From an uncultured Candidatus Saccharibacteria bacterium (GTDB lineage Bacteria > Patescibacteriota > Minisyncoccia > UBA6257), in assembly GCA_964479005.1 (NCBI GenBank), contig CAYZJA010000001.1, positions 160,001 through 224,000 on the forward strand: a stretch of DNA of 64,000 bases, written 5' to 3'. Within the stretch, counting starts at the first letter, position 1; each line of letters opens with the position of its first letter. Below the pieces are notes generated by a model. The model saw only the letters and a program-made list of their open reading frames with translations, had not been told where the DNA came from and searched no databases. Below, piece after piece: positions 1 through 64,000 of the stretch. The position numbers and the translations under genes are program-made.

Positions 1-3
1 GAT

Positions 4-990
4 TTGAAAGTTTTTGGAAGAGTTCCTTATATAAAAAGAGAAACAATTGTTGAAATTCCTAGTGTTATAGGTTATATCCTTGAACATATTTATAAGATTA
101 ATTTTGAAAGCCATAAATCATTTATTCCGTTGGTTATTTATAAACTTCCAAAAAAGATTATAGCTCAAGGCATAAAAGCGTTTGCAGACGATGAAGCAAA
201 TATAGAAGATTCCAGGATTAGATTTTATTCTTCTAACAAAAGATTGCTTTCCGGAATAAAAAGTTTAATGATTAAGAAATTTCCTGAATTTTCTGGTAAA
301 ATTGGCGAAATTAAAAAAAGCAAAAATTATCTAAGAGGAAGAGAATATATTAACTATTCTTTTTCGATTTTTTCAGGTGGACTTCAAGCATACTATAATT
401 TAATTGGCTTTTCGCATTATGAGAAAGCGAGGATTTTAAAAAGAATTATTGAGAGAAAGGGGAGGGTATGGAAAAGAAGGAATAAAGATATTACGAAATT
501 ATTAATACTACAAATTTTAAGGAACAAGAATAAAATGATAAAAGAAATTTCTAGTGAGATTGGTATTACTACAAGCATTACAAGATGTCATCTTGAAGGG
601 AACAGTACTACGGGAATATTATCCTTGAAAAAGATGGGTTATGTTAAAGATATGGGTTTTAGTAGAACGAAAGCTAAAATTTGGGGCATTACTGACAAAG
701 GAATAAATTTCTTGAGAGAAAACGTACATAAGTTAAATAAATTTTCAATCGAAGGAAATATTTCCAAGTTCTATTTAAAAATAGTTAGAAGATTCTCATT
801 AGTTATGCCTTCCTACATAGCTAAACTGCCTTCCTACATAGCTAAACAAAGAAGTTGCAGAAATGATACAGCGAGTAAGCAACTATTGAAATTATATAGA
901 AGTAATTATTTAAAAAGGAATAGATGCTCTAAAGAAGAATATAGCTATACATTAACCAATAAAGGGATTAAATTTTTAGTAAGTGGGTAG
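4..990 (+). CDS. hypothetical DNA-binding protein with winged-helix (MarR/PadR-like) C-terminal region; possible LAGLIDADG-like block; 5' end may lie outside the window
   Basis: The ORF opens at the window edge (first in-frame codon is TTG at 4). 'ILRNKNKMIKEISSEIGITTSITRCHLE' and the C-terminal 'YSYTLTNKGIKFL' resemble wHTH recognition and wing segments. 'KAFADDEANI..IRFYSSNKRLLSGIKSLM' weakly resembles the context of LAGLIDADG block E. A 21-bp tandem duplication at 808-849 encodes PSYIAKL/PSYIAKQ. Confidence 0.35.
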   Translation: MKVFGRVPYIKRETIVEIPSVIGYILEHIYKINFESHKSFIPLVIYKLPKKIIAQGIKAFADDEANIEDSRIRFYSSNKRLLSGIKSLMIKKFPEFSGKIGEIKKSKNYLRGREYINYSFSIFSGGLQAYYNLIGFSHYEKARILKRIIERKGRVWKRRNKDITKLLILQILRNKNKMIKEISSEIGITTSITRCHLEGNSTTGILSLKKMGYVKDMGFSRTKAKIWGITDKGINFLRENVHKLNKFSIEGNISKFYLKIVRRFSLVMPSYIAKLPSYIAKQRSCRNDTASKQLLKLYRSNYLKRNRCSKEEYSYTLTNKGIKFLVSG

Positions 991-1020
991 GTTTTAAAAA
1001 TTAAGAATTAAAAATTTATA

Positions 1021-2238
1021 ATGAGGATTAATGATATTATTCTTAAGATAATTTCTGATTCAAGAGGGCAAGAAACTTTAAAGGCCACGATGAAAAGTGG
1101 TAATATTGAAGTGGATTCCAGTGTTCCTCAAGGAAAAAGTAAAGGGGAAAAAGAAGTTTATATTTTAGAACCGCATTCAGCTATTAGAAAATTTGAAATA
1201 ATTAAAAATCAGATTATAAATACTGAATTTGCTAGCTTAAAAGAATTTGATAATTATTTATTAAGGTTGGATGGAACAGAAAATAAAAGTAATCTTGGTG
1301 GAAATTTAATTTTGGTTTTATCGCAAGCATTTTGCCGTTTAGCGGCAAAAAGTGAAAGATTAGAACTTTGGCAGTATTTAGAAAAACAATTATCTATTTC
1401 TAAAGAAAAAAAAGCGCCGTATCTTTTATTTAATTTGATTAACGGAGGCAAGCATGCCATTTATGGGCCAAAAATTCAAGAATATATGATTGTTCCTCAA
1501 GTTGATAATCCAAAAGTTTCTTTAGAGGTTGCTCAAATATTCTTTGTCGGGTTAAAGGAATATTTCAAGAAAGAATATGGAGAGAATAAATTTGGCGATG
1601 AAGGGGGATTGTTAATTTTTGGGGATGATTATGAAAAACCTTTAAAAATTCTTAATCAAATCAAAGAAGAATTAAATTTAAAGAATAAAATAGAATTTTC
1701 ATTAGATATTGCAGCGTCCTCTTTTTATAACAAAGAGAAGGAGGTGTATTTATTGGAAAAAGATAAAAGTTTTTCAAAAGAAGAATTAGGGCAAATATAT
1801 AAAAAACTTATTTCCGAATACGGTATTCTTTCTTTAGAAGATCCTTTTGAAGAGAATGATTGGGAAAGTTTTCAGAAATTAACTTCTGAAATAGGGGATA
1901 AAACTATAATAATAGGAGACGATTTAACAGTAACTAATCCAGAGTTAGTTAAGAAGGCTGTGGAAATGAAAACAATTACTGGAGTGATTATAAAGCTTAC
2001 ACAAATAGGAACTGTTTCTGAAACTTTAAAAACAATTGATTTGGCTAATAAACATGATTTAAGGATTGTTATAAGCCATCGGAGCGCAGAAACTAATGAT
2101 GATTTTATTGCGGATTTGGCATTGGCAAGCAGGGCATGGGGGCTGAAGGCTGGAGCTCCCAATCAAGAGGAAAGAATGGTAAAATACAATAGAATGATAA
2201 AAATTCATGAAGAAAATAATATTTTTAGAGGCAACTGA
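1021..2238 (+). CDS. eno: enolase (phosphopyruvate hydratase)
   Basis: The N-terminal 'IISDSRGQETLKA' and the enolase signature 'ISHRSAETNDDFIADLALA' are present, at 405 aa. Confidence 0.9.
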   Translation: MRINDIILKIISDSRGQETLKATMKSGNIEVDSSVPQGKSKGEKEVYILEPHSAIRKFEIIKNQIINTEFASLKEFDNYLLRLDGTENKSNLGGNLILVLSQAFCRLAAKSERLELWQYLEKQLSISKEKKAPYLLFNLINGGKHAIYGPKIQEYMIVPQVDNPKVSLEVAQIFFVGLKEYFKKEYGENKFGDEGGLLIFGDDYEKPLKILNQIKEELNLKNKIEFSLDIAASSFYNKEKEVYLLEKDKSFSKEELGQIYKKLISEYGILSLEDPFEENDWESFQKLTSEIGDKTIIIGDDLTVTNPELVKKAVEMKTITGVIIKLTQIGTVSETLKTIDLANKHDLRIVISHRSAETNDDFIADLALASRAWGLKAGAPNQEERMVKYNRMIKIHEENNIFRGN

Positions 2239-3220
2239 TTGGGAAAAAGAAACCCTTCAAAAGTATCCTGATTTTTTGGAGAGAGTGGATTTTTCTTCGG
2301 AAAAACTTACTTTGGAAAATGCCAAAGAATTTAAGGATTATGAAGTTGTTTCTATTTTTATTAGTTCTCAGTTGTCAGCAGAGGCGTTGGGGCAACTGGA
2401 AAATTTAAAATTTATTGCCACTCGTTCTACTGGTTTTGATCATATTGATTTAGATTATTGTAAGAAAAAAGAAATTTTAGTAGCTAATGTTCCTGCTTAT
2501 GGAAGCCATACTGTGGCTGAATATACTTTTGCTTTACTTTTATGTTTAATAAGAAAAGTTTATAATGCTTATCATCGTGTTAGAGAAACAGGGAGTTTTT
2601 CTCTTGAGAGCTTGCGAGGTGAAGAATTGTTTGAAAAAACTATAGGAATAATAGGAACAGGACGAATTGGCACTGAGGTGATAAAAATAGCAAAAGGATT
2701 TTCAATGAATATAATCGCTTGTGATAAATATCCAAAAGAAGGATTGACTGAGCAATTAGGTTTTAAATACGTTTCTTTTGAAGAATTATTGTCCCAATCA
2801 GATATAATCACTTTGCATGTTCCTTATAATAAAGAGACACATCATTTATTAAATAAAGATAGTTTATCAAAAACAAAGAAAGGGGTTTATATTATTAATA
2901 CTGCTCGCGGCGGGATAATAGAAACGCAAGCACTTTATCAGGCATTAAAGAAAGGTCAGATAGGAGGCGCGGCATTAGATGTTTTGGAAGAAGAAGGCGA
3001 TTTAAAAGAAGAACAAAGAATGCTTTTAGAAAAAGAAAATATTCCTCCAGAAAAATTAAAAACACTTTTAGCTAATCATATTTTTATTGATTTGGATAAT
3101 GTGATTATTTCTCCCCATAATGCTTTTAATACAAAAGAAGCGCTTCAGAATATCGTTGTTACAACTGTTGAGAATATTGAGAGTTATTTAAACAAAAAAC
3201 CAATAAATCTTGTAAACTAA
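2207..3220 (+). CDS. D-isomer-specific 2-hydroxyacid dehydrogenase family protein (D-lactate/phosphoglycerate dehydrogenase-like)
   Basis: The Rossmann motif 'IGIIGTGRIGTEVIKIA' and the family architecture are present. It overlaps the eno 3' end by 32 nt, so the true start may be an internal ATG. Confidence 0.8.
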   Translation: MKKIIFLEATDWEKETLQKYPDFLERVDFSSEKLTLENAKEFKDYEVVSIFISSQLSAEALGQLENLKFIATRSTGFDHIDLDYCKKKEILVANVPAYGSHTVAEYTFALLLCLIRKVYNAYHRVRETGSFSLESLRGEELFEKTIGIIGTGRIGTEVIKIAKGFSMNIIACDKYPKEGLTEQLGFKYVSFEELLSQSDIITLHVPYNKETHHLLNKDSLSKTKKGVYIINTARGGIIETQALYQALKKGQIGGAALDVLEEEGDLKEEQRMLLEKENIPPEKLKTLLANHIFIDLDNVIISPHNAFNTKEALQNIVVTTVENIESYLNKKPINLVN

Positions 3221-3224
3221 AATT

Positions 3225-3584
3225 ATGTTAAAAGAAGATTGTCTTTTTTGTAAAATTATTAAAGGAGAAATCCCTTCAAAGAAATATTACGAAGATAATA
3301 ATTTTTTGGCTATTTTTGACATTAATCCTATTAGTGAAGGGCATCTTGTAGTATTTTCTAAAAATCATTATTCTAATATTGAAGAAATGCCTGAACAAGA
3401 ATGGCAAAAAATCTGCGTTTTAGCCCGTAATTTAGCAGAAAAACATATAAAAGAAATAAAGGCTGATGGATATAATTTTTTAACTAATCAAGGTGAAGCA
3501 GCTCAATCAGGCATTGCTCACCGTCCTCATATTCATATTATTCCCCGTCGTTTTAATGATGGATTAAAAATTGACCCAAGGTAG
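3225..3584 (+). CDS. HIT-family (histidine triad) nucleotide hydrolase
   Basis: The histidine triad 'HRPHIHIIPR' sits at the C-terminus of a 119-aa protein. Confidence 0.8.
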   Translation: MLKEDCLFCKIIKGEIPSKKYYEDNNFLAIFDINPISEGHLVVFSKNHYSNIEEMPEQEWQKICVLARNLAEKHIKEIKADGYNFLTNQGEAAQSGIAHRPHIHIIPRRFNDGLKIDPR

Positions 3585-3705
3585 TTTTTAACAAAGGTTT
3601 GGAATATTATCTCAAAAACACGCTAATCGCTATCGTTTTTTTTCAACAACATTCCGAACCTTTTATGGCTTCAGTTTAAAAATCAAAGCATTAAATTGTT
3701 ATTAA

Positions 3706-4527
3706 ATGAAGAATAAAATTGTAATTTTAGATTTTGATGGCACTTTAACTCTGGCAGATGAAGAAGCAAAACCGTTTTTGATTAATTTTAAAAAGGATAT
3801 TGCTAATCTACTAAATAAGAAAGATATAGATAAAGAATGGAAAAAGGCAGAAAGAGAAATTTTGCAAAATCCTAGTGGATATGGCTGGAAATATAAAGGA
3901 AAAATAGTTGCTCCTCCAAATGCAGATGATTATGTATTAGCGACAGTTATAGCCAAATTTCTTTTAGATAAAGCGGGGGTTTTAATGGATATGAATGAAA
4001 GAGATAACATTCTTCAGCAGATCTATCAGCAAAATTATTCGAAAAGCGATATTGCTTTTAAAAAACAGGCAAAAGAAGTTTTAGAAGAATTAATTAAAAG
4101 AATGCCTGTTTTTATCGTGACCAATTCCAATTCAGAAGCTGTTGCTAATAAAATAGAAAAATTAAATCCTCGTGGTAAAGAAAAAATTGCACTTTTTGGT
4201 GATGCCAAAAAATATGTTATTGATTTTAAATTTGATGCTGTTCCTGAAAATATGACAATAAATGGCTTGAATAGAGTCATTTTTCTAAGGAGAAAAAAAT
4301 ATTTTGATGTTTTAAATAAAATTTGGAAAGCAACTATTACAAAACCTGAACAAACCTTGATAATAGGTGATATTTTTGAACTGGATTTAGCTTTACCTGC
4401 CATACTTGGTTGTAATATTTTCTTAATTGCTAATTCTAATACGCCATCCTGTGAAAAAGAGGCCGTGAGTCATTTATTTAAGGGTTATGTGAGTGAAGAT
4501 ATCAAAGATATATTAAAGGTAATTTAA
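3706..4527 (+). CDS. HAD-superfamily hydrolase
   Basis: HAD motif I 'IVILDFDGTLT' at the N-terminus, plus downstream 'IVTNS' and 'IGDIFELD' motifs. Confidence 0.6.
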   Translation: MKNKIVILDFDGTLTLADEEAKPFLINFKKDIANLLNKKDIDKEWKKAEREILQNPSGYGWKYKGKIVAPPNADDYVLATVIAKFLLDKAGVLMDMNERDNILQQIYQQNYSKSDIAFKKQAKEVLEELIKRMPVFIVTNSNSEAVANKIEKLNPRGKEKIALFGDAKKYVIDFKFDAVPENMTINGLNRVIFLRRKKYFDVLNKIWKATITKPEQTLIIGDIFELDLALPAILGCNIFLIANSNTPSCEKEAVSHLFKGYVSEDIKDILKVI

Positions 4528-4546
4528 AATTAAAAATTATTATTGT

Positions 4547-6319
4547 ATGTGTGGAATTATTGCTTATAAAGGAAAAGAAGACGCTACTTCAATTGTTATA
4601 AATGGTTTAAAGCATCTTGAGTATAGGGGGTATGATTCTTGGGGTATAGTCTATTTAAATAATCAAAAAGCTCATTTATTAAAAAAAGTTGGAAAGATTG
4701 GTGAGTTTCAAGGACTAAATAATCTTTCAAGTTCTTCTATAGCCATTGGCCAAAACCGCTGGGCAACTCATGGTAAAGTTTCAGTAGCTAATGCTCATCC
4801 TCATTTTTCCTGCGATAAAAATATTTTTGTTGTTCATAATGGGATTGTTGAAAACTATGAAGTATTGAAAGAAAAATTAATTAAAAAAGGACATCATTTT
4901 GTTTCCCAAACTGATACAGAAGTTATTCCTCATTTAATTGAAGAATACAGAAAAAAGAATAGTTTTGTTGCTTCTTGTGAAAAAACTTTTCGTCAATTGA
5001 AAGGTTTATTTGCTATTGTTGTTTTAGATAAAAAAACAGGAGAAATTATTGGAACTAGAAAAGGTTCTCCTTTGGTAATGGGAATTAGCGACAAAGGACT
5101 TTTTTTGGCTTCAGATGTACCAGCTTTTTTAAATAAAACAAACAAGGTTATATTTTTAGATGACGGGGATATGGTGCATATTATTGATGATAAAACATAT
5201 CAAATTAAAAATTTATCTTCAAAAAAGATACTGAAAAAGAAAATAGATACGATTAAATGGACTCAAGAAGAAGCGGAAAAAGGAAAACATCCGCATTTTA
5301 TGATAAAGGAAATAAAAGAAATACCAGAAGCTATTGAAAAAGCTGTTTGTCAGGATAATAAGAAATTACGATTAATAGCAGGTTTAATAAACAAGAGTCC
5401 TAATTTGTTTTTTGTAGCTTGCGGTACTGCAGGACATGCTTGTTTAGCCGGTCAATATTTATTTTCTTCAGTAGGAAAGCCAACTGGTTTTAGCGCTGCG
5501 AGTGAATTTAAAAATTTTCTACCGACATTAGATAAAAAAACTTTGTTAATCGCTGTTTCACAGAGTGGGGAAACCATTGATGTGATAGAAGCTGTAAAAA
5601 AAGCTAAAGAAAAAGGTATAAAGGTGGTATCTTTGGTAAATGTGATGGGATCTACTTTAACAAGGATAAGTGATTATGTTTTGATGATTAATGCTGGTCC
5701 GGAAAAATGCGTTTTGGCGACAAAAAGTTATTTATCTCAATTAAGTTTGATCATTTTACTTTTTTATTCTATCTTTGGCCAATATAAAAAAGGAGAAAAA
5801 GATTTAAAAAAGATAAGCCGAGAAATAAATCAGCTAATAGAGAATAAATTATTTATTTCTAAAATTAAAAAATTAGCTAAAAAATTATCTTTAGTTAAGC
5901 ATATTTATGTAATTGGGAGAAGTTATAATTACCCAACTACATTAGAAACCGCTTTAAAAATTAAAGAAGGTTGTTATATTCATACTGAGGCTTTTGCAGG
6001 CGGAGAATTAAAGCATGGAGTAATTGCTTTAATACAAAAAGGAACACCTTGCATAATTCATTTGTCAAAAGGCGATGAAGAAGAAAATACTTTAATAAAC
6101 GCGATGGAATTAAAAAGCCGGGGAGCTTATATTATAGGCATAGGGCCTGAACAGAAAAAAGATTTTGATTTTTTTGTTGAAGTTTCAGAAGTTGAAGAAA
6201 TCTTTTCTTTATTGGTAAATATCGTTCCAATTATGCTTTTGAGTTATTATATTGCCTTGGAAAAAGATATAGATCCAGATAAACCGCGTAATTTAGCAAA
6301 AAGTGTTACAGTCAAATAA
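4547..6319 (+). CDS. glmS: glutamine--fructose-6-phosphate aminotransferase
   Basis: 'MCGIIAY' class-II amidotransferase nucleophile, two SIS domains, 590 aa, ending 'AKSVTVK'-like (cf. GlmS 'AKSVTVE'). Confidence 0.95.
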   Translation: MCGIIAYKGKEDATSIVINGLKHLEYRGYDSWGIVYLNNQKAHLLKKVGKIGEFQGLNNLSSSSIAIGQNRWATHGKVSVANAHPHFSCDKNIFVVHNGIVENYEVLKEKLIKKGHHFVSQTDTEVIPHLIEEYRKKNSFVASCEKTFRQLKGLFAIVVLDKKTGEIIGTRKGSPLVMGISDKGLFLASDVPAFLNKTNKVIFLDDGDMVHIIDDKTYQIKNLSSKKILKKKIDTIKWTQEEAEKGKHPHFMIKEIKEIPEAIEKAVCQDNKKLRLIAGLINKSPNLFFVACGTAGHACLAGQYLFSSVGKPTGFSAASEFKNFLPTLDKKTLLIAVSQSGETIDVIEAVKKAKEKGIKVVSLVNVMGSTLTRISDYVLMINAGPEKCVLATKSYLSQLSLIILLFYSIFGQYKKGEKDLKKISREINQLIENKLFISKIKKLAKKLSLVKHIYVIGRSYNYPTTLETALKIKEGCYIHTEAFAGGELKHGVIALIQKGTPCIIHLSKGDEEENTLINAMELKSRGAYIIGIGPEQKKDFDFFVEVSEVEEIFSLLVNIVPIMLLSYYIALEKDIDPDKPRNLAKSVTVK

Positions 6320-6333
6320 ATTGCTAAATTGTT

Positions 6334-6897
6334 TCATTGCTGAACTCTTGCCACATAGCTTATTGTTTCCGTATTAATAATTAATATATCCCCTTCTTTT
6401 ATAAAGATTGGGGTGTTAATTTTTAATCCAGTTTCTAAAACAACTGTTTTAATGGCGCCTGAAACAGTATTTCCTTTTATTGCCGGTGGTGCTTCAATAA
6501 CTTTTAATTCAACTTTTGTTGGTATATTAATATTAATTGGTTTTTCATCAAGAAAGATAATTGAAATTTCACTCTCTTTTTTTAAAAATTGAATAGATTC
6601 TTTTACTTTTTCCAATGGAAAGCTGATTCGCTCTTTGCTATCTTTTAGTTGGAAAACAGCTGATTTTCTATCACTATATAGGTAAAAGGCGGATTGATAT
6701 TGAACTTCAATCTTTTTAAATTTATCCCCAGAGCGAAATGTTTTTTCTAAAACTTTTCCCGTTTGGAAATTTTTTAACTCAGTTCTCATTACGGCTCCTC
6801 CTTTTCCAGGTTTATAAAATTGAAAATCGACGATTTGCCAAGGCTCGCCATTAACATTAATAACCATTCCTTTTTCAAAATCTGAAGTAGATATCAT
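6334..6897 (-). CDS. efp: elongation factor P
   Basis: 'MISTSDFEKGMVINVNGEPWQIVDFQFYKPGKGGAVMRTELKN' is a typical EF-P N-terminus and KPGKG loop. Confidence 0.9.
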   Translation of the reverse strand: MISTSDFEKGMVINVNGEPWQIVDFQFYKPGKGGAVMRTELKNFQTGKVLEKTFRSGDKFKKIEVQYQSAFYLYSDRKSAVFQLKDSKERISFPLEKVKESIQFLKKESEISIIFLDEKPININIPTKVELKVIEAPPAIKGNTVSGAIKTVVLETGLKINTPIFIKEGDILIINTETISYVARVQQ

Positions 6898-6938
6898 ATT
6901 ATTGATTTCTGATTAAACTGATGTTATGATATTCTTTA

Positions 6939-7418
6939 ATGGATATTTCGTCAAGCATTTTTCTTTTAAGTTTGAAGGGGTTAATCTTAGCTGCCGCTCT
7001 TGGCGCTTTAATTGGTCTTGAGAGAGAATGGGCTCAAAGAGCAGCAGGATTAAGAACATTTTCTTTAATTAGCTTGGGAGCTGCTTTATTTGTAATGATT
7101 TCCCGTTTGAGTTTTAGTCAGTATTTAGGAATATCAAGTTTAGATCCTTCACGAACTTTAGGACAGATTATTGTTGGAATAGGATTTTTAGGAGCTGGAA
7201 TTATTATTTTTAGGCAAAGAGAGGGTAAAGTTGAGGGGTTAACTACAGCAGCAATGATGTGGGTAACAGCTGCTGTAGGAGCAGCAGTAGGATTAGAATT
7301 ATATTGGTTAGCGATATCTGTTACCGTATTGATTGTTTTGATTAATTTTGTTGTTTTACCACTTGAAAAACGATTAGAAAAAAAGATTGAGAAAATAAAA
7401 AACGGAAAAGAAGAATAG
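6939..7418 (+). CDS. MgtC/SapB-family membrane protein
   Basis: 'AAALGALIGLEREWAQRAAGLRTFSLISLGAALF' is the MgtC signature, with hydrophobic helices. Confidence 0.7.
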   Translation: MDISSSIFLLSLKGLILAAALGALIGLEREWAQRAAGLRTFSLISLGAALFVMISRLSFSQYLGISSLDPSRTLGQIIVGIGFLGAGIIIFRQREGKVEGLTTAAMMWVTAAVGAAVGLELYWLAISVTVLIVLINFVVLPLEKRLEKKIEKIKNGKEE

Positions 7419-7460
7419 TTATTGCCCCCACGTTAAACGTGGGACAGGTACGTTAAACGT

Positions 7461-7531
7461 GCCCCCATAGCTTAACGGAAAAGCAGTTGCCTTTTAAGCA
7501 ATTGATGGAAGTTCGATTCTTCCTGGGGGCA
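7461..7531 (+). tRNA. tRNA-Lys (anticodon UUU)
   Basis: Manual fold: acceptor GCCCCCA/TGGGGGC (7 bp), D-stem GCTT/AAGC, anticodon stem GTTGC/GCAAT with loop CTTTTAA (UUU), T-stem GGAAG/CTTCC with loop TTCGATT, discriminator A. No CCA is encoded. Confidence 0.85.
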
Positions 7532-7581
7532 CTATTAAATCGTCAATTAATTGATGATTTTTTTATTTTAAAAATAAATTG

Positions 7582-7590
7582 TGGTATAAT
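7582..7590 (+). promoter_or_regulatory. extended -10 element TGGTATAAT upstream of the large surface-protein gene
   Basis: TGnTATAAT lies 31 nt upstream of ATG 7621. The same TGGTATAAT recurs at 32071 and 45367 upstream of other genes. Confidence 0.35.
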
Positions 7591-7620
7591 TATTTAATAA
7601 TATTAAAATGTTATAAAAAG

Positions 7621-10600
7621 ATGAGTTTTAATAGATCTATAAAAATTTCTGTTGTATTTTTAGTTATTTTCGCTTGGGTATTAAATAGCTTTCCTTTGAA
7701 AGCGGCTGACGGTTCTGGTACAAATGTTGTTGATCCGATTACTGCTACGGCCAGCGCTACAGATAAAACTTTTGATTTTACTTTTACTGCGGCAGAAACA
7801 ATGGATTCTGGCGAGATTTCAATAGCAGTGCCTAGTGGCTGGTCTGCTCCACAAGATATATCAACAACAGTTGGTTATACAACAGCTGCTTCTACTGGTA
7901 TGACAGCTGATGTTTTAACCGCTTTAGATACTCATACTGGTTGGAGCACAGGCAGTAATATAGCCATTTCTGCTGATGGCGCTGATTATCAGGAGGGTTC
8001 ATATTCTATTTCAGCTGATATTGCTGTAGGAGCTCAGGCTGGTGAAAAGTGGTATTTTAACGAACCTGGAGCAAAAGATTTTGGCAGCGCCACAAAGATG
8101 ATTTTTTGGATTAAATCAAGTGTTAATACTAATGCTGGTGATTTGCAATTTGAGGTTGATGATTCTGCTGATTTAGCTTCGCCAGAAGAGACGGTTAATA
8201 TTCCAGCTTTAACAGTTGATACCTGGACTGAAGTAACAATTAGTTTAGGAGCAGCTCGCAGTTCAGTGCTTTCTTATGGAATCAAATACACTGTTGATAT
8301 TGGAGCAGCTACTGTGAAAATTGATGATATAAGGGCAATGTTTGATGATGCTGATGCTACTACTAGTTGGACTCAATCTGGTAGTGGAAAGATTACTATT
8401 AGCTCAGATGCAGCAATAAAAAAACAGGGTACAGCTTCAATCAAAGCTGCCTTTCTCCCTCAGGCTAAACCCTTGGATAAATATTTTTGGTCAAGCGCTA
8501 CACCGAGAAGTTTTGGTTCTTACGCTAGAGTTTCTTTTTGGATTTATTCGAGTAAGGCAACAGAAGCTGATGATTTGAAATGGGAGAATGATAATAGTAC
8601 AGGTCTAGCCTCGCCCGAAGATACTATTGGTCTTCCAGCCCTAGCTGCTACTACCTGGACCTATCTCCAGGTTACTCTTGGGGCAACCAGGACTTCGGTT
8701 CTCTCCCACGGTATTCACCAAGTAATTGACTTAGGAGCTCATAATGAATATGTTGACGCTATGGCTGTGCAGGTTAATGCAGCTGAATCAACTACTAATT
8801 GGACAAAGACCTCTCCAATGGTTTTAAGCACTGATACAACTGTTTATCATGAAAATGCTGCGTCTTTGAAAAATATTGTAGCAGTTACTGCTGGAACTGG
8901 AGATGAATGGTGGTATAATTTAGGAGCTGCAGATGATTGGTCAAGTTATACTAATGTTGGTTTTTGGATTCGTTCAACAGTTAATACTTCTGGTGGAAAT
9001 TTACAATTTGAATATGATGATAATACTGATTTAGCTTCTCCAATTGCTTCTCTTGATATTGGCGCTTTAACTGCTAATACCTGGTCTTATCAAAATTTAA
9101 CTTTAACTGATACTCGAACAACTATTAATAGTTATGGTTTTAAATATACTACTGATGTAGGAGCAGTTATTATTAATGCTGATGATATTCTTTTGGGTCC
9201 TGGAGAACCAAGTTTTTCTGGAAGCGGACCGTGGGATATTAATGTAAGAATTTTAGCTTTAGCTAATACAGAAACAATTACTGTGACTTATGGTGATAAT
9301 GCAGGTTCTGGAGGTGGAGTAACTGTTACTTCTGCAACTGGTGACGCTACTTTTACAACCAAATCCAGAATTTCTGATTCAGGAACTCTTACTAATATTG
9401 CCTCTTCTCCAGTTGTAACAGTCGGCACAGCACTGGTTGTTGATAATGTTCAGTTAAATGGTCAGGCTGCAATTGATTTAATTGAAAACACAACTAAATC
9501 TGTATCAGCTACAGCTAATATTTCTCATCCTACAGATTGTAATCTTATTACCAATGTAACATCTAAAATTTATCGTTCAGGTGTCACTAATAATAAAGAT
9601 TGCACATCTGATAATAATGATTGTTATAGTGTTGCTTCTTGCAGTAAAACTTCTTGCGTTGAAACAGAGGCTGTTTATACTTGTACGATTAATATGCAGT
9701 TTCACGCTGATCCGACTGATGAAGATGCAGAATATTGGAGAGCTTGGATTGAAGCAACTGATGGATCTTTGACAAATTCTAATTATAGTCCAGTTGACGC
9801 GCCTGATGTTAATACTTTACGGGCTCTGAATACTACTGCGACAATTAACTATGGAACATTAGATCCCGGACAAAATAGTACCTCGACAAATCAACAAATC
9901 ACAGTGACAAATACTGGCAATGATGCTATTGATATTAGACTTTATGGTATTGATATGACTTGGAACGGAAATACTATTGACACAGCTAATCAAGAATACA
10001 GTTTATCTCCATTTACTTATGGTTCTGGAAATTATCTTAAGGAAGCACCAAGCTATGATGATGTGGATGCTAATTTGCCAAAACCTACAGAATCGCCATC
10101 AAATTCGTCAGATATTTTTTATTGGGGACTAGGTATTCCTTCACCAATGCCTTCAGGTGGACCTTATCAGGGAACAAATACATTTGAAGCGATAAATGAT
10201 CAGGGGGTACTTGGTTGGTATAATCCATCTTGGGGATATAGAGTAAAAGTTACGGTTTTAGCATCAGAAGTTGACGCTGATTTAACTGATTATCCCGTAT
10301 ATGTAGATTTATCTAATTTACCAGCAGGATTTCATACTAATGTTAACCAGACAGATGCAAGGGATATTCGTGTTACGAAATATAATGGTACATTAGAAGT
10401 TCCAAGGGAAGTTGTTTTTTATGATTCAGCAACTGATACTGGGGAGTTACATTTTAAAGGAAATGTAGATGATGGTACAAATACTGATTTCTATATTTAT
10501 TATGGAAATGGTGGGGCAAGTGATTATGCGGTAGATGCAGAATTTGGGGCAGAAAATGTTTGGAATGCGAATGCCAAAATGGTTCAGCATATGAAAGATG

Positions 10601-11244
10601 ACCCTGACACTTCTCATATTAAAGACAGTACTGTGAATGCTAATAATGGCACAAAAAAAGCAGCAAATGAACCGGTAGAAGCAGACGCTAAAATAGCCAA
10701 AGGGCAAAGTTTTGACGGAGCGGATGATTATGTGGATGCTCCTATTCCCAACCTAATTGATTACACTTATGAAGCGTGGTTTTATACTCGAAGTTTTGTT
10801 AATGGTAATGCTAATGATGGTACGGGCACTTATTTTATAGATAGACAAATTGGAGGTAACTCATTGGTTTCTCTAAAGGCTATTAGTGGAAATTTCGCAC
10901 ATCAGTATAGAGATAATGCTGGTGCAGGTCTTGGAGCAGTTCAAGGTGGCGCAATTCAGCTAGATACTTGGCAGCATGTTGTTTGGGGAAGGGAGGAAGG
11001 AATAGGGTTTTTCATTTATGTTGATACTATCAAAAATAGCGTTGCTGATACTCTTGGTGCTTTGACTCCCGACTCACCAAGAATTGGAGCACATCAAGGT
11101 TTAGTAATTTTTTTAAACGGTCTCATCGATGAAATTCGTATATCCAATATTGCACGTTCTTCAACCTGGATTTCTACAGAATACAATAATCAGTCATCAC
11201 CTAGTTCTTTTTACACAGTGGGAAACCAAGAAGAGAGTTACTAA
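7621..11244 (+). CDS. large secreted surface protein: signal peptide, three tandem ~125-aa beta-rich repeats, Cys-rich module, C-terminal LamG/concanavalin-A-like lectin domain
   Basis: ATG 7621 gives a signal peptide 'MSFNRSIKISVVFLVIFAWVLNSFPLKA' (the track start 7579 is upstream of the promoter -10). Three repeats 'FW(I)xSSVNT..GDLQFExDD..DLASP....PALT..TW..V.L...R..V.S.G...T.D.GA' occur at aa ~175/320/450. A Cys-rich segment carries 'QFHADPT'. The C-terminus 'GQSFDGADDYVDAP...YEAWFYTRSF...IDEIRISN' matches the LamG_3 pattern. Confidence 0.75.
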   Translation: MSFNRSIKISVVFLVIFAWVLNSFPLKAADGSGTNVVDPITATASATDKTFDFTFTAAETMDSGEISIAVPSGWSAPQDISTTVGYTTAASTGMTADVLTALDTHTGWSTGSNIAISADGADYQEGSYSISADIAVGAQAGEKWYFNEPGAKDFGSATKMIFWIKSSVNTNAGDLQFEVDDSADLASPEETVNIPALTVDTWTEVTISLGAARSSVLSYGIKYTVDIGAATVKIDDIRAMFDDADATTSWTQSGSGKITISSDAAIKKQGTASIKAAFLPQAKPLDKYFWSSATPRSFGSYARVSFWIYSSKATEADDLKWENDNSTGLASPEDTIGLPALAATTWTYLQVTLGATRTSVLSHGIHQVIDLGAHNEYVDAMAVQVNAAESTTNWTKTSPMVLSTDTTVYHENAASLKNIVAVTAGTGDEWWYNLGAADDWSSYTNVGFWIRSTVNTSGGNLQFEYDDNTDLASPIASLDIGALTANTWSYQNLTLTDTRTTINSYGFKYTTDVGAVIINADDILLGPGEPSFSGSGPWDINVRILALANTETITVTYGDNAGSGGGVTVTSATGDATFTTKSRISDSGTLTNIASSPVVTVGTALVVDNVQLNGQAAIDLIENTTKSVSATANISHPTDCNLITNVTSKIYRSGVTNNKDCTSDNNDCYSVASCSKTSCVETEAVYTCTINMQFHADPTDEDAEYWRAWIEATDGSLTNSNYSPVDAPDVNTLRALNTTATINYGTLDPGQNSTSTNQQITVTNTGNDAIDIRLYGIDMTWNGNTIDTANQEYSLSPFTYGSGNYLKEAPSYDDVDANLPKPTESPSNSSDIFYWGLGIPSPMPSGGPYQGTNTFEAINDQGVLGWYNPSWGYRVKVTVLASEVDADLTDYPVYVDLSNLPAGFHTNVNQTDARDIRVTKYNGTLEVPREVVFYDSATDTGELHFKGNVDDGTNTDFYIYYGNGGASDYAVDAEFGAENVWNANAKMVQHMKDDPDTSHIKDSTVNANNGTKKAANEPVEADAKIAKGQSFDGADDYVDAPIPNLIDYTYEAWFYTRSFVNGNANDGTGTYFIDRQIGGNSLVSLKAISGNFAHQYRDNAGAGLGAVQGGAIQLDTWQHVVWGREEGIGFFIYVDTIKNSVADTLGALTPDSPRIGAHQGLVIFLNGLIDEIRISNIARSSTWISTEYNNQSSPSSFYTVGNQEESY

Positions 11245-11337
11245 AGTGAAAGTGCTTGTCCATAAATATTGACATTGTTTTCTAAATAAATTATATGTTA
11301 TAATAAATAAACAAAACTATGACTAATTCCATATCTT

Positions 11338-11391
<54 letters not shown>

Positions 11392-11394
11392 ATC

Positions 11395-11421
11395 GCGGTT
11401 TTTCAGAAAAACCCTTTTTTT
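11395..11421 (+). terminator. rho-independent terminator-like hairpin
   Basis: GGTTTTT-cag-AAAAACC stem followed by a CTTTTTTT run. Confidence 0.55.
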
Positions 11422-11506
11422 GTTGGTTCAGTCTATAATACTTAACTTAGGCTGGACTTTTTTATTTGTTAATAAAAATTAAATTTTAAAAATAAAATTA
11501 AAAAAT

Positions 11507-13243
11507 ATGCCTAAAATAATAAAAAAATCTATTCCTTGGTTTTTAATTGTAAGTTTAACTCTTGCAACAGTATTAACTTTTAACTTTATGAGTTCAAGAG
11601 TTGAAGCTGATTCAGCAGATACTTCAGTAAGTGTAGGTAATACCACACCAACTTTTAATAGTGGTTATGAGCCTCATGAAGACATAGCTTCAGATGGTAC
11701 GACTCCGACAAATGTTGGTAGTGATGTAACTTTTAAAGCAACAGCAACTGACGCTAATAGTGATGATTGGAAGCTTTTGATTTGCGACAGTCCTGGTACA
11801 ACCGGTGTGACTTGTACTGGTACTGTAATTTGTAATACTGCTGTTGCAGTAAGTTCTGATACAGAAGCTACTTGTAGTTATACTGCGCTTATAGGTGATA
11901 ATCAATCAATTGATTGGTATGGTTATGCTTGTGATTCAACAGGATGTTCTGACGAGGATCACAAAGTAGATGCTTCTGGTCCTCCATTTAAAGTTAATCA
12001 TAGTCCAGCATTTACTGTTTATGCAGATGATGGACCTAAAGGACCTAACGCTACTATTACCTGGACTACCACAGCTTCTGACACAGATGATGATACAGAG
12101 CAAGATACGATAAGCTTATATGTTTGTAAAGCAGATGATTTTACCGGTTCTGCGTGCGGAGTTGGAGGACAGTGGTGTTCATCACTTAACGATGCTGATG
12201 GTGATCCAACTTGTAACGAAACCACTCCGAGACCAGATGGTGATTATGCTGCTTATGGTTATATAGTTGATAGCCATAGTTTAGTTTCTGTAGGTACAGC
12301 AGAAGGAACTGATTCTTCACCAACAGTTACTAATAGCACTCCTTCAATTACTGATTCTTCAATTAATTTATTAGACACAGATGGAAGCGGCAATTTAGAA
12401 TTAATTGATGAGCAAGCTGAAACTGCTAATTTTACAGTTACTTTTATAGTAAATGATGAGAATAGTTGTGAAAATATTACGTCCGGAGATGAAATATCTT
12501 CAGCTTTTATTAATGTAAGGATGTCAGAAAAACCAACAGGCGACTGTGATATTACTGGTGAATATAATGCTAATGATTGTTATCCAGATGATTATACTGA
12601 ATGGAATCCTGTTTGCGCTGCTTCTTCAACAGTTGATGCTTGTAATGGTGATACTGATACTACTGTTGGTTGGGCATGTACTTTCCCTTTACAATATCAT
12701 GCTGATCCAACAGTTACTGGAACTCCAAAGGCAGCTTATACCTGGATAGCAGCTGTTCAAGCTGAAGATGATCAGGCAGCTAATACGGGTCTAATAGATT
12801 CTTCAACTGGCAGCAATGATATTGATAAATTTATGTCTTATAATTTAACTACTGCCTCAATTGCTTATGGTACAGTAGCTCCTGATGATTACAGCTTAGA
12901 GCAAACCACAATTATTGAGGCTACTGGTAATGTTGGATTAGATGAGAATCTTTTGGGGAGTCTGTTATGTAATGATTATGAAACTTGTGCAGGTGATGAT
13001 GATATCGCAATTGCTGAACAACATTATAATCTAAGCCAAGGCGCAGGCTGGGCAGCTGGAACAGAACTTACTGATAGTTTGGTTGAATCTGAGCTTAATT
13101 GTACGAAGACTACTATTACTGGAACTCCAGAAACAAAAAGTACTTATTGGTATTTGCATATACCTCTAGGTCAAGGTGTAGATAGTTATACTGGTGAGAA
13201 TACTATTGAAGGCAAGGTTGATAATGAAACTTACGAAACATAA
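11507..13243 (+). CDS. secreted Thr/Asp/Cys-rich surface protein, paralogous in part to the Cys-rich module of the upstream large protein
   Basis: Signal peptide 'MPKIIKKSIPWFLIVSLTLATVLTFNFMSSRVEA'. It shares the 'C..NDCY...C....C...CTF..QYHADPT...AAYTWIAA' module with 7621..11244. Confidence 0.7.
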   Translation: MPKIIKKSIPWFLIVSLTLATVLTFNFMSSRVEADSADTSVSVGNTTPTFNSGYEPHEDIASDGTTPTNVGSDVTFKATATDANSDDWKLLICDSPGTTGVTCTGTVICNTAVAVSSDTEATCSYTALIGDNQSIDWYGYACDSTGCSDEDHKVDASGPPFKVNHSPAFTVYADDGPKGPNATITWTTTASDTDDDTEQDTISLYVCKADDFTGSACGVGGQWCSSLNDADGDPTCNETTPRPDGDYAAYGYIVDSHSLVSVGTAEGTDSSPTVTNSTPSITDSSINLLDTDGSGNLELIDEQAETANFTVTFIVNDENSCENITSGDEISSAFINVRMSEKPTGDCDITGEYNANDCYPDDYTEWNPVCAASSTVDACNGDTDTTVGWACTFPLQYHADPTVTGTPKAAYTWIAAVQAEDDQAANTGLIDSSTGSNDIDKFMSYNLTTASIAYGTVAPDDYSLEQTTIIEATGNVGLDENLLGSLLCNDYETCAGDDDIAIAEQHYNLSQGAGWAAGTELTDSLVESELNCTKTTITGTPETKSTYWYLHIPLGQGVDSYTGENTIEGKVDNETYET

Positions 13244-13291
13244 TATCTCTGTGTGATAGCAAAGAAATTATTTTAGATAGAGTAAAAACTC

Positions 13292-14227
13292 ATGGTTTTA
13301 AAGAGGATAATTTTATTTATAGTTTTGTGTTCACTATTTAGTTTTAGTTTGATTAATGTTGTTCAAGCTGGCTTTGGAATTTCTCCGCCATATATTAACA
13401 ATGAAAATCTTAGTCAGGGTTCTTATTATGAAAAGAAAATCACATTAGTAAGAGGCGATCCAATTGAAGATTGGAAAGTGGAAATAATTACCAATGTTCC
13501 CGGAGCTGATGATTGGATTTCAGTTAACAAAGGAAAAGAATTTATTATGCCAAAAGGAGCCCAGCAGGTTCCTATTGTTTTTAGTATTGATGTTCCAAAA
13601 AATGCTAAATTTGGAAGATATACAGGAAGTATTAGAGTAAAAACCGCGCCAGTAAAAGATCCAGAAGAAGGAACAATATCAATTCTTTTAGGAGGACAAA
13701 TTGACGTTGATTTAAATATTCAAAAAGAAATTTTTGATTTTAATGTAAGAGGAATAAAAGCTTCTGATTTAGAAGAAGGAGAAAAGCGATTGATATTTTA
13801 TTTTCCGGGAATAATAAAATTCTCAATGCAAATTGAAAATCTTGGGAATATAAAAGCTGCTCCAAGCAAAGTGCTTCTTGAGATTTATGATGAAAAAGAA
13901 AACGAACTTTTGGAAACGATTCAAACCACTAAGATGAATAAAATAAATCCATTTGAAATAGATTGGGTTATTGCCGAACTTAAAACTAAGTTAAAAGCCG
14001 GCAGTTATTACGCGCAATATCAAATTTTTAAAAAAGATGAAGTGGTAAGTCAAGGAAAAATTCATTTGAGCATTTTATCAAAAGGTGCCATTGCTGATTA
14101 TCAAAGGGCAACAATTTTTGATATAGGAGTAAAAGATAAATTAATTATTTTATTTGGAATTTTAGCTAGTATTGGATTAGTGATTTTTGTTATTCCAAAA
14201 ATTATTAGAACTTTTCGAAAAAAATAA
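13292..14227 (+). CDS. secreted protein with C-terminal transmembrane anchor (hypothetical)
   Basis: N-terminal signal 'LFIVLCSLFSFSLINVVQA' and C-terminal TM 'LIILFGILASIGLVIFVIPKIIRTFRKK'. Confidence 0.6.
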   Translation: MVLKRIILFIVLCSLFSFSLINVVQAGFGISPPYINNENLSQGSYYEKKITLVRGDPIEDWKVEIITNVPGADDWISVNKGKEFIMPKGAQQVPIVFSIDVPKNAKFGRYTGSIRVKTAPVKDPEEGTISILLGGQIDVDLNIQKEIFDFNVRGIKASDLEEGEKRLIFYFPGIIKFSMQIENLGNIKAAPSKVLLEIYDEKENELLETIQTTKMNKINPFEIDWVIAELKTKLKAGSYYAQYQIFKKDEVVSQGKIHLSILSKGAIADYQRATIFDIGVKDKLIILFGILASIGLVIFVIPKIIRTFRKK

Positions 14228-14248
14228 TTTGAAGTCGAGAAAAGTATA

Positions 14249-15160
14249 ATGTTCAGAAATTCAAATCGTTTTGGAATTTTTATTATTATTTTAATTTTTT
14301 TTGGATTTTTATCCTCAATCTTTTTATTTCCAAAAAAAACATTTTCAGAAATGCTTTCTACTTCTGTACAGGTACAGATAGTAACTACAACCATCGGTGG
14401 CGGAGGTGGGGGTGGGGGATATATTCCACCTTTGCCACCAGAAACAAAAGTTATTTTTGAAGGAAGGGCTTATCCTTTAAGTAAAGTTAATATTCTTAAA
14501 GATGGTCAGTTAGCTGTTAGCACTATTTCTGGTCCAGATGCAAAATTTTATGTTTCAATAGAAGGCTTATCTTCTGGAAACTATTTGTTTGCAGTTTATA
14601 GCGAGGATAGTCAGGGAAGACGTTCTGTATTATTCACTTTTCCGGTTTTTATTACTCAAGGAGTCACCACCAAGATAAGTGGTATTTTTATTGCGCCAAC
14701 TATTGATGTAGATAAATTGGAAGTCAAAAAAGGGGAAGTAATTAAAATTTTTGGCCAAACAGTTCCTAATATCGATGTTGCCGTTATCATTAATTCCGAA
14801 GAAGAAATTTATGGGAAAACAAAATCAGACGAAATAGGCGCTTATCTTTATAATTTAGATACTATAGAAGTAGAAATGGGAAATCATTTGGCAAAATCAA
14901 GGGCTACTATTGAAGAAGAAATTAGTCCTTTATCGCAAGCAATAAGTTTTAAGGTAGGAACAAAAACAGTTTTAAAAGAAACTGTAAAAATACCAGAAAA
15001 AGGGGATTTAAATAATGATAAAAGGGTAAATTTGGTTGATTTTTCCATTCTTGCTTATTGGTATCAAAGGCCATCACCTTCAGCAACAGTTGATTTTAAC
15101 AATGATGGAAAAGTAAACTTAGTGGATTTTAGTATAATGGCATACTACTGGACAGGTTAA
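14249..15160 (+). CDS. membrane-anchored protein with poly-Gly linker and C-terminal type-I dockerin domain
   Basis: Two dockerin Ca-binding repeats 'GDLNNDKRVNLVDFSILAYWY' and 'VDFNNDGKVNLVDFSIMAYYW' (D-x-N-x-D-G-x-V-N-x-x-D pattern). N-terminal TM. 'GGGGGGGG' run at aa 50-57. Confidence 0.7.
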   Translation: MFRNSNRFGIFIIILIFFGFLSSIFLFPKKTFSEMLSTSVQVQIVTTTIGGGGGGGGYIPPLPPETKVIFEGRAYPLSKVNILKDGQLAVSTISGPDAKFYVSIEGLSSGNYLFAVYSEDSQGRRSVLFTFPVFITQGVTTKISGIFIAPTIDVDKLEVKKGEVIKIFGQTVPNIDVAVIINSEEEIYGKTKSDEIGAYLYNLDTIEVEMGNHLAKSRATIEEEISPLSQAISFKVGTKTVLKETVKIPEKGDLNNDKRVNLVDFSILAYWYQRPSPSATVDFNNDGKVNLVDFSIMAYYWTG

Positions 15161-15200
15161 AATTTTCAATTTTTAATTTCCAATTTTTAAATAAATTCTA

Positions 15201-16172
15201 ATGACAAAAACTCAAAAACTAATTTTTATTCTTCTATTTTCTACTTTCTGCTTTCTATTTTTTAGTTCTTCTTCTACTTTAGCCGCGGAGTTATATTTGG
15301 AGAATTCCGAGGATAATTATTACGTTGATGAAACTTTTATTACTGATATAAGGATTAATGTTGAAAATAATGAAAGCATTAATGCTATTGAAGGTTATTT
15401 AAAATTTCCAAGTAATATTTTGGAAGTAAAAGATTTTAGCACTGGTAATTCGATACTTACTTTTATTGAAGAGCCAAAAATTAATAAAGAAGAAGGTTTG
15501 ATTTCTTTTGTTGGAATTATTCCTGGTGGATATAGTGGAAGGATTCCTGGTGATCCTGGACAAAGTAATCTTTTAGGAAAAATAATTTTTTATTCTATTT
15601 TTTCTGGCACAGCAGAGATTATTTTTGAAGATAGATCACAAGCATTATTAAGCGATGGGGAGGGAACACCAGCTAAGTTAATTAATAAAGGAGTAACTAT
15701 TGAGATCGTAACTAAACCCTTCGACTACGCTCAGGGCAAGGATGAATGGCAGGAACAATTAGAAAAAGACAAAATTCCTCCAGAAGATTTTAAACCAGAA
15801 ATTATTAAAATTGATGATAAATATTATTTAGCTTTTACTACTAAAGATAAAGATTCTGGTATTGATCATTATGAAGTTTTAGAAAAGAATTTTTGGACAA
15901 ATATAAGTAAATTATTAGGAAGAGAAAAATGGATAGTCGCAGAAAGTCCTTATTTATTAAATGGGCAATCATTAAGTAATAGGATAGAAATAAAAACAAT
16001 AGATAAAGCGGGCAATGAGAGAATTGTTAAATTACCAGCTACATATTATTTGCCTTGGTATAAAAATTACTTTATTTGGGTTATACTTATAATAAGTATT
16101 TTTTATGTGATATGGAGAATAATCGCGAAACAGAAAAAAAACAATACGCGAAACCCCGAAGAAAAGCCTTAG
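15201..16172 (+). CDS. cohesin-like domain protein, signal peptide, C-terminal TM anchor
   Basis: The signal peptide and beta-sandwich pattern '...IRINVENNESINAIEGYLKFPSNILEV...ISFVGI...GTAEIIFED' are consistent with a cohesin fold. C-terminal TM 'FIWVILIISIFYVIWRII'. Confidence 0.5.
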   Translation: MTKTQKLIFILLFSTFCFLFFSSSSTLAAELYLENSEDNYYVDETFITDIRINVENNESINAIEGYLKFPSNILEVKDFSTGNSILTFIEEPKINKEEGLISFVGIIPGGYSGRIPGDPGQSNLLGKIIFYSIFSGTAEIIFEDRSQALLSDGEGTPAKLINKGVTIEIVTKPFDYAQGKDEWQEQLEKDKIPPEDFKPEIIKIDDKYYLAFTTKDKDSGIDHYEVLEKNFWTNISKLLGREKWIVAESPYLLNGQSLSNRIEIKTIDKAGNERIVKLPATYYLPWYKNYFIWVILIISIFYVIWRIIAKQKKNNTRNPEEKP

Positions 16173-17929
16173 GCTTCCTACGGGGCAGGCAGACGCGAAA
16201 TTTCTTAATTTGGTTTAGCGTCGGTTTAGCGTTTTTCCTTGGCGTTGGTTTAACGCTGCCTGTGGTAGCGCAAGCGGCAAGTCTATATTTTTATCCTTCA
16301 TCTGGTTCTTATTCCATTGGTCAAACTCTTACTGACTCTGTCTATGTTTCCAGTTCTGATCAGGCAATCAACGCGGCTTCAGGAATTATTTCCTTTCCAC
16401 AGAATAAAATACAGGTTGTATCACTTTCAAAAACAGGTTCTATAATGAGTCTTTGGGTTCAAGAACCATCTTTTTCTAATACTATTGGGACAATCAACTT
16501 TGAAGGTATTATATTAAATCCTGGGTTTATCGGAAATAATGGCAAGATTATTGATATTATTTTTAAATCAAAGGCGTCAGGAATTACACCGTTAAGTTTT
16601 TTTTCAGCGTCAGTTTTGGCTAATGATGGTAAAGGGACAAATATTTTAACAAGCTCTGGGAGCGCTAAATATAATATTATAATCACTACAACTACAGCAA
16701 CCTCGCCAAGTATACCAACTGGGGATGCAAGAACGCCAAGCGCTGTAATTATTTCTTCTGAAACTCATTCCGATTCTAATAAGTGGTATAGTTCTGCAAC
16801 AGCTGAACTTTCTTGGCCTTTAACTGATGATATTACGGCTACTCGTCTTCTTATTAGCAGAAGCTCAAAAGCTTATCCTACTGTGATTTATACACCTGCG
16901 ATTTCTTCTAAAACAATCACCAATTTAGGTGAGGGTATTTGGTATTTTTATGTACAGCTCAGAAATAAATATGGGTGGGGTGATGTTGCTCATTTTCGTT
17001 TACAGATTGATAATACTCCTCCAGGGCCATTAGAAGTTGAAATAGACAATGAAGGAGACCCTACTAATCCTCAGCCCTTGCTTTGCTTTAAAACAAGTGA
17101 TTTTTTATCAGGAATTGATTTTTATGAAATAAAGATTGGAGAGATCTATAATCTCCAGATTTCAATTAATGAAATAAAGGATAATATTTATCGTTTACCG
17201 CTTTGTCCTCCAGGCGAATATTCATTAATAGTAAAAGCCGTAGATAAAGTAGGAAAATACAGTTCAGTAACAAAAAAATTAAATATAGCATCAATAGACG
17301 TTCCAATTATTAGTGACTACTCAAGAATATTATCTAAAAATGATTACTTAGTAATTCTGGGTTATGCAAGATTAAATGATATTGTAAAGTTGTTTATTAA
17401 AAGTGAAAATAAAAAAGTTGCAAGTTATATTGCTAAACGCGATAATGAAAAATGGAGTTATAAAGCAGAAAAACCTTTGCAAGCAGGGATTTATGCAATT
17501 TGGGCACAAGCAGTTGATTCTCGTGGAGCTAAAAGTAATTTTTCAGAAAAAGTCGAAATTTCCGTAGATTCTCCAGCATTTCTTAGATTTGGATTTGGCA
17601 ATTTTATAGTTAGTTATATTGATATTATAATTATTTTTATTATTCTTATTGTTCTTACAGCATTGGCTTGGGTCTATTATGCAAGAATAAAATTAGTGCA
17701 GACAAATCTTCTTAAAGAAGATATTACACAGACTCAGAAAAACTTATACGAAGCTTTTGATCTTTTGAGAAGAGAAGTTACAAGAGAAATAGCCAAACTT
17801 GATAATAATGATCTTTTATCAGAGAGAGAAGAAGCAGTTAATGAAGAATTGAAAAAAGCTATTAGAAAGTCAGAAGAGTTAATTACTGAAGAAATTAAAG
17901 ATATAAAAGAAAAAATAGACAAATCGTAA
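16112..17929 (+). CDS. cohesin-like domain protein with extended Ig-like region, C-terminal TM anchor and coiled-coil tail
   Basis: Signal/TM 'FLIWFSVGLAFFLGVGLTLPVVAQAA' and a cohesin-like segment 'INAASGIISFPQNKIQVVSL...GTINFEGII...ITPLSF'. The start is ambiguous (16076 or 16112) and overlaps the upstream gene. TM 'IIIFIILIVLTALAWVYYA'. Confidence 0.5.
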   Translation: MENNRETEKKQYAKPRRKALGFLRGRQTRNFLIWFSVGLAFFLGVGLTLPVVAQAASLYFYPSSGSYSIGQTLTDSVYVSSSDQAINAASGIISFPQNKIQVVSLSKTGSIMSLWVQEPSFSNTIGTINFEGIILNPGFIGNNGKIIDIIFKSKASGITPLSFFSASVLANDGKGTNILTSSGSAKYNIIITTTTATSPSIPTGDARTPSAVIISSETHSDSNKWYSSATAELSWPLTDDITATRLLISRSSKAYPTVIYTPAISSKTITNLGEGIWYFYVQLRNKYGWGDVAHFRLQIDNTPPGPLEVEIDNEGDPTNPQPLLCFKTSDFLSGIDFYEIKIGEIYNLQISINEIKDNIYRLPLCPPGEYSLIVKAVDKVGKYSSVTKKLNIASIDVPIISDYSRILSKNDYLVILGYARLNDIVKLFIKSENKKVASYIAKRDNEKWSYKAEKPLQAGIYAIWAQAVDSRGAKSNFSEKVEISVDSPAFLRFGFGNFIVSYIDIIIIFIILIVLTALAWVYYARIKLVQTNLLKEDITQTQKNLYEAFDLLRREVTREIAKLDNNDLLSEREEAVNEELKKAIRKSEELITEEIKDIKEKIDKS

Positions 17930-17987
17930 CTGTTGTGTTAAATTATATTTAATTAAAATTTTTGATAGGATTGTAAAGAATTAAGCA

Positions 17988-19307
17988 ATGAATTACAAAA
18001 AGTTATTAATTATTATTGGTATTTTTATAGTCACCATTTTATTGGGGGCTTTTGTTTATCCTGATGGATTAAAAGAAAGGGGGATTGAACTTCCCAGTTT
18101 TTTTGATAAGTCCTTTAGTTTTGGGTTAGATGTTTCTGGTGGAACACTTTTGCTTTATGAAGCTGATTTAAATAATATTGAAACTTCTGATCATGATTCG
18201 GCAATGGATGGTTTGAGAGATGTAATAGAAAGGCGTATAAATTATTCAGGTGTTAGAGAACCGCGTGTGGCAATAAATAAAAGCGGAGAAAAATGGCGTT
18301 TAATAGTGGAATTAGCTGGAATTAAAGATATTCAAGAAGCAATAAAAATGATTGGGGAAACTCCTTATTTAGAATTTAAAGAAATTCGCACAGAAGAAGA
18401 AGCAAAAAGCATTTTAACATTACAAGAAGAAGAATCAAATAAAGAAGAACCCGATTTAAAAATTATGCGGATAGATCCATATTTTAAACAAACTTCTTTA
18501 ACTGGAAAATATTTAAAAAGAGCAAATTTGGGGTTTGACCAAAATTCTTTACCTATCATTAATCTTCAATTTAATGATGAGGGCGCAAAGATTTTTGCCG
18601 CTTTAACAAAAAAGAACATTGGGCAACCATTAGCAATTTATTTAGATAATTATCCAATTAGTATTCCTGTAGTGCGGGAAGAAATTCCTTCAGGTAAAGC
18701 CCAGATTTCTGGAAAATTCACTTTACCTGAAGCAAAGGAGTTAGTGACAAGATTAAATCAAGGCGCTTTACCTGTTCCAATTAATTTAATTTCCCAGCAA
18801 TCTGTTGGCGCTGTTTTAGGGGAAGAATCAATTGAGAAGATAGCCAAAGCGGCTCTTTTAGGATTTGTTTTAGTGCTTATATTTATGATTTTGATTTATC
18901 GTATGCCGGGATTTTTAGCCTCAATTTCTTTGATAATTTATGTTATTTTAACAATGAGTATTTTTAAGGCTCTACCAGTAACCCTTACTTTAGCTGGTAT
19001 TACTGGGTTTATTCTCTCTGTTGGTATGGCTGTAGATGCTAATATCTTAATTTTTGAGCATGCAAAAGAAGAAATTAAAAAAAATAAACCAATGAGGATT
19101 TCAATGGAAGACGGTTTTCAAAGGTCATGGCCAGCTATTCGAGATTCTAACATTGCTACAATAATTTCTGCTGTAATCCTTTATTATTTTACATCAAGTA
19201 TGATAAGAGGATTTTCTGTTACATTGGCAATTGGAGTAGGGGTGAGTATAATTACAGCTTTGTATGTTACAAGGATATTCTTGCAGGTACTCACGACAAA
19301 CAAATAA
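17988..19307 (+). CDS. secD: protein translocase subunit SecD
   Basis: N-terminal TM, 'GLDVSGGTLLLYEAD' and a C-terminal six-TM block typical of SecD. Confidence 0.85.
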   Translation: MNYKKLLIIIGIFIVTILLGAFVYPDGLKERGIELPSFFDKSFSFGLDVSGGTLLLYEADLNNIETSDHDSAMDGLRDVIERRINYSGVREPRVAINKSGEKWRLIVELAGIKDIQEAIKMIGETPYLEFKEIRTEEEAKSILTLQEEESNKEEPDLKIMRIDPYFKQTSLTGKYLKRANLGFDQNSLPIINLQFNDEGAKIFAALTKKNIGQPLAIYLDNYPISIPVVREEIPSGKAQISGKFTLPEAKELVTRLNQGALPVPINLISQQSVGAVLGEESIEKIAKAALLGFVLVLIFMILIYRMPGFLASISLIIYVILTMSIFKALPVTLTLAGITGFILSVGMAVDANILIFEHAKEEIKKNKPMRISMEDGFQRSWPAIRDSNIATIISAVILYYFTSSMIRGFSVTLAIGVGVSIITALYVTRIFLQVLTTNK

Positions 19308-19372
19308 CAAACAACAAACAACAAATAGCAGATAACAAATAACAGATAACAGATAACAGATAACAGATAATA
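19301..19372. repeat. degenerate heptanucleotide tandem repeat (AACAAAC/AACAGAT)n, ~10 copies
   Basis: 'aacaaacaacaaacaacaaatagcagataacaaataacagataacagataacagataacagataa' in the secD-secF intergenic region. Confidence 0.7.
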
Positions 19373-19412
19373 TTGTTTATTGTTCCTTGTTAATTGTTAA
19401 TTAATATTTAGT

Positions 19413-20303
19413 ATGGATTTTATTAATAAGCGGAAAATTTTTTACGGTTTTTCAATAGCAATGATTGTTACTTCCTTTTTGTGTCTCCTGACCTTTGGAT
19501 TTAATTGGGGGATTGATTTTACTGGTGGAAGTCTTTGGGAATTAACTACAGCAGATATTAAAAATGACACAATTAAAATTGTAAATTATTTAGAAAACCA
19601 AGAATTAGGGCAAATTAATGTTCAAACTACAAATGAAAATAGTTTAATATTACGCTTTTCTAATATTTCTGAAGAAAAACATGTCCAATTATTTAAAGGA
19701 TTACAAGAGAAACTTTCTTTAATTCAGGAAAGAAAATTTGAATCAATTGGTCCTTCCATTGGACAGGAATTGAAATCCAAGTCTATTTGGGCTGTTCTTT
19801 TAGTCTTTTTTGGAATTTTAGCATATCTTTCTTATGCTTTTCACAATTCCTCCTTCCGTATTCCGTCTTATCGTTATGGTATTTTGGCAGTTTTAGTATT
19901 AATGCATGACGCAGTGTTCATTATAGGTTTATTTTCCTTGCTGGGAAAATTAAAAGGATGGGAAGTAAATTCGGATTTTTTGGTGGCTCTATTGGTAGTA
20001 GCTGGTTATTCTGTCCATGACACAATAGTAGTTTTTGATAGAGTTAGAGAAAATATACGATTAAAAACAAAAGAAAGTTTAGCTGAAATTATTAATTTAA
20101 GCATTAATCAAACCCTTTTGCGATCTTTAAATACATCTCTTACAACAGCTTTTCCTTTAATAGCTTTATATTTTTTAGGTCCTATTTCTATTAAAATACT
20201 GGTAATAGCAATGATTAGCGGTGTAATAATAGGTACTTATTCTTCAATTTGTCTTGCTGCCCCATTATTATATGATTGGTCGCTAAGGCGAGGACGAACT
20301 TAA
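19413..20303 (+). CDS. secF: protein translocase subunit SecF
   Basis: 'GIDFTGGSLWELT' and six TM segments. Confidence 0.85.
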   Translation: MDFINKRKIFYGFSIAMIVTSFLCLLTFGFNWGIDFTGGSLWELTTADIKNDTIKIVNYLENQELGQINVQTTNENSLILRFSNISEEKHVQLFKGLQEKLSLIQERKFESIGPSIGQELKSKSIWAVLLVFFGILAYLSYAFHNSSFRIPSYRYGILAVLVLMHDAVFIIGLFSLLGKLKGWEVNSDFLVALLVVAGYSVHDTIVVFDRVRENIRLKTKESLAEIINLSINQTLLRSLNTSLTTAFPLIALYFLGPISIKILVIAMISGVIIGTYSSICLAAPLLYDWSLRRGRT

Positions 20304-20316
20304 TATCATTGCAATA

Positions 20317-21462
20317 TTGACTTTTTGTTTGTTTTTTGCTTTAATTAATAATATGAGTATAAACAATTTTAACTTAAGTAAAGAGAGTCCACATCAATTG
20401 GCTCTTAAAATCATTGCTATTTTACCTTCCCGCACGCAGGATATTGTTAAGAAAAGATTTGGTTTAGATAATAACGATCCTAAAACATTAGAAGCAGTTG
20501 GTCAGGATTATAAGATTACGAGGGAGAGAATTAGGCAAATTATAGAGGTAGCTTTAAAAACTGTTAAAAAACAGCCAGTTTTAAAAATGGCTGATGTTTT
20601 TATAAAGCAAGCTGAACAGATTTTAAAGCAAAGCGGAGGAGTAGACGAGAACGTGAGGTTCCTTACAAAAATAGATAAGCAGTTTAAAGAATCAAAAGGG
20701 AATCTGTCCGCAATTAGATTTTTATTGGCATTAAATCCTGATTTTTCATTTGAAGAAGAAAATGATTTATACAATAGTTTTTGGCATTTTTCCAGGATTT
20801 CCAAAAATAAAATTTATAAAAATATTAAAAATATAGAAGGACTTTTTAAGAAAAAACAATCAACTTATTTGATGAACGAAATATTGACTTTGGTTAAAAA
20901 AAATATTTCCTCAAATATTAATAAGGAAGAGCTAAGGGCATATTTAGAAATATCCAAGAAAGTTGGTATGAATCCATTTGGCGAGTATGGCCTATTTGAT
21001 TGGATGGAGATAGATCCATCTGGCGCTCGCGATAGGGCATATTTAATAATGAAACATTCTAAAAAGCCTTTACATTTTTCTGATATTACAAAACGCCTTA
21101 ATGAGTGTAATGAAATAACTATTCCAGCATCTGTTGCCTCTCATTCTTGGCAAAAGAAAGTATGTATTCAAACAGTGCATAATGAATTAATCCGTGATTC
21201 CCGTTTTGTTCTTATTGGAAGGGGAATTTATGCGTTAGGAGAGTGGGGTTATAAACCTGGAAAAATAGTCAATGTTATTAAGGATATTTTAAAGGAAGCC
21301 GGAAAACCGTTAAAACAGGAAGCAATCATTAAGGAAGTTAAAAAACGCAGAATGGCAAAAGATAATACTATTATTTTGAATCTTCATAATAAGAAATATT
21401 TTAAAAAATTGCCGAATAAATATTATAGCTTAGTTAGGTCCTATAAAATATTAGAGGTTTAA
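20317..21462 (+). CDS. DNA-binding protein with N-terminal sigma-70 region-4-like HTH and C-terminal HARE-HTH-like domain
   Basis: '[46 protein letters not shown]' matches the sigma-70 region 4.2 pattern. The C-terminal 'KPLHFSDITKRL...DSRFVLIGRGIYALGEWGY' resembles the RpoE-delta/HARE-HTH 'DGRFVxLGRGxWGLxEW'. Confidence 0.55.
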   Translation: MTFCLFFALINNMSINNFNLSKESPHQLALKIIAILPSRTQDIVKKRFGLDNNDPKTLEAVGQDYKITRERIRQIIEVALKTVKKQPVLKMADVFIKQAEQILKQSGGVDENVRFLTKIDKQFKESKGNLSAIRFLLALNPDFSFEEENDLYNSFWHFSRISKNKIYKNIKNIEGLFKKKQSTYLMNEILTLVKKNISSNINKEELRAYLEISKKVGMNPFGEYGLFDWMEIDPSGARDRAYLIMKHSKKPLHFSDITKRLNECNEITIPASVASHSWQKKVCIQTVHNELIRDSRFVLIGRGIYALGEWGYKPGKIVNVIKDILKEAGKPLKQEAIIKEVKKRRMAKDNTIILNLHNKKYFKKLPNKYYSLVRSYKILEV

Positions 21463-22655
21463 TGTTAGGAGAGATTATTCGTGAATTTTGGTGGATATTA
21501 GCCCTTATTGTTTTGGGGAAGTTTTTTATTGATTCAAGTAAAAAGTATGAAGAGAAAAAAAAGAAAGAAAAAGAAGAGATAAAAGATTGGGTTACTCTAC
21601 AAGCAAAGATTAATCGTGAGATATTACAAACTCCTAAAGCAATGGAGCAAGTATTTAATGGTTTTCATGTTATAGAAAAGGGATATATTTGCTTAGAGCT
21701 GGTTGGTATGGACAGAGAGATATATTTTATTATTCGCGCACCTAAAGAATATAAAAATTTAGTAGAATCACAATTTTACGCGCAATATCCAGAAATAGAA
21801 ATTAAAGAGATTGATGATTATTTTTCACGTCTTCCAGCTCATTTACCAAATAAGGATTTTGATTTATGGGGAACCGAGATCATTTTAGAAAAAGAAAATT
21901 ATTATCCTATTAAAACTTATTCTTATTTTGAGGAATTAAAAGAAGAAAAAAGAATTGATCCAATATCAAGTTTTGCAGAAAGTATTGCCAAGCTTCAAAA
22001 ATCTGAATGGTTTATTTTAGAGATTCTTATTAAACCTCTTTCTGATAAAGATGAGGAAAAATTTATAAATGAAGGGAAAAAACAGATTGACAGTATGTTA
22101 GGTAAAAAAAAGGGAAAAGAAATTACTTGGACAGATTGGGTTGGAGCTTTTTTTAAAAATCTTTTAGTAGGACTAGTTGAACCTCCAGTTTGGCCTACAA
22201 AAGAAGAAAAGAAAAATGGGGCGCCTTTAGTCATTTCATCTGGTGAAAAGGATATAATTAAATCAATTGAAAATAAAATAAGCCGATTATCATTTAATAC
22301 AAACATAAGATTGATTTATATTTCCCCAAAAAAGATTTTTAACGAATCTAATATTTCCGCTTTTATGGCGTTTTTGAAACAATTTAATTCAAAAGATTTA
22401 AATGGTTTTAAGATCAACAAAGACGCTTCTACAATTCTTAAATCTAAATTTTTGCAAAACAGAAGATTATTTTTAAAAAAGATGGATTTTTATCAAAAGT
22501 GTTTAAAGCGAACAAAAACGCAAGATGCAATGATTTTAAACACAGAAGAATTGGCGACTATTTATCATTTCCCGGCATTAAAGGTTGTAACCCCTACATT
22601 GGTCAGGGTTTTGAGTAAAAAAGGCGAACCGCCAGCAGGGTTGCCAGTAGAATAA
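21462..22655 (+). CDS. membrane-anchored hypothetical protein, translationally coupled to flanking genes
   Basis: N-terminal TM 'FWWILALIVLGKFFI' and a Lys/Glu-rich linker. TAATG overlap with the upstream gene and a 4-nt gap to the downstream ATPase. Confidence 0.5.
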   Translation: MLGEIIREFWWILALIVLGKFFIDSSKKYEEKKKKEKEEIKDWVTLQAKINREILQTPKAMEQVFNGFHVIEKGYICLELVGMDREIYFIIRAPKEYKNLVESQFYAQYPEIEIKEIDDYFSRLPAHLPNKDFDLWGTEIILEKENYYPIKTYSYFEELKEEKRIDPISSFAESIAKLQKSEWFILEILIKPLSDKDEEKFINEGKKQIDSMLGKKKGKEITWTDWVGAFFKNLLVGLVEPPVWPTKEEKKNGAPLVISSGEKDIIKSIENKISRLSFNTNIRLIYISPKKIFNESNISAFMAFLKQFNSKDLNGFKINKDASTILKSKFLQNRRLFLKKMDFYQKCLKRTKTQDAMILNTEELATIYHFPALKVVTPTLVRVLSKKGEPPAGLPVE

Positions 22656-22659
22656 ATTT

Positions 22660-24210
22660 ATGGATATAAATCATATTGGAATAACAAATTTTAGAGATGA
22701 ATTTCAGCGATTTGGCATTAAAGCCGATGATAGGCGTCGGCATATATATTTTGTTGGAAAGAGTGGAGTAGGTAAGACTACAATGATGGAGAATATGATT
22801 ATTCAGGATATTAATAATGACAAAGGTGTATGTGTTATTGATCCTCACGGAGAATTAATAAACAGAGTTCTTTACTTTATTCCTGAAAACAGAATAAAAG
22901 ATGTGATTTATTTTAATCCTGGCGATGTTGAATGGCCAATTGCTTTTAATGTTATTGAAGAAGTTCCAGTAGAATATCGCCATTTGGTTGTAGCGGGTTT
23001 AATGGGAGTCTTTAAAAAAATCTGGCCAGATGTATGGTCTGCCAGAATGGAATATATCTTAAATAATGCTTTACTGGCTCTTTTAGAATATCCTGGAGCA
23101 ACGCTTTTAGCTGTAAACAGATTGCTTTCTGACGAAGATTTTCGTAAAGCAGTAATGAAAAAGGTAACAGATCCAATAGTTAAATCTTTTTGGGAAAGAG
23201 AGTTTGCTCGTTATAATGCCCGCTTTGCGACAGAAGCAATTGCTCCAATTCAAAATAAAGTTGGGCAATTTATTTCAAACCCTTTAATTAGAAATATTAT
23301 TGGACAGAAAGAATCAAAAATTGATATCAGGAAAATAATGGATGATGGTAAGATTCTTTTAGCTAATTTGTCAAAAGGAATGGTTGGTGAGGATAATTCT
23401 AGTCTTTTGGGAGCTCTCTTGGTTACAAAAATACAATTAGCTGCAATGAGCCGTATAGATGTTCCTGAAGAGAAAAGAAAGGATTTTTATTTGTACGTAG
23501 ATGAGTTTCAAAATTTTTCCACTGAATCATTTGCTTCTATTTTTGCCGAAGCTAGAAAGTATCGTTTAAACTTAGCTTTAGCTCATCAATATATAGCTCA
23601 ACTTAATGAGCAAGTTAAAGATTCTATTTTTGGTAATATAGGAACTTTGATTTCTTTTAGATTGGGCCCTGAAGACGCGGAATTACTGGAAAAATATTTT
23701 GCTCCAGAATTTTCAAAAGAAGATTTAATTAATCTTCCAAATTATAATTTTTATATAAAATTGATGATTGATGGTGTTTTGTCCAAAAGTTTTTCAGCGA
23801 TGAATATACCACCTTCTAGTTTGCCAGAGAACTCGTTTATACAAGAAATAATTCAGTATTCACGTGAGCATTATGCTGCTTTGCGGCAAGAAATTGAAAA
23901 GAATATCGCGCATTGGGAGTTATTGGATTTTTCTCCAAGCTTCAAGGCAGGGGATCTTAGAAGCAGAAAAGTTGGCGTTAAAGAAGGTTGGGAAGCTGTA
24001 TGTTCTCAATGTGGAAAAAGAATTATTGTACCTTTTCAACCAGATCCTGCCAGGCCTGTTTATTGTGATGAATGTTTTAAAGAAATACGAAGGCAAAGAG
24101 GAAAAGATTTAACACATGCAAATTCTGTTCAGCATACTCAATCTAAAATTAAACCAAAAAAAGAAGAAATAAAGGAGGTAATTAAAAATATTTTCCGTCA
24201 GGATACTTAA
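22660..24210 (+). CDS. TraD/VirD4 (type IV coupling protein)-like FtsK/HerA-superfamily P-loop ATPase with C-terminal zinc ribbon
   Basis: Walker A 'FVGKSGVGKTT', then 'VIDPHGE' (cf. VirD4 DPKGE), Walker B 'YLYVDEFQNF', C-terminal 'CSQCGKRIIVPF..PVYCDECF' CxxC..CxxC. No TM segments. Confidence 0.6.
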   Translation: MDINHIGITNFRDEFQRFGIKADDRRRHIYFVGKSGVGKTTMMENMIIQDINNDKGVCVIDPHGELINRVLYFIPENRIKDVIYFNPGDVEWPIAFNVIEEVPVEYRHLVVAGLMGVFKKIWPDVWSARMEYILNNALLALLEYPGATLLAVNRLLSDEDFRKAVMKKVTDPIVKSFWEREFARYNARFATEAIAPIQNKVGQFISNPLIRNIIGQKESKIDIRKIMDDGKILLANLSKGMVGEDNSSLLGALLVTKIQLAAMSRIDVPEEKRKDFYLYVDEFQNFSTESFASIFAEARKYRLNLALAHQYIAQLNEQVKDSIFGNIGTLISFRLGPEDAELLEKYFAPEFSKEDLINLPNYNFYIKLMIDGVLSKSFSAMNIPPSSLPENSFIQEIIQYSREHYAALRQEIEKNIAHWELLDFSPSFKAGDLRSRKVGVKEGWEAVCSQCGKRIIVPFQPDPARPVYCDECFKEIRRQRGKDLTHANSVQHTQSKIKPKKEEIKEVIKNIFRQDT

Positions 24211-24217
24211 TTAAAAG

Positions 24218-25315
24218 ATGAAAAAAACGATTGCAATTGTTTGTGGGGGGAAAAGCGGAGAACATGAAGTGTCTTTGCGTTCTGCTTTTTATGTTTACAA
24301 TAATATAAATAAAAAAAAGTATCGGGCAGTAATTATAGCAGTTGATAAAAAAGGAAAATGGTATTTTAGCCGTAATTTTAAAGATATTATTAATACTATT
24401 GGTCAGTTATGGAAATTAAAATCCAGATTAGATGAAATTGTTCTTTTAAAATCCAAAAAATGTAGTCAGGTATTCAGCTTAAAACAAAAGAAAAATTTAA
24501 TTGGAATAGATATATTTTTTCCATTAATTCATGGCACTTACGGAGAAGACGGTTGTTTGCAGGGATTTTTTGAGCTTTTAGGTATTCCTTATGTAGGGGC
24601 AGATGTTATAGGCTCGGCAATAGCAATGGATAAAGAAATAACAAAAAGATTATTAATGCTTGAAAAAATACCTGTGACAAAATTTATTATCCTTAAAAAA
24701 GAAGACAAATTAGTAGAGAGAAAAAGAAAAGTTAATCAAGCTATAAAAGAGTTTCATTTTCCTCTTTTTATTAAACCTGTTTGTTTAGGCTCTTCAGTGG
24801 GAATATCCAAGATTTTTAGCAAAAAAGAAATTAATAAGGCTATTGAAGAAGCATTCCAATACGATAACAGAATTATGATTGAAAAATTTGTAAAAGGAAG
24901 AGAAATTGAATGTTCAGTATTAGGAAATTCTAATCCAAGGGCTTCTTTGCCAGGAGAAATCAAATCTCGTTCTTTTTATTCCTATGAGGCAAAGTATTTA
25001 AATTCTGAAGAAGCAGAACTATTGGTTCCAGCTTCTTTGTCAGAAAAAATTATTAAAAAAGTGCAGGAATTAAGTATTAAAGTATTTAAAATATTAAAAT
25101 TGCAAGGAATGGCGCGAATAGATTTTTTCTTAAAGCCAAATGAACAATTAATAGTTAATGAGGCAAATACTATTCCAGGATTTACTCAAATTAGTATGTA
25201 TCCCAAATTATGGCAAATTTCAGGGATAAAATATTCAAAACTACTTGATGAATTAATTCAATTATCTATTGAGAATTTTAACAATAAAAATAAATTAAAA
25301 AGAAATTATCAATGA
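24218..25315 (+). CDS. ddl: D-alanine--D-alanine ligase
   Basis: 'KKTIAIVCGGKSGEHEVSLRSA' N-terminus and ATP-grasp motifs. Confidence 0.9.
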   Translation: MKKTIAIVCGGKSGEHEVSLRSAFYVYNNINKKKYRAVIIAVDKKGKWYFSRNFKDIINTIGQLWKLKSRLDEIVLLKSKKCSQVFSLKQKKNLIGIDIFFPLIHGTYGEDGCLQGFFELLGIPYVGADVIGSAIAMDKEITKRLLMLEKIPVTKFIILKKEDKLVERKRKVNQAIKEFHFPLFIKPVCLGSSVGISKIFSKKEINKAIEEAFQYDNRIMIEKFVKGREIECSVLGNSNPRASLPGEIKSRSFYSYEAKYLNSEEAELLVPASLSEKIIKKVQELSIKVFKILKLQGMARIDFFLKPNEQLIVNEANTIPGFTQISMYPKLWQISGIKYSKLLDELIQLSIENFNNKNKLKRNYQ

Positions 25316-25686
25316 AACTTTCTTTTAAAAAATTTCTCAAAAGCATATATCATGCCTCTCAAGGAATAAAATATGTATTTTTGCAACAGAATTTCTTTTT
25401 AATGTTTCTTATAACGATTGGAACATTAATTCTCGGATTTTGGCTGCAAATTTCTTATTTTGAATGGCTGATAATAATCTTTCTTATTGGTTTTATTCTT
25501 AGTTTAGAAATATTAAACACTGTCCTTGAAAGAACATTAGATTTTTTAGAGCCATATATTTCTGATAAAATTAGAATGATAAAAGACTTAATCGCAGGAG
25601 CGGTTTTTTTAGCTTGTTTGACAGCGCTTATTTTAGGATTTATAATCTTTTTTCCCAAAATACTTATAATAATTTTAAATAACTAA
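25312..25686 (+). CDS. dgkA: diacylglycerol/undecaprenol kinase (DgkA family)
   Basis: A 124-aa three-TM protein with 'EILNTVLERTLD' (E..N..E motif of prokaryotic DAGK). Confidence 0.7.
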   Translation: MKLSFKKFLKSIYHASQGIKYVFLQQNFFLMFLITIGTLILGFWLQISYFEWLIIIFLIGFILSLEILNTVLERTLDFLEPYISDKIRMIKDLIAGAVFLACLTALILGFIIFFPKILIIILNN

Positions 25687-25706
25687 ATTCATAAATTAGA
25701 AATATT

Positions 25707-27506
25707 ATGATTTCTTCTTCTGAAGAGATAAAAAATAAATTAGATATTAAAGAAGTAATTGGTCAGTATGTAAAACTGCAGAAAGCAGGGGCTAATCATA
25801 GGGCTCTTTGCCCTTTTCATAAAGAAAAAACCCCTTCGTTTTTTGTTTCTCCATCCCGTCAAATTTGGCATTGTTTCGGTTGCGGAGAAGGGGGGGATAT
25901 TTTTTCTTTTATAATGAAGATAGAAAATATTGAATTTAAAGAAGCTTTAAAAATATTAGCTCAAAAAGCAGGAGTAAAATTAGCTTATGAAAATCCTCAG
26001 GTGCGTTCTCAGAAACAAAGGTTGATTGATATTAATAAAGAAGCAGTGATATTTTTTGAAGAGAATCTTTGGAAAGAGAAAGAAGTTATAGATTATCTTA
26101 TTAAAAGAGGCTTTAAACAAGAGACAATAAAAGAATTTCATCTTGGCTGGGCTTCTGATGAATGGCAATTTCTTAGCGACTTGCTTATAAAAAAAGGATT
26201 TAAATCAGAAGACATTGTGGCTAGTGGTCTAGGCATTTCTAAAAACACAAAAATATACGATCGTTTTCGTTCACGAATTATGTTTCCTATAGAAGATTAC
26301 TCCCAAAACATAGTTGGTTTTACCGGCAGAATTTTTCAAGGTAAAACTCCTTTGAAAACGATTAGAGATATAGAAAAAATAGGAAAATATATTAATAGTC
26401 CACAAACTTTAATCTTTGATAAAAGTAAGATTTTATATGGTTTATCAAAAAGCAAAAATTATCTACGTTCTCAAGAAAATACTTTGTTAGTAGAAGGCCA
26501 AACAGATTTCTTAATGGGTTGGCAGGCAGGTATTAAAAATATAGTAGCTACTTCGGGAACAGCTTTAACTTTTTATCAATTAAAGATTCTAAGAAGGTAT
26601 AATAATACTTTGGTTTTAGGTTTTGATATGGATGAAGCAGGAGAAAAAGCGGCTGAAAGAAGCATAGAATTAGCATTATCTAGAGAATTTAATATAAAGA
26701 TTCTTAGGTTGCCCCAGGGAAAAGATTTAGCCGACTATCTCAATGATAAGGAAAACAAAGAAAACATTAAAGATTTAATAAATCAAGCCGAGGCAATAAT
26801 GGATTTTTATTTTACCAGAGCCAAAAACGCAGGCGATAAAACAAATATTGATGGTAAGAAAGCCATAGCTTCTTATTTTCTTCCTAAAATCAAAAAACTT
26901 AATAATGCCCTAGATAGATCCTTTTGGATAAATAAGCTCTCGCGTTTTATAAATATCCCTGAACAAGCCCTTGAAGATGAATTAAATAGGCTATTAAAAG
27001 AAGTCGATAAAGAAAATGTTATTGATGAAAATGAATCTCTTTATCAATTTCCCGCTTCTCAATTGCAATCACGAATAGATGGCATAGCTGAAAGAATAAT
27101 ATCTTTTTTAATAAAAACGCCTTCATTAAAAAAAGAGGCTTCTGAATATGAAGAATATTTTCCCGAGAATTTTCAAAAGATTTTTGAAGTTATCAAAAAC
27201 ATTTCTTCGGAAAAAGATTTGAGTATTGAAAATTTGAAAAAAGTAAATTTACCGGAAAATTTAATTAATCAAATCAATCAATTAGCCTTGAGAGCTGATT
27301 ACGAGACAGAATTATTGGAAAAATTTCAGGTTTCTCTTGATGAGGAATTTAAGAAAGAATTAAAAGAATTAAAAAGAGAGTACACCAAGAAGGAATTAGA
27401 AGGAATAGAAAAAGAAATTCAGGTTGCGGAAAAAAATAAAGATAAAAAAGTGCTCAAAGATTTAATGACAAAATTTAACAAATTATCAAAAAGATTATTA
27501 AATTAA
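25707..27506 (+). CDS. dnaG: DNA primase
   Basis: CHC2 zinc finger '[29 protein letters not shown]' and TOPRIM '[10 protein letters not shown]'. Confidence 0.9.
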
Positions 27507-27507
27507 T

Positions 27508-28824
27508 ATGAAACGAATTAAAAAAAACAAAAAGAAGAAAAAAGTTAGAAAAGGAAAAGCCCGTCTTGCTAAAACTTTAGTGAGGCGAGCAAAAAAGGTA
27601 AAAGTTGTAAAAAAGAAAAGAAAAGTAAAAATCATTAAAAGAACAAGAAAAGTAAGGAAGATGAGGAAAATCAAAAAAACCGGGAAGATTAAGAATAACA
27701 AGAAGGTCAAGAATATTAAGAAAAAAAGGCAACAGCCCAAAAAAGAGAAAATACAAGAAAAGATAGGGGTATTGATTGAAAGGGGTAAATCGCGAGGATT
27801 TATTACCCAAGATGAGATCTTAAAATATTTTCCACGCATTGAAGCAGATATTAATCTTTTAGAAAAACTTTATGATGCATTAGCAGAGGTTAATATTGAA
27901 GTAGTAGAAAGTGGGGATTTATTGATACCAAAAAAAGAAGTTTCTGATAAAGAATTAAAAGATGCTTTAAAAGTTCCAAGTTCCAGGGTATTATCTGGGG
28001 CAGTTCAGTCATATCTTAGGGAGATAGGAAAAGTTTCTCTTTTAACTGCTGAGGAAGAAAGGGAATTAGCAAAAAAAGTAGATAGCGGAGATGAACAAGC
28101 AAGACGAAAGATGATTGAAGCCAATCTCCGTTTAGTGGTTTCTATTGCCAAACGTTATATCGGCCGAAGCAGAAATTTGGGCTTATTGGATTTGATTCAG
28201 GAAGGCAATATTGGTCTTTCTAAAGCAGTTGATAAATTTGATTACAAAAAAGGTTTTAAATTTTCCACTTATGCCACTTGGTGGATCAGGCAAGCGATTA
28301 CACGGGCTTTAGCTGATCAAGGACGGACGATTCGTATTCCCGTACATATGGTTGAAACAATTACCAAATATTTAAAAACAAGAAGGGCATTGGCTCAAAC
28401 ATTGGGGAGGGATCCTTTACCAGAAGAAATAGCTTCTGAAATGGGGAAAGAAGTTGAAGAAATTCTTTACCTTATGAGAATTTCTCAAAGCACTTCATCA
28501 TTAAATCAACCAGTAGGGGATGAAGATGGCGGCAGCCAGTTAGGAGATTTTATTTCAGATACGAAAGCCATAACTCCTGATAGCCATGCTGCAAGAGAAT
28601 TGTTAAAAACCGAATTAGAAAAAATTATGAGTGAATTATCTGAAAGAGAAAGAGAGATCATAAAAATGAGGTTTGGCTTGGAAGATGAAATCACCCATAC
28701 ATTAGAAGAAGTAGGAAAATCTTTTGGCGTGACTCGAGAAAGAATTAGACAGATTGAAGCTAAAACCTTAGAAAAACTTAAAGAACATTCTCAATCTAAT
28801 AGACTCAAAGAGTTTTTAAAGTAG
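27508..28824 (+). CDS. rpoD: RNA polymerase sigma factor RpoD with ~80-aa Lys-rich N-terminal extension
   Basis: Region 2.4 '[13 protein letters not shown]' and region 4 '[23 protein letters not shown]'. The N-terminal 80 aa are more than 50 percent K/R. Confidence 0.9.
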
Positions 28825-28826
28825 GT

Positions 28827-30170
28827 ATGAATCTACTGGAAAAAATAAAAAGGAATAGCTTATTGCGAAAGATGATTGCTTTTTTGGCTGCTTTGAGATT
28901 TGGTTTTCCAGGGCGTCATCTTACGATTATTGGTATTACAGGAACCACTGGCAAGACCACAACAGCTTTTATGATTAAGAATATACTGGAGGTTAATGGT
29001 ATAAAGACGGGATTAATTAGTACTGCAGGTTATTACATTGGAGAAGAAGTGATACATCCAGAAGCTTATGCGTCGGGCACTACGCCTGATCTATTTTTTC
29101 TTTATTACTTACTGAAAAAGATGGCAAAAAAAAGTTTGAAAGCGCCAGGTACTACACCTGATCCGTTTTTCCTTCACTATTTGCTAAGAAAGATGGTAAA
29201 AAAAGGCTTAAAAGCTGTAGTAATTGAAGTTGCTTCATTTGGTTTAATGTATGAACGAGTTTATGGATTAAATTTCTCAGCAGCAGTTTTAACTAATATT
29301 TCTTACAATCACCATATTACTTTGCATGGTAATATGAATAATTATGTTTCTGCTAAATTAAAACTTTTTCGTAATTTAAAAACGACATCAATTGCTGTTT
29401 TACCGAAAGAAAGCGAGTATTTTGATCTATTTGCCAAGAACACGCAAGCTCAAGTTCTAAAATTTGGTATTGATAAAACCTGCGATTTATGGATGGACAT
29501 AAAAGAGATTACTAAAACAGAAAATAAAGCGGTTATTCATTGCAATGACAATTCTTTTTCTATTAATTTACCTTTACCCGGGCTTTTTAATATTCTTAAT
29601 GCTTTAGCGGCTGTTGGCGCTGTTTATGGATTTTCTTTTTCCATTGAAAAATTAAAAAAGGGATTAGAAAGTTTAAAAGAAATTCCAGGACGATTAGAGT
29701 ATATAAATGGCAAGCATCCTTTTTCTATAATTATAGATAAAGCGAATACACCAGCAGCCTTTTATGGTATAATAGATTTTATTAAAATTTTAAATCCCAA
29801 AAAGAAAATTGCTGTTTATGGAAACTTTGGGGAAAGTCCTTTAAAAGAAAGGGAAAAACTGGCAGAAATAGCAACCAATTTTTTTGATATTACTATTATC
29901 ACAGAAGATGATCCCCAGGAAGAATCTCCTCAGAAGAGCATTAATGATTTTTTGAATTTTGTGAAAAAAAAGAATATTTCTTCAACTAAATACCAGTCTT
30001 TCCTAAATAGAAGGCAGGCAATTCAAGAAGCGATAAAACAGGCTAATAAAGGAGATTTAATAGTAATTTTAGGCCGTGGCAATGAACAAACAATGGATTA
30101 TGGAACTAAAATTACGCCTTTTGATGATAGGCAAGTGACGAGGGAGGTGCTGAAGAAACAAGGTTATTAG
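28827..30170 (+). CDS. murE: Mur ligase family protein, probably UDP-MurNAc-L-Ala-D-Glu--diamino acid ligase (MurE-like)
   Basis: 'IIGITGTTGKTTTAFM' P-loop and a 'GTTPD..L..LL.KM...G...V.IEV.S.GL' MurE-like block. It contains a 72-bp in-frame tandem duplication at 29078-29221. Confidence 0.65.
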   Translation: MNLLEKIKRNSLLRKMIAFLAALRFGFPGRHLTIIGITGTTGKTTTAFMIKNILEVNGIKTGLISTAGYYIGEEVIHPEAYASGTTPDLFFLYYLLKKMAKKSLKAPGTTPDPFFLHYLLRKMVKKGLKAVVIEVASFGLMYERVYGLNFSAAVLTNISYNHHITLHGNMNNYVSAKLKLFRNLKTTSIAVLPKESEYFDLFAKNTQAQVLKFGIDKTCDLWMDIKEITKTENKAVIHCNDNSFSINLPLPGLFNILNALAAVGAVYGFSFSIEKLKKGLESLKEIPGRLEYINGKHPFSIIIDKANTPAAFYGIIDFIKILNPKKKIAVYGNFGESPLKEREKLAEIATNFFDITIITEDDPQEESPQKSINDFLNFVKKKNISSTKYQSFLNRRQAIQEAIKQANKGDLIVILGRGNEQTMDYGTKITPFDDRQVTREVLKKQGY

Positions 30171-30192
30171 TTGTTAATTGTTATTATAGTTT

Positions 30193-32064
30193 ATGGATTC
30201 AAAAGAGTTAAGAAAAAGATTTTTGAAGTTTTTTGAACAAAGAGGGCATAAAATAATCCCTTCTTCTTCTTTAATTCCAGAAAATGATTCAACGACCTTG
30301 TTTACTGGTTCAGGAATGCAGCCTTTAGTGCCGTATTTGATGGGCGAGTCTCATTCTAAAGGCAAGCGGTTAGTAAATGTCCAAAAATCATTTCGAGCTG
30401 AAGACATTGAAGAAGTAGGTGATAATCGTCATACAACCTTTTTTGAAATGCTGGGCAATTGGTCATTAGGCGATTATTTTAAAAAAGAACAATTAAATTG
30501 GTTGTTTGAATTTCTCATTGAGGAAGTAAAATTAGATCCTAAAAAGATTTACGTATCTGTTTTCCGAGGGAATGAAAAAATTGGCATCAATAGAGACTTA
30601 GAATCTGTTCAGGTTTGGAAAGATATTTTTAAAAAAAATGGAATTGAAGCTAATGACGTCGATTATTCTGAAAAACATGGATTTCAAGATGGTCGTATTT
30701 TTTATTATGACGAAACCAAAAATTGGTGGTCACGTTCAGGAACTCCGGCTAATATGCCGATTGGAGAAATTGGGGGGCCAGATAGCGAAGTTTTTTATGA
30801 TTTAGGAGAAGAATTAAAACGGCATGAAAATTCTAAATGGCGAAATCAACCTTGTCATATTAATTGTGATTGCGGGCGTTTTATTGAAATCGGCAACAGC
30901 GTTTTTATAGAATTTATTCGTTCTGCAAAAGGATTTGAATCCTTACCGCAAAAGAACGTAGATTTTGGCGGTGGTTTGGAAAGAATTACTATGGTAGCGC
31001 AAGGTAAGAACAATATTTTCAAAACAGATTTATTTATTAGTATCATTAAAAGAATTGAAGAATTGTCAGGTAAAAAATATGAAGACAATATGCAATCATT
31101 TGAAATTATTGCGGACCATTTAAGGGCCGCAACCTTTATTATGGGTGATGATAGGGGAATTGTTCCTTCTAATGTTGATCAGGGATATATAGCTCGCCGA
31201 TTAATTAGAAGGGCTATTCGTTATGGTCGGCAAATAGATATTCAACAGAAATCCTGGACTCAGGAAATAGCAAAAGTCATAAATAATGATTATAAATTAA
31301 TTTATCCTGAATTAACCCATAATCTTAAATTTATAACAAATAATTTAGAAAAAGAAGAAATTAAATTCAGTAAAACATTGGAGAAAGGGCTAAAAGAATT
31401 AGAAAGATATAAGAGTAGTGGAAAAGAAATCACAGGAATAATAGCTTTTGATTTATATCAAACCTATGGATTTCCTTTTGAAATGACTGAAGAAGAATTA
31501 TTTAAATCTGGTATTAAAATAAAAAATCCAGAAAAGTTCAAAGAAGCATTGATTAAGCATCAAGAACTTTCTCGAACTGCTGCTGTTGGTAAATTTAAAG
31601 GCGGATTAGCTGATGTTTCTGATAAAACCAAGAAACTTCATACTGCTTGCCACCTTGTTTTAGCTGCTTTAAGGAGTGTGTTAGGGGATCATGTAGAGCA
31701 AAGAGGCTCAAATATCACGGCTGAACGTCTTCGTTTTGATTTTTCTCATACTGAAAAACTTACCTTAGAACAAAAAACTACAGTGGAAAAAATGGTAAAT
31801 GAAGCAATTCAAAAAGATTTGCCAGTGCTTTCCGAAGAGATGTTATTGGAAGATGCTAAAAAACAAGGGGCACTAGGAATATTTGAGTCAAAATATGGAG
31901 AAAAAGTAAAAGTTTATACTATTGGAGAAAAAGATAATTCTTTTTCAAAAGAAATTTGTGGTGGTCCACACGTAGAATCCACTGGTAAATTGGGTTATTT
32001 TAGGATTATTAAAGAAGAATCATCGGGGGCAGGCGTTAGGAGAATTAAGGCTGTTTTAGAATAG
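30193..32064 (+). CDS. alaS: alanine--tRNA ligase, short form lacking C-terminal (C-Ala/DHHA1) region
   Basis: Catalytic core 'FTGSGMQPLVPYLMGE', 'FEMLGNWSLGDYFK' and the editing HxxxH 'HTACHLVLAALR'. It ends after 'CGGPHV' at 623 aa. Confidence 0.85.
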   Translation: MDSKELRKRFLKFFEQRGHKIIPSSSLIPENDSTTLFTGSGMQPLVPYLMGESHSKGKRLVNVQKSFRAEDIEEVGDNRHTTFFEMLGNWSLGDYFKKEQLNWLFEFLIEEVKLDPKKIYVSVFRGNEKIGINRDLESVQVWKDIFKKNGIEANDVDYSEKHGFQDGRIFYYDETKNWWSRSGTPANMPIGEIGGPDSEVFYDLGEELKRHENSKWRNQPCHINCDCGRFIEIGNSVFIEFIRSAKGFESLPQKNVDFGGGLERITMVAQGKNNIFKTDLFISIIKRIEELSGKKYEDNMQSFEIIADHLRAATFIMGDDRGIVPSNVDQGYIARRLIRRAIRYGRQIDIQQKSWTQEIAKVINNDYKLIYPELTHNLKFITNNLEKEEIKFSKTLEKGLKELERYKSSGKEITGIIAFDLYQTYGFPFEMTEEELFKSGIKIKNPEKFKEALIKHQELSRTAAVGKFKGGLADVSDKTKKLHTACHLVLAALRSVLGDHVEQRGSNITAERLRFDFSHTEKLTLEQKTTVEKMVNEAIQKDLPVLSEEMLLEDAKKQGALGIFESKYGEKVKVYTIGEKDNSFSKEICGGPHVESTGKLGYFRIIKEESSGAGVRRIKAVLE

Positions 32065-32070
32065 AGTTTG

Positions 32071-32079
32071 TGGTATAAT
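32071..32079 (+). promoter_or_regulatory. extended -10 TGGTATAAT
   Basis: The same extended -10 as at 7582, lying 45 nt upstream of ATG 32125. Confidence 0.3.
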
Positions 32080-32124
32080 AAATTACTTTTTTATGGTATA
32101 CTTAAAACATAACTTGCAATAAAA

Positions 32125-33522
32125 ATGGAGAATTCTCAAAAAAGGAAAAGAAAAGTTAAAGATATTTTTTCCCCACACGAATTAAATAATTATTCGTCTG
32201 ACGAAAAAAAAGTTGAGGAAAAAGAAATTCCAATTCATTTGACTGATAAATTACAGCAAGAAAGAAAGGTCGAAGACGCTAAAACAGAAAGTGAAGAGAG
32301 TATAACAGTCATTACTTCTGGTCTTAAAGAAAAATGGGCGAAAAAGGAAAAGGCAATTAATAAAAAGATAATGATCCTTCTTGGAGTATTTTTTTCTTTG
32401 GTTGCCTTTTATTATTTAGGATTTGTATTTTTAGCTAAGGCAGAAATTAATATTATTACCAAGAAGATAGAGATGCCTTTTTCAGGCGTTGTTTTAGTGG
32501 ATACAAATGTTTCGACAATAAATTTTAATGAAGCAATAATTCCTGGAAATCCATTTATTTTTAAAGCAGAAGAGACGCAAGAATTTTCAAGTTCTGGACA
32601 GGGCAAAGACGAAAGAAAAGCCAAGGGAATAATTACTATATATAATAATTACTCAACTTCTCCTCAGATTTTGGTAGCTACAACCCGTTTTGAAACACCT
32701 GATCATAAGATATTTCGCTTAGATTCCCGTATTGTTATTCCAGGAGCTACTACTAAAAATGGAGAACTTGTACGGTCTACGATTGATGTAAAAGTTACTG
32801 CAGATAAATCAGGGCCTGATTATAATATAGAGGTTTGTAATTTGCCTGATTGTAAATTTACTATTCCAGGATTTGAAGGAACATCAAAGTTTGATGGCTT
32901 TTATGGTATTTCTACTAAAGTGATGGCAGGAGGAGCCCTTGCTTCAGTTCCTTTAGTAACTTCAGAAGATTTAAAAGGGGCAGAAGAAATTATTTTTGAA
33001 AAAGTTATGGATTCTATTAATCAGGATTTAGAAAATAAAATTCCAAAAAAACCAAAAGAATTAAAAGTATTACCAGGAGCAAAAAGCAGTATAAATCTTA
33101 CTAATTTGAGTAGTGATGCCAGTATTGGAGATTATCGTGAAAAGTTTTCAGTTAGTGTTGAAGGTGAAATTAAAGTCATTGCGTTCGATGAAGACAGTAT
33201 TATTGAATACATACAAGGAATTCTCGAAAAAGACAAGGATGAAAATTATCATTATTGCCAAAAGCCAGAATTAGAATATTTAGAATTAAAAACCGACTTC
33301 AGTAAAGGCACGATGAGAATGTCAATTAAAACAAATCAAATTGTGTGCCATAAATTATCTTTGGAGGAAATAAAGCAACTTGTTGTTGGAAAAGACAAAA
33401 AGGAGTTAAATCAGATTTTTGGGGCTAATCCTGGTATAAAGGATGTAGAAGTAAATCTTCGGCCATTGTGGATAAGAAAAGTTCCAAATTCTTTAGACAA
33501 AATTAACCTTTTTATTGACTAA
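32125..33522 (+). CDS. membrane-anchored extracytoplasmic hypothetical protein
   Basis: Lys-rich N-terminus, a single TM 'IMILLGVFFSLVAFYYLGFVFLA', and a beta-rich ~370-aa ectodomain. Confidence 0.5.
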   Translation: MENSQKRKRKVKDIFSPHELNNYSSDEKKVEEKEIPIHLTDKLQQERKVEDAKTESEESITVITSGLKEKWAKKEKAINKKIMILLGVFFSLVAFYYLGFVFLAKAEINIITKKIEMPFSGVVLVDTNVSTINFNEAIIPGNPFIFKAEETQEFSSSGQGKDERKAKGIITIYNNYSTSPQILVATTRFETPDHKIFRLDSRIVIPGATTKNGELVRSTIDVKVTADKSGPDYNIEVCNLPDCKFTIPGFEGTSKFDGFYGISTKVMAGGALASVPLVTSEDLKGAEEIIFEKVMDSINQDLENKIPKKPKELKVLPGAKSSINLTNLSSDASIGDYREKFSVSVEGEIKVIAFDEDSIIEYIQGILEKDKDENYHYCQKPELEYLELKTDFSKGTMRMSIKTNQIVCHKLSLEEIKQLVVGKDKKELNQIFGANPGIKDVEVNLRPLWIRKVPNSLDKINLFID

Positions 33523-33554
33523 AATTAGTTATTCTGATAAACTAATAACGCTTT

Positions 33555-33776
33555 ATGGTACAGAAAAAAGAAGCTGATCGCAAAGAAGGGATTATAACTG
33601 AATCTTTGCGCAATACAATATTTAGAGTGCGTTTAGATGGAGACGATAAAGAAATTTTAGCTCATTTAGCTGGCAAGCTTCGTCTTCATCACATTAAAAT
33701 TCTTCCAGGTGATAGAGTCGTAGTAGAACTATCACCATATGATTCTAGCCGTGGTCGCATTGTTTATCGGCTGTAA
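33555..33776 (+). CDS. infA: translation initiation factor IF-1
   Basis: '[34 protein letters not shown]' matches the S1-like IF-1 family. Confidence 0.9.
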
Positions 33777-33798
33777 ACCGATTTTATTTTTAATATAT

Positions 33799-33912
33799 AT
33801 GAAAGTTAGAGCATCAGTAAAAAAAATTTGTAGAAATTGCAAGATAGTGCGACGAAAAGGTCGTGTATATGTAATTTGTCAAAATCCTAAGCATAAACAA
33901 AGACAAGGCTAA
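33799..33912 (+). CDS. rpmJ: 50S ribosomal protein L36
   Basis: Manual translation '[37 protein letters not shown]' (37 aa). It is too short for the ORF track. Confidence 0.85.
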
Positions 33913-34006
33913 AGCTCAGATAATTGTTTTAAAAACACGCTAATCGCTATAGTTTTTCTAAACAATTACCTTCGCTTTAATATTTAATCAAATTAAATAA
34001 ATTAAT

Positions 34007-34399
34007 ATGGTTCGTTTTTTAGGTATAAATATACCAGATGATAAAAATATAAATATTGCCCTTACATACATTTATGGAATAGGGCGTTCTTCATCAGAGA
34101 AGCTTTTAAAAGAAGCTAATATTGATTTTCAAAAAAAGACAAAAGATTTAAGTGTTTCCGAATTAAATTCTTTAAAGGAATTAATAGAAAAAAATAAAAT
34201 AAATACAGAGGGTGATTTAAGAAGAAAAGTTAGATCAAATATAAAACGTCTTATAAATGTTAATTCTTATCGTGGAATAAGGCATACAAAAAAATTACCA
34301 TTAAGGGGGCAAAGGACAAAAACAAATTCTCGTACAGTAAGAGGGAATGTACGAAGGACAGTTGGTTCTGGGAAAAAGAAAGCCCCAACAGCAAAGTAA
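34007..34399 (+). CDS. rpsM: 30S ribosomal protein S13
   Basis: 'MVRFLGINIPDDKNINIALTYIYGIGRS'. Confidence 0.9.
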   Translation: MVRFLGINIPDDKNINIALTYIYGIGRSSSEKLLKEANIDFQKKTKDLSVSELNSLKELIEKNKINTEGDLRRKVRSNIKRLINVNSYRGIRHTKKLPLRGQRTKTNSRTVRGNVRRTVGSGKKKAPTAK

Positions 34400-34424
34400 G
34401 ATTAATAATTTTTAATTTTGGGAT

Positions 34425-34868
34425 ATGGGCAAAAAGAGAGTTATTACTAAATCTGGAGAAGATATTAGTAAAATAGAAGAAAAAGCATCTTCTATTAAAG
34501 CTAAAGCCTCTTCTAAGAAACACTTAGAAACAGGAAGAATTTATATTCGCGCTTCTTATAATAATACATCTGTATCACTTACTGATCTAAAAGGTGGTCT
34601 TATTGCTTGGTCTTCAGCCGGATCTTTAGGGTTTAAGGGACCTAAGAAGGCAACTCCTTTTGCTGCGTCAAAAGTAGTGTCTGTTCTAATGGAAAAAACA
34701 AAGAAGATTGGATTAAAAACTGTAGAAATTTATGTAAAGGGGATTGGTGGTGGAAGAGAAACAGCAATTCGCTCTTTAGCTAACCATGGGCTTGATATTC
34801 TTTTAATAAAAGATATAACGCCAATGCCCCATAACGGACCACGTCCTCCAAAGGTGAGGAGAGTTTAA
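34425..34868 (+). CDS. rpsK: 30S ribosomal protein S11
   Basis: 'GRIYIRASYNNTSVSLTDLKGGLIAWSSAGSLGFKG'. Confidence 0.9.
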   Translation: MGKKRVITKSGEDISKIEEKASSIKAKASSKKHLETGRIYIRASYNNTSVSLTDLKGGLIAWSSAGSLGFKGPKKATPFAASKVVSVLMEKTKKIGLKTVEIYVKGIGGGRETAIRSLANHGLDILLIKDITPMPHNGPRPPKVRRV

Positions 34869-34888
34869 GAATTAAAAATTATAATAGT

Positions 34889-35506
34889 ATGTTGGATGAT
34901 AAATGTAAAAAATGTAGGGCAGTTGGGGAGAAACTGTTTTTAAAAGGAGAAAGATGCTTTACTCCCAAATGCGCCTTAATAAGAAGGGGATTTAGGGTTT
35001 TAGGAAAAAGGAGAAGAAGAAAAACGTTAACTTCTTATGGCAAACAGTTATTAGAAAAACAAAAGGTAAAGTTAGCTTATGGAATGAGGGAAAAACAATT
35101 TAGAAGATATTTTAAAATGGCGTTAAAAAAGAAAATTTCTACTCCAGAAGCTTTTGCTCAATTAATAGAAAATCGTTTTGATAATACAGTGTTTCGTTTA
35201 GGATTTACTATTTCCAGAACGATGGCTAGACATTTAGTAAGCCATGGCCATTTTTTCTTAAACGGACGAAAACACAATATTTCTTCTACAATTGTGAAAA
35301 AAGACGATGTTATTTCTATCAGGCCACAGAGTAGCAGCAAAGCGCCTTTTAAAGATATTAAAGAAAGATTAAAAAAATATAGTCCTCCAAAGCATCTTAA
35401 ATTAGATATGAATAAAATGGAAGGAAAAGTTATGGCAGATCCAGATTTAGAAGAATTACAATTGCCTTTTGATTTCACTTCAATTGTAGAATTTTATAGC
35501 AGATAG
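34889..35506 (+). CDS. rpsD: 30S ribosomal protein S4
   Basis: Zn-ribbon-like 'CKKCRAVGEKLFLKGERCFTPKCA' and an S4 domain. Confidence 0.9.
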   Translation: MLDDKCKKCRAVGEKLFLKGERCFTPKCALIRRGFRVLGKRRRRKTLTSYGKQLLEKQKVKLAYGMREKQFRRYFKMALKKKISTPEAFAQLIENRFDNTVFRLGFTISRTMARHLVSHGHFFLNGRKHNISSTIVKKDDVISIRPQSSSKAPFKDIKERLKKYSPPKHLKLDMNKMEGKVMADPDLEELQLPFDFTSIVEFYSR

Positions 35507-35559
35507 TATTAATTTGATTTAAAATTAAAAACTACAAAATTAAAAATTATATTAATATC

Positions 35560-36486
35560 ATGTTTCATTTACCTTCTTCAATAAAAATCATTGAGCAAGA
35601 AAAAAACTATGGAAAATTTGAAATCGAAGGACTATATCCTGGTTACGGAGTAACTATTGGTAATGCATTAAGGCGAGTTCTCCTTTCTTCCATAGAAGGC
35701 GCGGCAGTAACATCCTTTAAAATTAAAGGGGTTCATCATGAATTTTCTACTATTAATTATATTTCTGATACAGTTTTGGACATAATGCTTAATTTAAAAC
35801 AATTAAGAGTAAAACTGCACAGTAACGAGCCTCAGGTTTTAAAATTAAAGGTTGAAGGCGAAAAAAAGGTATATGCCAAGGACTTTGAATCTAATTCCAT
35901 GGTGGATGTAATGAACCCTGATTTATATATTACAGCCATTACAGATAAAAAAGGCAAAATAGAAATGGAGGTAGTGGTAGAAAAAGGATTAGGTTATTCA
36001 CAGGTAGAAGAACGCAAGGAAGATAAGATACCAATAGGTACTATTGCTGTTGATTCTATTTTTAGTCCGGTTCGAAGGGTTAATTTTCAAGTAGAAAATA
36101 TGAGAGTTAGGGAAAAAACCGATTACAATCGTTTAATTATTTCAATTGAAACAGATGGCTCTGTTTCTCCAAAAGAAGCGCTAAATAAAGCATCTGCGAT
36201 TTTAAAAGATCATTTTATTAATATTGAAGAAAAATTTGTTCCAGAACTTAAAGAAGAAAAAAAGGTTACTTCAAAAAAAGCAGGTAAGGAACCAAAAGAT
36301 ATCCTCATAAAAGATTTAGATTTGGGCTCTCGAACAAAAAAAGCCTTAATAAATAATGGAGTCAAGACTTTAGCTGGCTTATTGAGATATAACGAAGAAA
36401 ATTTATCAACCATGGATGGTTTAGGTAAGAAATCATTGGAAGAAATAAAAGCAATTCTTAAAAATTTAAAGTATACATTAAAGTAA
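35560..36486 (+). CDS. rpoA: DNA-directed RNA polymerase subunit alpha
   Basis: 'YGVTIGNALRRVLLSSIEGAAVTSFKIKGVHHEFSTI' N-terminal domain plus the alpha-CTD. Confidence 0.9.
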   Translation: MFHLPSSIKIIEQEKNYGKFEIEGLYPGYGVTIGNALRRVLLSSIEGAAVTSFKIKGVHHEFSTINYISDTVLDIMLNLKQLRVKLHSNEPQVLKLKVEGEKKVYAKDFESNSMVDVMNPDLYITAITDKKGKIEMEVVVEKGLGYSQVEERKEDKIPIGTIAVDSIFSPVRRVNFQVENMRVREKTDYNRLIISIETDGSVSPKEALNKASAILKDHFINIEEKFVPELKEEKKVTSKKAGKEPKDILIKDLDLGSRTKKALINNGVKTLAGLLRYNEENLSTMDGLGKKSLEEIKAILKNLKYTLK

Positions 36487-36544
36487 GAACCTGCTCGCTC
36501 TGCTCGCAGAACCTTGTTTCTCACTTTGTTCGAAATAAAAATAG

Positions 36545-36931
36545 ATGAAGCATCTAAAGAAAGGGAAAAAATTCCATAGAAAGACAGGCCAACGAAAAGC
36601 TCTTTTAAAAGGTTTAGCTGCCAATTTAATATTACGGGAAAGAATTAAAACCACTCCAGTAAAAGCTAAAGAGACAAGAACTAAAGTAGAGAAATTAATA
36701 ACTATTGCCAAAAAACAAAATTTAATTGCCCTAAGAAAAATTAAAGAAGATTTACCAGAGAAAGCAGCTAATAAATTATATTATGAAATTGCTCCATTGT
36801 ATAAAGATAGAAAAGGCGGATATACCAGAATTATTAAAACCTCAATGAAAAAGGTTAGAGATGCTTCGCCTTTAGTCATATTAGAATTTGTTAAAGAACA
36901 AAAAACAGTAAATACAGTAAATAAAGAATAA
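36545..36931 (+). CDS. rplQ: 50S ribosomal protein L17
   Basis: 'RKTGQRKALLKGLAANLILRERIKTT'. Confidence 0.9.
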   Translation: MKHLKKGKKFHRKTGQRKALLKGLAANLILRERIKTTPVKAKETRTKVEKLITIAKKQNLIALRKIKEDLPEKAANKLYYEIAPLYKDRKGGYTRIIKTSMKKVRDASPLVILEFVKEQKTVNTVNKE

Positions 36932-37294
36932 ATGGAAAAAGAGAACAAAAATGTTGTTACAATAGATGCCAAAGACAAATCTTTAGGAAGAATGGCGTCC
37001 AGGATTGCTGTTTTGCTTCAAGACAAACATAAGGCTCAATATGCCCCAAATAAAGTTGGTGATACAGTTGTTATAATAGAAAATCTTAGCAAGATAAAAC
37101 CGTTTAAGGAAACAAAATTAAGAACAAAAACTTATTATAAGCATACTGGTTACATAGGCCACTTAAAAGAGACAAAGTTATCTGATATGTGGGAAAAAGA
37201 TCCAGTAAAAGTCCTTAAAATAGCTGTTAGAGGTATGTTGCCTAAAAATAAACTCAGAGATAAAAGACTAAAAAGATTAGAAATAAACTTGTAA
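36932..37294 (+). CDS. rplM: 50S ribosomal protein L13
   Basis: 'VVTIDAKDKSLGRMASRIAVLLQDKHKAQYAPNKVGDTVVIIENL'. Confidence 0.85.
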   Translation: MEKENKNVVTIDAKDKSLGRMASRIAVLLQDKHKAQYAPNKVGDTVVIIENLSKIKPFKETKLRTKTYYKHTGYIGHLKETKLSDMWEKDPVKVLKIAVRGMLPKNKLRDKRLKRLEINL

Positions 37295-37331
37295 CAATTA
37301 ATAAATGATAGGGAATAAATAACAATAAATA

Positions 37332-37859
37332 ATGGATAAAAAGAAAACAGTTAAAAAAACAACATCTGTAAAGAAAGAGACAAAGAAAACGGTGAAGAAA
37401 GAAGCGAAGAGAAAAGTAAAAAAAGAAGTCAAAAAAGCTGTAACAAAAAAGGAAGTCAAGAAGGAAATCAAGAAAAAGTATATTGAAGCTGTTGGTAGAA
37501 GAAAAGAATCTGTAGCTCGTGTAAGGCTTATCAAAGACAAGCCAGGTTTTATTATTAATGAAAAAACAATGGAAGAATATTTTTCTTTGCGGGATTATCA
37601 CAAAAAGATATTAGATCCTTTCAAAACAACTAATTTAGAAAATAGTTTTTTTGTTTCAATAAAAGTAAAAGGAGGTGGAATTACCGGTCAAGCTGAAGCT
37701 ATTAGATTAGGAATTAGCCGTTGTTTAATAAAAATTGATAAGAAATTAAAACCAGCATTAAGAAAAGCGGGATTTTTGACACGTGATGCTCGTATTGTAG
37801 AAAGAAAGAAATATGGTTTGAAAAAGGCTAGAAAGGCTGCACAGTGGTCAAAAAGATAA
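37332..37859 (+). CDS. rpsI: 30S ribosomal protein S9 with ~45-aa Lys-rich N-terminal extension
   Basis: 'GRRKESVARVRL...GGGITGQAEAIRLGISRCL...ARKAAQWSKR', preceded by a KKxxKK-repeat tail. Confidence 0.85.
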   Translation: MDKKKTVKKTTSVKKETKKTVKKEAKRKVKKEVKKAVTKKEVKKEIKKKYIEAVGRRKESVARVRLIKDKPGFIINEKTMEEYFSLRDYHKKILDPFKTTNLENSFFVSIKVKGGGITGQAEAIRLGISRCLIKIDKKLKPALRKAGFLTRDARIVERKKYGLKKARKAAQWSKR

Positions 37860-37894
37860 ATTAACTCTTTACCTTTCTTATTAATTCTTATTAA

Positions 37895-37926
37895 AAAGCA
37901 TCTCTCAATAAGGTGCTTTGTTTCTT
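37895..37926 (+). terminator. terminator-like hairpin after rpsI
   Basis: AAAGCA-(13 nt)-TGCTTT followed by GTTTCTT. Confidence 0.4.
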
Positions 37927-37953
37927 GACAAGATGAGATATATTTGTTATATT
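37925..37953 (+). promoter_or_regulatory. sigma-70-like promoter TTGACA-17-TATATT
   Basis: A consensus -35 and a near-consensus -10, ~135 nt upstream of the first small tandem gene. Confidence 0.4.
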
Positions 37954-38088
37954 AAATACAATAGAACAGTTACTGATATAACCATCGGAAGGTAATAAAA
38001 TTAAATAAATCTTATTTAAAGAAAAACGGGTTTCTACAATTCAAGAAAGTGAGTTAAATGTGAATAATTCTCCTAATCGGGTATAATT

Positions 38089-38316
38089 ATGAATAACAAA
38101 CCCATCATAACTAAGGAGAAAGCACAAAAACTTTCTAAGCTTTTCGATAATCCTACTAATTTTAAACAGGCTTGTATTAAGGTTTTATTAGAAGTACCTG
38201 ATGAAAAACTGGATTTTTACAAAGGGAACTTGACTTTTTCAAAAAATGGTGGTACAATTTTGACGAAAATAGAACAATTTTGCGAACAGAAACAATTTAA
38301 GAGTTTTAAGAATTAA
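38089..38316 (+). CDS. small hypothetical protein (75 aa), tandem paralog 1
   Basis: 'MNNKPIITKEKAQKLSKLFDNPTNFKQACIKVLLEVPDEKLDFYKGNLTFSKNGG' is ~70 percent identical to the next gene. Confidence 0.55.
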   Translation: MNNKPIITKEKAQKLSKLFDNPTNFKQACIKVLLEVPDEKLDFYKGNLTFSKNGGTILTKIEQFCEQKQFKSFKN

Positions 38317-38401
38317 ACAATTGAATCATACAATTTAATTAGTTTGCCGAGAAGGTGACGCTAACCGAAGAGGGGCGTCTAGACTATCTCTAAGTTTATT
38401 A

Positions 38402-38426
38402 GGGGTCGTCTGGACACCCCTTTTTT
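38402..38426 (+). terminator. rho-independent terminator (copy 1 of duplicated 3' element)
   Basis: GGGGTCGTC..GACACCCC hairpin plus a TTTTTT run. An upstream conserved ~80-nt segment is shared with copy 2. Confidence 0.6.
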
Positions 38427-38428
38427 CA

Positions 38429-38653
38429 ATGAATAACAAATTTATTATAAACAAAAGAAAATATCAGGAACTTTCTAAACTCTTTGATAATCCTACTAAT
38501 TTTAAGGAAGCTTGTATAAAACTTCTGTTAGAAATACCAGATAAAAAATTAGATTTTTACAAAGGGAACTTGACTTTTTCAAAAAACGGTGGCATGATTC
38601 TAATGAAAATAGAAGAATTATGTGGGTCAAAACACTTTAATTTTAAAGATTGA
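38429..38653 (+). CDS. small hypothetical protein (74 aa), tandem paralog 2
   Basis: 'MNNKFIINKRKYQELSKLFDNPTNFKEACIKLLLEIPDKKLDFYKGNLTFSKNGG'. Confidence 0.55.
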   Translation: MNNKFIINKRKYQELSKLFDNPTNFKEACIKLLLEIPDKKLDFYKGNLTFSKNGGMILMKIEELCGSKHFNFKD

Positions 38654-38713
38654 ACCTACATAGATTAAATCATACAATTTAATTAGTTTGCCGAGAAGGT
38701 GACGCTAACCGAA

Positions 38714-38771
38714 GAGGGGCGTCTGAACTATCTCTAAGTTTATTAGGGGTCGTCTGGACGCCCCTTTTTTT
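38714..38771 (+). terminator. rho-independent terminator (copy 2), long stem GGGGCGTC...GACGCCCC + T-run
   Basis: 'gaggggcgtctgaac..ggggtcgtctggacgcccctttttttt'. Confidence 0.6.
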
Positions 38772-38938
38772 ATTGGAAATTATTGGGAAAAAATATCAAC
38801 TGGATATTGAGAAAAAAATAGTACTTTATAGCACCTTGAAAAATAGCACCTTGAAATAAAAATTTAGTGAAATGAGAGATAAGAAAAAGATAAAAGTATA
38901 AGAAAGAAATGTATTAGAAAGAAAGGAGGTGAAACAAA

Positions 38939-40138
38939 ATGACAAAACGCAAATGGACTAAAGAAGATGACGAATATCTTATCCAACATAGTCCGAAACA
39001 ACGGGGAGATTATGGGAAGTTGGCTATCAAACTTGATAGAACAGTAGAAGCAGTGAGGTATAGGTGTAGAAATCTAAAATTGGAAAATGTCCAAAAGAAT
39101 AGTCAGGCACAGAGAACAGATGTTCCATTAGAAGATAGGATTTACGAATTGCTTTCACATTCCAAAAAACATTCTATTGAGGAGCTAAGTAATACATTTG
39201 ATATTTGTGTAGGAAAGGTTAAAGAAGCATTAGGTGTATTACAGAGCAGACGGATTTTAATAGACGCAATAGATGACAAAATTGTTTTAGGGAATACGAT
39301 TAAACCACCAAAAGCCACTCCAATTCCGATGAAGATTTATCATAATAGGTGGATTAAGTTTGGAGTAATCAGTGATACTCATTTGAACTCCAAATATCAA
39401 AGATTGGATATTTTAAACCACGCTTATAAAATCTTTCAGAAAGAAGGAGTGAAGAATGTTCTACACGCTGGGAATATTATAGATGGTTATGGTAGATTAA
39501 ATCAGTTTGATGTATTTAACATCGGGACAGAAGACCAAATCAACTATTGTATTGAAACCTATCCTTGTAAGCAAGGGATTACTACTCACTTCATTACTGC
39601 TGATGATCACGAGGGATGGATTGTAAGGAGAGAACACATTAACATCGGAGAATTACTTGAACTCAAAGCTAACAAAATGGGTAGAAAAGATTTGAAACAT
39701 TTAGGATATATTGAAAGTGATGTGTTAGTTAAAGTTGGAAGCAAACCTACAAGAATTAGAGTATTCCATCCTGGCGGAGGCACAGCATATTCTCTTTCTT
39801 ATAAACCTCAGAAGATTGTTGAGTCCTTACAGGGTGGAGAAAAACCTGATATATTATTAGTCGGACATTTTCATAAACTCGGACATTTTGAATGGCGGAA
39901 TGTGGAAGTGTTATTGACTGGTTGTATAGAAGACCAAACTCCATTTATGAGAAAGAAACATATTGCTGCTCATCTTGGTTTCTATATTGTGAAAGCCCAT
40001 ATTGCTCCTGACGGTTCTGTCAATAGATTCATTCCAGAAAAGATTAGCTATTACGATAGGAAATATTATACCAGCAGAGCTTGGAAGAAAACTCCTACCA
40101 GTTTTGAAAAACCTATTGAATGGTTTTACAAGTGGTAA
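38939..40138 (+). CDS. Myb/SANT-like HTH + winged-helix fused to calcineurin-like metallophosphoesterase (phage-type)
   Basis: N-terminal 'KWTKEDDEYLIQH...GDYGKLAIKLDRTVEAVRYRC'. Phosphoesterase motifs 'GVISDTHL', 'HAGNIIDG', 'LLVGHFHK'. Consensus SD 'AAGGAGGTG' upstream. Confidence 0.6.
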   Translation: MTKRKWTKEDDEYLIQHSPKQRGDYGKLAIKLDRTVEAVRYRCRNLKLENVQKNSQAQRTDVPLEDRIYELLSHSKKHSIEELSNTFDICVGKVKEALGVLQSRRILIDAIDDKIVLGNTIKPPKATPIPMKIYHNRWIKFGVISDTHLNSKYQRLDILNHAYKIFQKEGVKNVLHAGNIIDGYGRLNQFDVFNIGTEDQINYCIETYPCKQGITTHFITADDHEGWIVRREHINIGELLELKANKMGRKDLKHLGYIESDVLVKVGSKPTRIRVFHPGGGTAYSLSYKPQKIVESLQGGEKPDILLVGHFHKLGHFEWRNVEVLLTGCIEDQTPFMRKKHIAAHLGFYIVKAHIAPDGSVNRFIPEKISYYDRKYYTSRAWKKTPTSFEKPIEWFYKW

Positions 40139-40208
40139 GTATTCGCTCTTAAAACAAAACGGGGTGTCTTAAACACAGACACCCCTAATCTCACAGGAGG
40201 TGATTTTG

Positions 40209-40781
40209 ATGAAAATCTTAATCGATTTGGACGGAACAGTATTTGAGACTTACGACACTTTAGAAGAAAAGTTTGTCCAGAAATTTAATCGCAAAATGAA
40301 CTGGCAGGCGCTGAAAAGCGGCAAGAATCATTACTGGCAAACAGATGGGGGTAAGTGGATAGTCAAGCAATTCAAAGACCCAAACTTTTATTACAATTTA
40401 GAAACTTATCCTGATGCTCCCAAAGTGTTAAGGCAACTTGCCCGAAAACATACAATCATATATTGTACCGCGAGGAGGTTTGGATTAGAAAATGCCACCT
40501 CCTATTCGCTTGGTTATAGAAAACTGCCATTCGGGAAGGTATATTGTATTGGCAGGAGACACATTGCGGGGGTTAAAAAGAGAATTGCCTTAGATGAAAA
40601 AATTGACCTTGCTATTGATGATGAATCAAAAGTGGTAGAAAAACTTTCTGAAGTCTGTCAAGTTTTGATATTTACTCAGAATTATAATAAAGGTTGTAAA
40701 TTCGGTAAGAGAGTAAAATCTTGGAAGGAGGTGCGTCATGAATTACAAGCAAAGAAAAGAAATAATAGAACAAGCAAATAA
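40209..40781 (+). CDS. 5'(3')-deoxyribonucleotidase-like HAD protein (NT5C family)
   Basis: 'MKILIDLDGTVFETYD' DxDGT at the N-terminus, ~190 aa, with SD 'CAGGAGGTG'. ATG 40209 is preferred over the track start 40200. Confidence 0.5.
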   Translation: MKILIDLDGTVFETYDTLEEKFVQKFNRKMNWQALKSGKNHYWQTDGGKWIVKQFKDPNFYYNLETYPDAPKVLRQLARKHTIIYCTARRFGLENATSYSLGYRKLPFGKVYCIGRRHIAGVKKRIALDEKIDLAIDDESKVVEKLSEVCQVLIFTQNYNKGCKFGKRVKSWKEVRHELQAKKRNNRTSK

Positions 40782-41073
40782 AAGACGTCAATCCTTAATG
40801 CTTAATAAAGGAAAAGAATATTCAAAGGGTAATGCCGATATTAATTATAACTTTAAAGAAGTTGCTGATAGATTAGGCACTCGTCTTGCTGGAACTCCTG
40901 AATATACTTGTTTAGTTTATTTATTCAAACAGATTTTATCAATAGAGAAATGGGCAAGAGATGGAAAGTTAAGTTCAGGGGAAACAATTTTTTCAAGATT
41001 AGATGATGCCAGAAACTACATGGATATTTTAGAAAGTCTGATAAGAGAAAAATCCGATGTACAAGGAAGGTGA
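40738..41073 (+). CDS. hypothetical protein (111 aa)
   Basis: An ORF with SD 'GGAAGGAGGTG' that overlaps the upstream gene. Confidence 0.45.
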   Translation: MNYKQRKEIIEQANKRRQSLMLNKGKEYSKGNADINYNFKEVADRLGTRLAGTPEYTCLVYLFKQILSIEKWARDGKLSSGETIFSRLDDARNYMDILESLIREKSDVQGR

Positions 41074-41077
41074 TGGT

Positions 41078-41224
41078 ATGGAAATTCAGAATGTTTACTG
41101 TTTGATTAAGATTACTTGTGTTGTGATTATTGTAGTAGGATTTTTCGCAATTGTTCAATTACATCTTAAAAGAGAAAAGCAAAGGATACGGGATTATTAT
41201 AAAAGAGGAGGTGATAAGCGATGA
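41078..41224 (+). CDS. small membrane protein (48 aa), holin-like size
   Basis: Manual ORF 'MEIQNVYCLIKITCVVIIVVGFFAIVQLHLKREKQRIRDYYKRGGDKR' with one TM and a charged C-terminus. ATGA overlap with the next gene. Confidence 0.35.
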   Translation: MEIQNVYCLIKITCVVIIVVGFFAIVQLHLKREKQRIRDYYKRGGDKR

Positions 41225-42303
41225 AAAAACTACTCGTAGTATTGATTTGTTTGTTTCTATTAGTTCCAACTGTAATTTCTGCACCAGTTGAAAGATTAAG
41301 TGTAGGAGATTTTACTCGTGCAGTAACGGCTCAGATAGTCTGTAATGTTGATGTGTATAGACGGGATTTAACCTGGTATAAGATTGAGGATGGTCAGGTG
41401 ATCCCTGAATTCAAAGATTTAGATGAAGATGACTGGGCATATCAATGGTTAAAGAAAGGCTGGTTCGTGGTATATGGCGAATGGAATACAGAACCTCGCA
41501 AAGGTAAGATAATGGGTTCTGGTGAAGTATTATATTCCTGGTTATTACCTATGGGGATTAACTTAGAAGGTAAACCTGCTGCAACTTATGTAGGCACAAA
41601 TGCCCATGTGGTAGATGTATTTATGTTAGAAGCCAGTAGGGGTTCAAGAGATAAACCATTAGACCTATATGCCGAGAAGGACACGATGAAGACAATGAAT
41701 ATGCTTAGAACGACTTATAAAGAAGAGGCTAAACCAATAGCCCAGTATTACTTTGATATAGATAACAGTTATATCACTGTAAAGACCGAAGCAGACCAAA
41801 GATTTAGAACTAAAGTTAACATCGTATTGTTTGACATAGCATTAGATTTTGCCTTATTGGAAATGGAAAATGTTTTAGGTCTGCCTTATGTGAGTTTTAG
41901 AGGCACTCCTATACAGGTTGGCGAAACGATTAAAATCTGTGGAGCACCATTAGGATTTGCTTTTAGTAGAGACGAAGGACGAGTAAGTCAAGTTCACTTA
42001 AATCTCGGAACTGATGGAGTGGAAGATTATATTGTATGGGATAACCAAGTGCGTATGGATATTGCTGCTGCACCAGGAAGTTCGGGTAGTGCGATATTTG
42101 ATAAAGATGGCTATATGATTGCCCAATTACACGGAATAATGGTTCACAACGGCAACTATATTCAAGGCGGACAATTAGCAGTAGACCAAGAAGATATAAT
42201 TCGTTTTCTGGTGTTAAATGGTTTTTCGTGGATAGTTCAAAATCCTTATGGAATTTGGGCTAACGCACCATATAATACAGTCCGACCAAAAGTAGGAGAA
42301 TAG
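41221..42303 (+). CDS. secreted trypsin-like (S1/Trypsin_2) serine protease
   Basis: Signal peptide 'MKKLLVVLICLFLLVPTVISAP'. Catalytic His 'GTNAHVV', Asp 'DFALLEME' and Ser 'APGSSGSAIFD'. SD 'GAGGAGGTG'. Confidence 0.6.
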   Translation: MKKLLVVLICLFLLVPTVISAPVERLSVGDFTRAVTAQIVCNVDVYRRDLTWYKIEDGQVIPEFKDLDEDDWAYQWLKKGWFVVYGEWNTEPRKGKIMGSGEVLYSWLLPMGINLEGKPAATYVGTNAHVVDVFMLEASRGSRDKPLDLYAEKDTMKTMNMLRTTYKEEAKPIAQYYFDIDNSYITVKTEADQRFRTKVNIVLFDIALDFALLEMENVLGLPYVSFRGTPIQVGETIKICGAPLGFAFSRDEGRVSQVHLNLGTDGVEDYIVWDNQVRMDIAAAPGSSGSAIFDKDGYMIAQLHGIMVHNGNYIQGGQLAVDQEDIIRFLVLNGFSWIVQNPYGIWANAPYNTVRPKVGE

Positions 42304-42380
42304 AAATGAGAATTAACGCAGAGGGGGCTTACCTTGATGGTTTCTAAAAGTCCCCCTCCAGCTGTATGGAGGTGATTAAG

Positions 42381-42530
42381 ATGAGGTGGTTATTACTCAC
42401 ATTTGCAATATCTACTATCATATCTTTTGTAGGATTTGTGAATTGTAAAATGGAAAAGGAGAAAGATTGGTTTATTGCGTTATTGGTTTCTGCAACATTA
42501 GTTGTATTGATGTTTGTTGAATTATCTTAG
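42381..42530 (+). CDS. small two-TM membrane protein (49 aa)
   Basis: Manual ORF 'MRWLLLTFAISTIISFVGFVNCKMEKEKDWFIALLVSATLVVLMFVELS' with SD 'GGAGGTG'. Confidence 0.35.
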   Translation: MRWLLLTFAISTIISFVGFVNCKMEKEKDWFIALLVSATLVVLMFVELS

Positions 42531-42545
42531 GGGGAGGTGATAGAG

Positions 42546-42893
42546 ATGAAGAAACGAAGAAAAAAGCAAAAAGTTAAGAGAGAAGTTTTAAAGAAAATTG
42601 TTAGAGAGAAAAAGGTTTGTTATTTCTGTGGAACTACCGAGAATATAACCGAGCATCACATAATTTTTAAGTGTTTCATTAAAGGCGGAGAGTTACCAAA
42701 TAACAAGAAAGACATTTGTGATAAGTGCCACAAGCAGTTTCATAAATTAGCAAAACCTGTTGTGGATTTACTCTTATCGGTAATTCAAGGATTACAACCG
42801 AAACCAACTCGGAAAATAGGATTCATAAGAACGAACAACAAAGGAGGCGAAAGAAATGAGAAACATAAAAAGATGTCTATTGTTCTATCCTGA
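42546..42893 (+). CDS. HNH endonuclease
   Basis: 'CYFCGTTENITEHHII...NKKDICDKCHKQFH' is an HNH/CxxC..CxxH pattern, with SD 'GGGGGAGGTG'. Confidence 0.6.
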   Translation: MKKRRKKQKVKREVLKKIVREKKVCYFCGTTENITEHHIIFKCFIKGGELPNNKKDICDKCHKQFHKLAKPVVDLLLSVIQGLQPKPTRKIGFIRTNNKGGERNEKHKKMSIVLS

Positions 42894-43080
42894 CATACTG
42901 CCAGCTTTACCTTGTTCTTATCCCGATGAGGATAAATGCGGTAGATATATGAAAATCTATCGTAGAAGTAAGAACAGAAAACAGGCAATAGTTCTTTGCT
43001 CACATCGGGTTAAAGAATTAGGTAGAAAGACTTGTGTCAGAGAACAAATGAAACTCAAAGATTCTACAATTTACAGGTAG
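42856..43080 (+). CDS. small Cys-rich protein, paralog A (74 aa)
   Basis: 'C...P.LPCSYPDEDKCGRY...CSHRVKELGRKTC' shares a motif with 43436..43630. Confidence 0.45.
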   Translation: MRNIKRCLLFYPDILPALPCSYPDEDKCGRYMKIYRRSKNRKQAIVLCSHRVKELGRKTCVREQMKLKDSTIYR

Positions 43081-43113
43081 AATTCTCAAAGCCATTAGAA
43101 GGAGGGAGAAGAA

Positions 43114-43275
43114 ATGAAAACAAGAATAGTAGTAATTGTAGAAAATGAAATATCTTATTCAGTAAATGATTTTACCAGAATGGAACTCAAAGTTTTCAAG
43201 AAAAGGATTAAGGAACAGATAGAAGAGAAATTGTTAGCAGGTTGGAAAGTGATAAAAATAAAAATTAGGAGGTAA
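43114..43275 (+). CDS. small hypothetical protein (53 aa)
   Basis: Manual ORF 'MKTRIVVIVENEISYSVNDFTRMELKVFKKRIKEQIEEKLLAGWKVIKIKIRR' with SD 'AGGAGGGAG'. Confidence 0.35.
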   Translation: MKTRIVVIVENEISYSVNDFTRMELKVFKKRIKEQIEEKLLAGWKVIKIKIRR

Positions 43276-43281
43276 GAAGTA

Positions 43282-43422
43282 ATGAGAATAACAAGAGAAG
43301 AGCTCGTAAAACAAGGATGGTCATTTATGAGAAGAATAAGCAGAAATTGCGAAATCTGGACAAGAGAAGAAGGAATGATCCTATGGAATAGAGAAACATT
43401 AAAGGTTTATGTGATATGTTAG
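43282..43422 (+). CDS. small hypothetical protein (46 aa)
   Basis: Manual ORF 'MRITREELVKQGWSFMRRISRNCEIWTREEGMILWNRETLKVYVIC' with SD 'TAGGAGGTAA'. Confidence 0.3.
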   Translation: MRITREELVKQGWSFMRRISRNCEIWTREEGMILWNRETLKVYVIC

Positions 43423-43435
43423 GAGGTAAAAAGAA

Positions 43436-43630
43436 ATGAGAGATATTTATCGTTGTCCGATTATGTGGAAACTTTTAAAGAAAGCAACTCCTTGTGCGTA
43501 TCCTGATGTTGAAAAATGTGGAAGAGTTGGTGGCTCTTTCCTTTGTAAATATCGGATAGCTGAAATAGGTAAAAAGAATTGCCTTAAAGAAGTTGCTGAG
43601 TTGAAAGATTTTGCTAAAACTCTCAAATAA
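43436..43630 (+). CDS. small Cys-rich protein, paralog B (64 aa)
   Basis: 'C..PCAYPDVEKCGRV..C......GKKNC' with SD 'TAGGAGGTAAA'. Followed by the hairpin GGCAAGAG..CTCTTGCC at 43639-43662. Confidence 0.45.
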   Translation: MRDIYRCPIMWKLLKKATPCAYPDVEKCGRVGGSFLCKYRIAEIGKKNCLKEVAELKDFAKTLK

Positions 43631-43794
43631 AAGCCAATGGCAAGAGGGCTATATCTCTTGCCACTCTCTCGGAGGGTATTTGTAGATGTTGTTCAAAATC
43701 ACATAAGTCCCATTTTTCTACAAGTATCTTCCGAGAGGGTAATTTCCTCAAACTAATAAAGGTCTTTAAAAAATAATCATAAATAAATATAAAT

Positions 43795-43995
43795 ATGAAA
43801 TTTTGGAAACCTCTCACAAAATACAGATATAGCAAAGAGAGAAATGAAGTTAAATATCATACTGATTTTATGCTTGATAAAGAAGAAGGATTTGAATTAA
43901 GATTTGCGGACTTTATGTTTAAGGAAAAAGTTCCAAAAGATAAGGTTTGGAAATGTCATCTTGAGCTTGCTGTGGAGGAATTTAATGAAAAATAA
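43795..43995 (+). CDS. hypothetical protein (66 aa)
   Basis: An ORF with no recognisable motif and no SD. Confidence 0.3.
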   Translation: MKFWKPLTKYRYSKERNEVKYHTDFMLDKEEGFELRFADFMFKEKVPKDKVWKCHLELAVEEFNEK

Positions 43996-44103
43996 AACAA
44001 CCAAAAAACATTGTGCGTTACATTATAAATCTAAATAAACTTAGTTATATTATTTTAATAGATTAAAACAATTTTTAAATTTTACGAATTAGAATATGTT
44101 CCA

Positions 44104-44556
44104 ATGTTCCAAATATCCGAAGAAAAATTAAAAAAGATAAGAACGGTAGAAATTGCCATCAATAAGAATTTATTTTTAATTTGTATTGTTATTTCAGTAA
44201 TAACAATGAGTATTTTAGGAATAGAATTTTTTAGCCATAGAATCTTTCCTTCTTCTAAAATAAGTTTTTTTTACATTGGGATTTTGTTGATTTATTCTAT
44301 TCATAAGGAAATGTTGAGATGGGTAGGAGCAAAAAGAATAGAAAGGCAAGGTGAGTGGTTTGTTTATTTTTGGATCGGATTTACTATCATCTTATATGTT
44401 ATTAATTTCTCTACAAAAGGTTATTTTAATTATCCTTTAGGAAATACATCATCGGAATCGCTTAATCAAATTGCCGTTACTACTTTAGAAATCTGCGGCA
44501 TTTTTATTGTTTCTAGATTATCTAAGATGGCAAAGATTATTTTGGAAAAAAGATAA
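44104..44556 (+). CDS. hypothetical multi-TM membrane protein
   Basis: About four hydrophobic helices and no SD. Confidence 0.45.
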   Translation: MFQISEEKLKKIRTVEIAINKNLFLICIVISVITMSILGIEFFSHRIFPSSKISFFYIGILLIYSIHKEMLRWVGAKRIERQGEWFVYFWIGFTIILYVINFSTKGYFNYPLGNTSSESLNQIAVTTLEICGIFIVSRLSKMAKIILEKR

Positions 44557-44624
44557 TAATAATATTCTAAGATAGAACATTTTTTGTATTTTGAAAATTA
44601 AAAAGAGAGGAGGTGGACAATTTG

Positions 44625-45258
44625 ATGAAATTATTAAGAGTTTTTTTTGTCAGCTTTTGGGAAAGGAATTATAACTTTGGTTCCAATCTTAATTATTTTC
44701 TGGTTACTTGGACTTTTTTTGGGAGAAAATATGATAACTATGCGAGATATCATATTTTCTATTTTAAGGGGATTACTTCCTAGGGGGATGGTAGTGCAAG
44801 AGTGGATGATTGGTTTAGGATTGATTTTAACTATTCTGTTTGTCGGTTTAATTTCTTCATCAATTTTCAAAAGAATCTACGCCTGTACAGGTAGATTAAT
44901 AGGTAAATTAATCCAAAAATCATTAACAGGGAAAATAAAAGAACAATATCAGGATCAGGGTATGGTGATATTTGAGTTTAGGGAAGGAATATGGATTCCA
45001 GGAATTATAGTTGGATATATAGCAGGAAGTGAAAAACTTAAGGGTGGAAAATTTTTGAGAATCTTTATTCCCAATGTACCCATACCTTTAACTGGATTTT
45101 CACCTATTTTTGTGCAAGAAAGCAAAGTGATACATATCGATCTTCCGGTTGATGAGGTACTTAATATGTATATTTCAGCTGGGATATTAGGCCCTAAAAG
45201 ACTCCCAGAAATAGTCAGGGAATTAGAGAAAAGAGAAATAATATCAAAAATAGACTAG
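44625..45258 (+). CDS. DUF502/COG2928-like membrane protein; ATG 44625 is out of frame with the main ORF (TTG 44647) across a T8 tract
   Basis: A strong SD 'GAGGAGGTG' sits 8 nt before ATG 44625. Removing one T from TTTTTTTT (44641-44648) gives 'MKLLRVFLSAFGKGIITLVPILIIFWLL', which resembles (from memory) the DUF502 N-terminus 'MK.LR..FL.GLL.LLPL.IT'. Confidence 0.5.
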
Positions 45259-45272
45259 TAGAGACTTTTAAA

Positions 45273-45311
45273 GGCGGTCTCAATATTTATCTGAGAACCG
45301 CCCTTTTTTTT
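45273..45311 (+). terminator. rho-independent terminator
   Basis: GGCGGTCTC-(11 nt)-GAGAACCGCC followed by CTTTTTTTT. Confidence 0.7.
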
Positions 45312-45346
45312 GGTATAAGAAAACTCTAATCTATACCAGGGATGGA

Positions 45347-45375
45347 TTGACTAACAAGATTATTAGTGGTATAAT
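45347..45375 (+). promoter_or_regulatory. sigma-70 promoter TTGACT-17-TGgTATAAT
   Basis: Consensus spacing with an extended -10, located 58 nt upstream of ATG 45433. Confidence 0.5.
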
Positions 45376-45432
45376 TGGATTACTCTACTTAGTACTCTTG
45401 AAAATTTTAAAAAAAGGAGGAAAAAGAAAAAG

Positions 45433-45675
45433 ATGAAAAGGATATTATTTGAAAAGAACGCTAAAAGAATTACAAAGGCAGTAGCAGAATTTGTTGCAGA
45501 AGAATTTAAGCCTTTGAGGGAAGGGGATAAGATAAAAAAGATAGGAGAGCTGTTAAAGGGTTTTGAAGACACAAAAAAAATAAATGGAAATTTTTTTGTT
45601 GTTCTTCGATTACCTGAAGGGACAGAAGCAGCAATTGACTTACAAGGAAGACTTTATGACTTAAATGAAATTTGA
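45433..45675 (+). CDS. hypothetical protein (80 aa)
   Basis: SD 'AAAGGAGGAAAAAG'. No motif recognised. Confidence 0.45.
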   Translation: MKRILFEKNAKRITKAVAEFVAEEFKPLREGDKIKKIGELLKGFEDTKKINGNFFVVLRLPEGTEAAIDLQGRLYDLNEI

Positions 45676-45703
45676 TTTTAGGCAATAGGAGGCGAAAAAC
45701 ATA

Positions 45704-45787
45704 ATGACAGTAACTACATTTTCAGAATTCTTGCCCTGGTTTGTAATAATGATCGGAGTGTATTTTTTATCTCTTTGGATAAAATAA
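45704..45787 (+). CDS. small membrane peptide (27 aa)
   Basis: Manual ORF 'MTVTTFSEFLPWFVIMIGVYFLSLWIK' with SD 'TAGGAGGCG'. Confidence 0.3.
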   Translation: MTVTTFSEFLPWFVIMIGVYFLSLWIK

Positions 45788-45793
45788 GACAAC

Positions 45794-45839
45794 AAAACCG
45801 CTTAGAAGGTTGCATAAGTGTAACTGGACAAGCGGTTTT
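45794..45839 (+). terminator. long hairpin AAAACCGCTT...AAGCGGTTTT (10-bp stem, 26-nt loop)
   Basis: An inverted repeat immediately after the small-peptide gene. It marks the right edge of the SD-rich island. Confidence 0.4.
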
Positions 45840-45889
45840 AAATTGCTATATTCGCTTTTTTGTGATATAATTTTAGAACAAAAATACTT

Positions 45890-47461
45890 ATGGATATTCT
45901 CAAAAACATATACAAAGAATTTATTAAAAGGCGGGTTATTGTTATTATCGGCGCTATTATTTTATTAGTAATTTATTTGTTCTTTTTTAGAAATAACAAA
46001 GAACCAGAATATAACTTAGCAATAGCTGAGAGAGGATCTATAAGAGAAGAGGTTTCAGTTACAGGTAAAATAGAAGCTATTGAAAACATAGATTTGTCTT
46101 TTAGGGCTACAGGAAATGTATCCCAAGTTTTAATTGAAACTGGAAGTGAGGTTAAAAAAGGTCAAGTTTTAGCTAGTTTAGAAAATAATGATTTATGGGC
46201 TCAATTAAGACAAGCTAAAGCTAATTTAGAGGCTGAAAAAGCTAAATTAGATGAATTAGAAAAAGGAACCAGACAAGAAACAATTAATATTAAACAGACA
46301 GAGCTTTCTAAAGCCCAACAAGACTTAGATAATTATTATTTGGATATCTTAGATGTCTTAAATGATTCTTATGCTAAAGCTGAAGAAGCTATCAAAATAA
46401 AAATCAAGGATATCTTTTTAGGAGCAGAAGCGGCAAATAGCTATATATTGAATTTTGATACTTGCGTGTCTAATGAGATATCTTCAGATGTTGGATATTC
46501 ACGATTAGTATCTGAGAGGGAGCTTAAAGAATGGAAAAATCAATTATCCATAATTAACATTAATTCTTCCAAAGAGGAATTAAATTTGGCAATAAAGAAT
46601 GCAAAAGAATATACGGTTTCTTTTAAAGATTTTTTTGGAAAATTAAATAATATTTTATTAGCAGATTGTTCTTATAGTAATCCTAACCTTGATGTTTATA
46701 GAATTGATACAAATACTGGTAGAAATCTTATTATTACCGCGATAACTAATATTAATAATTTAGAACAGAGTGTTGCCTCTCAAAAATTATTAGTTGAAAA
46801 AACACAAAACGAATTAGATCTTTTGTTAGCCGGTTCTACAAAAGAACAAATTATTACCCAACAAGCAAAAGTAGAATATGCTGAAGCTGATATAGCTAAT
46901 CGTTATGCGCTAATTGAAAAAACCATTATTCGCGCCCCAATAGATGGTTTTATAGCCAAAAAAGAAATAAAAAAAGGTGAGGTAGTATTGGCAAATGTTT
47001 CAGTAGTTAGTCTTATGGCAGAAAAAGGATTACAGATTAAAACATATGTTCCTGAGGTTGACGTTTCTAAAGTTAAGGTAGGGGATAGAGTTTTGATAAC
47101 TTTAGACGCTTTTCCTCGAAAAGAATTTTTTGGAGAAATAATACATATTGATTCTGCTGAGACGATTGTTGATGGTGTAGTTTATTATAAAGTAAAAAGT
47201 ACAATTGATACTAAAGATACTAATATTAAATCAGGGATGACTGCTGATATTATTATTATCACCGATTCAAAAGAAGATGCTTTGATTATTCCAAGAAGAG
47301 CTGTGATAGAAAAAGAGGGAAAGAGCATGGTAAGAATTCCTGTTAATGGGGATTTTCAAGAAATTGAAGTTGAAACAGGCTTAGTAGGCTCTGATGGAAA
47401 TATTGAAATCATATCTGGATTAAAAGAAGATGATAAAGTAATTACTTTTATCAAAAAATGA
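45890..47461 (+). CDS. HlyD/MacA-family efflux periplasmic adaptor
   Basis: N-terminal TM, long coiled-coil 'LRQAKANLEAEKAKLDELEKG' and beta-barrel/lipoyl-like segments. Confidence 0.75.
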   Translation: MDILKNIYKEFIKRRVIVIIGAIILLVIYLFFFRNNKEPEYNLAIAERGSIREEVSVTGKIEAIENIDLSFRATGNVSQVLIETGSEVKKGQVLASLENNDLWAQLRQAKANLEAEKAKLDELEKGTRQETINIKQTELSKAQQDLDNYYLDILDVLNDSYAKAEEAIKIKIKDIFLGAEAANSYILNFDTCVSNEISSDVGYSRLVSERELKEWKNQLSIININSSKEELNLAIKNAKEYTVSFKDFFGKLNNILLADCSYSNPNLDVYRIDTNTGRNLIITAITNINNLEQSVASQKLLVEKTQNELDLLLAGSTKEQIITQQAKVEYAEADIANRYALIEKTIIRAPIDGFIAKKEIKKGEVVLANVSVVSLMAEKGLQIKTYVPEVDVSKVKVGDRVLITLDAFPRKEFFGEIIHIDSAETIVDGVVYYKVKSTIDTKDTNIKSGMTADIIIITDSKEDALIIPRRAVIEKEGKSMVRIPVNGDFQEIEVETGLVGSDGNIEIISGLKEDDKVITFIKK

Positions 47462-47468
47462 TAACTCT

Positions 47469-48179
47469 ATGATACAAATAGAGAGTCTTAAAAAGATTTA
47501 TCGCAATGATTCTGTTGAAACCCCAGCTCTTCAAGGGGTTTCTTTTAGGATTAAACAAGGAGAATTTGTTTCTATCATGGGACCTTCTGGTTCTGGGAAA
47601 TCAACTTTAATGCATATCATGTGCTTTTTAGACAGACCAAGTTCAGGAATTTGTAAATTTGAAGGAAAGAGTATTGATAGTTTAACTGATGATGAGTTAG
47701 CAAGAATCAGAAATAAAAAAATGGGTTTTGTTTTTCAATCCTATAATCTTTTATCCAGAACTACTGTTTTTGACAACGTGAGATTACCTTTAATTTATAC
47801 TGGTTTTTCTAAACAAAAAGAATATGAGATGACAAAACAGGCCCTTGAGGCAGTTGGTATTTTACATAGGGCTTCTCATTTTCCAAATCAGCTTTCTGGT
47901 GGAGAACAGCAAAAAACAGCAATTGCCCGGGCAATAGTCAATCATCCGTCTGTAATTTTTGCAGATGAACCAACTGGTAATTTAGACAGTAAATCTGGTC
48001 AGCAAATAATGGATATTTTTGAAAAACTTAATAATCAAGGCCATACTGTAATTTTAGTTACGCATGAGAAATATACTGCTGAAATGGCAAAAAGGATTAT
48101 TTCATTAAAAGACGGAAAAGTAATTAAAGATGAATTAGTAAATTCAAGGCATTATGCTAAGGATGGTTTAATTAAATGA
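47469..48179 (+). CDS. ABC transporter ATP-binding protein (MacB/LolD-like)
   Basis: Walker A 'GPSGSGKST', signature 'LSGGEQQKTAIARA' and Walker B 'IFADEPT'. Confidence 0.85.
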   Translation: MIQIESLKKIYRNDSVETPALQGVSFRIKQGEFVSIMGPSGSGKSTLMHIMCFLDRPSSGICKFEGKSIDSLTDDELARIRNKKMGFVFQSYNLLSRTTVFDNVRLPLIYTGFSKQKEYEMTKQALEAVGILHRASHFPNQLSGGEQQKTAIARAIVNHPSVIFADEPTGNLDSKSGQQIMDIFEKLNNQGHTVILVTHEKYTAEMAKRIISLKDGKVIKDELVNSRHYAKDGLIK

Positions 48180-48183
48180 AATT

Positions 48184-49437
48184 ATGAAATTTAATAATTC
48201 TTTTAAAACAGCAATAATAGGATTAAAAACGAATAAAACACGTTCTTTTTTGACTATTTTAGGAATTGTTATTGGAATAGCATCAGTTATTTTAATGATG
48301 TCATTAGGAGATGGAGCTCAGAATTTAATTTTAAGGCAAATTATGTCTATGGGCGCTAATAACATTTATGTTGAACCAGGTGCTTTCACAGGAGGAGGGG
48401 ATATAACACAACAAATGATGGAGGGGATGGAAATTAAAACACTAACCTTTGAAGACATGGAAGCAATTGAAAAAGATCCATTAGTGGAAATGGTTGCTCC
48501 AATAGTTGTTAGTGTTAGCAGAGTAATTTATAAAAATAATGATGAAAAGATTACCTTTTATGGTACTACCCCGGCATATAATAAAATAACAGATGTTCAA
48601 ACTATATTAGGGTCTGATATTACTGATTTTGACGTTCGTAGTATGTCAAAAGTGGTTGTTTTAGGATATAAAATAAAGGAAGATTTATTTGAAGATGAAA
48701 ATCCAATTGGTAAGATTATTAGAATTAAACAAACAAATTTTAGGGTTATTGGTGTTATGGAAGAACAAGGAACGCAGATGTTTCAAAATTTAGATGAATA
48801 TATATATATTCCGATTACTACCGCCCAGAAATTTTTATTAGGCATTAATCACGTGCAGTCTTCCGTGGTTAAAATAGTTAGTCAGGATAAAATTGATGAA
48901 GCTGTAGAAAGCGTTCGTTTAATGTTACGAGAACGGCATAATATATATAATCCAGAGGGCGATTTAGCTAAAGATGATTTTAAAGTGGTGAGCGGGAAAG
49001 AAACTGCAGATATTATGAATACGGTTACAAGTATCCTTACATTACTTTTATCATCTGTAGCCGCTATTGCTTTAATAGTTGGTGGAGTTGGAATTATGAA
49101 TATTATGTTAGTTTCAGTGGCTGAAAGAACAAGGGAGATTGGTTTGAGAAAAGCGGTCGGCGCCCGTAAAAAAGATATTCTTTATCAATTTTTAATTGAA
49201 TCAGTAGTTCTAACTGGTTTAGGCGGAATATTAGGAATTTTATTAGGAGCTATTTTTTCTTATCTTATAAGCATTGCTTTAACTATGGCTTTAGGTATAA
49301 AGTGGGACTTTGTTCTTTCTTTAAGTTCCATAATTCTAGCCTTTGGAGTAGCTACAAGCATTGGTCTTGTTTTTGGAATTTATCCTGCTCGCAAAGCAGC
49401 AAAATTAAGCCCAATTGACGCTTTGAGATACGAATAA
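48184..49437 (+). CDS. ABC transporter permease (MacB/FtsX family)
   Basis: N-terminal TM, a large periplasmic domain, and C-terminal FtsX-like four TM with 'LRKAVGARKKDI'. Confidence 0.8.
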   Translation: MKFNNSFKTAIIGLKTNKTRSFLTILGIVIGIASVILMMSLGDGAQNLILRQIMSMGANNIYVEPGAFTGGGDITQQMMEGMEIKTLTFEDMEAIEKDPLVEMVAPIVVSVSRVIYKNNDEKITFYGTTPAYNKITDVQTILGSDITDFDVRSMSKVVVLGYKIKEDLFEDENPIGKIIRIKQTNFRVIGVMEEQGTQMFQNLDEYIYIPITTAQKFLLGINHVQSSVVKIVSQDKIDEAVESVRLMLRERHNIYNPEGDLAKDDFKVVSGKETADIMNTVTSILTLLLSSVAAIALIVGGVGIMNIMLVSVAERTREIGLRKAVGARKKDILYQFLIESVVLTGLGGILGILLGAIFSYLISIALTMALGIKWDFVLSLSSIILAFGVATSIGLVFGIYPARKAAKLSPIDALRYE

Positions 49438-49439
49438 AT

Positions 49440-50759
49440 TTACAGAGATACTTTGATTATTCCTGAATCAGAAAGATAGAAAATATAGTTTATTGAAGGA
49501 TCGTAGAAAAAGTTATTATTCTTTATATTACTGGCAACAGGCCAGGTTTTATTATTTTTAAGCGCGTAAATATTAAGCAGATTATTATTTAAGAATAGAA
49601 GGTAGTTGTTATCAAGAAACCAGGTAACAGGGACATCAGAAAAAAGTTTTTTAGAAGATTTAATTTCGTTTTCTGGATTATAAATTTCAATTTTATCCTT
49701 TGAATATAACAATATTTCTTTTTTGTTTAAAGAAAAAATGCCGTCAATAACATTTTCACCAATTAATTTTGGCAGATTTTCAAATCCTTTTAAATAATAA
49801 GCTTTTTTTAATCCCTCAATAATTAAAAAGTTGTTTTCACTTTTTTCTTTTCTAATTTTAGCTTTTTCTAAATCTTCAAGAGAAAAACTATACAGAGATG
49901 TTTCTATTTCTTTTTTTGTCTCCAAAGAAATTTTAGCAAAGACTCCATTTTCTTTTATAAAATAGATATAATCGTTATCAAATATAAAAGTGGAGCTTTT
50001 GCCTTCATATATTTTTTCTATAGATTCTGTAAGGAAATTAAAAAGATAAATTGCATCAGTAGTTTTAACAATTATGTCGCCATCATTTTTTAGGTAGAAA
50101 GTAGCCTGGTTTATGGTCAGAGAGGTTTGTTTTTCTTTTAATTCCGCCTGATCCAGCGCTTCTTTAAATGGAGTGTTTAAAGAGATGCCATTTTTAATAA
50201 GGCTTTTTGGTAAAAATACAATTTCCCAGTTATTTTTTTCTGAATGAATTAGAATCTTTTTTGAAGAAAAAACAATATCATATGGTAAAGAAGTGGTTTT
50301 ATGAAAGTATTCTTTTTGTTTCGTGCTTCTATCAAAGATATACCAATCATAATTAGAGGATTTTTTTATGAAAAGAATGCGATTAGAATCTGGGCTTAAA
50401 TAGAAACGTTCGATTTTTTCATTCGTTATAATTCTTTCTTCAGGCCAAGTATTAGGGAATAGATAAATATGATTAAGATTAGTTGTTTTATTGCTTTCAA
50501 TTTTTACTTTATCCTCCAAAAATGAATAATCTGGACAAGAAAAAGATATAGAATGTTCGCCAGGATGTAATCTGATTCTAAAAATACCTTGTTTATTCTG
50601 ATAAGTTTTATTATTAATTTTTAAAGTAGTTTCAGCAGGATAAACCCGAGCTTCTAAAATTCCTTGGGACTCTAAATATCTTTGGAAAGAACGAAAACCA
50701 AAAAATATTCCGATTCCTAAAACTAGGATTACTGACAGAATTGTTAGAATTCTATTCAT
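49440..50759 (-). CDS. membrane-anchored hypothetical protein (PEGA-like domain + beta-propeller-like region)
   Basis: N-terminal TM 'ILTILSVILVLGIGIFFGF' and a beta-rich repeat-like ectodomain. Confidence 0.5.
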   Translation of the reverse strand: MNRILTILSVILVLGIGIFFGFRSFQRYLESQGILEARVYPAETTLKINNKTYQNKQGIFRIRLHPGEHSISFSCPDYSFLEDKVKIESNKTTNLNHIYLFPNTWPEERIITNEKIERFYLSPDSNRILFIKKSSNYDWYIFDRSTKQKEYFHKTTSLPYDIVFSSKKILIHSEKNNWEIVFLPKSLIKNGISLNTPFKEALDQAELKEKQTSLTINQATFYLKNDGDIIVKTTDAIYLFNFLTESIEKIYEGKSSTFIFDNDYIYFIKENGVFAKISLETKKEIETSLYSFSLEDLEKAKIRKEKSENNFLIIEGLKKAYYLKGFENLPKLIGENVIDGIFSLNKKEILLYSKDKIEIYNPENEIKSSKKLFSDVPVTWFLDNNYLLFLNNNLLNIYALKNNKTWPVASNIKNNNFFYDPSINYIFYLSDSGIIKVSL

Positions 50760-50876
50760 ATAATTCGTACATATTAATATATTTGTATCATTAAGATTAT
50801 ATATGATTTGAGCTTAAAAAGAAAATATTATACAATAGAAGAGTGATAAAAAATAGAAAAGTACTTAAAAAAATAG

Positions 50877-51977
50877 ATGATTAAACCAAATAAACTTAAT
50901 CGTTTGCTCGTTACTTTTAGCGTACTTCTTTTGGTGTTAGGTTTGATTGCCTTAATAAGCGCTTCTGCTGTAATCGGAGAACAGGAACACGGTGATGTTT
51001 ATCATTTTGTTAAAAGACAATTATTTCTTGGAATATTTTTAGGATTAATTTTTGCTTGGATTGTTTCAAAGATAAATTATCACTCTTTAGCAAAACTGTC
51101 CTTAATTTTATTAATTTCTAATATTCTTTTATTGCTTCTATGTTTTATTCCGGCACTTCAACCAATAGGTTCGTCAGCCAATAGATGGTTAAGAATCGTT
51201 TTTATAAATTTTCAACCCTCTGAATTTATAAAACTAACCTACATTCTTTTTCTTGCCAGTTTATTAAGTCGTTTTTCATTAGATAAAAGGCGAAAAATGC
51301 ATATTACGCCTTTTATTGTTTTTGTATGTTCTTTAGCCATTATTGGTGTTATTATTATAAAGCAGCCAGCCACAGGGACTTTAATTGTTTTAGCTTTATC
51401 TAGTGTAATGGTCTATATTGTTGCAGGTATGAGCGTAACTCAATTTTTGTCTTTAGGATTAATAGGTATTTTGGGACTGGTCTTTATAATAAAAAGAACT
51501 TCTTACCGTTTTGAGAGGATATTATCATTCTTGTCGCCAGGAAGTGACCCATTAGGTAAAGGTTATCATATTATTCAATCTTTAATTGGTATTGGTTCTG
51601 GAGGATTACTTGGTATAGGGTTTGGAAGATCAATACAAAAATTTAATTATTTACCAGAGAGCCATACCGATGCTATTTTTTCTATAATTGCCGAGGAATT
51701 TGGTTTTTTGGGATCTTTAATAATAATTATTCTTTTTATTTTCCTTATATCAATTGGGTTGAAAATAGCCAAAAGAGCGCCAGATAACTTAGGAAAATTT
51801 TTGGCAATAGGTTTAACTTGCAATATTGGTTTTCAGGCATTCATTAATATTGCGGCTATGTGCCAGTTGGTTCCTATGACAGGCATTCCTTTGCCGTTTA
51901 TAAGTTATGGTGGTTCTTCTATGGTAGCAACTTTGATAAGTATTGGAATTTTAAGCAATATAGCAAAACAAACATAA
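50877..51977 (+). CDS. ftsW: FtsW/RodA/SpoVE-family peptidoglycan glycosyltransferase
   Basis: About ten TM segments, with SEDS-family motifs 'QPSEFIKL' and 'PLPFISYGGSS'. Confidence 0.8.
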   Translation: MIKPNKLNRLLVTFSVLLLVLGLIALISASAVIGEQEHGDVYHFVKRQLFLGIFLGLIFAWIVSKINYHSLAKLSLILLISNILLLLLCFIPALQPIGSSANRWLRIVFINFQPSEFIKLTYILFLASLLSRFSLDKRRKMHITPFIVFVCSLAIIGVIIIKQPATGTLIVLALSSVMVYIVAGMSVTQFLSLGLIGILGLVFIIKRTSYRFERILSFLSPGSDPLGKGYHIIQSLIGIGSGGLLGIGFGRSIQKFNYLPESHTDAIFSIIAEEFGFLGSLIIIILFIFLISIGLKIAKRAPDNLGKFLAIGLTCNIGFQAFINIAAMCQLVPMTGIPLPFISYGGSSMVATLISIGILSNIAKQT

Positions 51978-51997
51978 TAATTAATTCAAAACCTAAT

Positions 51998-53197
51998 ATG
52001 GATCTTTCATTTTTAAAACCTAAATTTTCTTTTGATAAAACCGTACGCATAGTATTTACTGGCGGTGGCTCTGGTGGGCATACCTTTCCTTTGATTGCTG
52101 TTTATAGAGAGCTTAAAAAAGTAGCTGAGACGCAAAAAGTTTCTTTAGAAATTATATATATAGGACCTAATGATTTTACTCTTCCATACATTTTAAAAGA
52201 GCAGGGGATAAAGATAAGAACAATTACAACCGGAAAATTCATGGGTTCATTTAATCTTATTAAAAGTATTTTTGGATTTTTTAAAACCATAGGAGGTATT
52301 TTCCAATCTCTTTATTATGTTTATATTTCAATGCCTGATGTTATTTTTTCTAAAGGGGGATACGGTTCTTTCCCGGTAGTCTTTTGGGGAATTCTTTTCT
52401 TTATTCCTACTTATACGCATGAAAGCGACGCTGTTCCTGGTTTAGTTAATCATATTATAGGAAGATTTTGCCAAAAAGTTTTTGTATCTTTTGATTACAC
52501 AAAAAGATATTTTTCACCAAAAAAAACATTGTTAACGGGAAATCCTATACGATTAGATTTGTTTGATGAAACATTAGATAAAGAAAATACTAAAAAATTA
52601 TTAAAATTAGATATAGAAAAGCCGGTTGTAACAATAATTGGCGGATCGCAAGGTTCTCGCCATATTAATGATTTTATTTTAGATATTCTTCCGAAAATTA
52701 TTAAAGATGTAGAAATAATTCATCAAACAGGCAAAACAAATTATAAAGAGGTAGCAAGAGAAGCTGATATTGTTTTTCAGGAAATCATAGGGGATAAGGG
52801 GCAACAAAAATATTATCATTTTTTGCCATTTTTTGAAGAAACAACAATACCAAGCATTTTTTCTTTAAAAGAAGTATTTGCTGCTAGTGATTTAATTATA
52901 GCTCGCGCTGGAAGTGGCTTAATTTTTGAAATTGCCGCAAGTGGAAAGCCCTCAATTCTTATACCCTTACCATGGGCGAGTCGTGGCCATCAAAAGAAAA
53001 ATGCCTATGAGTATGCTAAAAATGGAGCAGCTATTGTTGTTGAAGAAGGGAATTTAAAACCGAATGTATTCTCAGGTTTAATTCTTCAGATTATTTCTGA
53101 TAAAAAAAAGAATGAAAAAATGAGTGAAGCAGCCCTTGAGTTTTCTAAACCAAAGGCAGCGTACAATATAGCGCAACATCTACTTCAAAATATATAA
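51998..53197 (+). CDS. murG: undecaprenyldiphospho-muramoylpentapeptide beta-N-acetylglucosaminyltransferase
   Basis: 'IVFTGGGSGGHTFPLIAV' N-terminal motif. ATG 51998 is preferred because track start 51860 overlaps ftsW. Confidence 0.8.
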   Translation: MDLSFLKPKFSFDKTVRIVFTGGGSGGHTFPLIAVYRELKKVAETQKVSLEIIYIGPNDFTLPYILKEQGIKIRTITTGKFMGSFNLIKSIFGFFKTIGGIFQSLYYVYISMPDVIFSKGGYGSFPVVFWGILFFIPTYTHESDAVPGLVNHIIGRFCQKVFVSFDYTKRYFSPKKTLLTGNPIRLDLFDETLDKENTKKLLKLDIEKPVVTIIGGSQGSRHINDFILDILPKIIKDVEIIHQTGKTNYKEVAREADIVFQEIIGDKGQQKYYHFLPFFEETTIPSIFSLKEVFAASDLIIARAGSGLIFEIAASGKPSILIPLPWASRGHQKKNAYEYAKNGAAIVVEEGNLKPNVFSGLILQIISDKKKNEKMSEAALEFSKPKAAYNIAQHLLQNI

Positions 53198-53231
53198 GGT
53201 ATAGAGTATACTGTATACAAAGTGCATATTT

Positions 53232-54731
53232 ATGGATGATCCTAAAACCCCACAATCATTATTCGGGCCTAGGGTCAGGTTAGCCCCTAGCCCCACTGGT
53301 CTATTTCATTTAGGCACTGCCAGAACAGGTTTATTTAATTATTTATTTGCCCGTAAAGCAGGCGGAAAATTTATTTTAAGAATAGAAGATACTGATAAAG
53401 AGAGATCAAAAAAAGAATACGAGGATAATATACTTGAAGGATTAAAATCTTTAGGAATTGAATGGGATGAAGGCCCTGACATTGGCGGATTTCTTGGTCC
53501 GTATCGCCAAAGTGAAAGATTGGAAATTTATGAAAAATACCTTCGTCAATTATTAAAAGAAAAAAAAGCTTATTATTGTTTTTGTTCTCCAGAGGAAATT
53601 GAGGCGCAAAGAGAGGAAATGATTGCTCGTGGCGTTCCACCTAAGTATTCAGGTAAATGCCGCGATTTATCAGAAAGCGCAGCAAAAACCTATTTAGCTG
53701 AAGACAAGCCAGCTGTTATAAGGATAAAAATGCCTAATAAGGTAATTAAATTTGAAGATATTATTCGTGGAGAAGTACAATTTGATTTGAGCTTAATAGG
53801 CGATATAGTGATAGCTAAAAGCTTTAAAGATCCTTTATACAATTTTGCTGTGGTTATAGACGATTATTTAATGAAAATAACGCACGTAATTCGCGGGGAA
53901 GACCATATTTCCAATACACCTAAGCAAATGACCGTTCAAGAAGCATTAGACCTTCCTAGACCCAATTATGCGCATTTACCGATGATTTTAGGGTCTGATA
54001 GGTCTAAATTAAGTAAAAGACATGGGGCTATGGCTTTAACAGAGTATAGAAAAATGGGTTATTTACCTGAGGCTTTGGTTAATTTTTTAGCGTTTTTAGG
54101 GTGGCACCCAATAGGGAATCAGGAAATATTAAATTTAGAAGAGTTAATTGATAAATTTGATTTAGAACGTGTTCAAAAAGGAGGCGCTATTTTTAATATA
54201 AGAAAATTAGATTGGTTTAATGCTCAGTATTTTAAAAGAATGTCTTCAGACGAATTAATGAATAGGGTAGTGGATTATATTAAAAATTTTTCATCTACTC
54301 CACAAATAATCAAAGAATATGATATTGATTATATAAAAAAAGTTATTGATATAGAAGTTCCAAGAATGAATAAGTTGAGCGATTTAATAGATTTATCAGA
54401 TTTCTTTTTCAAAAAGAAGATCGAATATTCAAAAGAACTTTTAAAATGGAAAGATATGACTGACATAGAACTAGCAAAATCACTGCAAGATTCTTTAAAC
54501 ATTTTGGAAAAAATAAAAGAAAGTGAATTTAATAGAGTTAATCTGCAAATAAAATTTTATAATTTTATAGATGAAAATCCAAATTATACAGGGAATAAAG
54601 GTAAACTACTTTGGCCTTTAAGAGTTGCCTTATCTGGAAAAAAGGCTTCACCAGGTCCATTTGAAATAGCTGAGGTTTTGGAAAGAGAGAGAAGTATTGA
54701 GAGGGTGAAACAAGCTTTAAAAAATTATTAA
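53232..54731 (+). CDS. gltX: glutamate--tRNA ligase
   Basis: 'RLAPSPTGLFHLGTARTGLFNYLFAR' HIGH region and the 'KLSKR' KMSKS motif. Confidence 0.9.
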   Translation: MDDPKTPQSLFGPRVRLAPSPTGLFHLGTARTGLFNYLFARKAGGKFILRIEDTDKERSKKEYEDNILEGLKSLGIEWDEGPDIGGFLGPYRQSERLEIYEKYLRQLLKEKKAYYCFCSPEEIEAQREEMIARGVPPKYSGKCRDLSESAAKTYLAEDKPAVIRIKMPNKVIKFEDIIRGEVQFDLSLIGDIVIAKSFKDPLYNFAVVIDDYLMKITHVIRGEDHISNTPKQMTVQEALDLPRPNYAHLPMILGSDRSKLSKRHGAMALTEYRKMGYLPEALVNFLAFLGWHPIGNQEILNLEELIDKFDLERVQKGGAIFNIRKLDWFNAQYFKRMSSDELMNRVVDYIKNFSSTPQIIKEYDIDYIKKVIDIEVPRMNKLSDLIDLSDFFFKKKIEYSKELLKWKDMTDIELAKSLQDSLNILEKIKESEFNRVNLQIKFYNFIDENPNYTGNKGKLLWPLRVALSGKKASPGPFEIAEVLERERSIERVKQALKNY

Positions 54732-54739
54732 TTAAAATT

Positions 54740-54934
54740 ATGGATAATATAGATCAACTAATTGCGCAGGCTTCACAAATTTTTACTAAAGTTCTTTATG
54801 AGATAACTCATCTCACAGATCAGGTTTTTATATCTGGAATATTAGGACATTTATGGGCGTTTTTAAAAACAATAATCCAATTTATTATTCTAGCATTAGA
54901 AGCATTAGTTAGAATTTTAAAGTTTTTCGTTTAA
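54740..54934 (+). CDS. small hypothetical hydrophobic protein (64 aa)
   Basis: ORF only. It may be non-coding. Confidence 0.2.
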   Translation: MDNIDQLIAQASQIFTKVLYEITHLTDQVFISGILGHLWAFLKTIIQFIILALEALVRILKFFV

Positions 54935-54993
54935 CAAATAACAATAAAACAATTTAGCAATTTAGCAATATACTGAATTTGGGGGGAGTACTC

Positions 54994-55021
54994 TTGACAA
55001 GTCATCTAAGATGGCTATAAT
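54994..55021 (+). promoter_or_regulatory. sigma-70 promoter TTGACA-16-TATAAT
   Basis: Consensus hexamers upstream of the dif-like site and the xer gene. Confidence 0.5.
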
Positions 55022-55034
55022 TAAAGTATAATAA

Positions 55035-55062
55035 GGTTCGCATAATTATAGTTAAGCGAACA
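55035..55062. other. dif-like Xer recombination site (28 bp): GGTTCGCATAA-TTATAG-TTAAGCGAACA
   Basis: The left arm matches the E. coli dif XerC arm GGTGCGCATAA at 10 of 11 positions. There is a 6-bp spacer, and the right arm is a near-perfect inverted copy (9/11). It lies 48 nt upstream of the recombinase gene. Confidence 0.5.
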
Positions 55063-55109
55063 TCTAATATAGCTTATAATAGCCTATTATACATTGTCAC
55101 GTTAATAAC

Positions 55110-56066
55110 ATGAAAAAGAACCAAAAACCAATCCCCTGTCATTTATCTGATTTTTTAGATTGGTTAGATATTGAAAAAGGTTTATCTTCTAAATCCCAGG
55201 AAAATTATAATAGATTTTTAAAAAAATTTTTAGATTGGTTAAAATCAAATAATTTAGAGGGTTTAAAGCCTCATGAATTAACTACTGATCATGTTTGGAA
55301 ATATCGGGTTTTCCTCTCGCGCCGATATCTTCCTAAAACGAAAACACCCCTTAAAAAAACAACTCAAAATTATTATTTAATAGCTTTAAGGTCCTTTTTG
55401 AATTATTTTGCTGATAGAGATATTTTGTCTTTACCATCTGAAAAGATAAAATTAGCTAAAGATAGAGATGAAAAACAAGTTAGTTTTTTAAATTTAGAGC
55501 AATTAGAGAAATTATTTTCAGCTCCTGACACTTCTAAAAAGCAAGAATTGCGGGACAGAGCTATTTTAGAGGTTTTATTCTCTACTGGTATGAGGATAGC
55601 AGAATTAGTTTCATTAAACCGGGATCAAATTAAAATAAATCCTGGAATAAAAGAATTAGAAGTTGGGATTATTGGCAAAGGGAAAAAACTACGAACTGTT
55701 TATTTCTCTGAAAGAGCTCTATCTTGGTTATCTAAATACTTTAAAACCCGAAATGATGATGAAAAAGCGTTATTTATCAATTATAGAAGCAGGAAAGGAG
55801 CGCCACGGAGATTAACTCCACGTTCAATTGAAAAAAATATGAAAAAATATGTGATTATGTCAGGGGTTCCAATAACAACTACTCCTCACGCCATGCGCCA
55901 TACTTTTTCGACAGATCTTTTAAATCAAGGCGTGGATTTAAAAATACTCCAGGAATTTCTTGGCCACAAAAGCATTGCCGCTACACAAATTTACGCGCAT
56001 GTTACGAGTAAAAAACTTCGTGAGGTACATCGGAAATTTCACAGTGGCCGTAAATTAAAAACATAA
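55110..56066 (+). CDS. tyrosine site-specific recombinase (XerC/XerD-like)
   Basis: C-terminal catalytic 'HAMRHTFSTDLLNQGVDLKILQEFLGHKSIAATQIYAHV' (R..H..R..Y) and an N-terminal SAM-like core-binding domain. Confidence 0.8.
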   Translation: MKKNQKPIPCHLSDFLDWLDIEKGLSSKSQENYNRFLKKFLDWLKSNNLEGLKPHELTTDHVWKYRVFLSRRYLPKTKTPLKKTTQNYYLIALRSFLNYFADRDILSLPSEKIKLAKDRDEKQVSFLNLEQLEKLFSAPDTSKKQELRDRAILEVLFSTGMRIAELVSLNRDQIKINPGIKELEVGIIGKGKKLRTVYFSERALSWLSKYFKTRNDDEKALFINYRSRKGAPRRLTPRSIEKNMKKYVIMSGVPITTTPHAMRHTFSTDLLNQGVDLKILQEFLGHKSIAATQIYAHVTSKKLREVHRKFHSGRKLKT

Positions 56067-56129
56067 GTAAAATAAATAAAATAAGGTAGAGGTTTGTTCC
56101 CCTACCTTATAAATTCAGCTTCTATGTTT

Positions 56130-56336
56130 CTACATTTTATTTTCAATCAATCTTAGAATTCTTTTCCATTTCTCAAAATTCTTATTAATAACTTTTGAAA
56201 TTTTTTTCCAATCTTCAGGGGATGGCTCACGTATGCCCTTTTTTGGTTCCCCTAAAAAGATTTCCCCTGTTTTTGTATCACAAACAATATCATCTCCATT
56301 TTCTAATTTACCTATTTCTTCCCAATTAGCCATCAT
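56130..56336 (-). CDS. small hypothetical protein (68 aa)
   Basis: SD 'GAGGTG'. Overlaps the upstream gene by ATGA. Confidence 0.4.
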   Translation of the reverse strand: MMANWEEIGKLENGDDIVCDTKTGEIFLGEPKKGIREPSPEDWKKISKVINKNFEKWKRILRLIENKM

Positions 56337-56649
56337 TTTTCACCTCTTCGATAATTTTATCAATCTTTAATCTATCATTAGGTACAAGATCTTTCATTTT
56401 GAGACCGAAAACCTCATTAATTACGCGAGTAAGGATGTTTTCTAGATTTTCATTTACTTTTTCCTCTAATTCTTTTATTTGTCTCAGTAGGCCGTCAATC
56501 TCGATGTCTTTATGGATGTTTTTAGCTTCCAGCTCAGACCATAGATTCTCAAAATAAGATTTAATGGCTATGTCTAGCAGGTCTTTTTGGGTATCTGATA
56601 GATAGTTACAATTCCAAATAAAATCAATAAGTTTTTCCCTGAGAGTCAT
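56326..56649 (-). CDS. hypothetical protein (107 aa), coiled-coil rich
   Basis: SD 'AAGGAGGAG' and a predicted helical fold. Confidence 0.4.
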   Translation of the reverse strand: MTLREKLIDFIWNCNYLSDTQKDLLDIAIKSYFENLWSELEAKNIHKDIEIDGLLRQIKELEEKVNENLENILTRVINEVFGLKMKDLVPNDRLKIDKIIEEVKNDG

Positions 56650-56701
56650 TTATTCACTCCTCCTTTTTTTATTTATTTCAGATTTTTGAATCTCAATCTA
56701 T

Positions 56702-56899
56702 CTAATAAATTTGTGTCTTTTCTTTATGTATACCATCAAGAATTGCTTTTATTCGCGGTTCTGATTTTTTATTGATGTACTTCCCTTGGTCTTTTATTTC
56801 TTTTTTGCTCATTTTCTTACCTTTTCCTCTTGTCCGCGGTCTTTTTAGAATATCAGCCGGACTAGAGCACAATGTTATTTGCTCTGATATTTTTGCCAT
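56702..56899 (-). CDS. small basic protein (65 aa), possible DNA-binding regulator
   Basis: SD 'GAAGGAGGGG'. The sequence is Lys/Arg-rich ('KRPRTRGKGKKMSKKEIK'). Confidence 0.4.
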   Translation of the reverse strand: MAKISEQITLCSSPADILKRPRTRGKGKKMSKKEIKDQGKYINKKSEPRIKAILDGIHKEKTQIY

Positions 56900-56961
56900 T
56901 ACAATCCCCTCCTTCTATATATTTTTTATATTTTTATTATTATTCAGTTTTCAATCTGCAA

Positions 56962-56979
56962 GCTACACAGTCATGTAGC
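56962..56979. promoter_or_regulatory. palindromic operator-like site GCTACA-cagtca-TGTAGC
   Basis: A perfect 6-bp inverted repeat overlapping the predicted transcription start of the minus-strand promoter. Confidence 0.35.
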
Positions 56980-56982
56980 CTT

Positions 56983-57012
56983 ATTATATCAATAATCATT
57001 AGACCTGTCAAC
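56983..57012 (-). promoter_or_regulatory. sigma-70 promoter (minus strand) TTGACA-18-TATAAT
   Basis: The reverse complement of 57007-57012 is TTGACA and of 56983-56988 is TATAAT. It drives the three small minus-strand genes. Confidence 0.45.
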
Positions 57013-57121
57013 CCAGCACTACCTATACATAGGTGCGTGGGGTATATGAAATTGAATAAATAAATGCTAATATAACTAACATTGCCCATTATTATTTGTT
57101 AATTGTTATTTGTTAATTTTT

Positions 57122-58303
57122 ATGAGAATAAGTTATTCCAGTTTAGAGAATTTTAAACAGTGTCCTCTAAAATATAAGTTTTCTAATATAGATAAAATAA
57201 AAGAGCCTAAAAGCAAAGAGGCTATTTTTGGCACTTATATTCATAAAGTTCTGAAATGGTTTTATCAAAAAGATCCACACTTCCCTACTCTTGATGCTTT
57301 ATTAAAGTATTATCGTGATTATTGGCCTAGAAAAACAGAAGGATTTGAATGGAAAGATCCTGAAGAAGAAAAATCTTATTTCAAAGAGGGGTTAAGAATA
57401 TTAGAAGAATTTTATAAGAAAAATATTCCACATAAAACATCTATTTTGGATTTAGAAACAAGGTTTGAAGTTGTTATTGATGAAAATCCTAATAAACCAA
57501 ATGGCAAGCATATTTTAACAGGCGTAATAGATAGAATAGATAAATTACCAGATGATACAATTGAAATAATTGATTATAAAACAGGAAAAAGAATGCCTTC
57601 TCAAAAAGCTTTAGATAAAAATGATCAACTTTCTCTTTACGCTATTGGATTAAAAAGCCGTTGGCCAAGAACTAAAATTGAAGATTTACGCCTAAGCTTA
57701 TATTTTCTTAAGTTCAATGAAAGAATAAATACCAAAAGAACAGAAAAAGACTTGGAAGAAGCAAAAGATAAAATAATAAATTTAATTCATCGAATAGAAA
57801 AAAGCGATTTTGAACCTCATTCTTCAGCATTATGTGGTTGGTGCGGTTATCGTAATATTTGTCCAATTTGGCGGCATTTTTATGAAGACGAGGAAAGCAA
57901 TCATTTAAATGATATAGATATTAAAGAAAAAATAGATAAATACTTTGTTTTAAAAAAAGAAAAAGAAAAATTAGAACAAGAATTATTAGAATTAAAGAAT
58001 TTAATTGATGTTTATTGTCATCAAAAAGGATTAAAGCGCGTATTTGGTGAAAATGGTTATTTTAGCCATACTGTTTATAACAAAGTTTCTTATGATATTC
58101 CTAAATTAAAAGAAATTTTAGAGCCATTGGAAAAATGGGAAGATATTATTGAAATTAATGCTAAAAAATTAAAAAAGGTTTTAAAAGAGATACCTGCTGA
58201 TTTGAGGGAAAAAATAAAAGAAACAGAAAAAATAGAAGAAAAATTTAAATACTTATCCACCAACCATATAAGCAAAAAAGAAATCAAAGAGCAACTGCCT
58301 TAG
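57122..58303 (+). CDS. PD-(D/E)XK nuclease of the Cas4/RecB-AddB nuclease-domain type with C-terminal Cys cluster
   Basis: 'IDRIDKL..IEIIDYKTGK' (D..EhhDYK core), 'DQLSLYAI' (QhxxY), and a C-terminal 'CGWCGYRNICPIW' Fe-S-type cysteine cluster plus an N-terminal 'CPLKY' Cys. Confidence 0.6.
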   Translation: MRISYSSLENFKQCPLKYKFSNIDKIKEPKSKEAIFGTYIHKVLKWFYQKDPHFPTLDALLKYYRDYWPRKTEGFEWKDPEEEKSYFKEGLRILEEFYKKNIPHKTSILDLETRFEVVIDENPNKPNGKHILTGVIDRIDKLPDDTIEIIDYKTGKRMPSQKALDKNDQLSLYAIGLKSRWPRTKIEDLRLSLYFLKFNERINTKRTEKDLEEAKDKIINLIHRIEKSDFEPHSSALCGWCGYRNICPIWRHFYEDEESNHLNDIDIKEKIDKYFVLKKEKEKLEQELLELKNLIDVYCHQKGLKRVFGENGYFSHTVYNKVSYDIPKLKEILEPLEKWEDIIEINAKKLKKVLKEIPADLREKIKETEKIEEKFKYLSTNHISKKEIKEQLP

Positions 58304-58668
58304 TTGCATCTAGTATTATAAATATATCCCCTATTTTCAGCTTCTTGTTGGGTTTTAAAATAGATTCGATTTTCTTCTTTTAATGAATTAGACAAACTAC
58401 AATCTACTGGATAATAATATTTTCCTCTGGAACTGGCTACAAATGAAAATTCTTTAGCTGTTATTGTAGTTTTATCTATTATAGGTTCATCAATGCTTGT
58501 TATTAATTCTTTTTCTATAATGATCGGTGGACGGGAGATAATATCAGCTCCAATAATAATACCAAGGGAAAAAGATAAAGTTATACTTAAAAATCCAAGG
58601 CTGAACAGCCAAAAATTCTTTTTGACAAATAGAACAAATTTTGTTAGAATTTTCAAACAGTGGGGCAT
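58300..58668 (-). CDS. membrane-anchored hypothetical protein (122 aa)
   Basis: N-terminal TM 'FWLFSLGFLSITLSFSLGIIIGA'. Confidence 0.45.
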   Translation of the reverse strand: MPHCLKILTKFVLFVKKNFWLFSLGFLSITLSFSLGIIIGADIISRPPIIIEKELITSIDEPIIDKTTITAKEFSFVASSRGKYYYPVDCSLSNSLKEENRIYFKTQQEAENRGYIYNTRCN

Positions 58669-58688
58669 AAAAATTTTAATTTTTAAAT

Positions 58689-58979
58689 ATGGCGCATGTT
58701 AAATCGGGTGGTTCAACAAAATTAGGAAGAGATTCAAGATCTAAAAGATTAGGAGTTAAAAGATTTGATGGTCAGATAGTAAAATCTGGCAATGTTTTAA
58801 TTAGGCAAAGAGGAACTAAGTGGCATCCTGGATTAAACACTAAGTTAGGTTGCGATGATACTATTTACGCTCTTATCAATGGAATAGTAAAATTTTCTAA
58901 TAGAAGAAAAAGAACTTTTACAGGCAAAACAAAAAGAATTAGTTTAGTAAATGTCATTCCTTCTGCTCAGAAACAATAG
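58689..58979 (+). CDS. rpmA: 50S ribosomal protein L27
   Basis: '[29 protein letters not shown]'. Confidence 0.9.
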
Positions 58980-59418
58980 CTTTAATTCTTACCTTCAAGG
59001 AGGTTTCTATTTTAGGATATAGAATTAGACGCACATCATAAAGTCCCTCTTTTTTGAGGGGTTTTTTTAATTCAATTTGGTTTTCTAATAAATGAATGCC
59101 TTGGGATTCTAATTCTTCAATAATTCTTTTGCTATTTACAGAGCTATAAGCTTCTTTTCCTTTTTCAGGGAATTTAAGCGGAATTTCTAAAATAATCTTT
59201 TTAAGACGGGTGGCTAGTTTAAGAGCTTGCTCTTTTTGTTTTTTATCAGTTTTTATCTTCTGTTCTTTTTTTTCTGAAACCTTTTTGATAATATCTGAGT
59301 CAGCTCTTTGGGCAATTTTTTGGGGAAAAAGATAATTTATAGCATAACCATCTGCTACATTTTTAATTTCTCCTTTATTGCCTAAACTTTGGACATCTTT
59401 TAAAAGATAAATTTTCAT
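58954..59418 (-). CDS. rplI: 50S ribosomal protein L9
   Basis: '[36 protein letters not shown]'. Confidence 0.85.
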
Positions 59419-59426
59419 AGGGATTA

Positions 59427-60686
59427 TTAATTAGTGGTTAGTAATTTTTGTAATTCTGCTATAGCTGTTTGTAATTGTTTGTCTTTTTCTAAATCTATTT
59501 TAGAAAAAGTGCCAAATTCTTCCTCGTTTTTAACTTCAATATCAGGAATAAGGCCATTATCTTCAATAATAGTTTCATTGGGGGTCAGCCATCGTGATAT
59601 AGTGATTTTAACGCTATTATTATCTTTTAAGGAAACTAATTCTTGTACAGATCCTTTGCCAAAGGTTTTCTCCCCAATTAATTTAACTCCCCTATTATCT
59701 CTTAAAGCGCCAGCTAATATTTCTGAAGCTGAAGCTGTGCCTTCGTTTATTAGAATAACTGTAGGAATCTCTTTAAGTAATGCTTGCCCAATTCTTACCC
59801 GAAAAATTTTTATTTCATCATTGCCAAAATCTTCTTTAAGAATAATATCTCCTTTTTCTAAGAACCAACCACTAATATTAACGACTGATTCTAAATATCC
59901 GCCTGGATTATTTCTAAGATCTATAATTAGTCCCTGTGGCCTGGTAAAAGCTATTTCCAAAGCTGTTTTATAGAAATTAAGGGTAAGAGGCTGGTTAAAA
60001 TTATAAATTTTCAGATAAGCAATATTATTATCTATTTTTTCCCATTTTACTGAAGGAATAGAAATCTTTTTTCTAATTAATTCTATCTTCTTTGTTTCAT
60101 CCCAGCTTGATCGATAAATAGTTAATATTACTTTTGTTCCTTCTGGCCCTCGTATTAGTTTAGCAGCTTCAAACGGAGATAAATCAATTGTTTCAGTTTC
60201 ATCTATTTTAATAATTTTATCGTTTGCCCTCAATCCAGCTTTTTCTGCCGGAGTATCTGAAAGAGGCGCTATGACTATCAAAAATCCATCGCGTCTTCCA
60301 ATTTCCATTCCTACACCATAGAATTCTCCGGATAATTCCTGAGAAAGATTCTCTGTTTGCTCAGAATCCAAAAATTCTGAATAAGGGTCTTTTAATGCGT
60401 TTATTATACCTCTGGTAGCGCCTAAGATTATTTTTTGGGCATCTAAATCATTTCTACCAACATATTTTTCTAAAATAACTTTCCATGTATCCCAAAAAAT
60501 ACTCATGTCAGTTTCTGTGATTTCCGCAGGTTTTTCTTTATTGATAATTTTTTCAAAAGGAGAAGGTAAATTAGCTTTCCAACCCCAATTTGCGCCTTGA
60601 GAAAAACCAAAAACCCATGCGCCTGCGAGGCAAATTATAATTAAAATTACTAAACAAGTTTTTCTATAATTGTTATTCTTTTTCAT
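59427..60686 (-). CDS. ctpA: carboxyl-terminal processing protease (S41 family) with PDZ domain
   Basis: PDZ '[34 protein letters not shown]' and S41 motifs '[12 protein letters not shown]' and 'GEKTFGKGS'. Confidence 0.85.
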
Positions 60687-62073
60687 AACTTTTCAATAAA
60701 TTAATAAATTTAGGGGGCATATTCGCTATTTTCCCTGGACCAGCAAAAAGGAAAACATCACCATCTTTTTGAAATTTGAAAAGATTTTTCAAAAAAGATG
60801 ATTCATTTTTTACAAGATGTAATTTATTTTTACTTAGGGTTTTTGTTTTTAATATCTCTTTATATATTTTTTCGCTGTTAATCCTTTTAATAGGTTTTTC
60901 ATTAGATGAATCTAGTGGTAAAAGAAATAAAATGTCACAATTCTTTATTGCTCGAGCAAAGTCTTTATACAGAAGAAAAATCCGAGAATAACGATGAGGC
61001 TCTAAAATGAATATAATTCTTCTTTTTGGAAAAACAATTCTTGCCATTCTTAAAGTACCTTTTATTTCAGTAGGATGATGCGCATAATCATCAACTATTG
61101 CAATTTCTTTATTATATAGGATGGAAAATCTTCTTTTTATACCAGTAAAGGTTTTTAAATATTGCAAGGCATCTTTTAAAGGAACATTGAGAATTTGTGA
61201 AGCAGAAATAGCGCCTAAAGCATTATAGATATTTTCTTTTCCAGGCAAAGAGAGTTCTAATCTTCCTTGAAATTTATTATTTATGAATAAATCCGAAAAA
61301 GTTTTTATTCCTTTATAATCAATATTTTTGACAAAAAGATCGGCTTTATTGTCTATCCCAAAAGTTAAAGATTTTCTTTTCTTTTGTTTTGCTATTTTTC
61401 TTAAAAAAGAATCATCATTATTTAAAACAATAAATCCAGACTGATTATTTTGAGAAAAATCTTCAAAAGCTTTTTTCAATAAAGAAAATTGTCCTTTGTA
61501 AGGACCATTAATATCTAAATGATCCTTATCAACATTAGTAATTACACAAAGAAAAAACGGAGTTTTTAAAAACGATTTATCGTGCTCATCTGTTTCCAAA
61601 ACAGAATATTCTCCTATCCCCCATTTACTTCCCAATGGATATGTTTTATTTTTAGCCCCTAAATAAACCGTTGGTTTTAATTTTGCTTTTTCTAAAATAT
61701 GGGCAATCATTGCTACAGTAGTACTTTTTCCATGAGTTCCTGCAATGCTAATAATCTTTTTTTCAGTCAGAATATCCATCAGAAAATCAAAACGATTCGA
61801 TAAAGGAACATTCATCTTTTGGGCTGTTTTAAGCTCAATGTTATTGACAGGAATTGCAGAAGAATAAATTACAATTTCTGCTTTTTTTATATTATCAGCC
61901 TTATGACCAATATATATCTTTGCTCCTTTTTTTTCTAAAATTCTTCTTGCTGCAAAATCATTTTTATCAGAGCCTGATAATGAATATCCTTTTTCTAATA
62001 AGAGATTGGCTAAAGCGGTCATTCCTACTCCTCCAATGCCGATTAAATGAATTTGCTTTTTCTTTATAGCCAT
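60673..62073 (-). CDS. murC: UDP-N-acetylmuramate--L-alanine ligase
   Basis: 'IHLIGIGGVGMTALANLLLEKGYSLSGSD' N-terminus and 'IAGTHGKSTT' P-loop. Confidence 0.9.
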   Translation of the reverse strand: MAIKKKQIHLIGIGGVGMTALANLLLEKGYSLSGSDKNDFAARRILEKKGAKIYIGHKADNIKKAEIVIYSSAIPVNNIELKTAQKMNVPLSNRFDFLMDILTEKKIISIAGTHGKSTTVAMIAHILEKAKLKPTVYLGAKNKTYPLGSKWGIGEYSVLETDEHDKSFLKTPFFLCVITNVDKDHLDINGPYKGQFSLLKKAFEDFSQNNQSGFIVLNNDDSFLRKIAKQKKRKSLTFGIDNKADLFVKNIDYKGIKTFSDLFINNKFQGRLELSLPGKENIYNALGAISASQILNVPLKDALQYLKTFTGIKRRFSILYNKEIAIVDDYAHHPTEIKGTLRMARIVFPKRRIIFILEPHRYSRIFLLYKDFARAIKNCDILFLLPLDSSNEKPIKRINSEKIYKEILKTKTLSKNKLHLVKNESSFLKNLFKFQKDGDVFLFAGPGKIANMPPKFINLLKSYEKE

Positions 62074-62114
62074 TTAGTAATTATATAGTTTAAACACTGT
62101 TTTTGTCAATTTTA

Positions 62115-62185
62115 CCCCCACATCATAATGAGCACCGAGTGCTTTGCACTAACTAAACAGAGTATGTGCTCGTTTGGTGTGGGGG
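62115..62185. other. extended imperfect inverted repeat / structured element in the murC-thpR divergent region
   Basis: CCCCCACA..GAGCAC ...(30 nt with nested GCAC/GTGC)... GTGCTC..TGTGGGGG. Confidence 0.3.
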
Positions 62186-62232
62186 TTTAACAGCTGGAAA
62201 TTACAGTAAAAATAAGATAAAATACAAGGTAT

Positions 62233-62790
62233 ATGGGACATCGTATATTTATTGCTTCACATTTACCAAATGATGTTAAGAAAATCTTTTTAGATTATCA
62301 ACAAAAGAAACTCCACAATTTTGGTTTTCGGCTTATACCTGAGCAGGCCTTACATTTAACATTGGTCTTTATTGGATATGTTAGTAATGATAATATATTG
62401 AAAATTAATAAAGCTTGTCAAAATATTGCTTCCTTGTTCTTTCCAATAGAGGTTAAATTAAATAAAATAACTTATGGTCCAAATCCACACTCCCCTCGCC
62501 TAATTTGGGCAGAAGGCGAAATTTCAAAGAATTTAGACAAACTTCATAAAGCATTAGAAAATGAATTAATGGACCAGGGAATAAATTTTAAAATAGAAAA
62601 TCGTTTATTCAAACCCCATGTTACTTTAGCGCGCTTCCAAAATGAAACAAAACCACCACGTCTATCAGAACTGGAAGAAAAAATTAATAAATCTTTTGTA
62701 ATTAATTCCATATCTATTATAGAGAGCGAATTAAGTCGTTCAGGACCACAATATACGGATTTAGCCACATATACATTAAATTTTAAATAA
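62233..62790 (+). CDS. thpR: RNA 2',3'-cyclic phosphodiesterase (2H family, LigT/ThpR)
   Basis: Two H-x-T-x motifs, 'HLTLVFIG' and 'HVTLARF', at 185 aa. Confidence 0.75.
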   Translation: MGHRIFIASHLPNDVKKIFLDYQQKKLHNFGFRLIPEQALHLTLVFIGYVSNDNILKINKACQNIASLFFPIEVKLNKITYGPNPHSPRLIWAEGEISKNLDKLHKALENELMDQGINFKIENRLFKPHVTLARFQNETKPPRLSELEEKINKSFVINSISIIESELSRSGPQYTDLATYTLNFK

Positions 62791-63626
62791 TGTTTATTAT
62801 TAACGTAATTCCATTGACTAATATTCCAAGGCCTCAACCACAAATTTTTTCTTATTTTTATAAGTCGGATTTAATAAAAGGATCTATTGTTGAAATACCT
62901 TTAAGACGCAGGAATGTAATGGCAATAGTGTTGAATTCAGCGTCTGTGTCTTCAAAAAAAGCAACCTTAAAAAAGGCTGATTTTGTTTTAAAACCAATAA
63001 ATAAAGTTATCTCTTCAAGGCAGATAGTTCCACCATTATTTTTTTCTTTAGCAGATTTTATCTCTCGTTATTATTTTTATCCAATTTCGTTGTGTTTGAA
63101 AATTATTTTACCACGTCGCATGAAATCTTTAATAAATTATGTAGAAAAACTAGAAAAAGATTTTCCAAAATATTTTGATCCATCAGTTTCAAAGACAAAA
63201 AAAGATAAAATAGAAAAAATAGGTTCCTACAATTTTTCTGATGTTATTAAAAAAATAAAGGCAAATCTTAAAAACAAAAAACAGGTGTTAATTCTCGTTC
63301 CAACTATTTTCTATCAAAATTATTATTTTACTAAATTATCATCTAAAATCTCTATACCAATTTTTATTTCCTCAAATGATTTAAAAATTAAAGAATTTAA
63401 TTCTTTATGGACAAAAATTAATTCTCAGGAAGCGCAATTAATTATAGGACGGCGTTCTTCTCTGTTTCTGCCATGGCAAAATTTAGGACTTATAATTGTA
63501 GTGGATGGAAGCAATAATTCTTATAAATCGTGGAATCAAAAACCTTATTATAACGCCGCTTTTCTTATTAACTATTTAGCTTTGTATTATAATACTTCAA
63601 TTATTTACTATAATGCCTGTTATTAA
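62790..63626 (+). CDS. priA: primosomal protein N' (PriA), N-terminal portion; Walker A/DExH degenerate
   Basis: 3'-DNA-binding-like N-terminus 'GSIVEIPLRRRNVMAIVL' and motif Ia-like 'QVLILVPTIFYQ'. Walker A and DExH positions read 'GSYNFS' and 'VDGS'. Ends 'NACY*'. Confidence 0.55.
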   Translation: MFIINVIPLTNIPRPQPQIFSYFYKSDLIKGSIVEIPLRRRNVMAIVLNSASVSSKKATLKKADFVLKPINKVISSRQIVPPLFFSLADFISRYYFYPISLCLKIILPRRMKSLINYVEKLEKDFPKYFDPSVSKTKKDKIEKIGSYNFSDVIKKIKANLKNKKQVLILVPTIFYQNYYFTKLSSKISIPIFISSNDLKIKEFNSLWTKINSQEAQLIIGRRSSLFLPWQNLGLIIVVDGSNNSYKSWNQKPYYNAAFLINYLALYYNTSIIYYNACY

Positions 63627-64000
63627 AATTATTGATCTAAAAAAGGTTAGAAAAGAGAAAAAACTATTTCAGGCTATTTCTCCTGATGCTTTTATTGAAA
63701 TTCAAAAAGCCCTAAAAAAAAGAAAAAGGATTATTATTTTTATTAACAGAAGGGGGTTAGCAACAAGCATTATATGCCAGGAATGTGGTTTTGTATTTAA
63801 ATGCCCAAATTGTGATATCCCCTTGGGGTTTCATAATAAATCTAAGCTTATTTGTCATCATTGTAATTATAATGTTTCTATACCACCAGTTTGTCCTTCT
63901 TGCAGGGGCTATAAGCTTAAAGCTTTGGGAATTGGTATTGAGAGAATTGCTGAAGAAATTAAAAAATTTATTATTCCAACGCCTATTTTTATGTTAATCG
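63613..64000 (+). CDS. priA: PriA C-terminal portion (helicase C lobe with Cys-rich zinc-binding insert), other frame, runs off the window end
   Basis: Manual translation 'MPVIKIIDLKK...IIIFINRRGLATSIICQECGFVFKCPNCDIPLGFHNKSKLICHHCNYNVSIPPVCPSCRGY' shows the PriA FLNRRG and CxxC..CxxC..CxxC..CxxC pattern. Confidence 0.6.
   Translation, partial: MPVIKIIDLKKVRKEKKLFQAISPDAFIEIQKALKKRKRIIIFINRRGLATSIICQECGFVFKCPNCDIPLGFHNKSKLICHHCNYNVSIPPVCPSCRGYKLKALGIGIERIAEEIKKFIIPTPIFMLI

What the first reader, a model, noticed from the sequence alone, without database searches (positions are those of the whole stretch)
56130..57014. Three small SD-equipped minus-strand genes driven by a consensus promoter with a palindromic operator, divergent from a Cas4-like nuclease
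The genes (65, 107 and 68 aa; the last two overlap by ATGA) all have GGAGG-type SDs, unlike the core genes. Upstream on the minus strand sit TTGACA-18-TATAAT and a perfect palindrome GCTACA-N6-TGTAGC over the predicted start, the classic layout of an autorepressed module. The first product is small and very basic, so it may be the repressor. Combined with the adjacent xer/dif and the nuclease, this looks like a compact mobile or defence cassette (toxin-antitoxin or a novel system).
Basis: partly seen in the sequence, partly recalled or inferred. Interest (0 to 1): 0.5.

Follow-up and report, generated by a model that had tools for sequence, protein, structure and literature searches.

The report
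Swappable small-gene island beside xerC
The three small genes are real. They are one variant of a fast-changing, horizontally exchanged set of tiny unknown genes that sits at the chromosome terminus of a reduced-genome (CPR) bacterium, and nothing supports the proposed self-repressed toxin-antitoxin or defence module.

Summary
Three minus-strand ORFs (65, 107 and 67/68 aa) with strong Shine-Dalgarno sites follow a perfect TTGACA-17-TGaTATAAT promoter. A perfect GCTACA-N6-TGTAGC palindrome starts 3 nt after the -10 box, and a strong terminator closes the unit. The spacer is 17 nt, not 18. The last two genes overlap by 8 or 11 nt, not by ATGA.

The organism is a Patescibacteria (Ca. Paceibacterota) bacterium. 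In about 27 related loci the flanking nuclease and xerC genes are kept, but the 0.5-2.7 kb between them holds different mixes of small lineage-restricted genes. All are driven by copies of one conserved promoter, leader and ribosome-binding module. The closest reference genome has none of the three genes.

The genes are under purifying selection (dN/dS about 0.2 for B and C). Their synonymous divergence is higher than that of the flanks, which points to exchange. The island lies at the GC-skew turning point, about 1 kb from a dif site in the xerC leader.

The palindrome is an optional 14-nt element and travels with no particular gene. No TA, repressor, defence or phage homology was found by sequence or fold.

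Best reading: a moron-like accessory operon in a recombination-shuffled terminus hotspot. The biochemical role is unknown.

The parts
56983..57011 (-). Sigma-70 consensus promoter: TTGACA, 17-nt spacer, TATAAT, with an extended -10 (TGa). It is part of a conserved promoter and leader module that is reused in front of different cassettes.
   Evidence: One search gives a 12/12 match. Searches show the same module, including spacer sequence, in 25 copies across related loci. All copies are in direct orientation.
56962..56979 (.). Perfect palindrome GCTACA-TGACTG-TGTAGC, starting 3 nt downstream of the -10 box. It is an optional 14-nt element of the module. It could be an operator for an unidentified factor or a 5'-terminal RNA hairpin.
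   Evidence: locate it. It is present in the window, L016a, L062, L118, L095 and L010, degenerate in L016b, and cleanly absent in L007, L017, L096, L131, L108, L040 and others. As RNA it folds at -8.9 kcal/mol, but only if transcription starts 3-4 nt after the -10 box.
56900..56961 (-). Conserved A/U-rich, unstructured 5' leader (TTGCAgaTTGAAAACTGAATAA...) ending in the SD AAGGAGGGG (56906-56914).
   Evidence: Alignment A1. The leader is unique in the window. No structure was predicted beyond the palindrome and there was no Rfam match.
56702..56899 (-). Gene A: 65 aa, basic (pI 10.1), with an N-terminal Q-x-x-L-[C/Y/F] motif. It is the most widespread island family (13 members) and evolves very fast.
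   Evidence: dN/dS is 0.17-0.59. No family hits were found.
56326..56649 (-). Gene B: 107 aa, acidic (pI 4.75), all-helical. It has a conserved N-terminal 30 residues (EKLIDFIWNxxYLSDTQKDLLE) followed by a variable, predicted-helical C-terminal part. Its SD is AAGGAGG (56659-56665).
   Evidence: Only 6 clusters exist among 1.84 billion representative proteins. dN/dS is 0.19.
56130..56336 (-). Gene C: 67/68 aa, overlapping the end of B by 8 or 11 nt, with SD GAGGTGA (56340-56346). When present it is always the last gene before the terminator next to xerC.
   Evidence: The AF2 model has pLDDT 88, with four beta strands and one long helix. No significant fold match was found. dN/dS is 0.19-0.23.
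56081..56110 (-). Intrinsic terminator: 12-bp stem, 6-nt loop, then a T-run. It lies between gene C and the 3' end of the convergent xerC. A near-identical hairpin also ends internal cassettes in other loci.
   Evidence: Folding energy is -16.9 kcal/mol, z = -5.9. Recurrence in other loci is shown.
57012..57041 (.). Imperfect hairpin abutting the -35 box, in the divergent region towards the nuclease. It occurs only in the window, L016 and L062.
   Evidence: -13 kcal/mol, z = -1.8, not significant.
57122..58303 (+). Left core flank of the island: a PD-(D/E)XK (Cas4/AddB-like) nuclease with a DUF7376 C-terminal domain. The CxxCx5C cysteine cluster typical of Cas4/AddB was seen by reading the sequence.
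   Evidence: It is conserved at 62-93% aa identity in all related loci.
55110..56066 (+). Right core flank of the island: a XerC/D-type tyrosine recombinase, convergent with the small-gene operon.
   Evidence: It is 56-95% aa identical in related loci.
55035..55061 (+). dif-like site GGTTCGCATAA-TTATAG-TTAAGCGAAC(A), between the xerC promoter and the xerC start codon. There is one copy per locus.
   Evidence: The GC skew and gene orientation switch at about 55-59 kb.

Best explanation
The three genes form one strongly promoted accessory operon: promoter, leader, A, B, C, terminator. It occupies a hypervariable gene-cassette hotspot that a clade of Ca. Paceibacterota (CPR) keeps between a core Cas4-like nuclease and xerC, at the replication terminus.

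Shown:
- The flanking genes are syntenic and well conserved, while the cargo between them differs from genome to genome.
- The cargo is drawn from a small pool of lineage-restricted families of small proteins.
- Each cassette or group of cassettes carries a copy of the same promoter, leader and ribosome-binding module, often with the same terminator. These modules are always in direct orientation.
- Cargo alleles show more synonymous divergence than the flanks. Some cargo is far more similar between distant genomes than their core genes are.
- B and C are under purifying selection.

Inferred:
- Cassettes are gained, lost and swapped by homologous recombination. The conserved modules and the core flanks serve as the homology, for example after DNA uptake. 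No dedicated site-specific system is needed.
- Expression is strong and largely constitutive. The consensus promoter and the strong SDs stand out in a genome whose core genes lack SDs.
- The palindrome is an optional add-on, either an operator for a factor encoded elsewhere or a 5' hairpin. It is not an autoregulatory site for protein A.
- The products are too small for most enzymes and none matches a known catalytic domain, so they are probably soluble binding proteins rather than enzymes: basic A, acidic helical B, and C with a small beta sheet plus a helix. High turnover, horizontal exchange and fast evolution make a role in conflict with phages or other mobile elements, or in interaction with the host cell, the most likely one. 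A may bind DNA and/or the beta sliding clamp through its invariant N-terminal QxxL motif.
For: Synteny with variable cargo across about 27 loci. The closest reference genome, L143 (flanks 90-94% aa identical), carries only a DUF218 gene in the island.

Shared promoter, leader and RBS module: with 25 copies all in direct orientation. The terminator recurs in other loci.

Exchange: island dS is 0.75-3.1 against 0.39-0.48 for the flanks in the same genome pairs. Cargo family F3 is 81% aa identical between L016 and L118, whereas the nuclease (compared between L007, a close relative of L016, and L118) is 62% identical. The promoter module is 87% nt identical between the window and L118.

Real genes: dN/dS is about 0.19-0.23 for B and C. 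SDs are conserved. The AF2 model of C is confident.

SD contrast with core genes: with context from PMC9297842.

Terminus position.

No TA, defence or phage homology.

QxxL motif: it is invariant in family A and present in most of family E. The clamp-binding consensus QLxLF, with Q and L as key residues, is from PMC4549789.
Against: No function was demonstrated for any product, so the conflict or host-interaction role rests only on turnover pattern and context. No recombination intermediates or population-level variants were seen, and contigs from six samples are identical. Homologous exchange between genomes whose flanks are only about 60-65% identical would be inefficient, so a site-specific or vector-borne route is not excluded. 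The clamp-binding idea rests on a 5-residue motif, and the same codons belong to a DNA module shared between families A and E. The motif could therefore be conserved for reasons that act at the nucleotide level. Strong expression is inferred from sequence signals only.
Confidence: 0.6

Rival explanations
1. Autoregulated toxin-antitoxin-like addiction module. The basic A protein (or C) binds the palindrome and represses the promoter, and one product is toxic and neutralised by another.
For: The layout fits: small overlapping genes, a strong promoter with a perfect palindrome at the transcription start, and a basic/acidic pair, A (pI 10.1) and B (pI 4.75). B is found only where an A-family gene is present. 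An AbrB/MazE-fold gene sits in one related island, L017.
Against: None of the three proteins matches any TA, RHH, Xre or toxin family by HMM or by fold. A occurs without B or C in 8 islands, and C occurs without B. The palindrome is missing from most module copies, including those in front of A-family genes in L007, L017b and L040. It is present in front of unrelated genes such as F3 and DUF218. The closest relative lacks all three genes, with no scar.
Confidence: 0.1
2. Novel anti-phage defence cargo, or counter-defence or superinfection-exclusion cargo, in a core-flanked defence hotspot.
For: The locus is a hypervariable, horizontally exchanged, fast-evolving island between conserved core genes, next to a Cas4-like nuclease. 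These are the typical properties of defence hotspots.
Against: None of about 14 island proteins tested matched a PADLOC model above noise. The products are very small (50-110 aa) and have no enzymatic domains. No relatives exist in IMG/VR or INPHARED. The nuclease is a conserved core gene in every genome, not part of the variable cargo.
Confidence: 0.2
3. Xer-dependent mobile cassettes, in the manner of IMEX elements, pdif modules or integrons. The adjacent tyrosine recombinase would capture or excise cassettes at hairpin or palindromic sites such as the 6-6-6 palindrome or the 12-6-12 terminator hairpin.
For: The island abuts xerC in every locus, and dif is about 1 kb away. Both the palindrome and the terminator have the arm-6 bp-arm geometry of tyrosine-recombinase core sites. 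Cassettes are separated by repeated conserved units in direct orientation.
Against: Each locus has only one dif, upstream of xerC and outside the island. Islands contain no dif-like full or half sites above chance: 32 observed against 26 in shuffles. The palindrome has no sequence similarity to dif and is absent from most cassette junctions. The terminators next to xerC come in at least four unrelated sequence types. Homology breakpoints fall at SD and start-codon regions, not at hairpins. XerC is a 93-95% conserved housekeeping-type gene and is convergent with the array, not divergent as an integron integrase would be.
Confidence: 0.06
4. Decaying remnant of an integrated phage or plasmid early region, with no present function.
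For: The island carries small ORFan genes and foreign-looking translation signals (strong SDs in an SD-poor genome). It has a moron-like promoter, gene and terminator layout, and gene presence is patchy.
Against: B and C are under purifying selection. Reading frames are intact, with SDs, in every locus. The regulatory modules are conserved across distant genomes. No phage or plasmid hallmark genes occur in any of the islands, and there are no matches in viral or phage collections.
Confidence: 0.08

Closest known systems
Phage 'morons' and moron-like accessory cassettes (an autonomous promoter, gene and terminator unit inserted between conserved genes)
   Same: The unit is self-contained, with its own strong promoter and intrinsic terminator. 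It sits between conserved syntenic genes and is present in some relatives and absent in others. Its expression signals differ from those of its neighbours, since it uses SDs and they do not. Exchange is mosaic, with breakpoints in short conserved intergenic sequences.
   Different: It is not inside a prophage. No phage genes lie nearby and there are no homologs in phage collections. The same regulatory module is reused for many different cargos within one chromosomal hotspot.
Core-flanked hypervariable hotspots and genomic islets of bacterial pan-genomes, including defence hotspots and terminus-proximal accessory regions
   Same: The flanks are conserved, the cargo varies, the cargo is transferred horizontally, and the location is near the replication terminus.
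   Different: The cargo consists almost entirely of 50-110 aa ORFan proteins and includes no recognisable defence system. The island is tiny (0.5-2.7 kb). It is found in a roughly 0.55-Mb streamlined CPR genome.
Type II toxin-antitoxin operons
   Same: The genes are small, overlapping and co-transcribed. A palindrome lies at the promoter. The products include a basic and an acidic protein.
   Different: There is no homology or fold similarity to any TA family. The unit has three genes whose membership varies freely. The palindrome is not co-inherited with the genes.
Xer-linked cassette systems: IMEX elements at dif, Acinetobacter pdif modules and integron cassette arrays
   Same: The locus has small cassettes of unknown function next to a tyrosine recombinase and dif, with repeated conserved units between cassettes.
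   Different: No dif-like or attC-like sites bound the cassettes. Each cassette brings its own promoter. The recombinase is the conserved chromosomal Xer and is convergent with the array.
Mycoplasma Xer1/vpma-type phase-variable multigene loci (PMC2268961)
   Same: A Xer-like recombinase gene lies next to a set of genes that share a highly conserved 5' region (promoter or leader plus the N-terminal codons), in a reduced genome.
   Different: All modules here are in direct orientation, and each has its own promoter, so no invertible switch is possible. The products are not lipoproteins. The variation seen is between genomes, not within a clone.

Membership tests
Type II toxin-antitoxin module | At least one product belongs to a known toxin or antitoxin fold or family (RHH, Xre-HTH, AbrB, PIN, RelE, MazF and others) | tested here: not met
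Type II toxin-antitoxin module | The cognate gene pair is strictly co-inherited | tested here: not met
   A occurs without B or C in 8 islands. C occurs without B (L016, L147). L007 has A and B but no C.
Type II toxin-antitoxin module | Autoregulation through an operator that is bound by the antitoxin and conserved together with the genes | tested here: not met
   The palindrome is present in 6-7 of about 25 promoter copies and is not correlated with any gene family. Binding itself cannot be tested with these tools.
Type II toxin-antitoxin module | Toxicity of one product, neutralised by the other | not testable with these tools
   This needs expression experiments.
Known anti-phage defence system (PADLOC catalogue) | Match to a model of a described defence protein | tested here: not met
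   Searches gave only weak partial matches (E of 3e-4 or worse, consistent with chance similarity of helical, charged stretches) for A-C, and none for 9 other island proteins.
IMEX / pdif module (Xer-exploiting element) | The element is bounded by dif or dif-like XerC/D binding sites | tested here: not met
   Each locus has a single dif, upstream of xerC. Half-site matches in the islands are at the level of shuffled sequence.
Integron | An IntI-type integrase lies divergent from an attI site and a Pc promoter, followed by promoterless cassettes that each end in an attC | tested here: not met
   The recombinase scores as XerC/D, below the integron-integrase cut-offs, and is convergent with the array. 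The cassettes carry their own promoters. No conserved attC-like element is found at the junctions.
Invertible phase-variation locus (vpma/Xer1 type) | Inverted copies of the conserved 5' recombination region allow the promoter or gene to be inverted | tested here: not met
   There are 25 modules on the gene strand and none on the opposite strand.
Moron-like accessory cassette in a hypervariable hotspot | An own promoter and terminator bracket the cargo | tested here: met
   The modules recur in other loci.
Moron-like accessory cassette in a hypervariable hotspot | Presence or absence differs between close relatives while the flanks stay conserved | tested here: met
   L143 and L007 lack some or all of the three genes, although their flanks are 90-95% aa identical.
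Moron-like accessory cassette in a hypervariable hotspot | The evolutionary history of the cargo is discordant with that of the flanks (horizontal exchange) | tested here: met
   Cargo dS exceeds flank dS. F3 cargo is 81% identical against about 62% for the nuclease in comparable genome pairs.
Beta-clamp-binding proteins (QLxLF motif) | An exposed QLxLF or QLxLxL peptide that binds the clamp's hydrophobic cleft | tested here: inconclusive
   Q and L are invariant in family A (QxxL[YCF]), and QxxLF is present in 8 of 11 aligned family E sequences. The consensus comes from PMC4549789. Binding was not tested, and the motif coincides with a DNA module shared by the two families.

The most novel reading that the evidence does not exclude
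The nuclease-xerC interval could be a dedicated gene-cassette exchange platform of Paceibacterota. In this reading, a conserved promoter, leader, RBS and N-terminal-codon module, with its optional 9-6-9 palindrome, doubles as the recombination site, possibly for the adjacent Xer-type recombinase. The platform would deliver families of mini-proteins (A and E) that dock on the beta sliding clamp through an N-terminal QLxLF-type peptide. These genes would be translated by an SD-dependent route that the core genome does not use.
Probability: 0.07. Interest if true: 0.8.

Novelty: new variant of a known kind. Interest (0 to 1): 0.42.

Why it matters
CPR/Patescibacteria genomes are extremely reduced, and their accessory gene content is poorly understood. 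This locus shows that a clade of them keeps a fixed chromosomal slot at the terminus, next to xerC/dif, in which tiny ORFan genes are exchanged horizontally. All of these genes use one conserved strong promoter, leader and SD module, while the core genes lack SDs.

This gives a concrete, comparable set of about 10 small-protein families for asking what these organisms fight over or negotiate with their hosts. It also offers a natural test of whether SD-led translation works in a Parcubacteria lineage that mostly lacks SDs.

For the scan itself, the result corrects a plausible-looking call of 'autorepressed TA or defence module'.

Tried and rejected
1. Family searches (Pfam, NCBIfam, PHROGs, PADLOC) for A, B, C and about 20 other island proteins found only DUF218, AbrB/MazE and zinc ribbons in other loci.

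2. Word-indexed homolog searches found only 2-3 clusters per protein. A full HMM scan of 1.84 billion representative proteins with the B profile found 6 clusters.

4. PDB profile searches found nothing significant.

5. Viral and phage collections gave no relatives. Two alignments were too divergent to scan.

6. The metagenome scan with a promoter pattern was too generic. Most of its 120 hits were unrelated, but about 11 useful related loci were recovered.

7. dif-flanked element idea: rejected.

8. Invertible switch idea: rejected.

9. Structured RNA leader or known RNA family: none found.

10. A shared AGGTAG core between the -35-proximal hairpin and the terminator hairpin was considered and dismissed as compatible with chance.

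11. The canonical E. coli/B. subtilis dif consensus found nothing. The real dif emerged from the alignment of the xerC leaders.
Full report
OBSERVATION

Three minus-strand ORFs are present: A (56702-56899, 65 aa), B (56326-56649, 107 aa) and C (56130-56336, 68 aa, or 67 aa from the second ATG). Independent gene calls on identical public contigs give the same genes.

Each ORF has a strong Shine-Dalgarno sequence: AAGGAGGGG for A, AAGGAGG for B and GAGGTGA for C. A scan of 48 other genes in the window found an SD-like match in only about four. The contrast with the core genes is therefore real and large.

The promoter is TTGACA, a 17-nt spacer, then TGaTATAAT, at 57011-56983. It matches the consensus 12/12 and has an extended -10. 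The spacer is 17 nt, not 18. Perfect promoters are not special to this locus. The window has four, against 0.11 expected, and the other three head dnaG, xerC and the murC operon.

The palindrome GCTACA-N6-TGTAGC (56962-56979) is perfect and unique in the window, but a single such site is not statistically remarkable. B and C overlap by 11 or 8 nt (ATGATGGCTAA), not by ATGA.

A 12-bp-stem intrinsic terminator at 56081-56110 (-16.9 kcal/mol, z = -5.9) ends the unit. It faces the 3' end of the convergent xerC. A is basic (pI 10.1), B is acidic (pI 4.75) and C is near neutral.

ORGANISM AND CHROMOSOMAL POSITION

The window comes from a 551,616-bp metagenomic contig. Its relatives in GTDB are MAGs labelled Candidatus Paceibacterota, Parcubacteria or Patescibacteria (some records say Saccharibacteria).

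For 55 kb almost all genes lie on the + strand and GC skew is strongly positive. Both properties change at about 55-59 kb, and cumulative skew peaks there. This is the signature of a replication terminus, although local skew also follows gene orientation.

Aligning the xerC leaders of related loci revealed a conserved site, GGTTCGCATAA-TTATAG-TTAAGCGAAC(A), at 55035-55061, between the xerC promoter and its start codon. By my reading, its left arm matches the E. coli XerC arm (GGTGCGCATAA, recalled from memory) in 10 of 11 positions, and the two arms are near-palindromic. Genetic linkage of dif to its xer gene is known for the single-recombinase XerS/difSL system (PMC2731167, PMC5357621). The three genes therefore sit about 1 kb from dif, on the other side of xerC.

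COMPARATIVE ANATOMY

Homologs of the three proteins are extremely rare. There are 2-3 clusters each among 5.8 billion proteins. The B profile finds only 6 clusters among 1.84 billion representative proteins.

Contig look-ups, a promoter-pattern scan and a nuclease-based genome scan together gave about 27 related loci. Wherever the contig reaches both flanks, the PD-(D/E)XK nuclease and xerC bracket the same interval. Compared with the window, the nuclease is 62-93% aa identical and XerC is 56-95% aa identical. The interval itself is 0.5-2.7 kb long and holds different gene sets:

- Window: A, B, C.
- L007: a truncated A, and B.
- L016: F3 (244 aa), E, A, C.
- L017: DUF218, an AbrB-like gene, A, B, D, C.
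- L118: F3, E, B, A and a membrane protein.
- L131, L108 and L148-L153: E-family genes plus other small genes.
- L159: A plus two zinc-ribbon proteins.
- L143: a DUF218 gene only. This is the closest species representative, with flanks 90-94% identical to the window.

Clustering gives about 10 recurrent small-protein families. The largest are E (16 members), A (13), B (6), F3 (5) and C (4). The three genes in the window are thus one combination drawn from a shared pool. They are neither core genes nor a fixed module.

SHARED REGULATORY MODULES

The promoter is conserved including its spacer sequence. So are the A/U-rich leader (TTGCA..TTGAAAACTGAATAA..), the ribosome-binding region (AAGGAGGGGATTGTA-ATG) and, for families A and E, the first seven or so codons (MEKQL+L[F/Y]). 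This holds between loci and between two copies within one island (L016, L017, L096).

All 25 promoter copies are in direct orientation. The terminator hairpin also recurs, nearly unchanged, at internal cassette ends in other loci. Homology between the window and L007 breaks at the start codon of A, at the SD of B, at the stop codon of B and at the stop codon of xerC. The breakpoints therefore fall at gene boundaries.

EVIDENCE FOR EXCHANGE AND FOR FUNCTION

In the same genome pairs, the flanking genes have dS of 0.39-0.48 and dN/dS of 0.05-0.11. B and C have dS of 0.75-1.2 and dN/dS of 0.19-0.23. A has dS of at least 1.1 and dN/dS of 0.17-0.59. Two conclusions follow. The cargo genes are real and selected. 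Their alleles are also older than the divergence of the genomes that carry them.

Cargo family F3 is 81% aa identical between L016 and L118. The nuclease, compared between L007 (a close relative of L016) and L118, is about 62% identical. The promoter module is 87% nt identical between the window and L118. Both results indicate horizontal spread of cassettes across the clade.

THE PALINDROME

The palindrome is a 14-nt presence/absence element inside the module. It is intact in the window, L016a, L062, L118, L095 and L010. It is degenerate in L016b. It is cleanly missing in L007, L017 (both copies), L096 (both copies), L131, L108, L040, L135 and the others.

Where present, it precedes unrelated first genes: A, F3, E, DUF218 and an A-D fusion. 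It is absent from islands that do carry full-length A (L017, L096, L040). Three of the five C-containing islands have it, while L017 and L147 do not. No island gene co-varies with it, and this argues against autorepression by A.

As RNA it would form a hairpin of -8.9 kcal/mol, but only if transcription started 3-4 nt after the -10 box. The rest of the leader is unstructured and matches no Rfam family.

THE PROTEINS

None of the three proteins matches a Pfam, NCBIfam, PHROGs or PADLOC family above noise. Profiles of families A, B, C and E find nothing in PDB sequences.

B is helical at low confidence (pLDDT 68) and returns only generic helical hits. Its family keeps a conserved N-terminal 30 residues and a variable helical tail.

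Family A has an invariant Q-x-x-L followed by Y, C or F near the N terminus, then a basic segment. Family E mostly starts with QLxLF. This resembles the beta-clamp-binding consensus QLxLF, in which Q and L are critical (PMC4549789). It remains only a lead, because the same codons belong to the DNA module shared by A and E.

Other island cargo also lacks defence or phage annotations. No relatives occur in IMG/VR or INPHARED.

RIVALS

A toxin-antitoxin module fails on homology, on co-inheritance and on operator conservation. A Xer-dependent element (IMEX, pdif or integron-like) fails for several reasons. There is one dif per locus, and it lies outside the island. Islands hold no dif-like sites above chance. 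The terminators next to xerC come in at least four unrelated sequence types. The cassettes also carry their own promoters. An invertible vpma/Xer1-type switch (PMC2268961) is excluded by the uniform orientation of the modules. A dead phage remnant is unlikely given purifying selection and intact signals. A novel defence or counter-defence role cannot be excluded and fits the evolutionary pattern, but nothing specific supports it.

CONCLUSION

The finding is a real, well-formed operon. Its context shows a moron-like accessory cassette in a hypervariable, horizontally exchanged islet at the chromosome terminus of a CPR bacterium. It is not an autorepressed TA or defence module.

Two further points came out of the work. 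First, a single promoter, leader and SD module is reused for many unrelated mini-genes. Second, these genes use SDs in a genome whose core genes do not. The anti-SD motif was detected in only 48% of Parcubacteria (PMC9297842).

The biochemical function of A, B and C remains unknown. The most probable role is as small binding proteins in conflict with mobile elements or in host interaction.

Noticed in passing
window 55035-55061: A dif-like site, GGTTCGCATAA-TTATAG-TTAAGCGAAC(A), lies between the perfect xerC promoter (54994-55021) and the xerC start codon. It is conserved in all related loci. The near-palindromic arms suggest a single-recombinase Xer system with dif embedded in the xer leader, which could allow autoregulation.
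   Followed up: partly
window, whole (1-64000); SD-led exceptions at 38939-40138 and 41221-42303: Core genes, including ribosomal protein genes, have essentially no Shine-Dalgarno sequence. Apart from the three island genes, the only strong SDs precede a metallophosphoesterase and a trypsin-like peptidase. Both lie in a stretch of higher GC (0.34-0.35) that may be a second acquired region.
   Followed up: partly
window 25618-25646, 54994-55021, 62080-62109: Three further perfect TTGACA-N16-18-TATAAT promoters lie in front of dnaG, xerC and the murC operon. With the island promoter this makes four in 64 kb against 0.11 expected, so operon heads in this genome appear to use near-consensus promoters.
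   Followed up: no
L016:1731-2042, L096, L118, L131, L108, L147-L158 (family E); family A in the window at 56702-56899: Two otherwise unrelated small-protein families share the RBS plus the first seven or so codons (MEKQL[KR]L[FY]). This gives both an N-terminal QLxLF-like peptide that resembles the beta-clamp-binding motif.
   Followed up: partly
L108, L149, L150, L153, L158, L131 islands: Another island family (F6, and related short ORFs) ends in a conserved C-terminal ...G(G)YNE tail whose meaning is unknown.
   Followed up: no
L016:853-1587 compared with L118 and L107: The 244-253 aa cargo protein F3 is 81% identical between genomes whose core nuclease is about 62% identical and whose XerC is about 67% identical. 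This is a clear case of recent horizontal transfer within the clade. Its only family match is a weak KH-like one (PF21800, E = 2e-5, below the cut-off).
   Followed up: partly
window 57012-57041: An imperfect hairpin (CCCACGCACCTAT-GTA-TAGGTAGTGCTGGG) abuts the -35 box in the divergent nuclease/island region. It is found only in the window, L016 and L062, which are three of the six loci that have the palindrome.
   Followed up: partly
window 58300-58668 and 54740-54934: Two conserved small core genes flank the locus. One is a 122-aa membrane-anchored protein with a weak Ada-type zinc-binding match at its C terminus. The other is a 64-aa hydrophobic protein upstream of xerC. Both are syntenic in all relatives and neither is annotated.
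   Followed up: no
L144 (DAOVIY010000017.1), island region next to the nuclease: One relative has at least 2.7 kb of different cargo (transmembrane or secreted small proteins) after the nuclease and no xerC within reach. Each gene is preceded by a leader-like TTGAAAA motif. The island may be larger here, or the locus rearranged.
   Followed up: no

Follow-up and report, generated by a model that had tools for sequence, protein, structure and literature searches.

A two-gene priA locus predicted to encode a two-subunit pseudohelicase in an uncultured Candidatus Saccharibacteria bacterium

The analysed window, a stretch of 64,000 nucleotides from an uncultured Candidatus Saccharibacteria bacterium, ends in a same-strand gene cluster in which a ligT-like gene is followed by two overlapping open reading frames (ORFs) that correspond to the two halves of the primosomal protein PriA. 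The ligT-like gene is the first of the cluster, and its TAA stop codon shares 1 nt with the ATG of priA-N. The second half, priA-C, which comprises lobe 2, a cysteine-rich region and the C-terminal domain (CTD), runs off the end of the window, and its remainder was read from an identical contig (L001:10824-11921). The features of the locus are as follows.

62233..62790, plus strand: thpR/ligT-like gene for an RNA 2',3'-cyclic phosphodiesterase (TIGR02258, E 1.1e-36; Pfam LigT_PEase)
62790..63626, plus strand: priA-N (ORF1), 278 aa, 3'-end-binding domain (3'BD) and RecA-like lobe 1, predicted to be ATPase-dead, stop codon TAA
62823..63113, plus strand: 3'BD, ORF1 residues 12-108 (Pfam PF17764, E 2.9e-13)
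63222..63239, plus strand: former Walker A motif (P-loop), now GSYNFS (G145-S150; alignment and AF2 model)
63282..63473, plus strand: retained parts of lobe 1 that contact DNA, a motif Ia-like QVLILVPT and a motif Ib-like IIGRRSSLFLP (conserved columns)
63501..63512, plus strand: former motif II (DExH), now VDGS (V238-S241; alignment)
63519..63554, plus strand: conserved aromatic-rich loop SYKSWNQKPYYN, canonical form SYKQ..PRYHARD (alignment)
63613..63626, plus strand: overlap of the priA-N stop and the priA-C start, 14 nt, ATGCCTGTTATTAA, site of a deletion of approximately 30 residues
63613..64000, plus strand: priA-C (ORF2), starting at ATG 63613 in the +1 frame relative to ORF1, first 129 of 365 codons, running off the window end
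63739..63756, plus strand: motif IV, FINRRG, kept (alignment)
63775..63903, plus strand: cysteine-rich region (CRR) with 4 x CxxC (CQEC, CPNC, CHHC, CPSC), a two-zinc module (Pfam PF18319, E 1.7e-7)

These coordinates bear out the initial annotation, which had ORF1 stopping at 63626, ORF2 starting in the +1 frame at the ATG at 63613, and an intact set of four CxxC motifs in the C-lobe. A 99-aa ORF on the minus strand (62544..62843) was rejected as a shadow of ligT and priA-N. An Rfam scan of the window returned only a tRNA-Lys, with no match at the priA-N/priA-C junction, and a promoter and terminator scan of the ligT-priA-def-fmt cluster gave counts at the level of shuffled sequence. Shine-Dalgarno-like motifs precede only 7 of the 56 gene starts in the window, so the lack of such a motif before ORF2 is normal here.

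Profile searches identify both halves as parts of PriA. ORF1 matches the Pfam PriA_3primeBD profile with 49.9 bits (cut-off 22.7) and covers positions 15-133 of the NCBIfam priA profile TIGR00595. ORF2 matches Zn_ribbon_PriA and, from position 166, TIGR00595 (E 1e-34), and carries the PriA C-terminal domain (PF18074) in the part that lies past the window end on the identical contig. Because the first match ends at position 133 and the second begins at 166, approximately 32 profile positions are absent at the junction. Neither half alone reaches the TIGR00595 equivalog cut-off of 230.35 bits (66.6 bits for ORF1 and 225.4 bits for ORF2), and both carry the NCBI name 'hypothetical protein'; concatenated in silico they exceed the cut-off with 289.5 bits, and a fused sister protein scores 292.7. 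The AF2 models have a pLDDT of 91.3 for ORF1, which ends just past the last strand of lobe 1, and of 85 for ORF2, which opens with a confident strand, and the best PDB matches of both models in Foldseek are PriA structures (8fak, 6dcr, 4nl4; E 8e-16 and 4e-22). In these models both halves are confidently predicted to fold as PriA, with its two RecA-like SF2 lobes.

Canonical PriA, as known from E. coli and Klebsiella pneumoniae (4NL4, 6DCR, 8FAK), is the best sequence and fold match of the split protein and has the 3'BD, two RecA-like lobes, 4 x CxxC CRR and CTD in common with it. The priA-def-fmt neighbourhood, a gene order widespread among bacteria, is also present here. Unlike the canonical protein, the split PriA is encoded by two genes, has no winged-helix (WH) domain, ATPase motifs or inter-lobe linker, and contains an extra insertion of approximately 20 aa in the CTD.

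The initial annotation had read GSYNFS at the Walker A position and VDGS at the DExH position, and alignment to canonical PriAs together with the AF2 model confirms both placements and reveals no misplaced intact motif. The Walker A (GxGKT) position contains neither Lys nor Thr, is hypervariable among relatives and, in every split sequence, varies or contains gaps; in the ORF1 model the 8-residue P-loop between strand 143-146 and helix 149-161 has shrunk to only 2-3 residues. At the DExH position the clade consensus is D-G-N-N. The similarity of ORF1 to PriA had been followed only through motif Ia; the match itself stands, but it extends well beyond that: motif Ib, the site of motif II and the aromatic-rich loop are all covered, and it ends only at the final beta-strand of lobe 1. 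Motif III (GSATP) and the inter-lobe linker were removed by the deletion of approximately 30 residues, which lies exactly at the ORF junction. Beyond what had been annotated, motifs V and VI are lost in the C-half, motif V being degenerate and the QxxGRxGR arginine fingers of motif VI being replaced by LLKLKALSKE with five residues deleted, and the loss of the ATPase is older than the split. All ATPase motifs are gone (I, II, III and VI, with V degenerate), and the sequence predicts a protein with no ATPase. By the sequence part of the definition applied to the Deinococcus-Thermus pseudohelicases, a PriA orthologue without the Walker A and B catalytic residues (PMC4504706), the split PriA is a candidate member of this class.

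The 3'BD, motifs Ia and Ib, aromatic-rich loop, motif IV, CRR and CTD are kept. The CRR cysteines are invariant among 26 aligned sequences. In the 3'BD pocket, Y22 and K68 are the kept equivalents of E. coli Tyr18 and Lys61, and Asp17 is replaced by Ser21 (E. coli pocket residues as listed in PMC5778457); the aromatic-rich loop has a role in fork DNA binding (PMC5778457). What is retained thus corresponds to the parts through which canonical PriA touches DNA or its partners, and the split protein may still bind forks, ssDNA and the cognate DnaB. We consider it likely that the priA-N/priA-C locus specifies a two-subunit pseudohelicase PriA that acts as an ATP-independent fork-recognition adaptor. 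The initial annotation had raised a helicase-dead primosome protein expressed as two polypeptides, and this possibility is favoured by the absence of the motifs and by the conservation in 18 loci and approximately 40 clusters and the signs of purifying selection described below.

Comparison with the priA genes of related genomes, which the initial annotation had proposed, revealed the two-ORF layout in all 18 loci: the ORFs are adjacent and overlapping, lie in different frames and are followed by def-fmt where the contig is long enough. The very same ORF1 sequence was recovered on 5 contigs, which come from at least 3 independent samples (JGI and Logan), and the same layout is found in MAGs from many studies. 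Homologues reaching down to 34% identity, in approximately 40 protein clusters for the N-half and 38 for the C-half, are all split-sized; ORF1 homologues measure 227-294 aa (40/40 clusters) and ORF2 homologues at 45% identity or more measure 360-381 aa (38/38). Matches at 40% identity or less are mainly fused proteins of 572-640 aa, with a few short fragments. One further locus (P0039, L033) was set aside as a possible additional split, since its contig ends or shifts in composition right after ORF1. Loss of the ATP site takes away the usual reason for the two lobes to clamp, and the halves might be real but separate proteins that no longer cooperate, PriA-N serving for example as a 3'-end or fork binder and PriA-C as a zinc-finger adaptor. 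This is improbable given the strict adjacency and stop-to-start overlap in 18/18 loci, the retention of both halves together, their similar dN/dS and the complete-PriA score of their concatenation (289.5 bits vs 230.35).

The start of ORF2 is an ATG at one alignment position in 18/18 loci, a position that holds no Met in the fused sisters. This ATG is the sole invariant of the junction, whose overlap and frame relation take the forms 14 nt/+1, 4 nt/+2 (the L007 type, present in several independent assemblies), 32 nt/+1 and 8 nt/+1, and in which the ORF1 stop may precede the conserved VIKIID strand, lie within it or follow it, according to lineage. Programmed ribosomal frameshifting could in principle join ORF1 and ORF2 into one PriA, the two-ORF appearance being a recoding signal, and it would be in keeping with the overlap, with an ORF2 frame open for 4-11 codons upstream of the ATG in all loci, with the +1 position of ORF2 in most lineages and with the UAU-UAA context at the end of ORF1. 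However, we judge it very unlikely because overlap and frame vary while the ORF2 ATG is constant. No slippery sequence is common to the loci, and the four geometries and two frame relations differ from prfB/dnaX-type systems, which have a conserved shift site and a constant frame. The suggestion in the initial annotation that the gene is frameshifted is likewise refuted by the junction deletion of approximately 30 residues, the conserved ATG and the lineage-variable overlap and frame. Stop-codon reassignment was also rejected, as the ORF1 stop is TAA, TAG or TGA by lineage and ORF2 lies in another frame.

Across 12 pairs, dN/dS ranged from 0.13 to 0.31 for ORF1 and from 0.07 to 0.18 for ORF2, with dS up to approximately 1.5, and internal stops were absent from the 18 divergent loci. 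These substitution patterns indicate that purifying selection acts on both halves. The loss of all ATPase motifs, the broken reading frame and the reduced nature of CPR genomes could be taken as signs of a decaying gene, a recently frameshifted pseudogene of a dispensable PriA, as the initial annotation had also considered, but values of 0.07-0.31 for both halves, the conservation of the cysteines, motif IV, aromatic-rich loop and 3'BD, and the confident AF2 folds render decay highly improbable. A true frameshift, in L035, has a different appearance, with the break within a strand at a homopolymer, motifs intact and no start codon; this gene (P0100/L035) had been a candidate for an independent split of an active PriA and was set aside as a plain frameshift at a homopolymer in an intact gene. 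An erroneous indel introduced into the window by sequencing or assembly, to which AT-rich sequence with many homopolymers would be prone and which had been named as a simple explanation at the outset, can be dismissed in view of the identical ORF1 on 5 contigs (JGI, Logan), the recurrence of the layout in MAGs of many studies, and a junction that lacks approximately 30 residues, not a 1-nt shift, and combines a conserved ATG with variable overlap and frame.

The evolutionary order behind the proposed two-subunit pseudohelicase was examined in a tree that covers no sequence from Deinococcus and in which the nearest relatives are Parcubacteria PriAs. The split PriAs form a monophyletic clade next to fused pseudohelicases that have a linker of approximately 20 aa as its sister group, and this clade nests within a large group of fused PriAs of approximately 600-700 aa. 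Motif calls in this wider fused group, made with regular expressions and a MAFFT alignment, showed that, of the 124 fused clusters (50% identity) closest to the split clade, 116 are without GxGK[ST], DExH and GRxGR. A profile search with 24 fused pseudohelicases, whose candidates were dominated by canonical PriAs, revealed intermediates, among them P0270, in which DEEH is kept but Walker A and motif VI are gone. The fused ATPase-dead Parcubacteria PriAs (e.g. P0115, L021 and Taylorbacteria L023) resemble the split clade in lacking the WH domain, in having the 4 x CxxC and in the loss of Walker A, DExH and motif VI, but they differ from it in being one polypeptide of 600-700 aa with a linker of 20-35 aa and remnants of motif III. 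The P0115 cluster contains an NCBI entry named 'primosomal protein N'' from Candidatus Parcubacteria bacterium.

The loss of the ATPase goes back to the ancestor of a far larger set of fused PriAs, and the split is a later step. These comparisons show that the split arose within a lineage of already ATPase-dead fused PriA with a shrinking inter-lobe linker, and that the split state is old, of single origin and selected. We lean, though only somewhat, towards a broader reading in which a large part of the Parcubacteria/Paceibacteria (at least 116 50%-identity clusters) made PriA a motor-less fork-recognition adaptor, which in an approximately order-level clade then became obligately two-subunit through deletion of the inter-lobe hinge.

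Several known systems share individual properties with the split PriA. In experiments the D. radiodurans PriA showed neither ATPase nor helicase activity but still bound DnaB and forked DNA (Lopper et al. 2015, PMC4504706). It is likewise an orthologue without functional Walker A/B and provides a model of an ATP-independent restart adaptor, but it is one polypeptide in which motifs are substituted (e.g. GKT to GRT) and not deleted, whereas in the split PriA motifs I, III and VI were physically removed and the protein was cut in two. Motif loss in Deinococcus, which belongs to an unrelated phylum, was presumably independent. In E. coli, priA300 (K230R) supports restart, and PriA produced in two segments, through an insertion at residue 154 and a new start codon at 157, is almost fully functional (PMC5778457). 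The laboratory-split protein is also made as two polypeptides; unlike the present one it is an artificial suppressor, cut in the WH linker and not between the lobes, and it is ATPase-proficient. The split reverse gyrase of Nanoarchaeum equitans is a further multidomain helicase-like DNA enzyme of an ultra-small symbiont that is encoded by two genes with a cut at a domain boundary, and an example of a naturally split gene in a reduced genome, but it belongs to another family, keeps its catalysis and has its two halves encoded at unlinked sites.

We propose that ORF1 and ORF2 would be translated into two separate polypeptides, ORF2 being initiated at its own conserved ATG, probably in coupling to ORF1 termination, in a genome that is largely Shine-Dalgarno-less. 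Up to 32 nt separate the ORF2 ATG from the ORF1 stop downstream of it, and coupled re-initiation would then require backward ribosome movement or independent initiation. PriA-N and PriA-C may then re-associate non-covalently into a heterodimer, which would recognise the fork or D-loop without ATP and recruit the replicative-helicase loading machinery. This adaptor role is modelled on E. coli PriA K230R and Deinococcus PriA, both of which manage without helicase activity.

PriA is the near-universal bacterial replisome reloader, and the need for its motor outside E. coli and the motion between its domains are active questions. The locus is a natural, selected combination of two laboratory manipulations, the killing of the ATPase and the cutting of the protein at the hinge of the RecA-like lobes, and the split PriA offers a ready system for telling the purely architectural functions of PriA from the others. 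Surveys that compare genomes would wrongly count these as having no PriA, since neither half reaches the NCBI PriA cut-off and both go under the name 'hypothetical protein'. At least 100 of the nearest fused Parcubacteria relatives are also without ATPase motifs, which suggests that motor-less restart may be common in ultra-small bacteria and widens the single Deinococcus-Thermus precedent. If this interpretation is correct, replication restart in a major branch of the bacteria would proceed without the PriA ATPase, and the covalent link between the two lobes would be dispensable.

The primosomal protein PriA is encoded at the end of the window by two overlapping reading frames, an N-terminal half (priA-N, ORF1) and a C-terminal half (priA-C, ORF2).

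62790-63626, + strand: ORF1 (priA-N), 278 aa, stop codon TAA
63613 to the window end, + strand: ORF2 (priA-C), start codon ATG, +1 frame relative to ORF1

The overlap is 14 nt (ATGCCTGTTATTAA). Profile matches identify both as pieces of PriA: ORF1 carries the Pfam domain PriA_3primeBD at residues 12-108 (E 2.9e-13) and aligns to positions 15-133 of the NCBIfam priA profile TIGR00595, and ORF2 matches Zn_ribbon_PriA and, from position 166 onward, TIGR00595, leaving ~32 profile positions absent between them. These data bear out the initial annotation, which had read the N-terminal ORF as PriA with a stop at 63626 and a second, +1 frame from the ATG at 63613. An identical ORF1 protein is encoded by 5 public contigs, which come from 3 or more independent samples, and the remainder of ORF2 was read on an 88-kb JGI contig carrying the exact ORF1 protein (L001), where the product is 365 aa with PriA_C and is followed by def, then fmt. 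Both halves carry the NCBI label 'hypothetical protein' because each scores under the TIGR00595 cut-off of 230.35 bits (ORF1 66.6, ORF2 225.4); concatenated in silico they reach 289.5 bits, and a fused (single-polypeptide) sister reaches 292.7. Formally, the locus departs from PriA in Walker A, DExH, motifs III and VI, the single polypeptide and the profile cut-off; its architecture is that of PriA.

Motifs were compared by alignment with Klebsiella PriA and by MAFFT alignment with six motif-intact PriAs from other phyla. The Walker A segment, hypervariable across relatives, now reads GSYNFS and the DExH position VDGS, confirming the initial annotation on both and on the intact 4xCxxC insert; its proviso that GxGKT and DExH might be intact but misplaced does not hold, both being lost in the MAFFT alignment. 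Motif III (GSATP) has been deleted together with the ~30 residues after it, precisely at the ORF boundary; GTEALLNPQ stands in place of GTQMxxKG (motif V) and LLKLKALSKE, with a 5-residue deletion, in place of QVAGRAGR (motif VI); the winged-helix domain is absent. Retained are the 3'-end-binding domain (3'BD), with counterparts of E. coli Tyr18 and Lys61 and Ser for Asp17 (pocket residues as given in PMC5778457), the motif Ia-like QVLILVPT, the motif Ib-like IIGRRSSLFLP, the aromatic-rich loop SYKSWNQKPYYN, motif IV (FINRRG), the four invariant CxxC of the cysteine-rich region (CRR) and the C-terminal domain (CTD). Motif loss is selective, with nucleotide-binding and coupling elements erased and DNA- and partner-contacting elements kept.

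AF2 models built from family alignments were confident for ORF1 (pLDDT 91.3, pTM 0.87) and ORF2 (pLDDT 85.0, pTM 0.79). Only 2-3 residues join strand 143-146 to helix 149-161 in ORF1, where an 8-residue P-loop is expected. Since ORF1 ends just beyond its last strand (270-274), ORF2 opens with a confident strand (3-8), and Foldseek against the PDB ranks PriA structures top for both halves (8fak, 6dcr, 4nl4; E 8e-16 and 4e-22), the cut falls between the two RecA-like lobes, with the linker removed.

The two-ORF layout was found in all compared loci. ORF1 homologues form 40 clusters at 90% identity, all 227-294 aa, down to ~32% identity; ORF2 homologues at 45-100% identity form 38 clusters, all 360-381 aa, and ORF2 matches at or below 40% identity are mostly fused (572-640 aa) with a few shorter fragments. 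Junction geometry was compared across metagenome-assembled genome (MAG) loci and contig L034. ORF1 and ORF2 are adjacent in every locus, and ORF2 starts throughout with an ATG at one alignment position (Met-Pro in 17 loci, Met-Thr in L034), where the fused sister proteins have no Met in the sequence comparison. The overlap varies by lineage: 14 nt/+1, 4 nt/+2 (ATGATG..TGA), 32 nt/+1 or 8 nt/+1. The ORF1 stop may be TAA, TAG or TGA. The ORF1 tail YYQNY*, conserved in the 32-nt class, is simply what ORF2's conserved PIIKIIN yields in the other frame. Over 12 pairs (dS up to ~1.5), the Nei-Gojobori dN/dS was 0.13-0.31 for ORF1 and 0.07-0.18 for ORF2. In the closest MAG relative, 95% identical in the N-half, 16 extra residues lie in the CRR of PriA-C, between its second and third CxxC (L004:4824-5969).

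The initial annotation had proposed a helicase-dead primosome protein, either frameshifted or expressed as two polypeptides, or else a decaying gene, and had named a simple indel error as a refuting outcome. Loss of the ATPase motifs and a maintained two-ORF split stand. A conserved programmed frameshift joining the ORFs is strongly argued against, because overlap length and frame differ among lineages whereas the ORF2 ATG is constant, with length classes and dN/dS counted alongside. Assembly error and pseudogene decay are excluded by the same length classes, junction data and dN/dS (0.07-0.31). For comparison, L035:2219-4167, on a metagenome contig of 27% GC, is a priA with intact motifs, apparently active, that is broken by a 1-nt shift at an A-run homopolymer inside a strand just before DEEH, with no start codon. 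This points to a sequencing error or recent pseudogene, and is what a simple indel looks like, unlike the ORF1/ORF2 junction. Its 388-aa C-part is common to two 90%-identity clusters, P0100 and P0101.

An SD-like motif precedes only 7/56 gene starts in the window (31% GC), so the AT-rich, SD-less stretch before the ORF2 ATG is the norm. Same-strand neighbours are close-packed, with overlaps of 1 nt (ligT/priA-N) and 14 nt (priA-N/priA-C) and def, fmt and an amidase closely downstream of priA-C; this packing suggests co-transcription, and possibly coupled translation, of the ligT-priA-def-fmt neighbours. Consensus scans for promoters and terminators stayed at chance level. The enolase and downstream 2-hydroxyacid dehydrogenase ORFs overlap by 32 nt as listed (2207-2238), the length also seen in one class of priA junctions; this genome may commonly have long overlaps between same-strand genes, or a start may be mis-assigned.

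Other features of the window are as follows.

7579-17929: run of large ORFs with no or minimal Pfam signal, of 1221 aa (7579-11244), 578, 311 and 323 aa
14249-15160: dockerin-domain ORF
16076-17929: Big_13 Ig-like-domain ORF
20317-21462: sigma-70 region 4 and HARE-HTH protein, then a 397-aa unknown ORF
22660-24210: TrwB/HerA-like coupling ATPase with treble-clef zinc finger
30193-32064: alanyl-tRNA synthetase, just 623 aa, catalytic and SAD editing domains
38900-43000: island with Metallophos (399 aa), NT5C deoxynucleotidase, 111-aa unknown, Trypsin_2 protease and HNH_5 endonuclease
55110-56066: tyrosine integrase
56326-56649, - strand: one of several small minus-strand ORFs near the integrase, strong SD
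57110-58303: PD-(D/E)XK/DUF2800 nuclease

The products of 7579-17929 may be cell-surface or host-attachment proteins, and 20317-24210 resembles a DNA-translocation module. Beyond its two listed domains the alanyl-tRNA synthetase showed no additional domain at the C-terminus, and the 465-aa ORF after it has no Pfam match. The island at 38900-43000 (GC 0.35-0.38, flanks ~0.30) lies between the S13-S11-S4-rpoA-L17-L13-S9 operon and an HlyD/MacB ABC system, and strong 'aaggaggtg' Shine-Dalgarno sites precede its genes in an otherwise almost SD-less window; it looks horizontally acquired and is perhaps phage-derived. A small integrated element probably occupies 55110-58303, lying upstream of the priA cluster by a few kb.

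An exhaustive HMMER search with ORF1 against 1.84 billion 50%-identity representatives gave 5790 matches, of which the best six were split-sized and most of the next ~140 fused (590-713 aa). GxGK[ST], DE[x][HQ] and GRxGR were lacking in 116 of 124 fused representatives, and GxGK[ST] was present in just one; by column statistics, motif VI is deleted in 96% of them and Walker A has no consensus. The fused relatives L021 and, from Candidatus Taylorbacteria, L023 are also motif-dead. Proteins P0270, P0192, P0264 and P0266 are fused ~630-aa PriAs at intermediate stages of motif erosion, in which Walker A and motif VI are gone but DEEH (P0270) or DEEE (P0192, P0264) is kept, a pattern suggesting that the ATP site decayed stepwise in this lineage. 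In the fused motif-dead P0102-P0111 (~604-634 aa; one labelled Candidatus Paceibacterota) just 2 of 4 CxxC are left, so the zinc module is also eroding in some lineages. In a simple neighbour-joining tree of 148 sequences, without support values, all 17 split sequences group in a single clade that contains no fused protein; its sister group is the fused P0082, P0115 and P0119, whose linker is already cut to ~20 residues. MAGs of the split clade bear the labels Candidatus Paceibacterota, Parcubacteria group, Patescibacteria UBA6257 and Minisyncoccia, and the P0115 cluster contains a protein that NCBI calls primosomal protein N' [Candidatus Parcubacteria bacterium]. The most parsimonious order is canonical PriA, ATPase-dead fused PriA, linker shrinkage and a single split; ATPase-dead fused PriA appears widespread in Parcubacteria, a taxonomic breadth resting on few names.

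Full-text searches of a paper library found no paper tying PriA to Patescibacteria, Parcubacteria or Paceibacteria and no natural priA split. Among described cases the Deinococcus-Thermus PriA pseudohelicase comes nearest; it is a single polypeptide with substituted motifs, whereas the present locus has two ORFs and deleted motifs. D. radiodurans PriA lacks ATPase and helicase activity and retains fork and DnaB binding; E. coli priA300 (K230R), devoid of ATPase, helicase and translocase activity, is near wild type in behaviour and sustains restart in vitro; and when E. coli PriA is produced in two segments, with a new start at residue 157, function is almost fully preserved (PMC5778457, PMC4504706). 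Also encoded in the window is a DnaG primase whose DnaB-binding domain fits with a DnaB-type replicative helicase. By analogy, PriA-N and PriA-C are proposed to be translated as separate polypeptides that then associate again; together they would recognise abandoned forks or D-loops via the 3'BD, lobe surfaces and aromatic-rich loop and, with no unwinding of DNA, would bring in the helicase-loading machinery through the CRR/CTD side.
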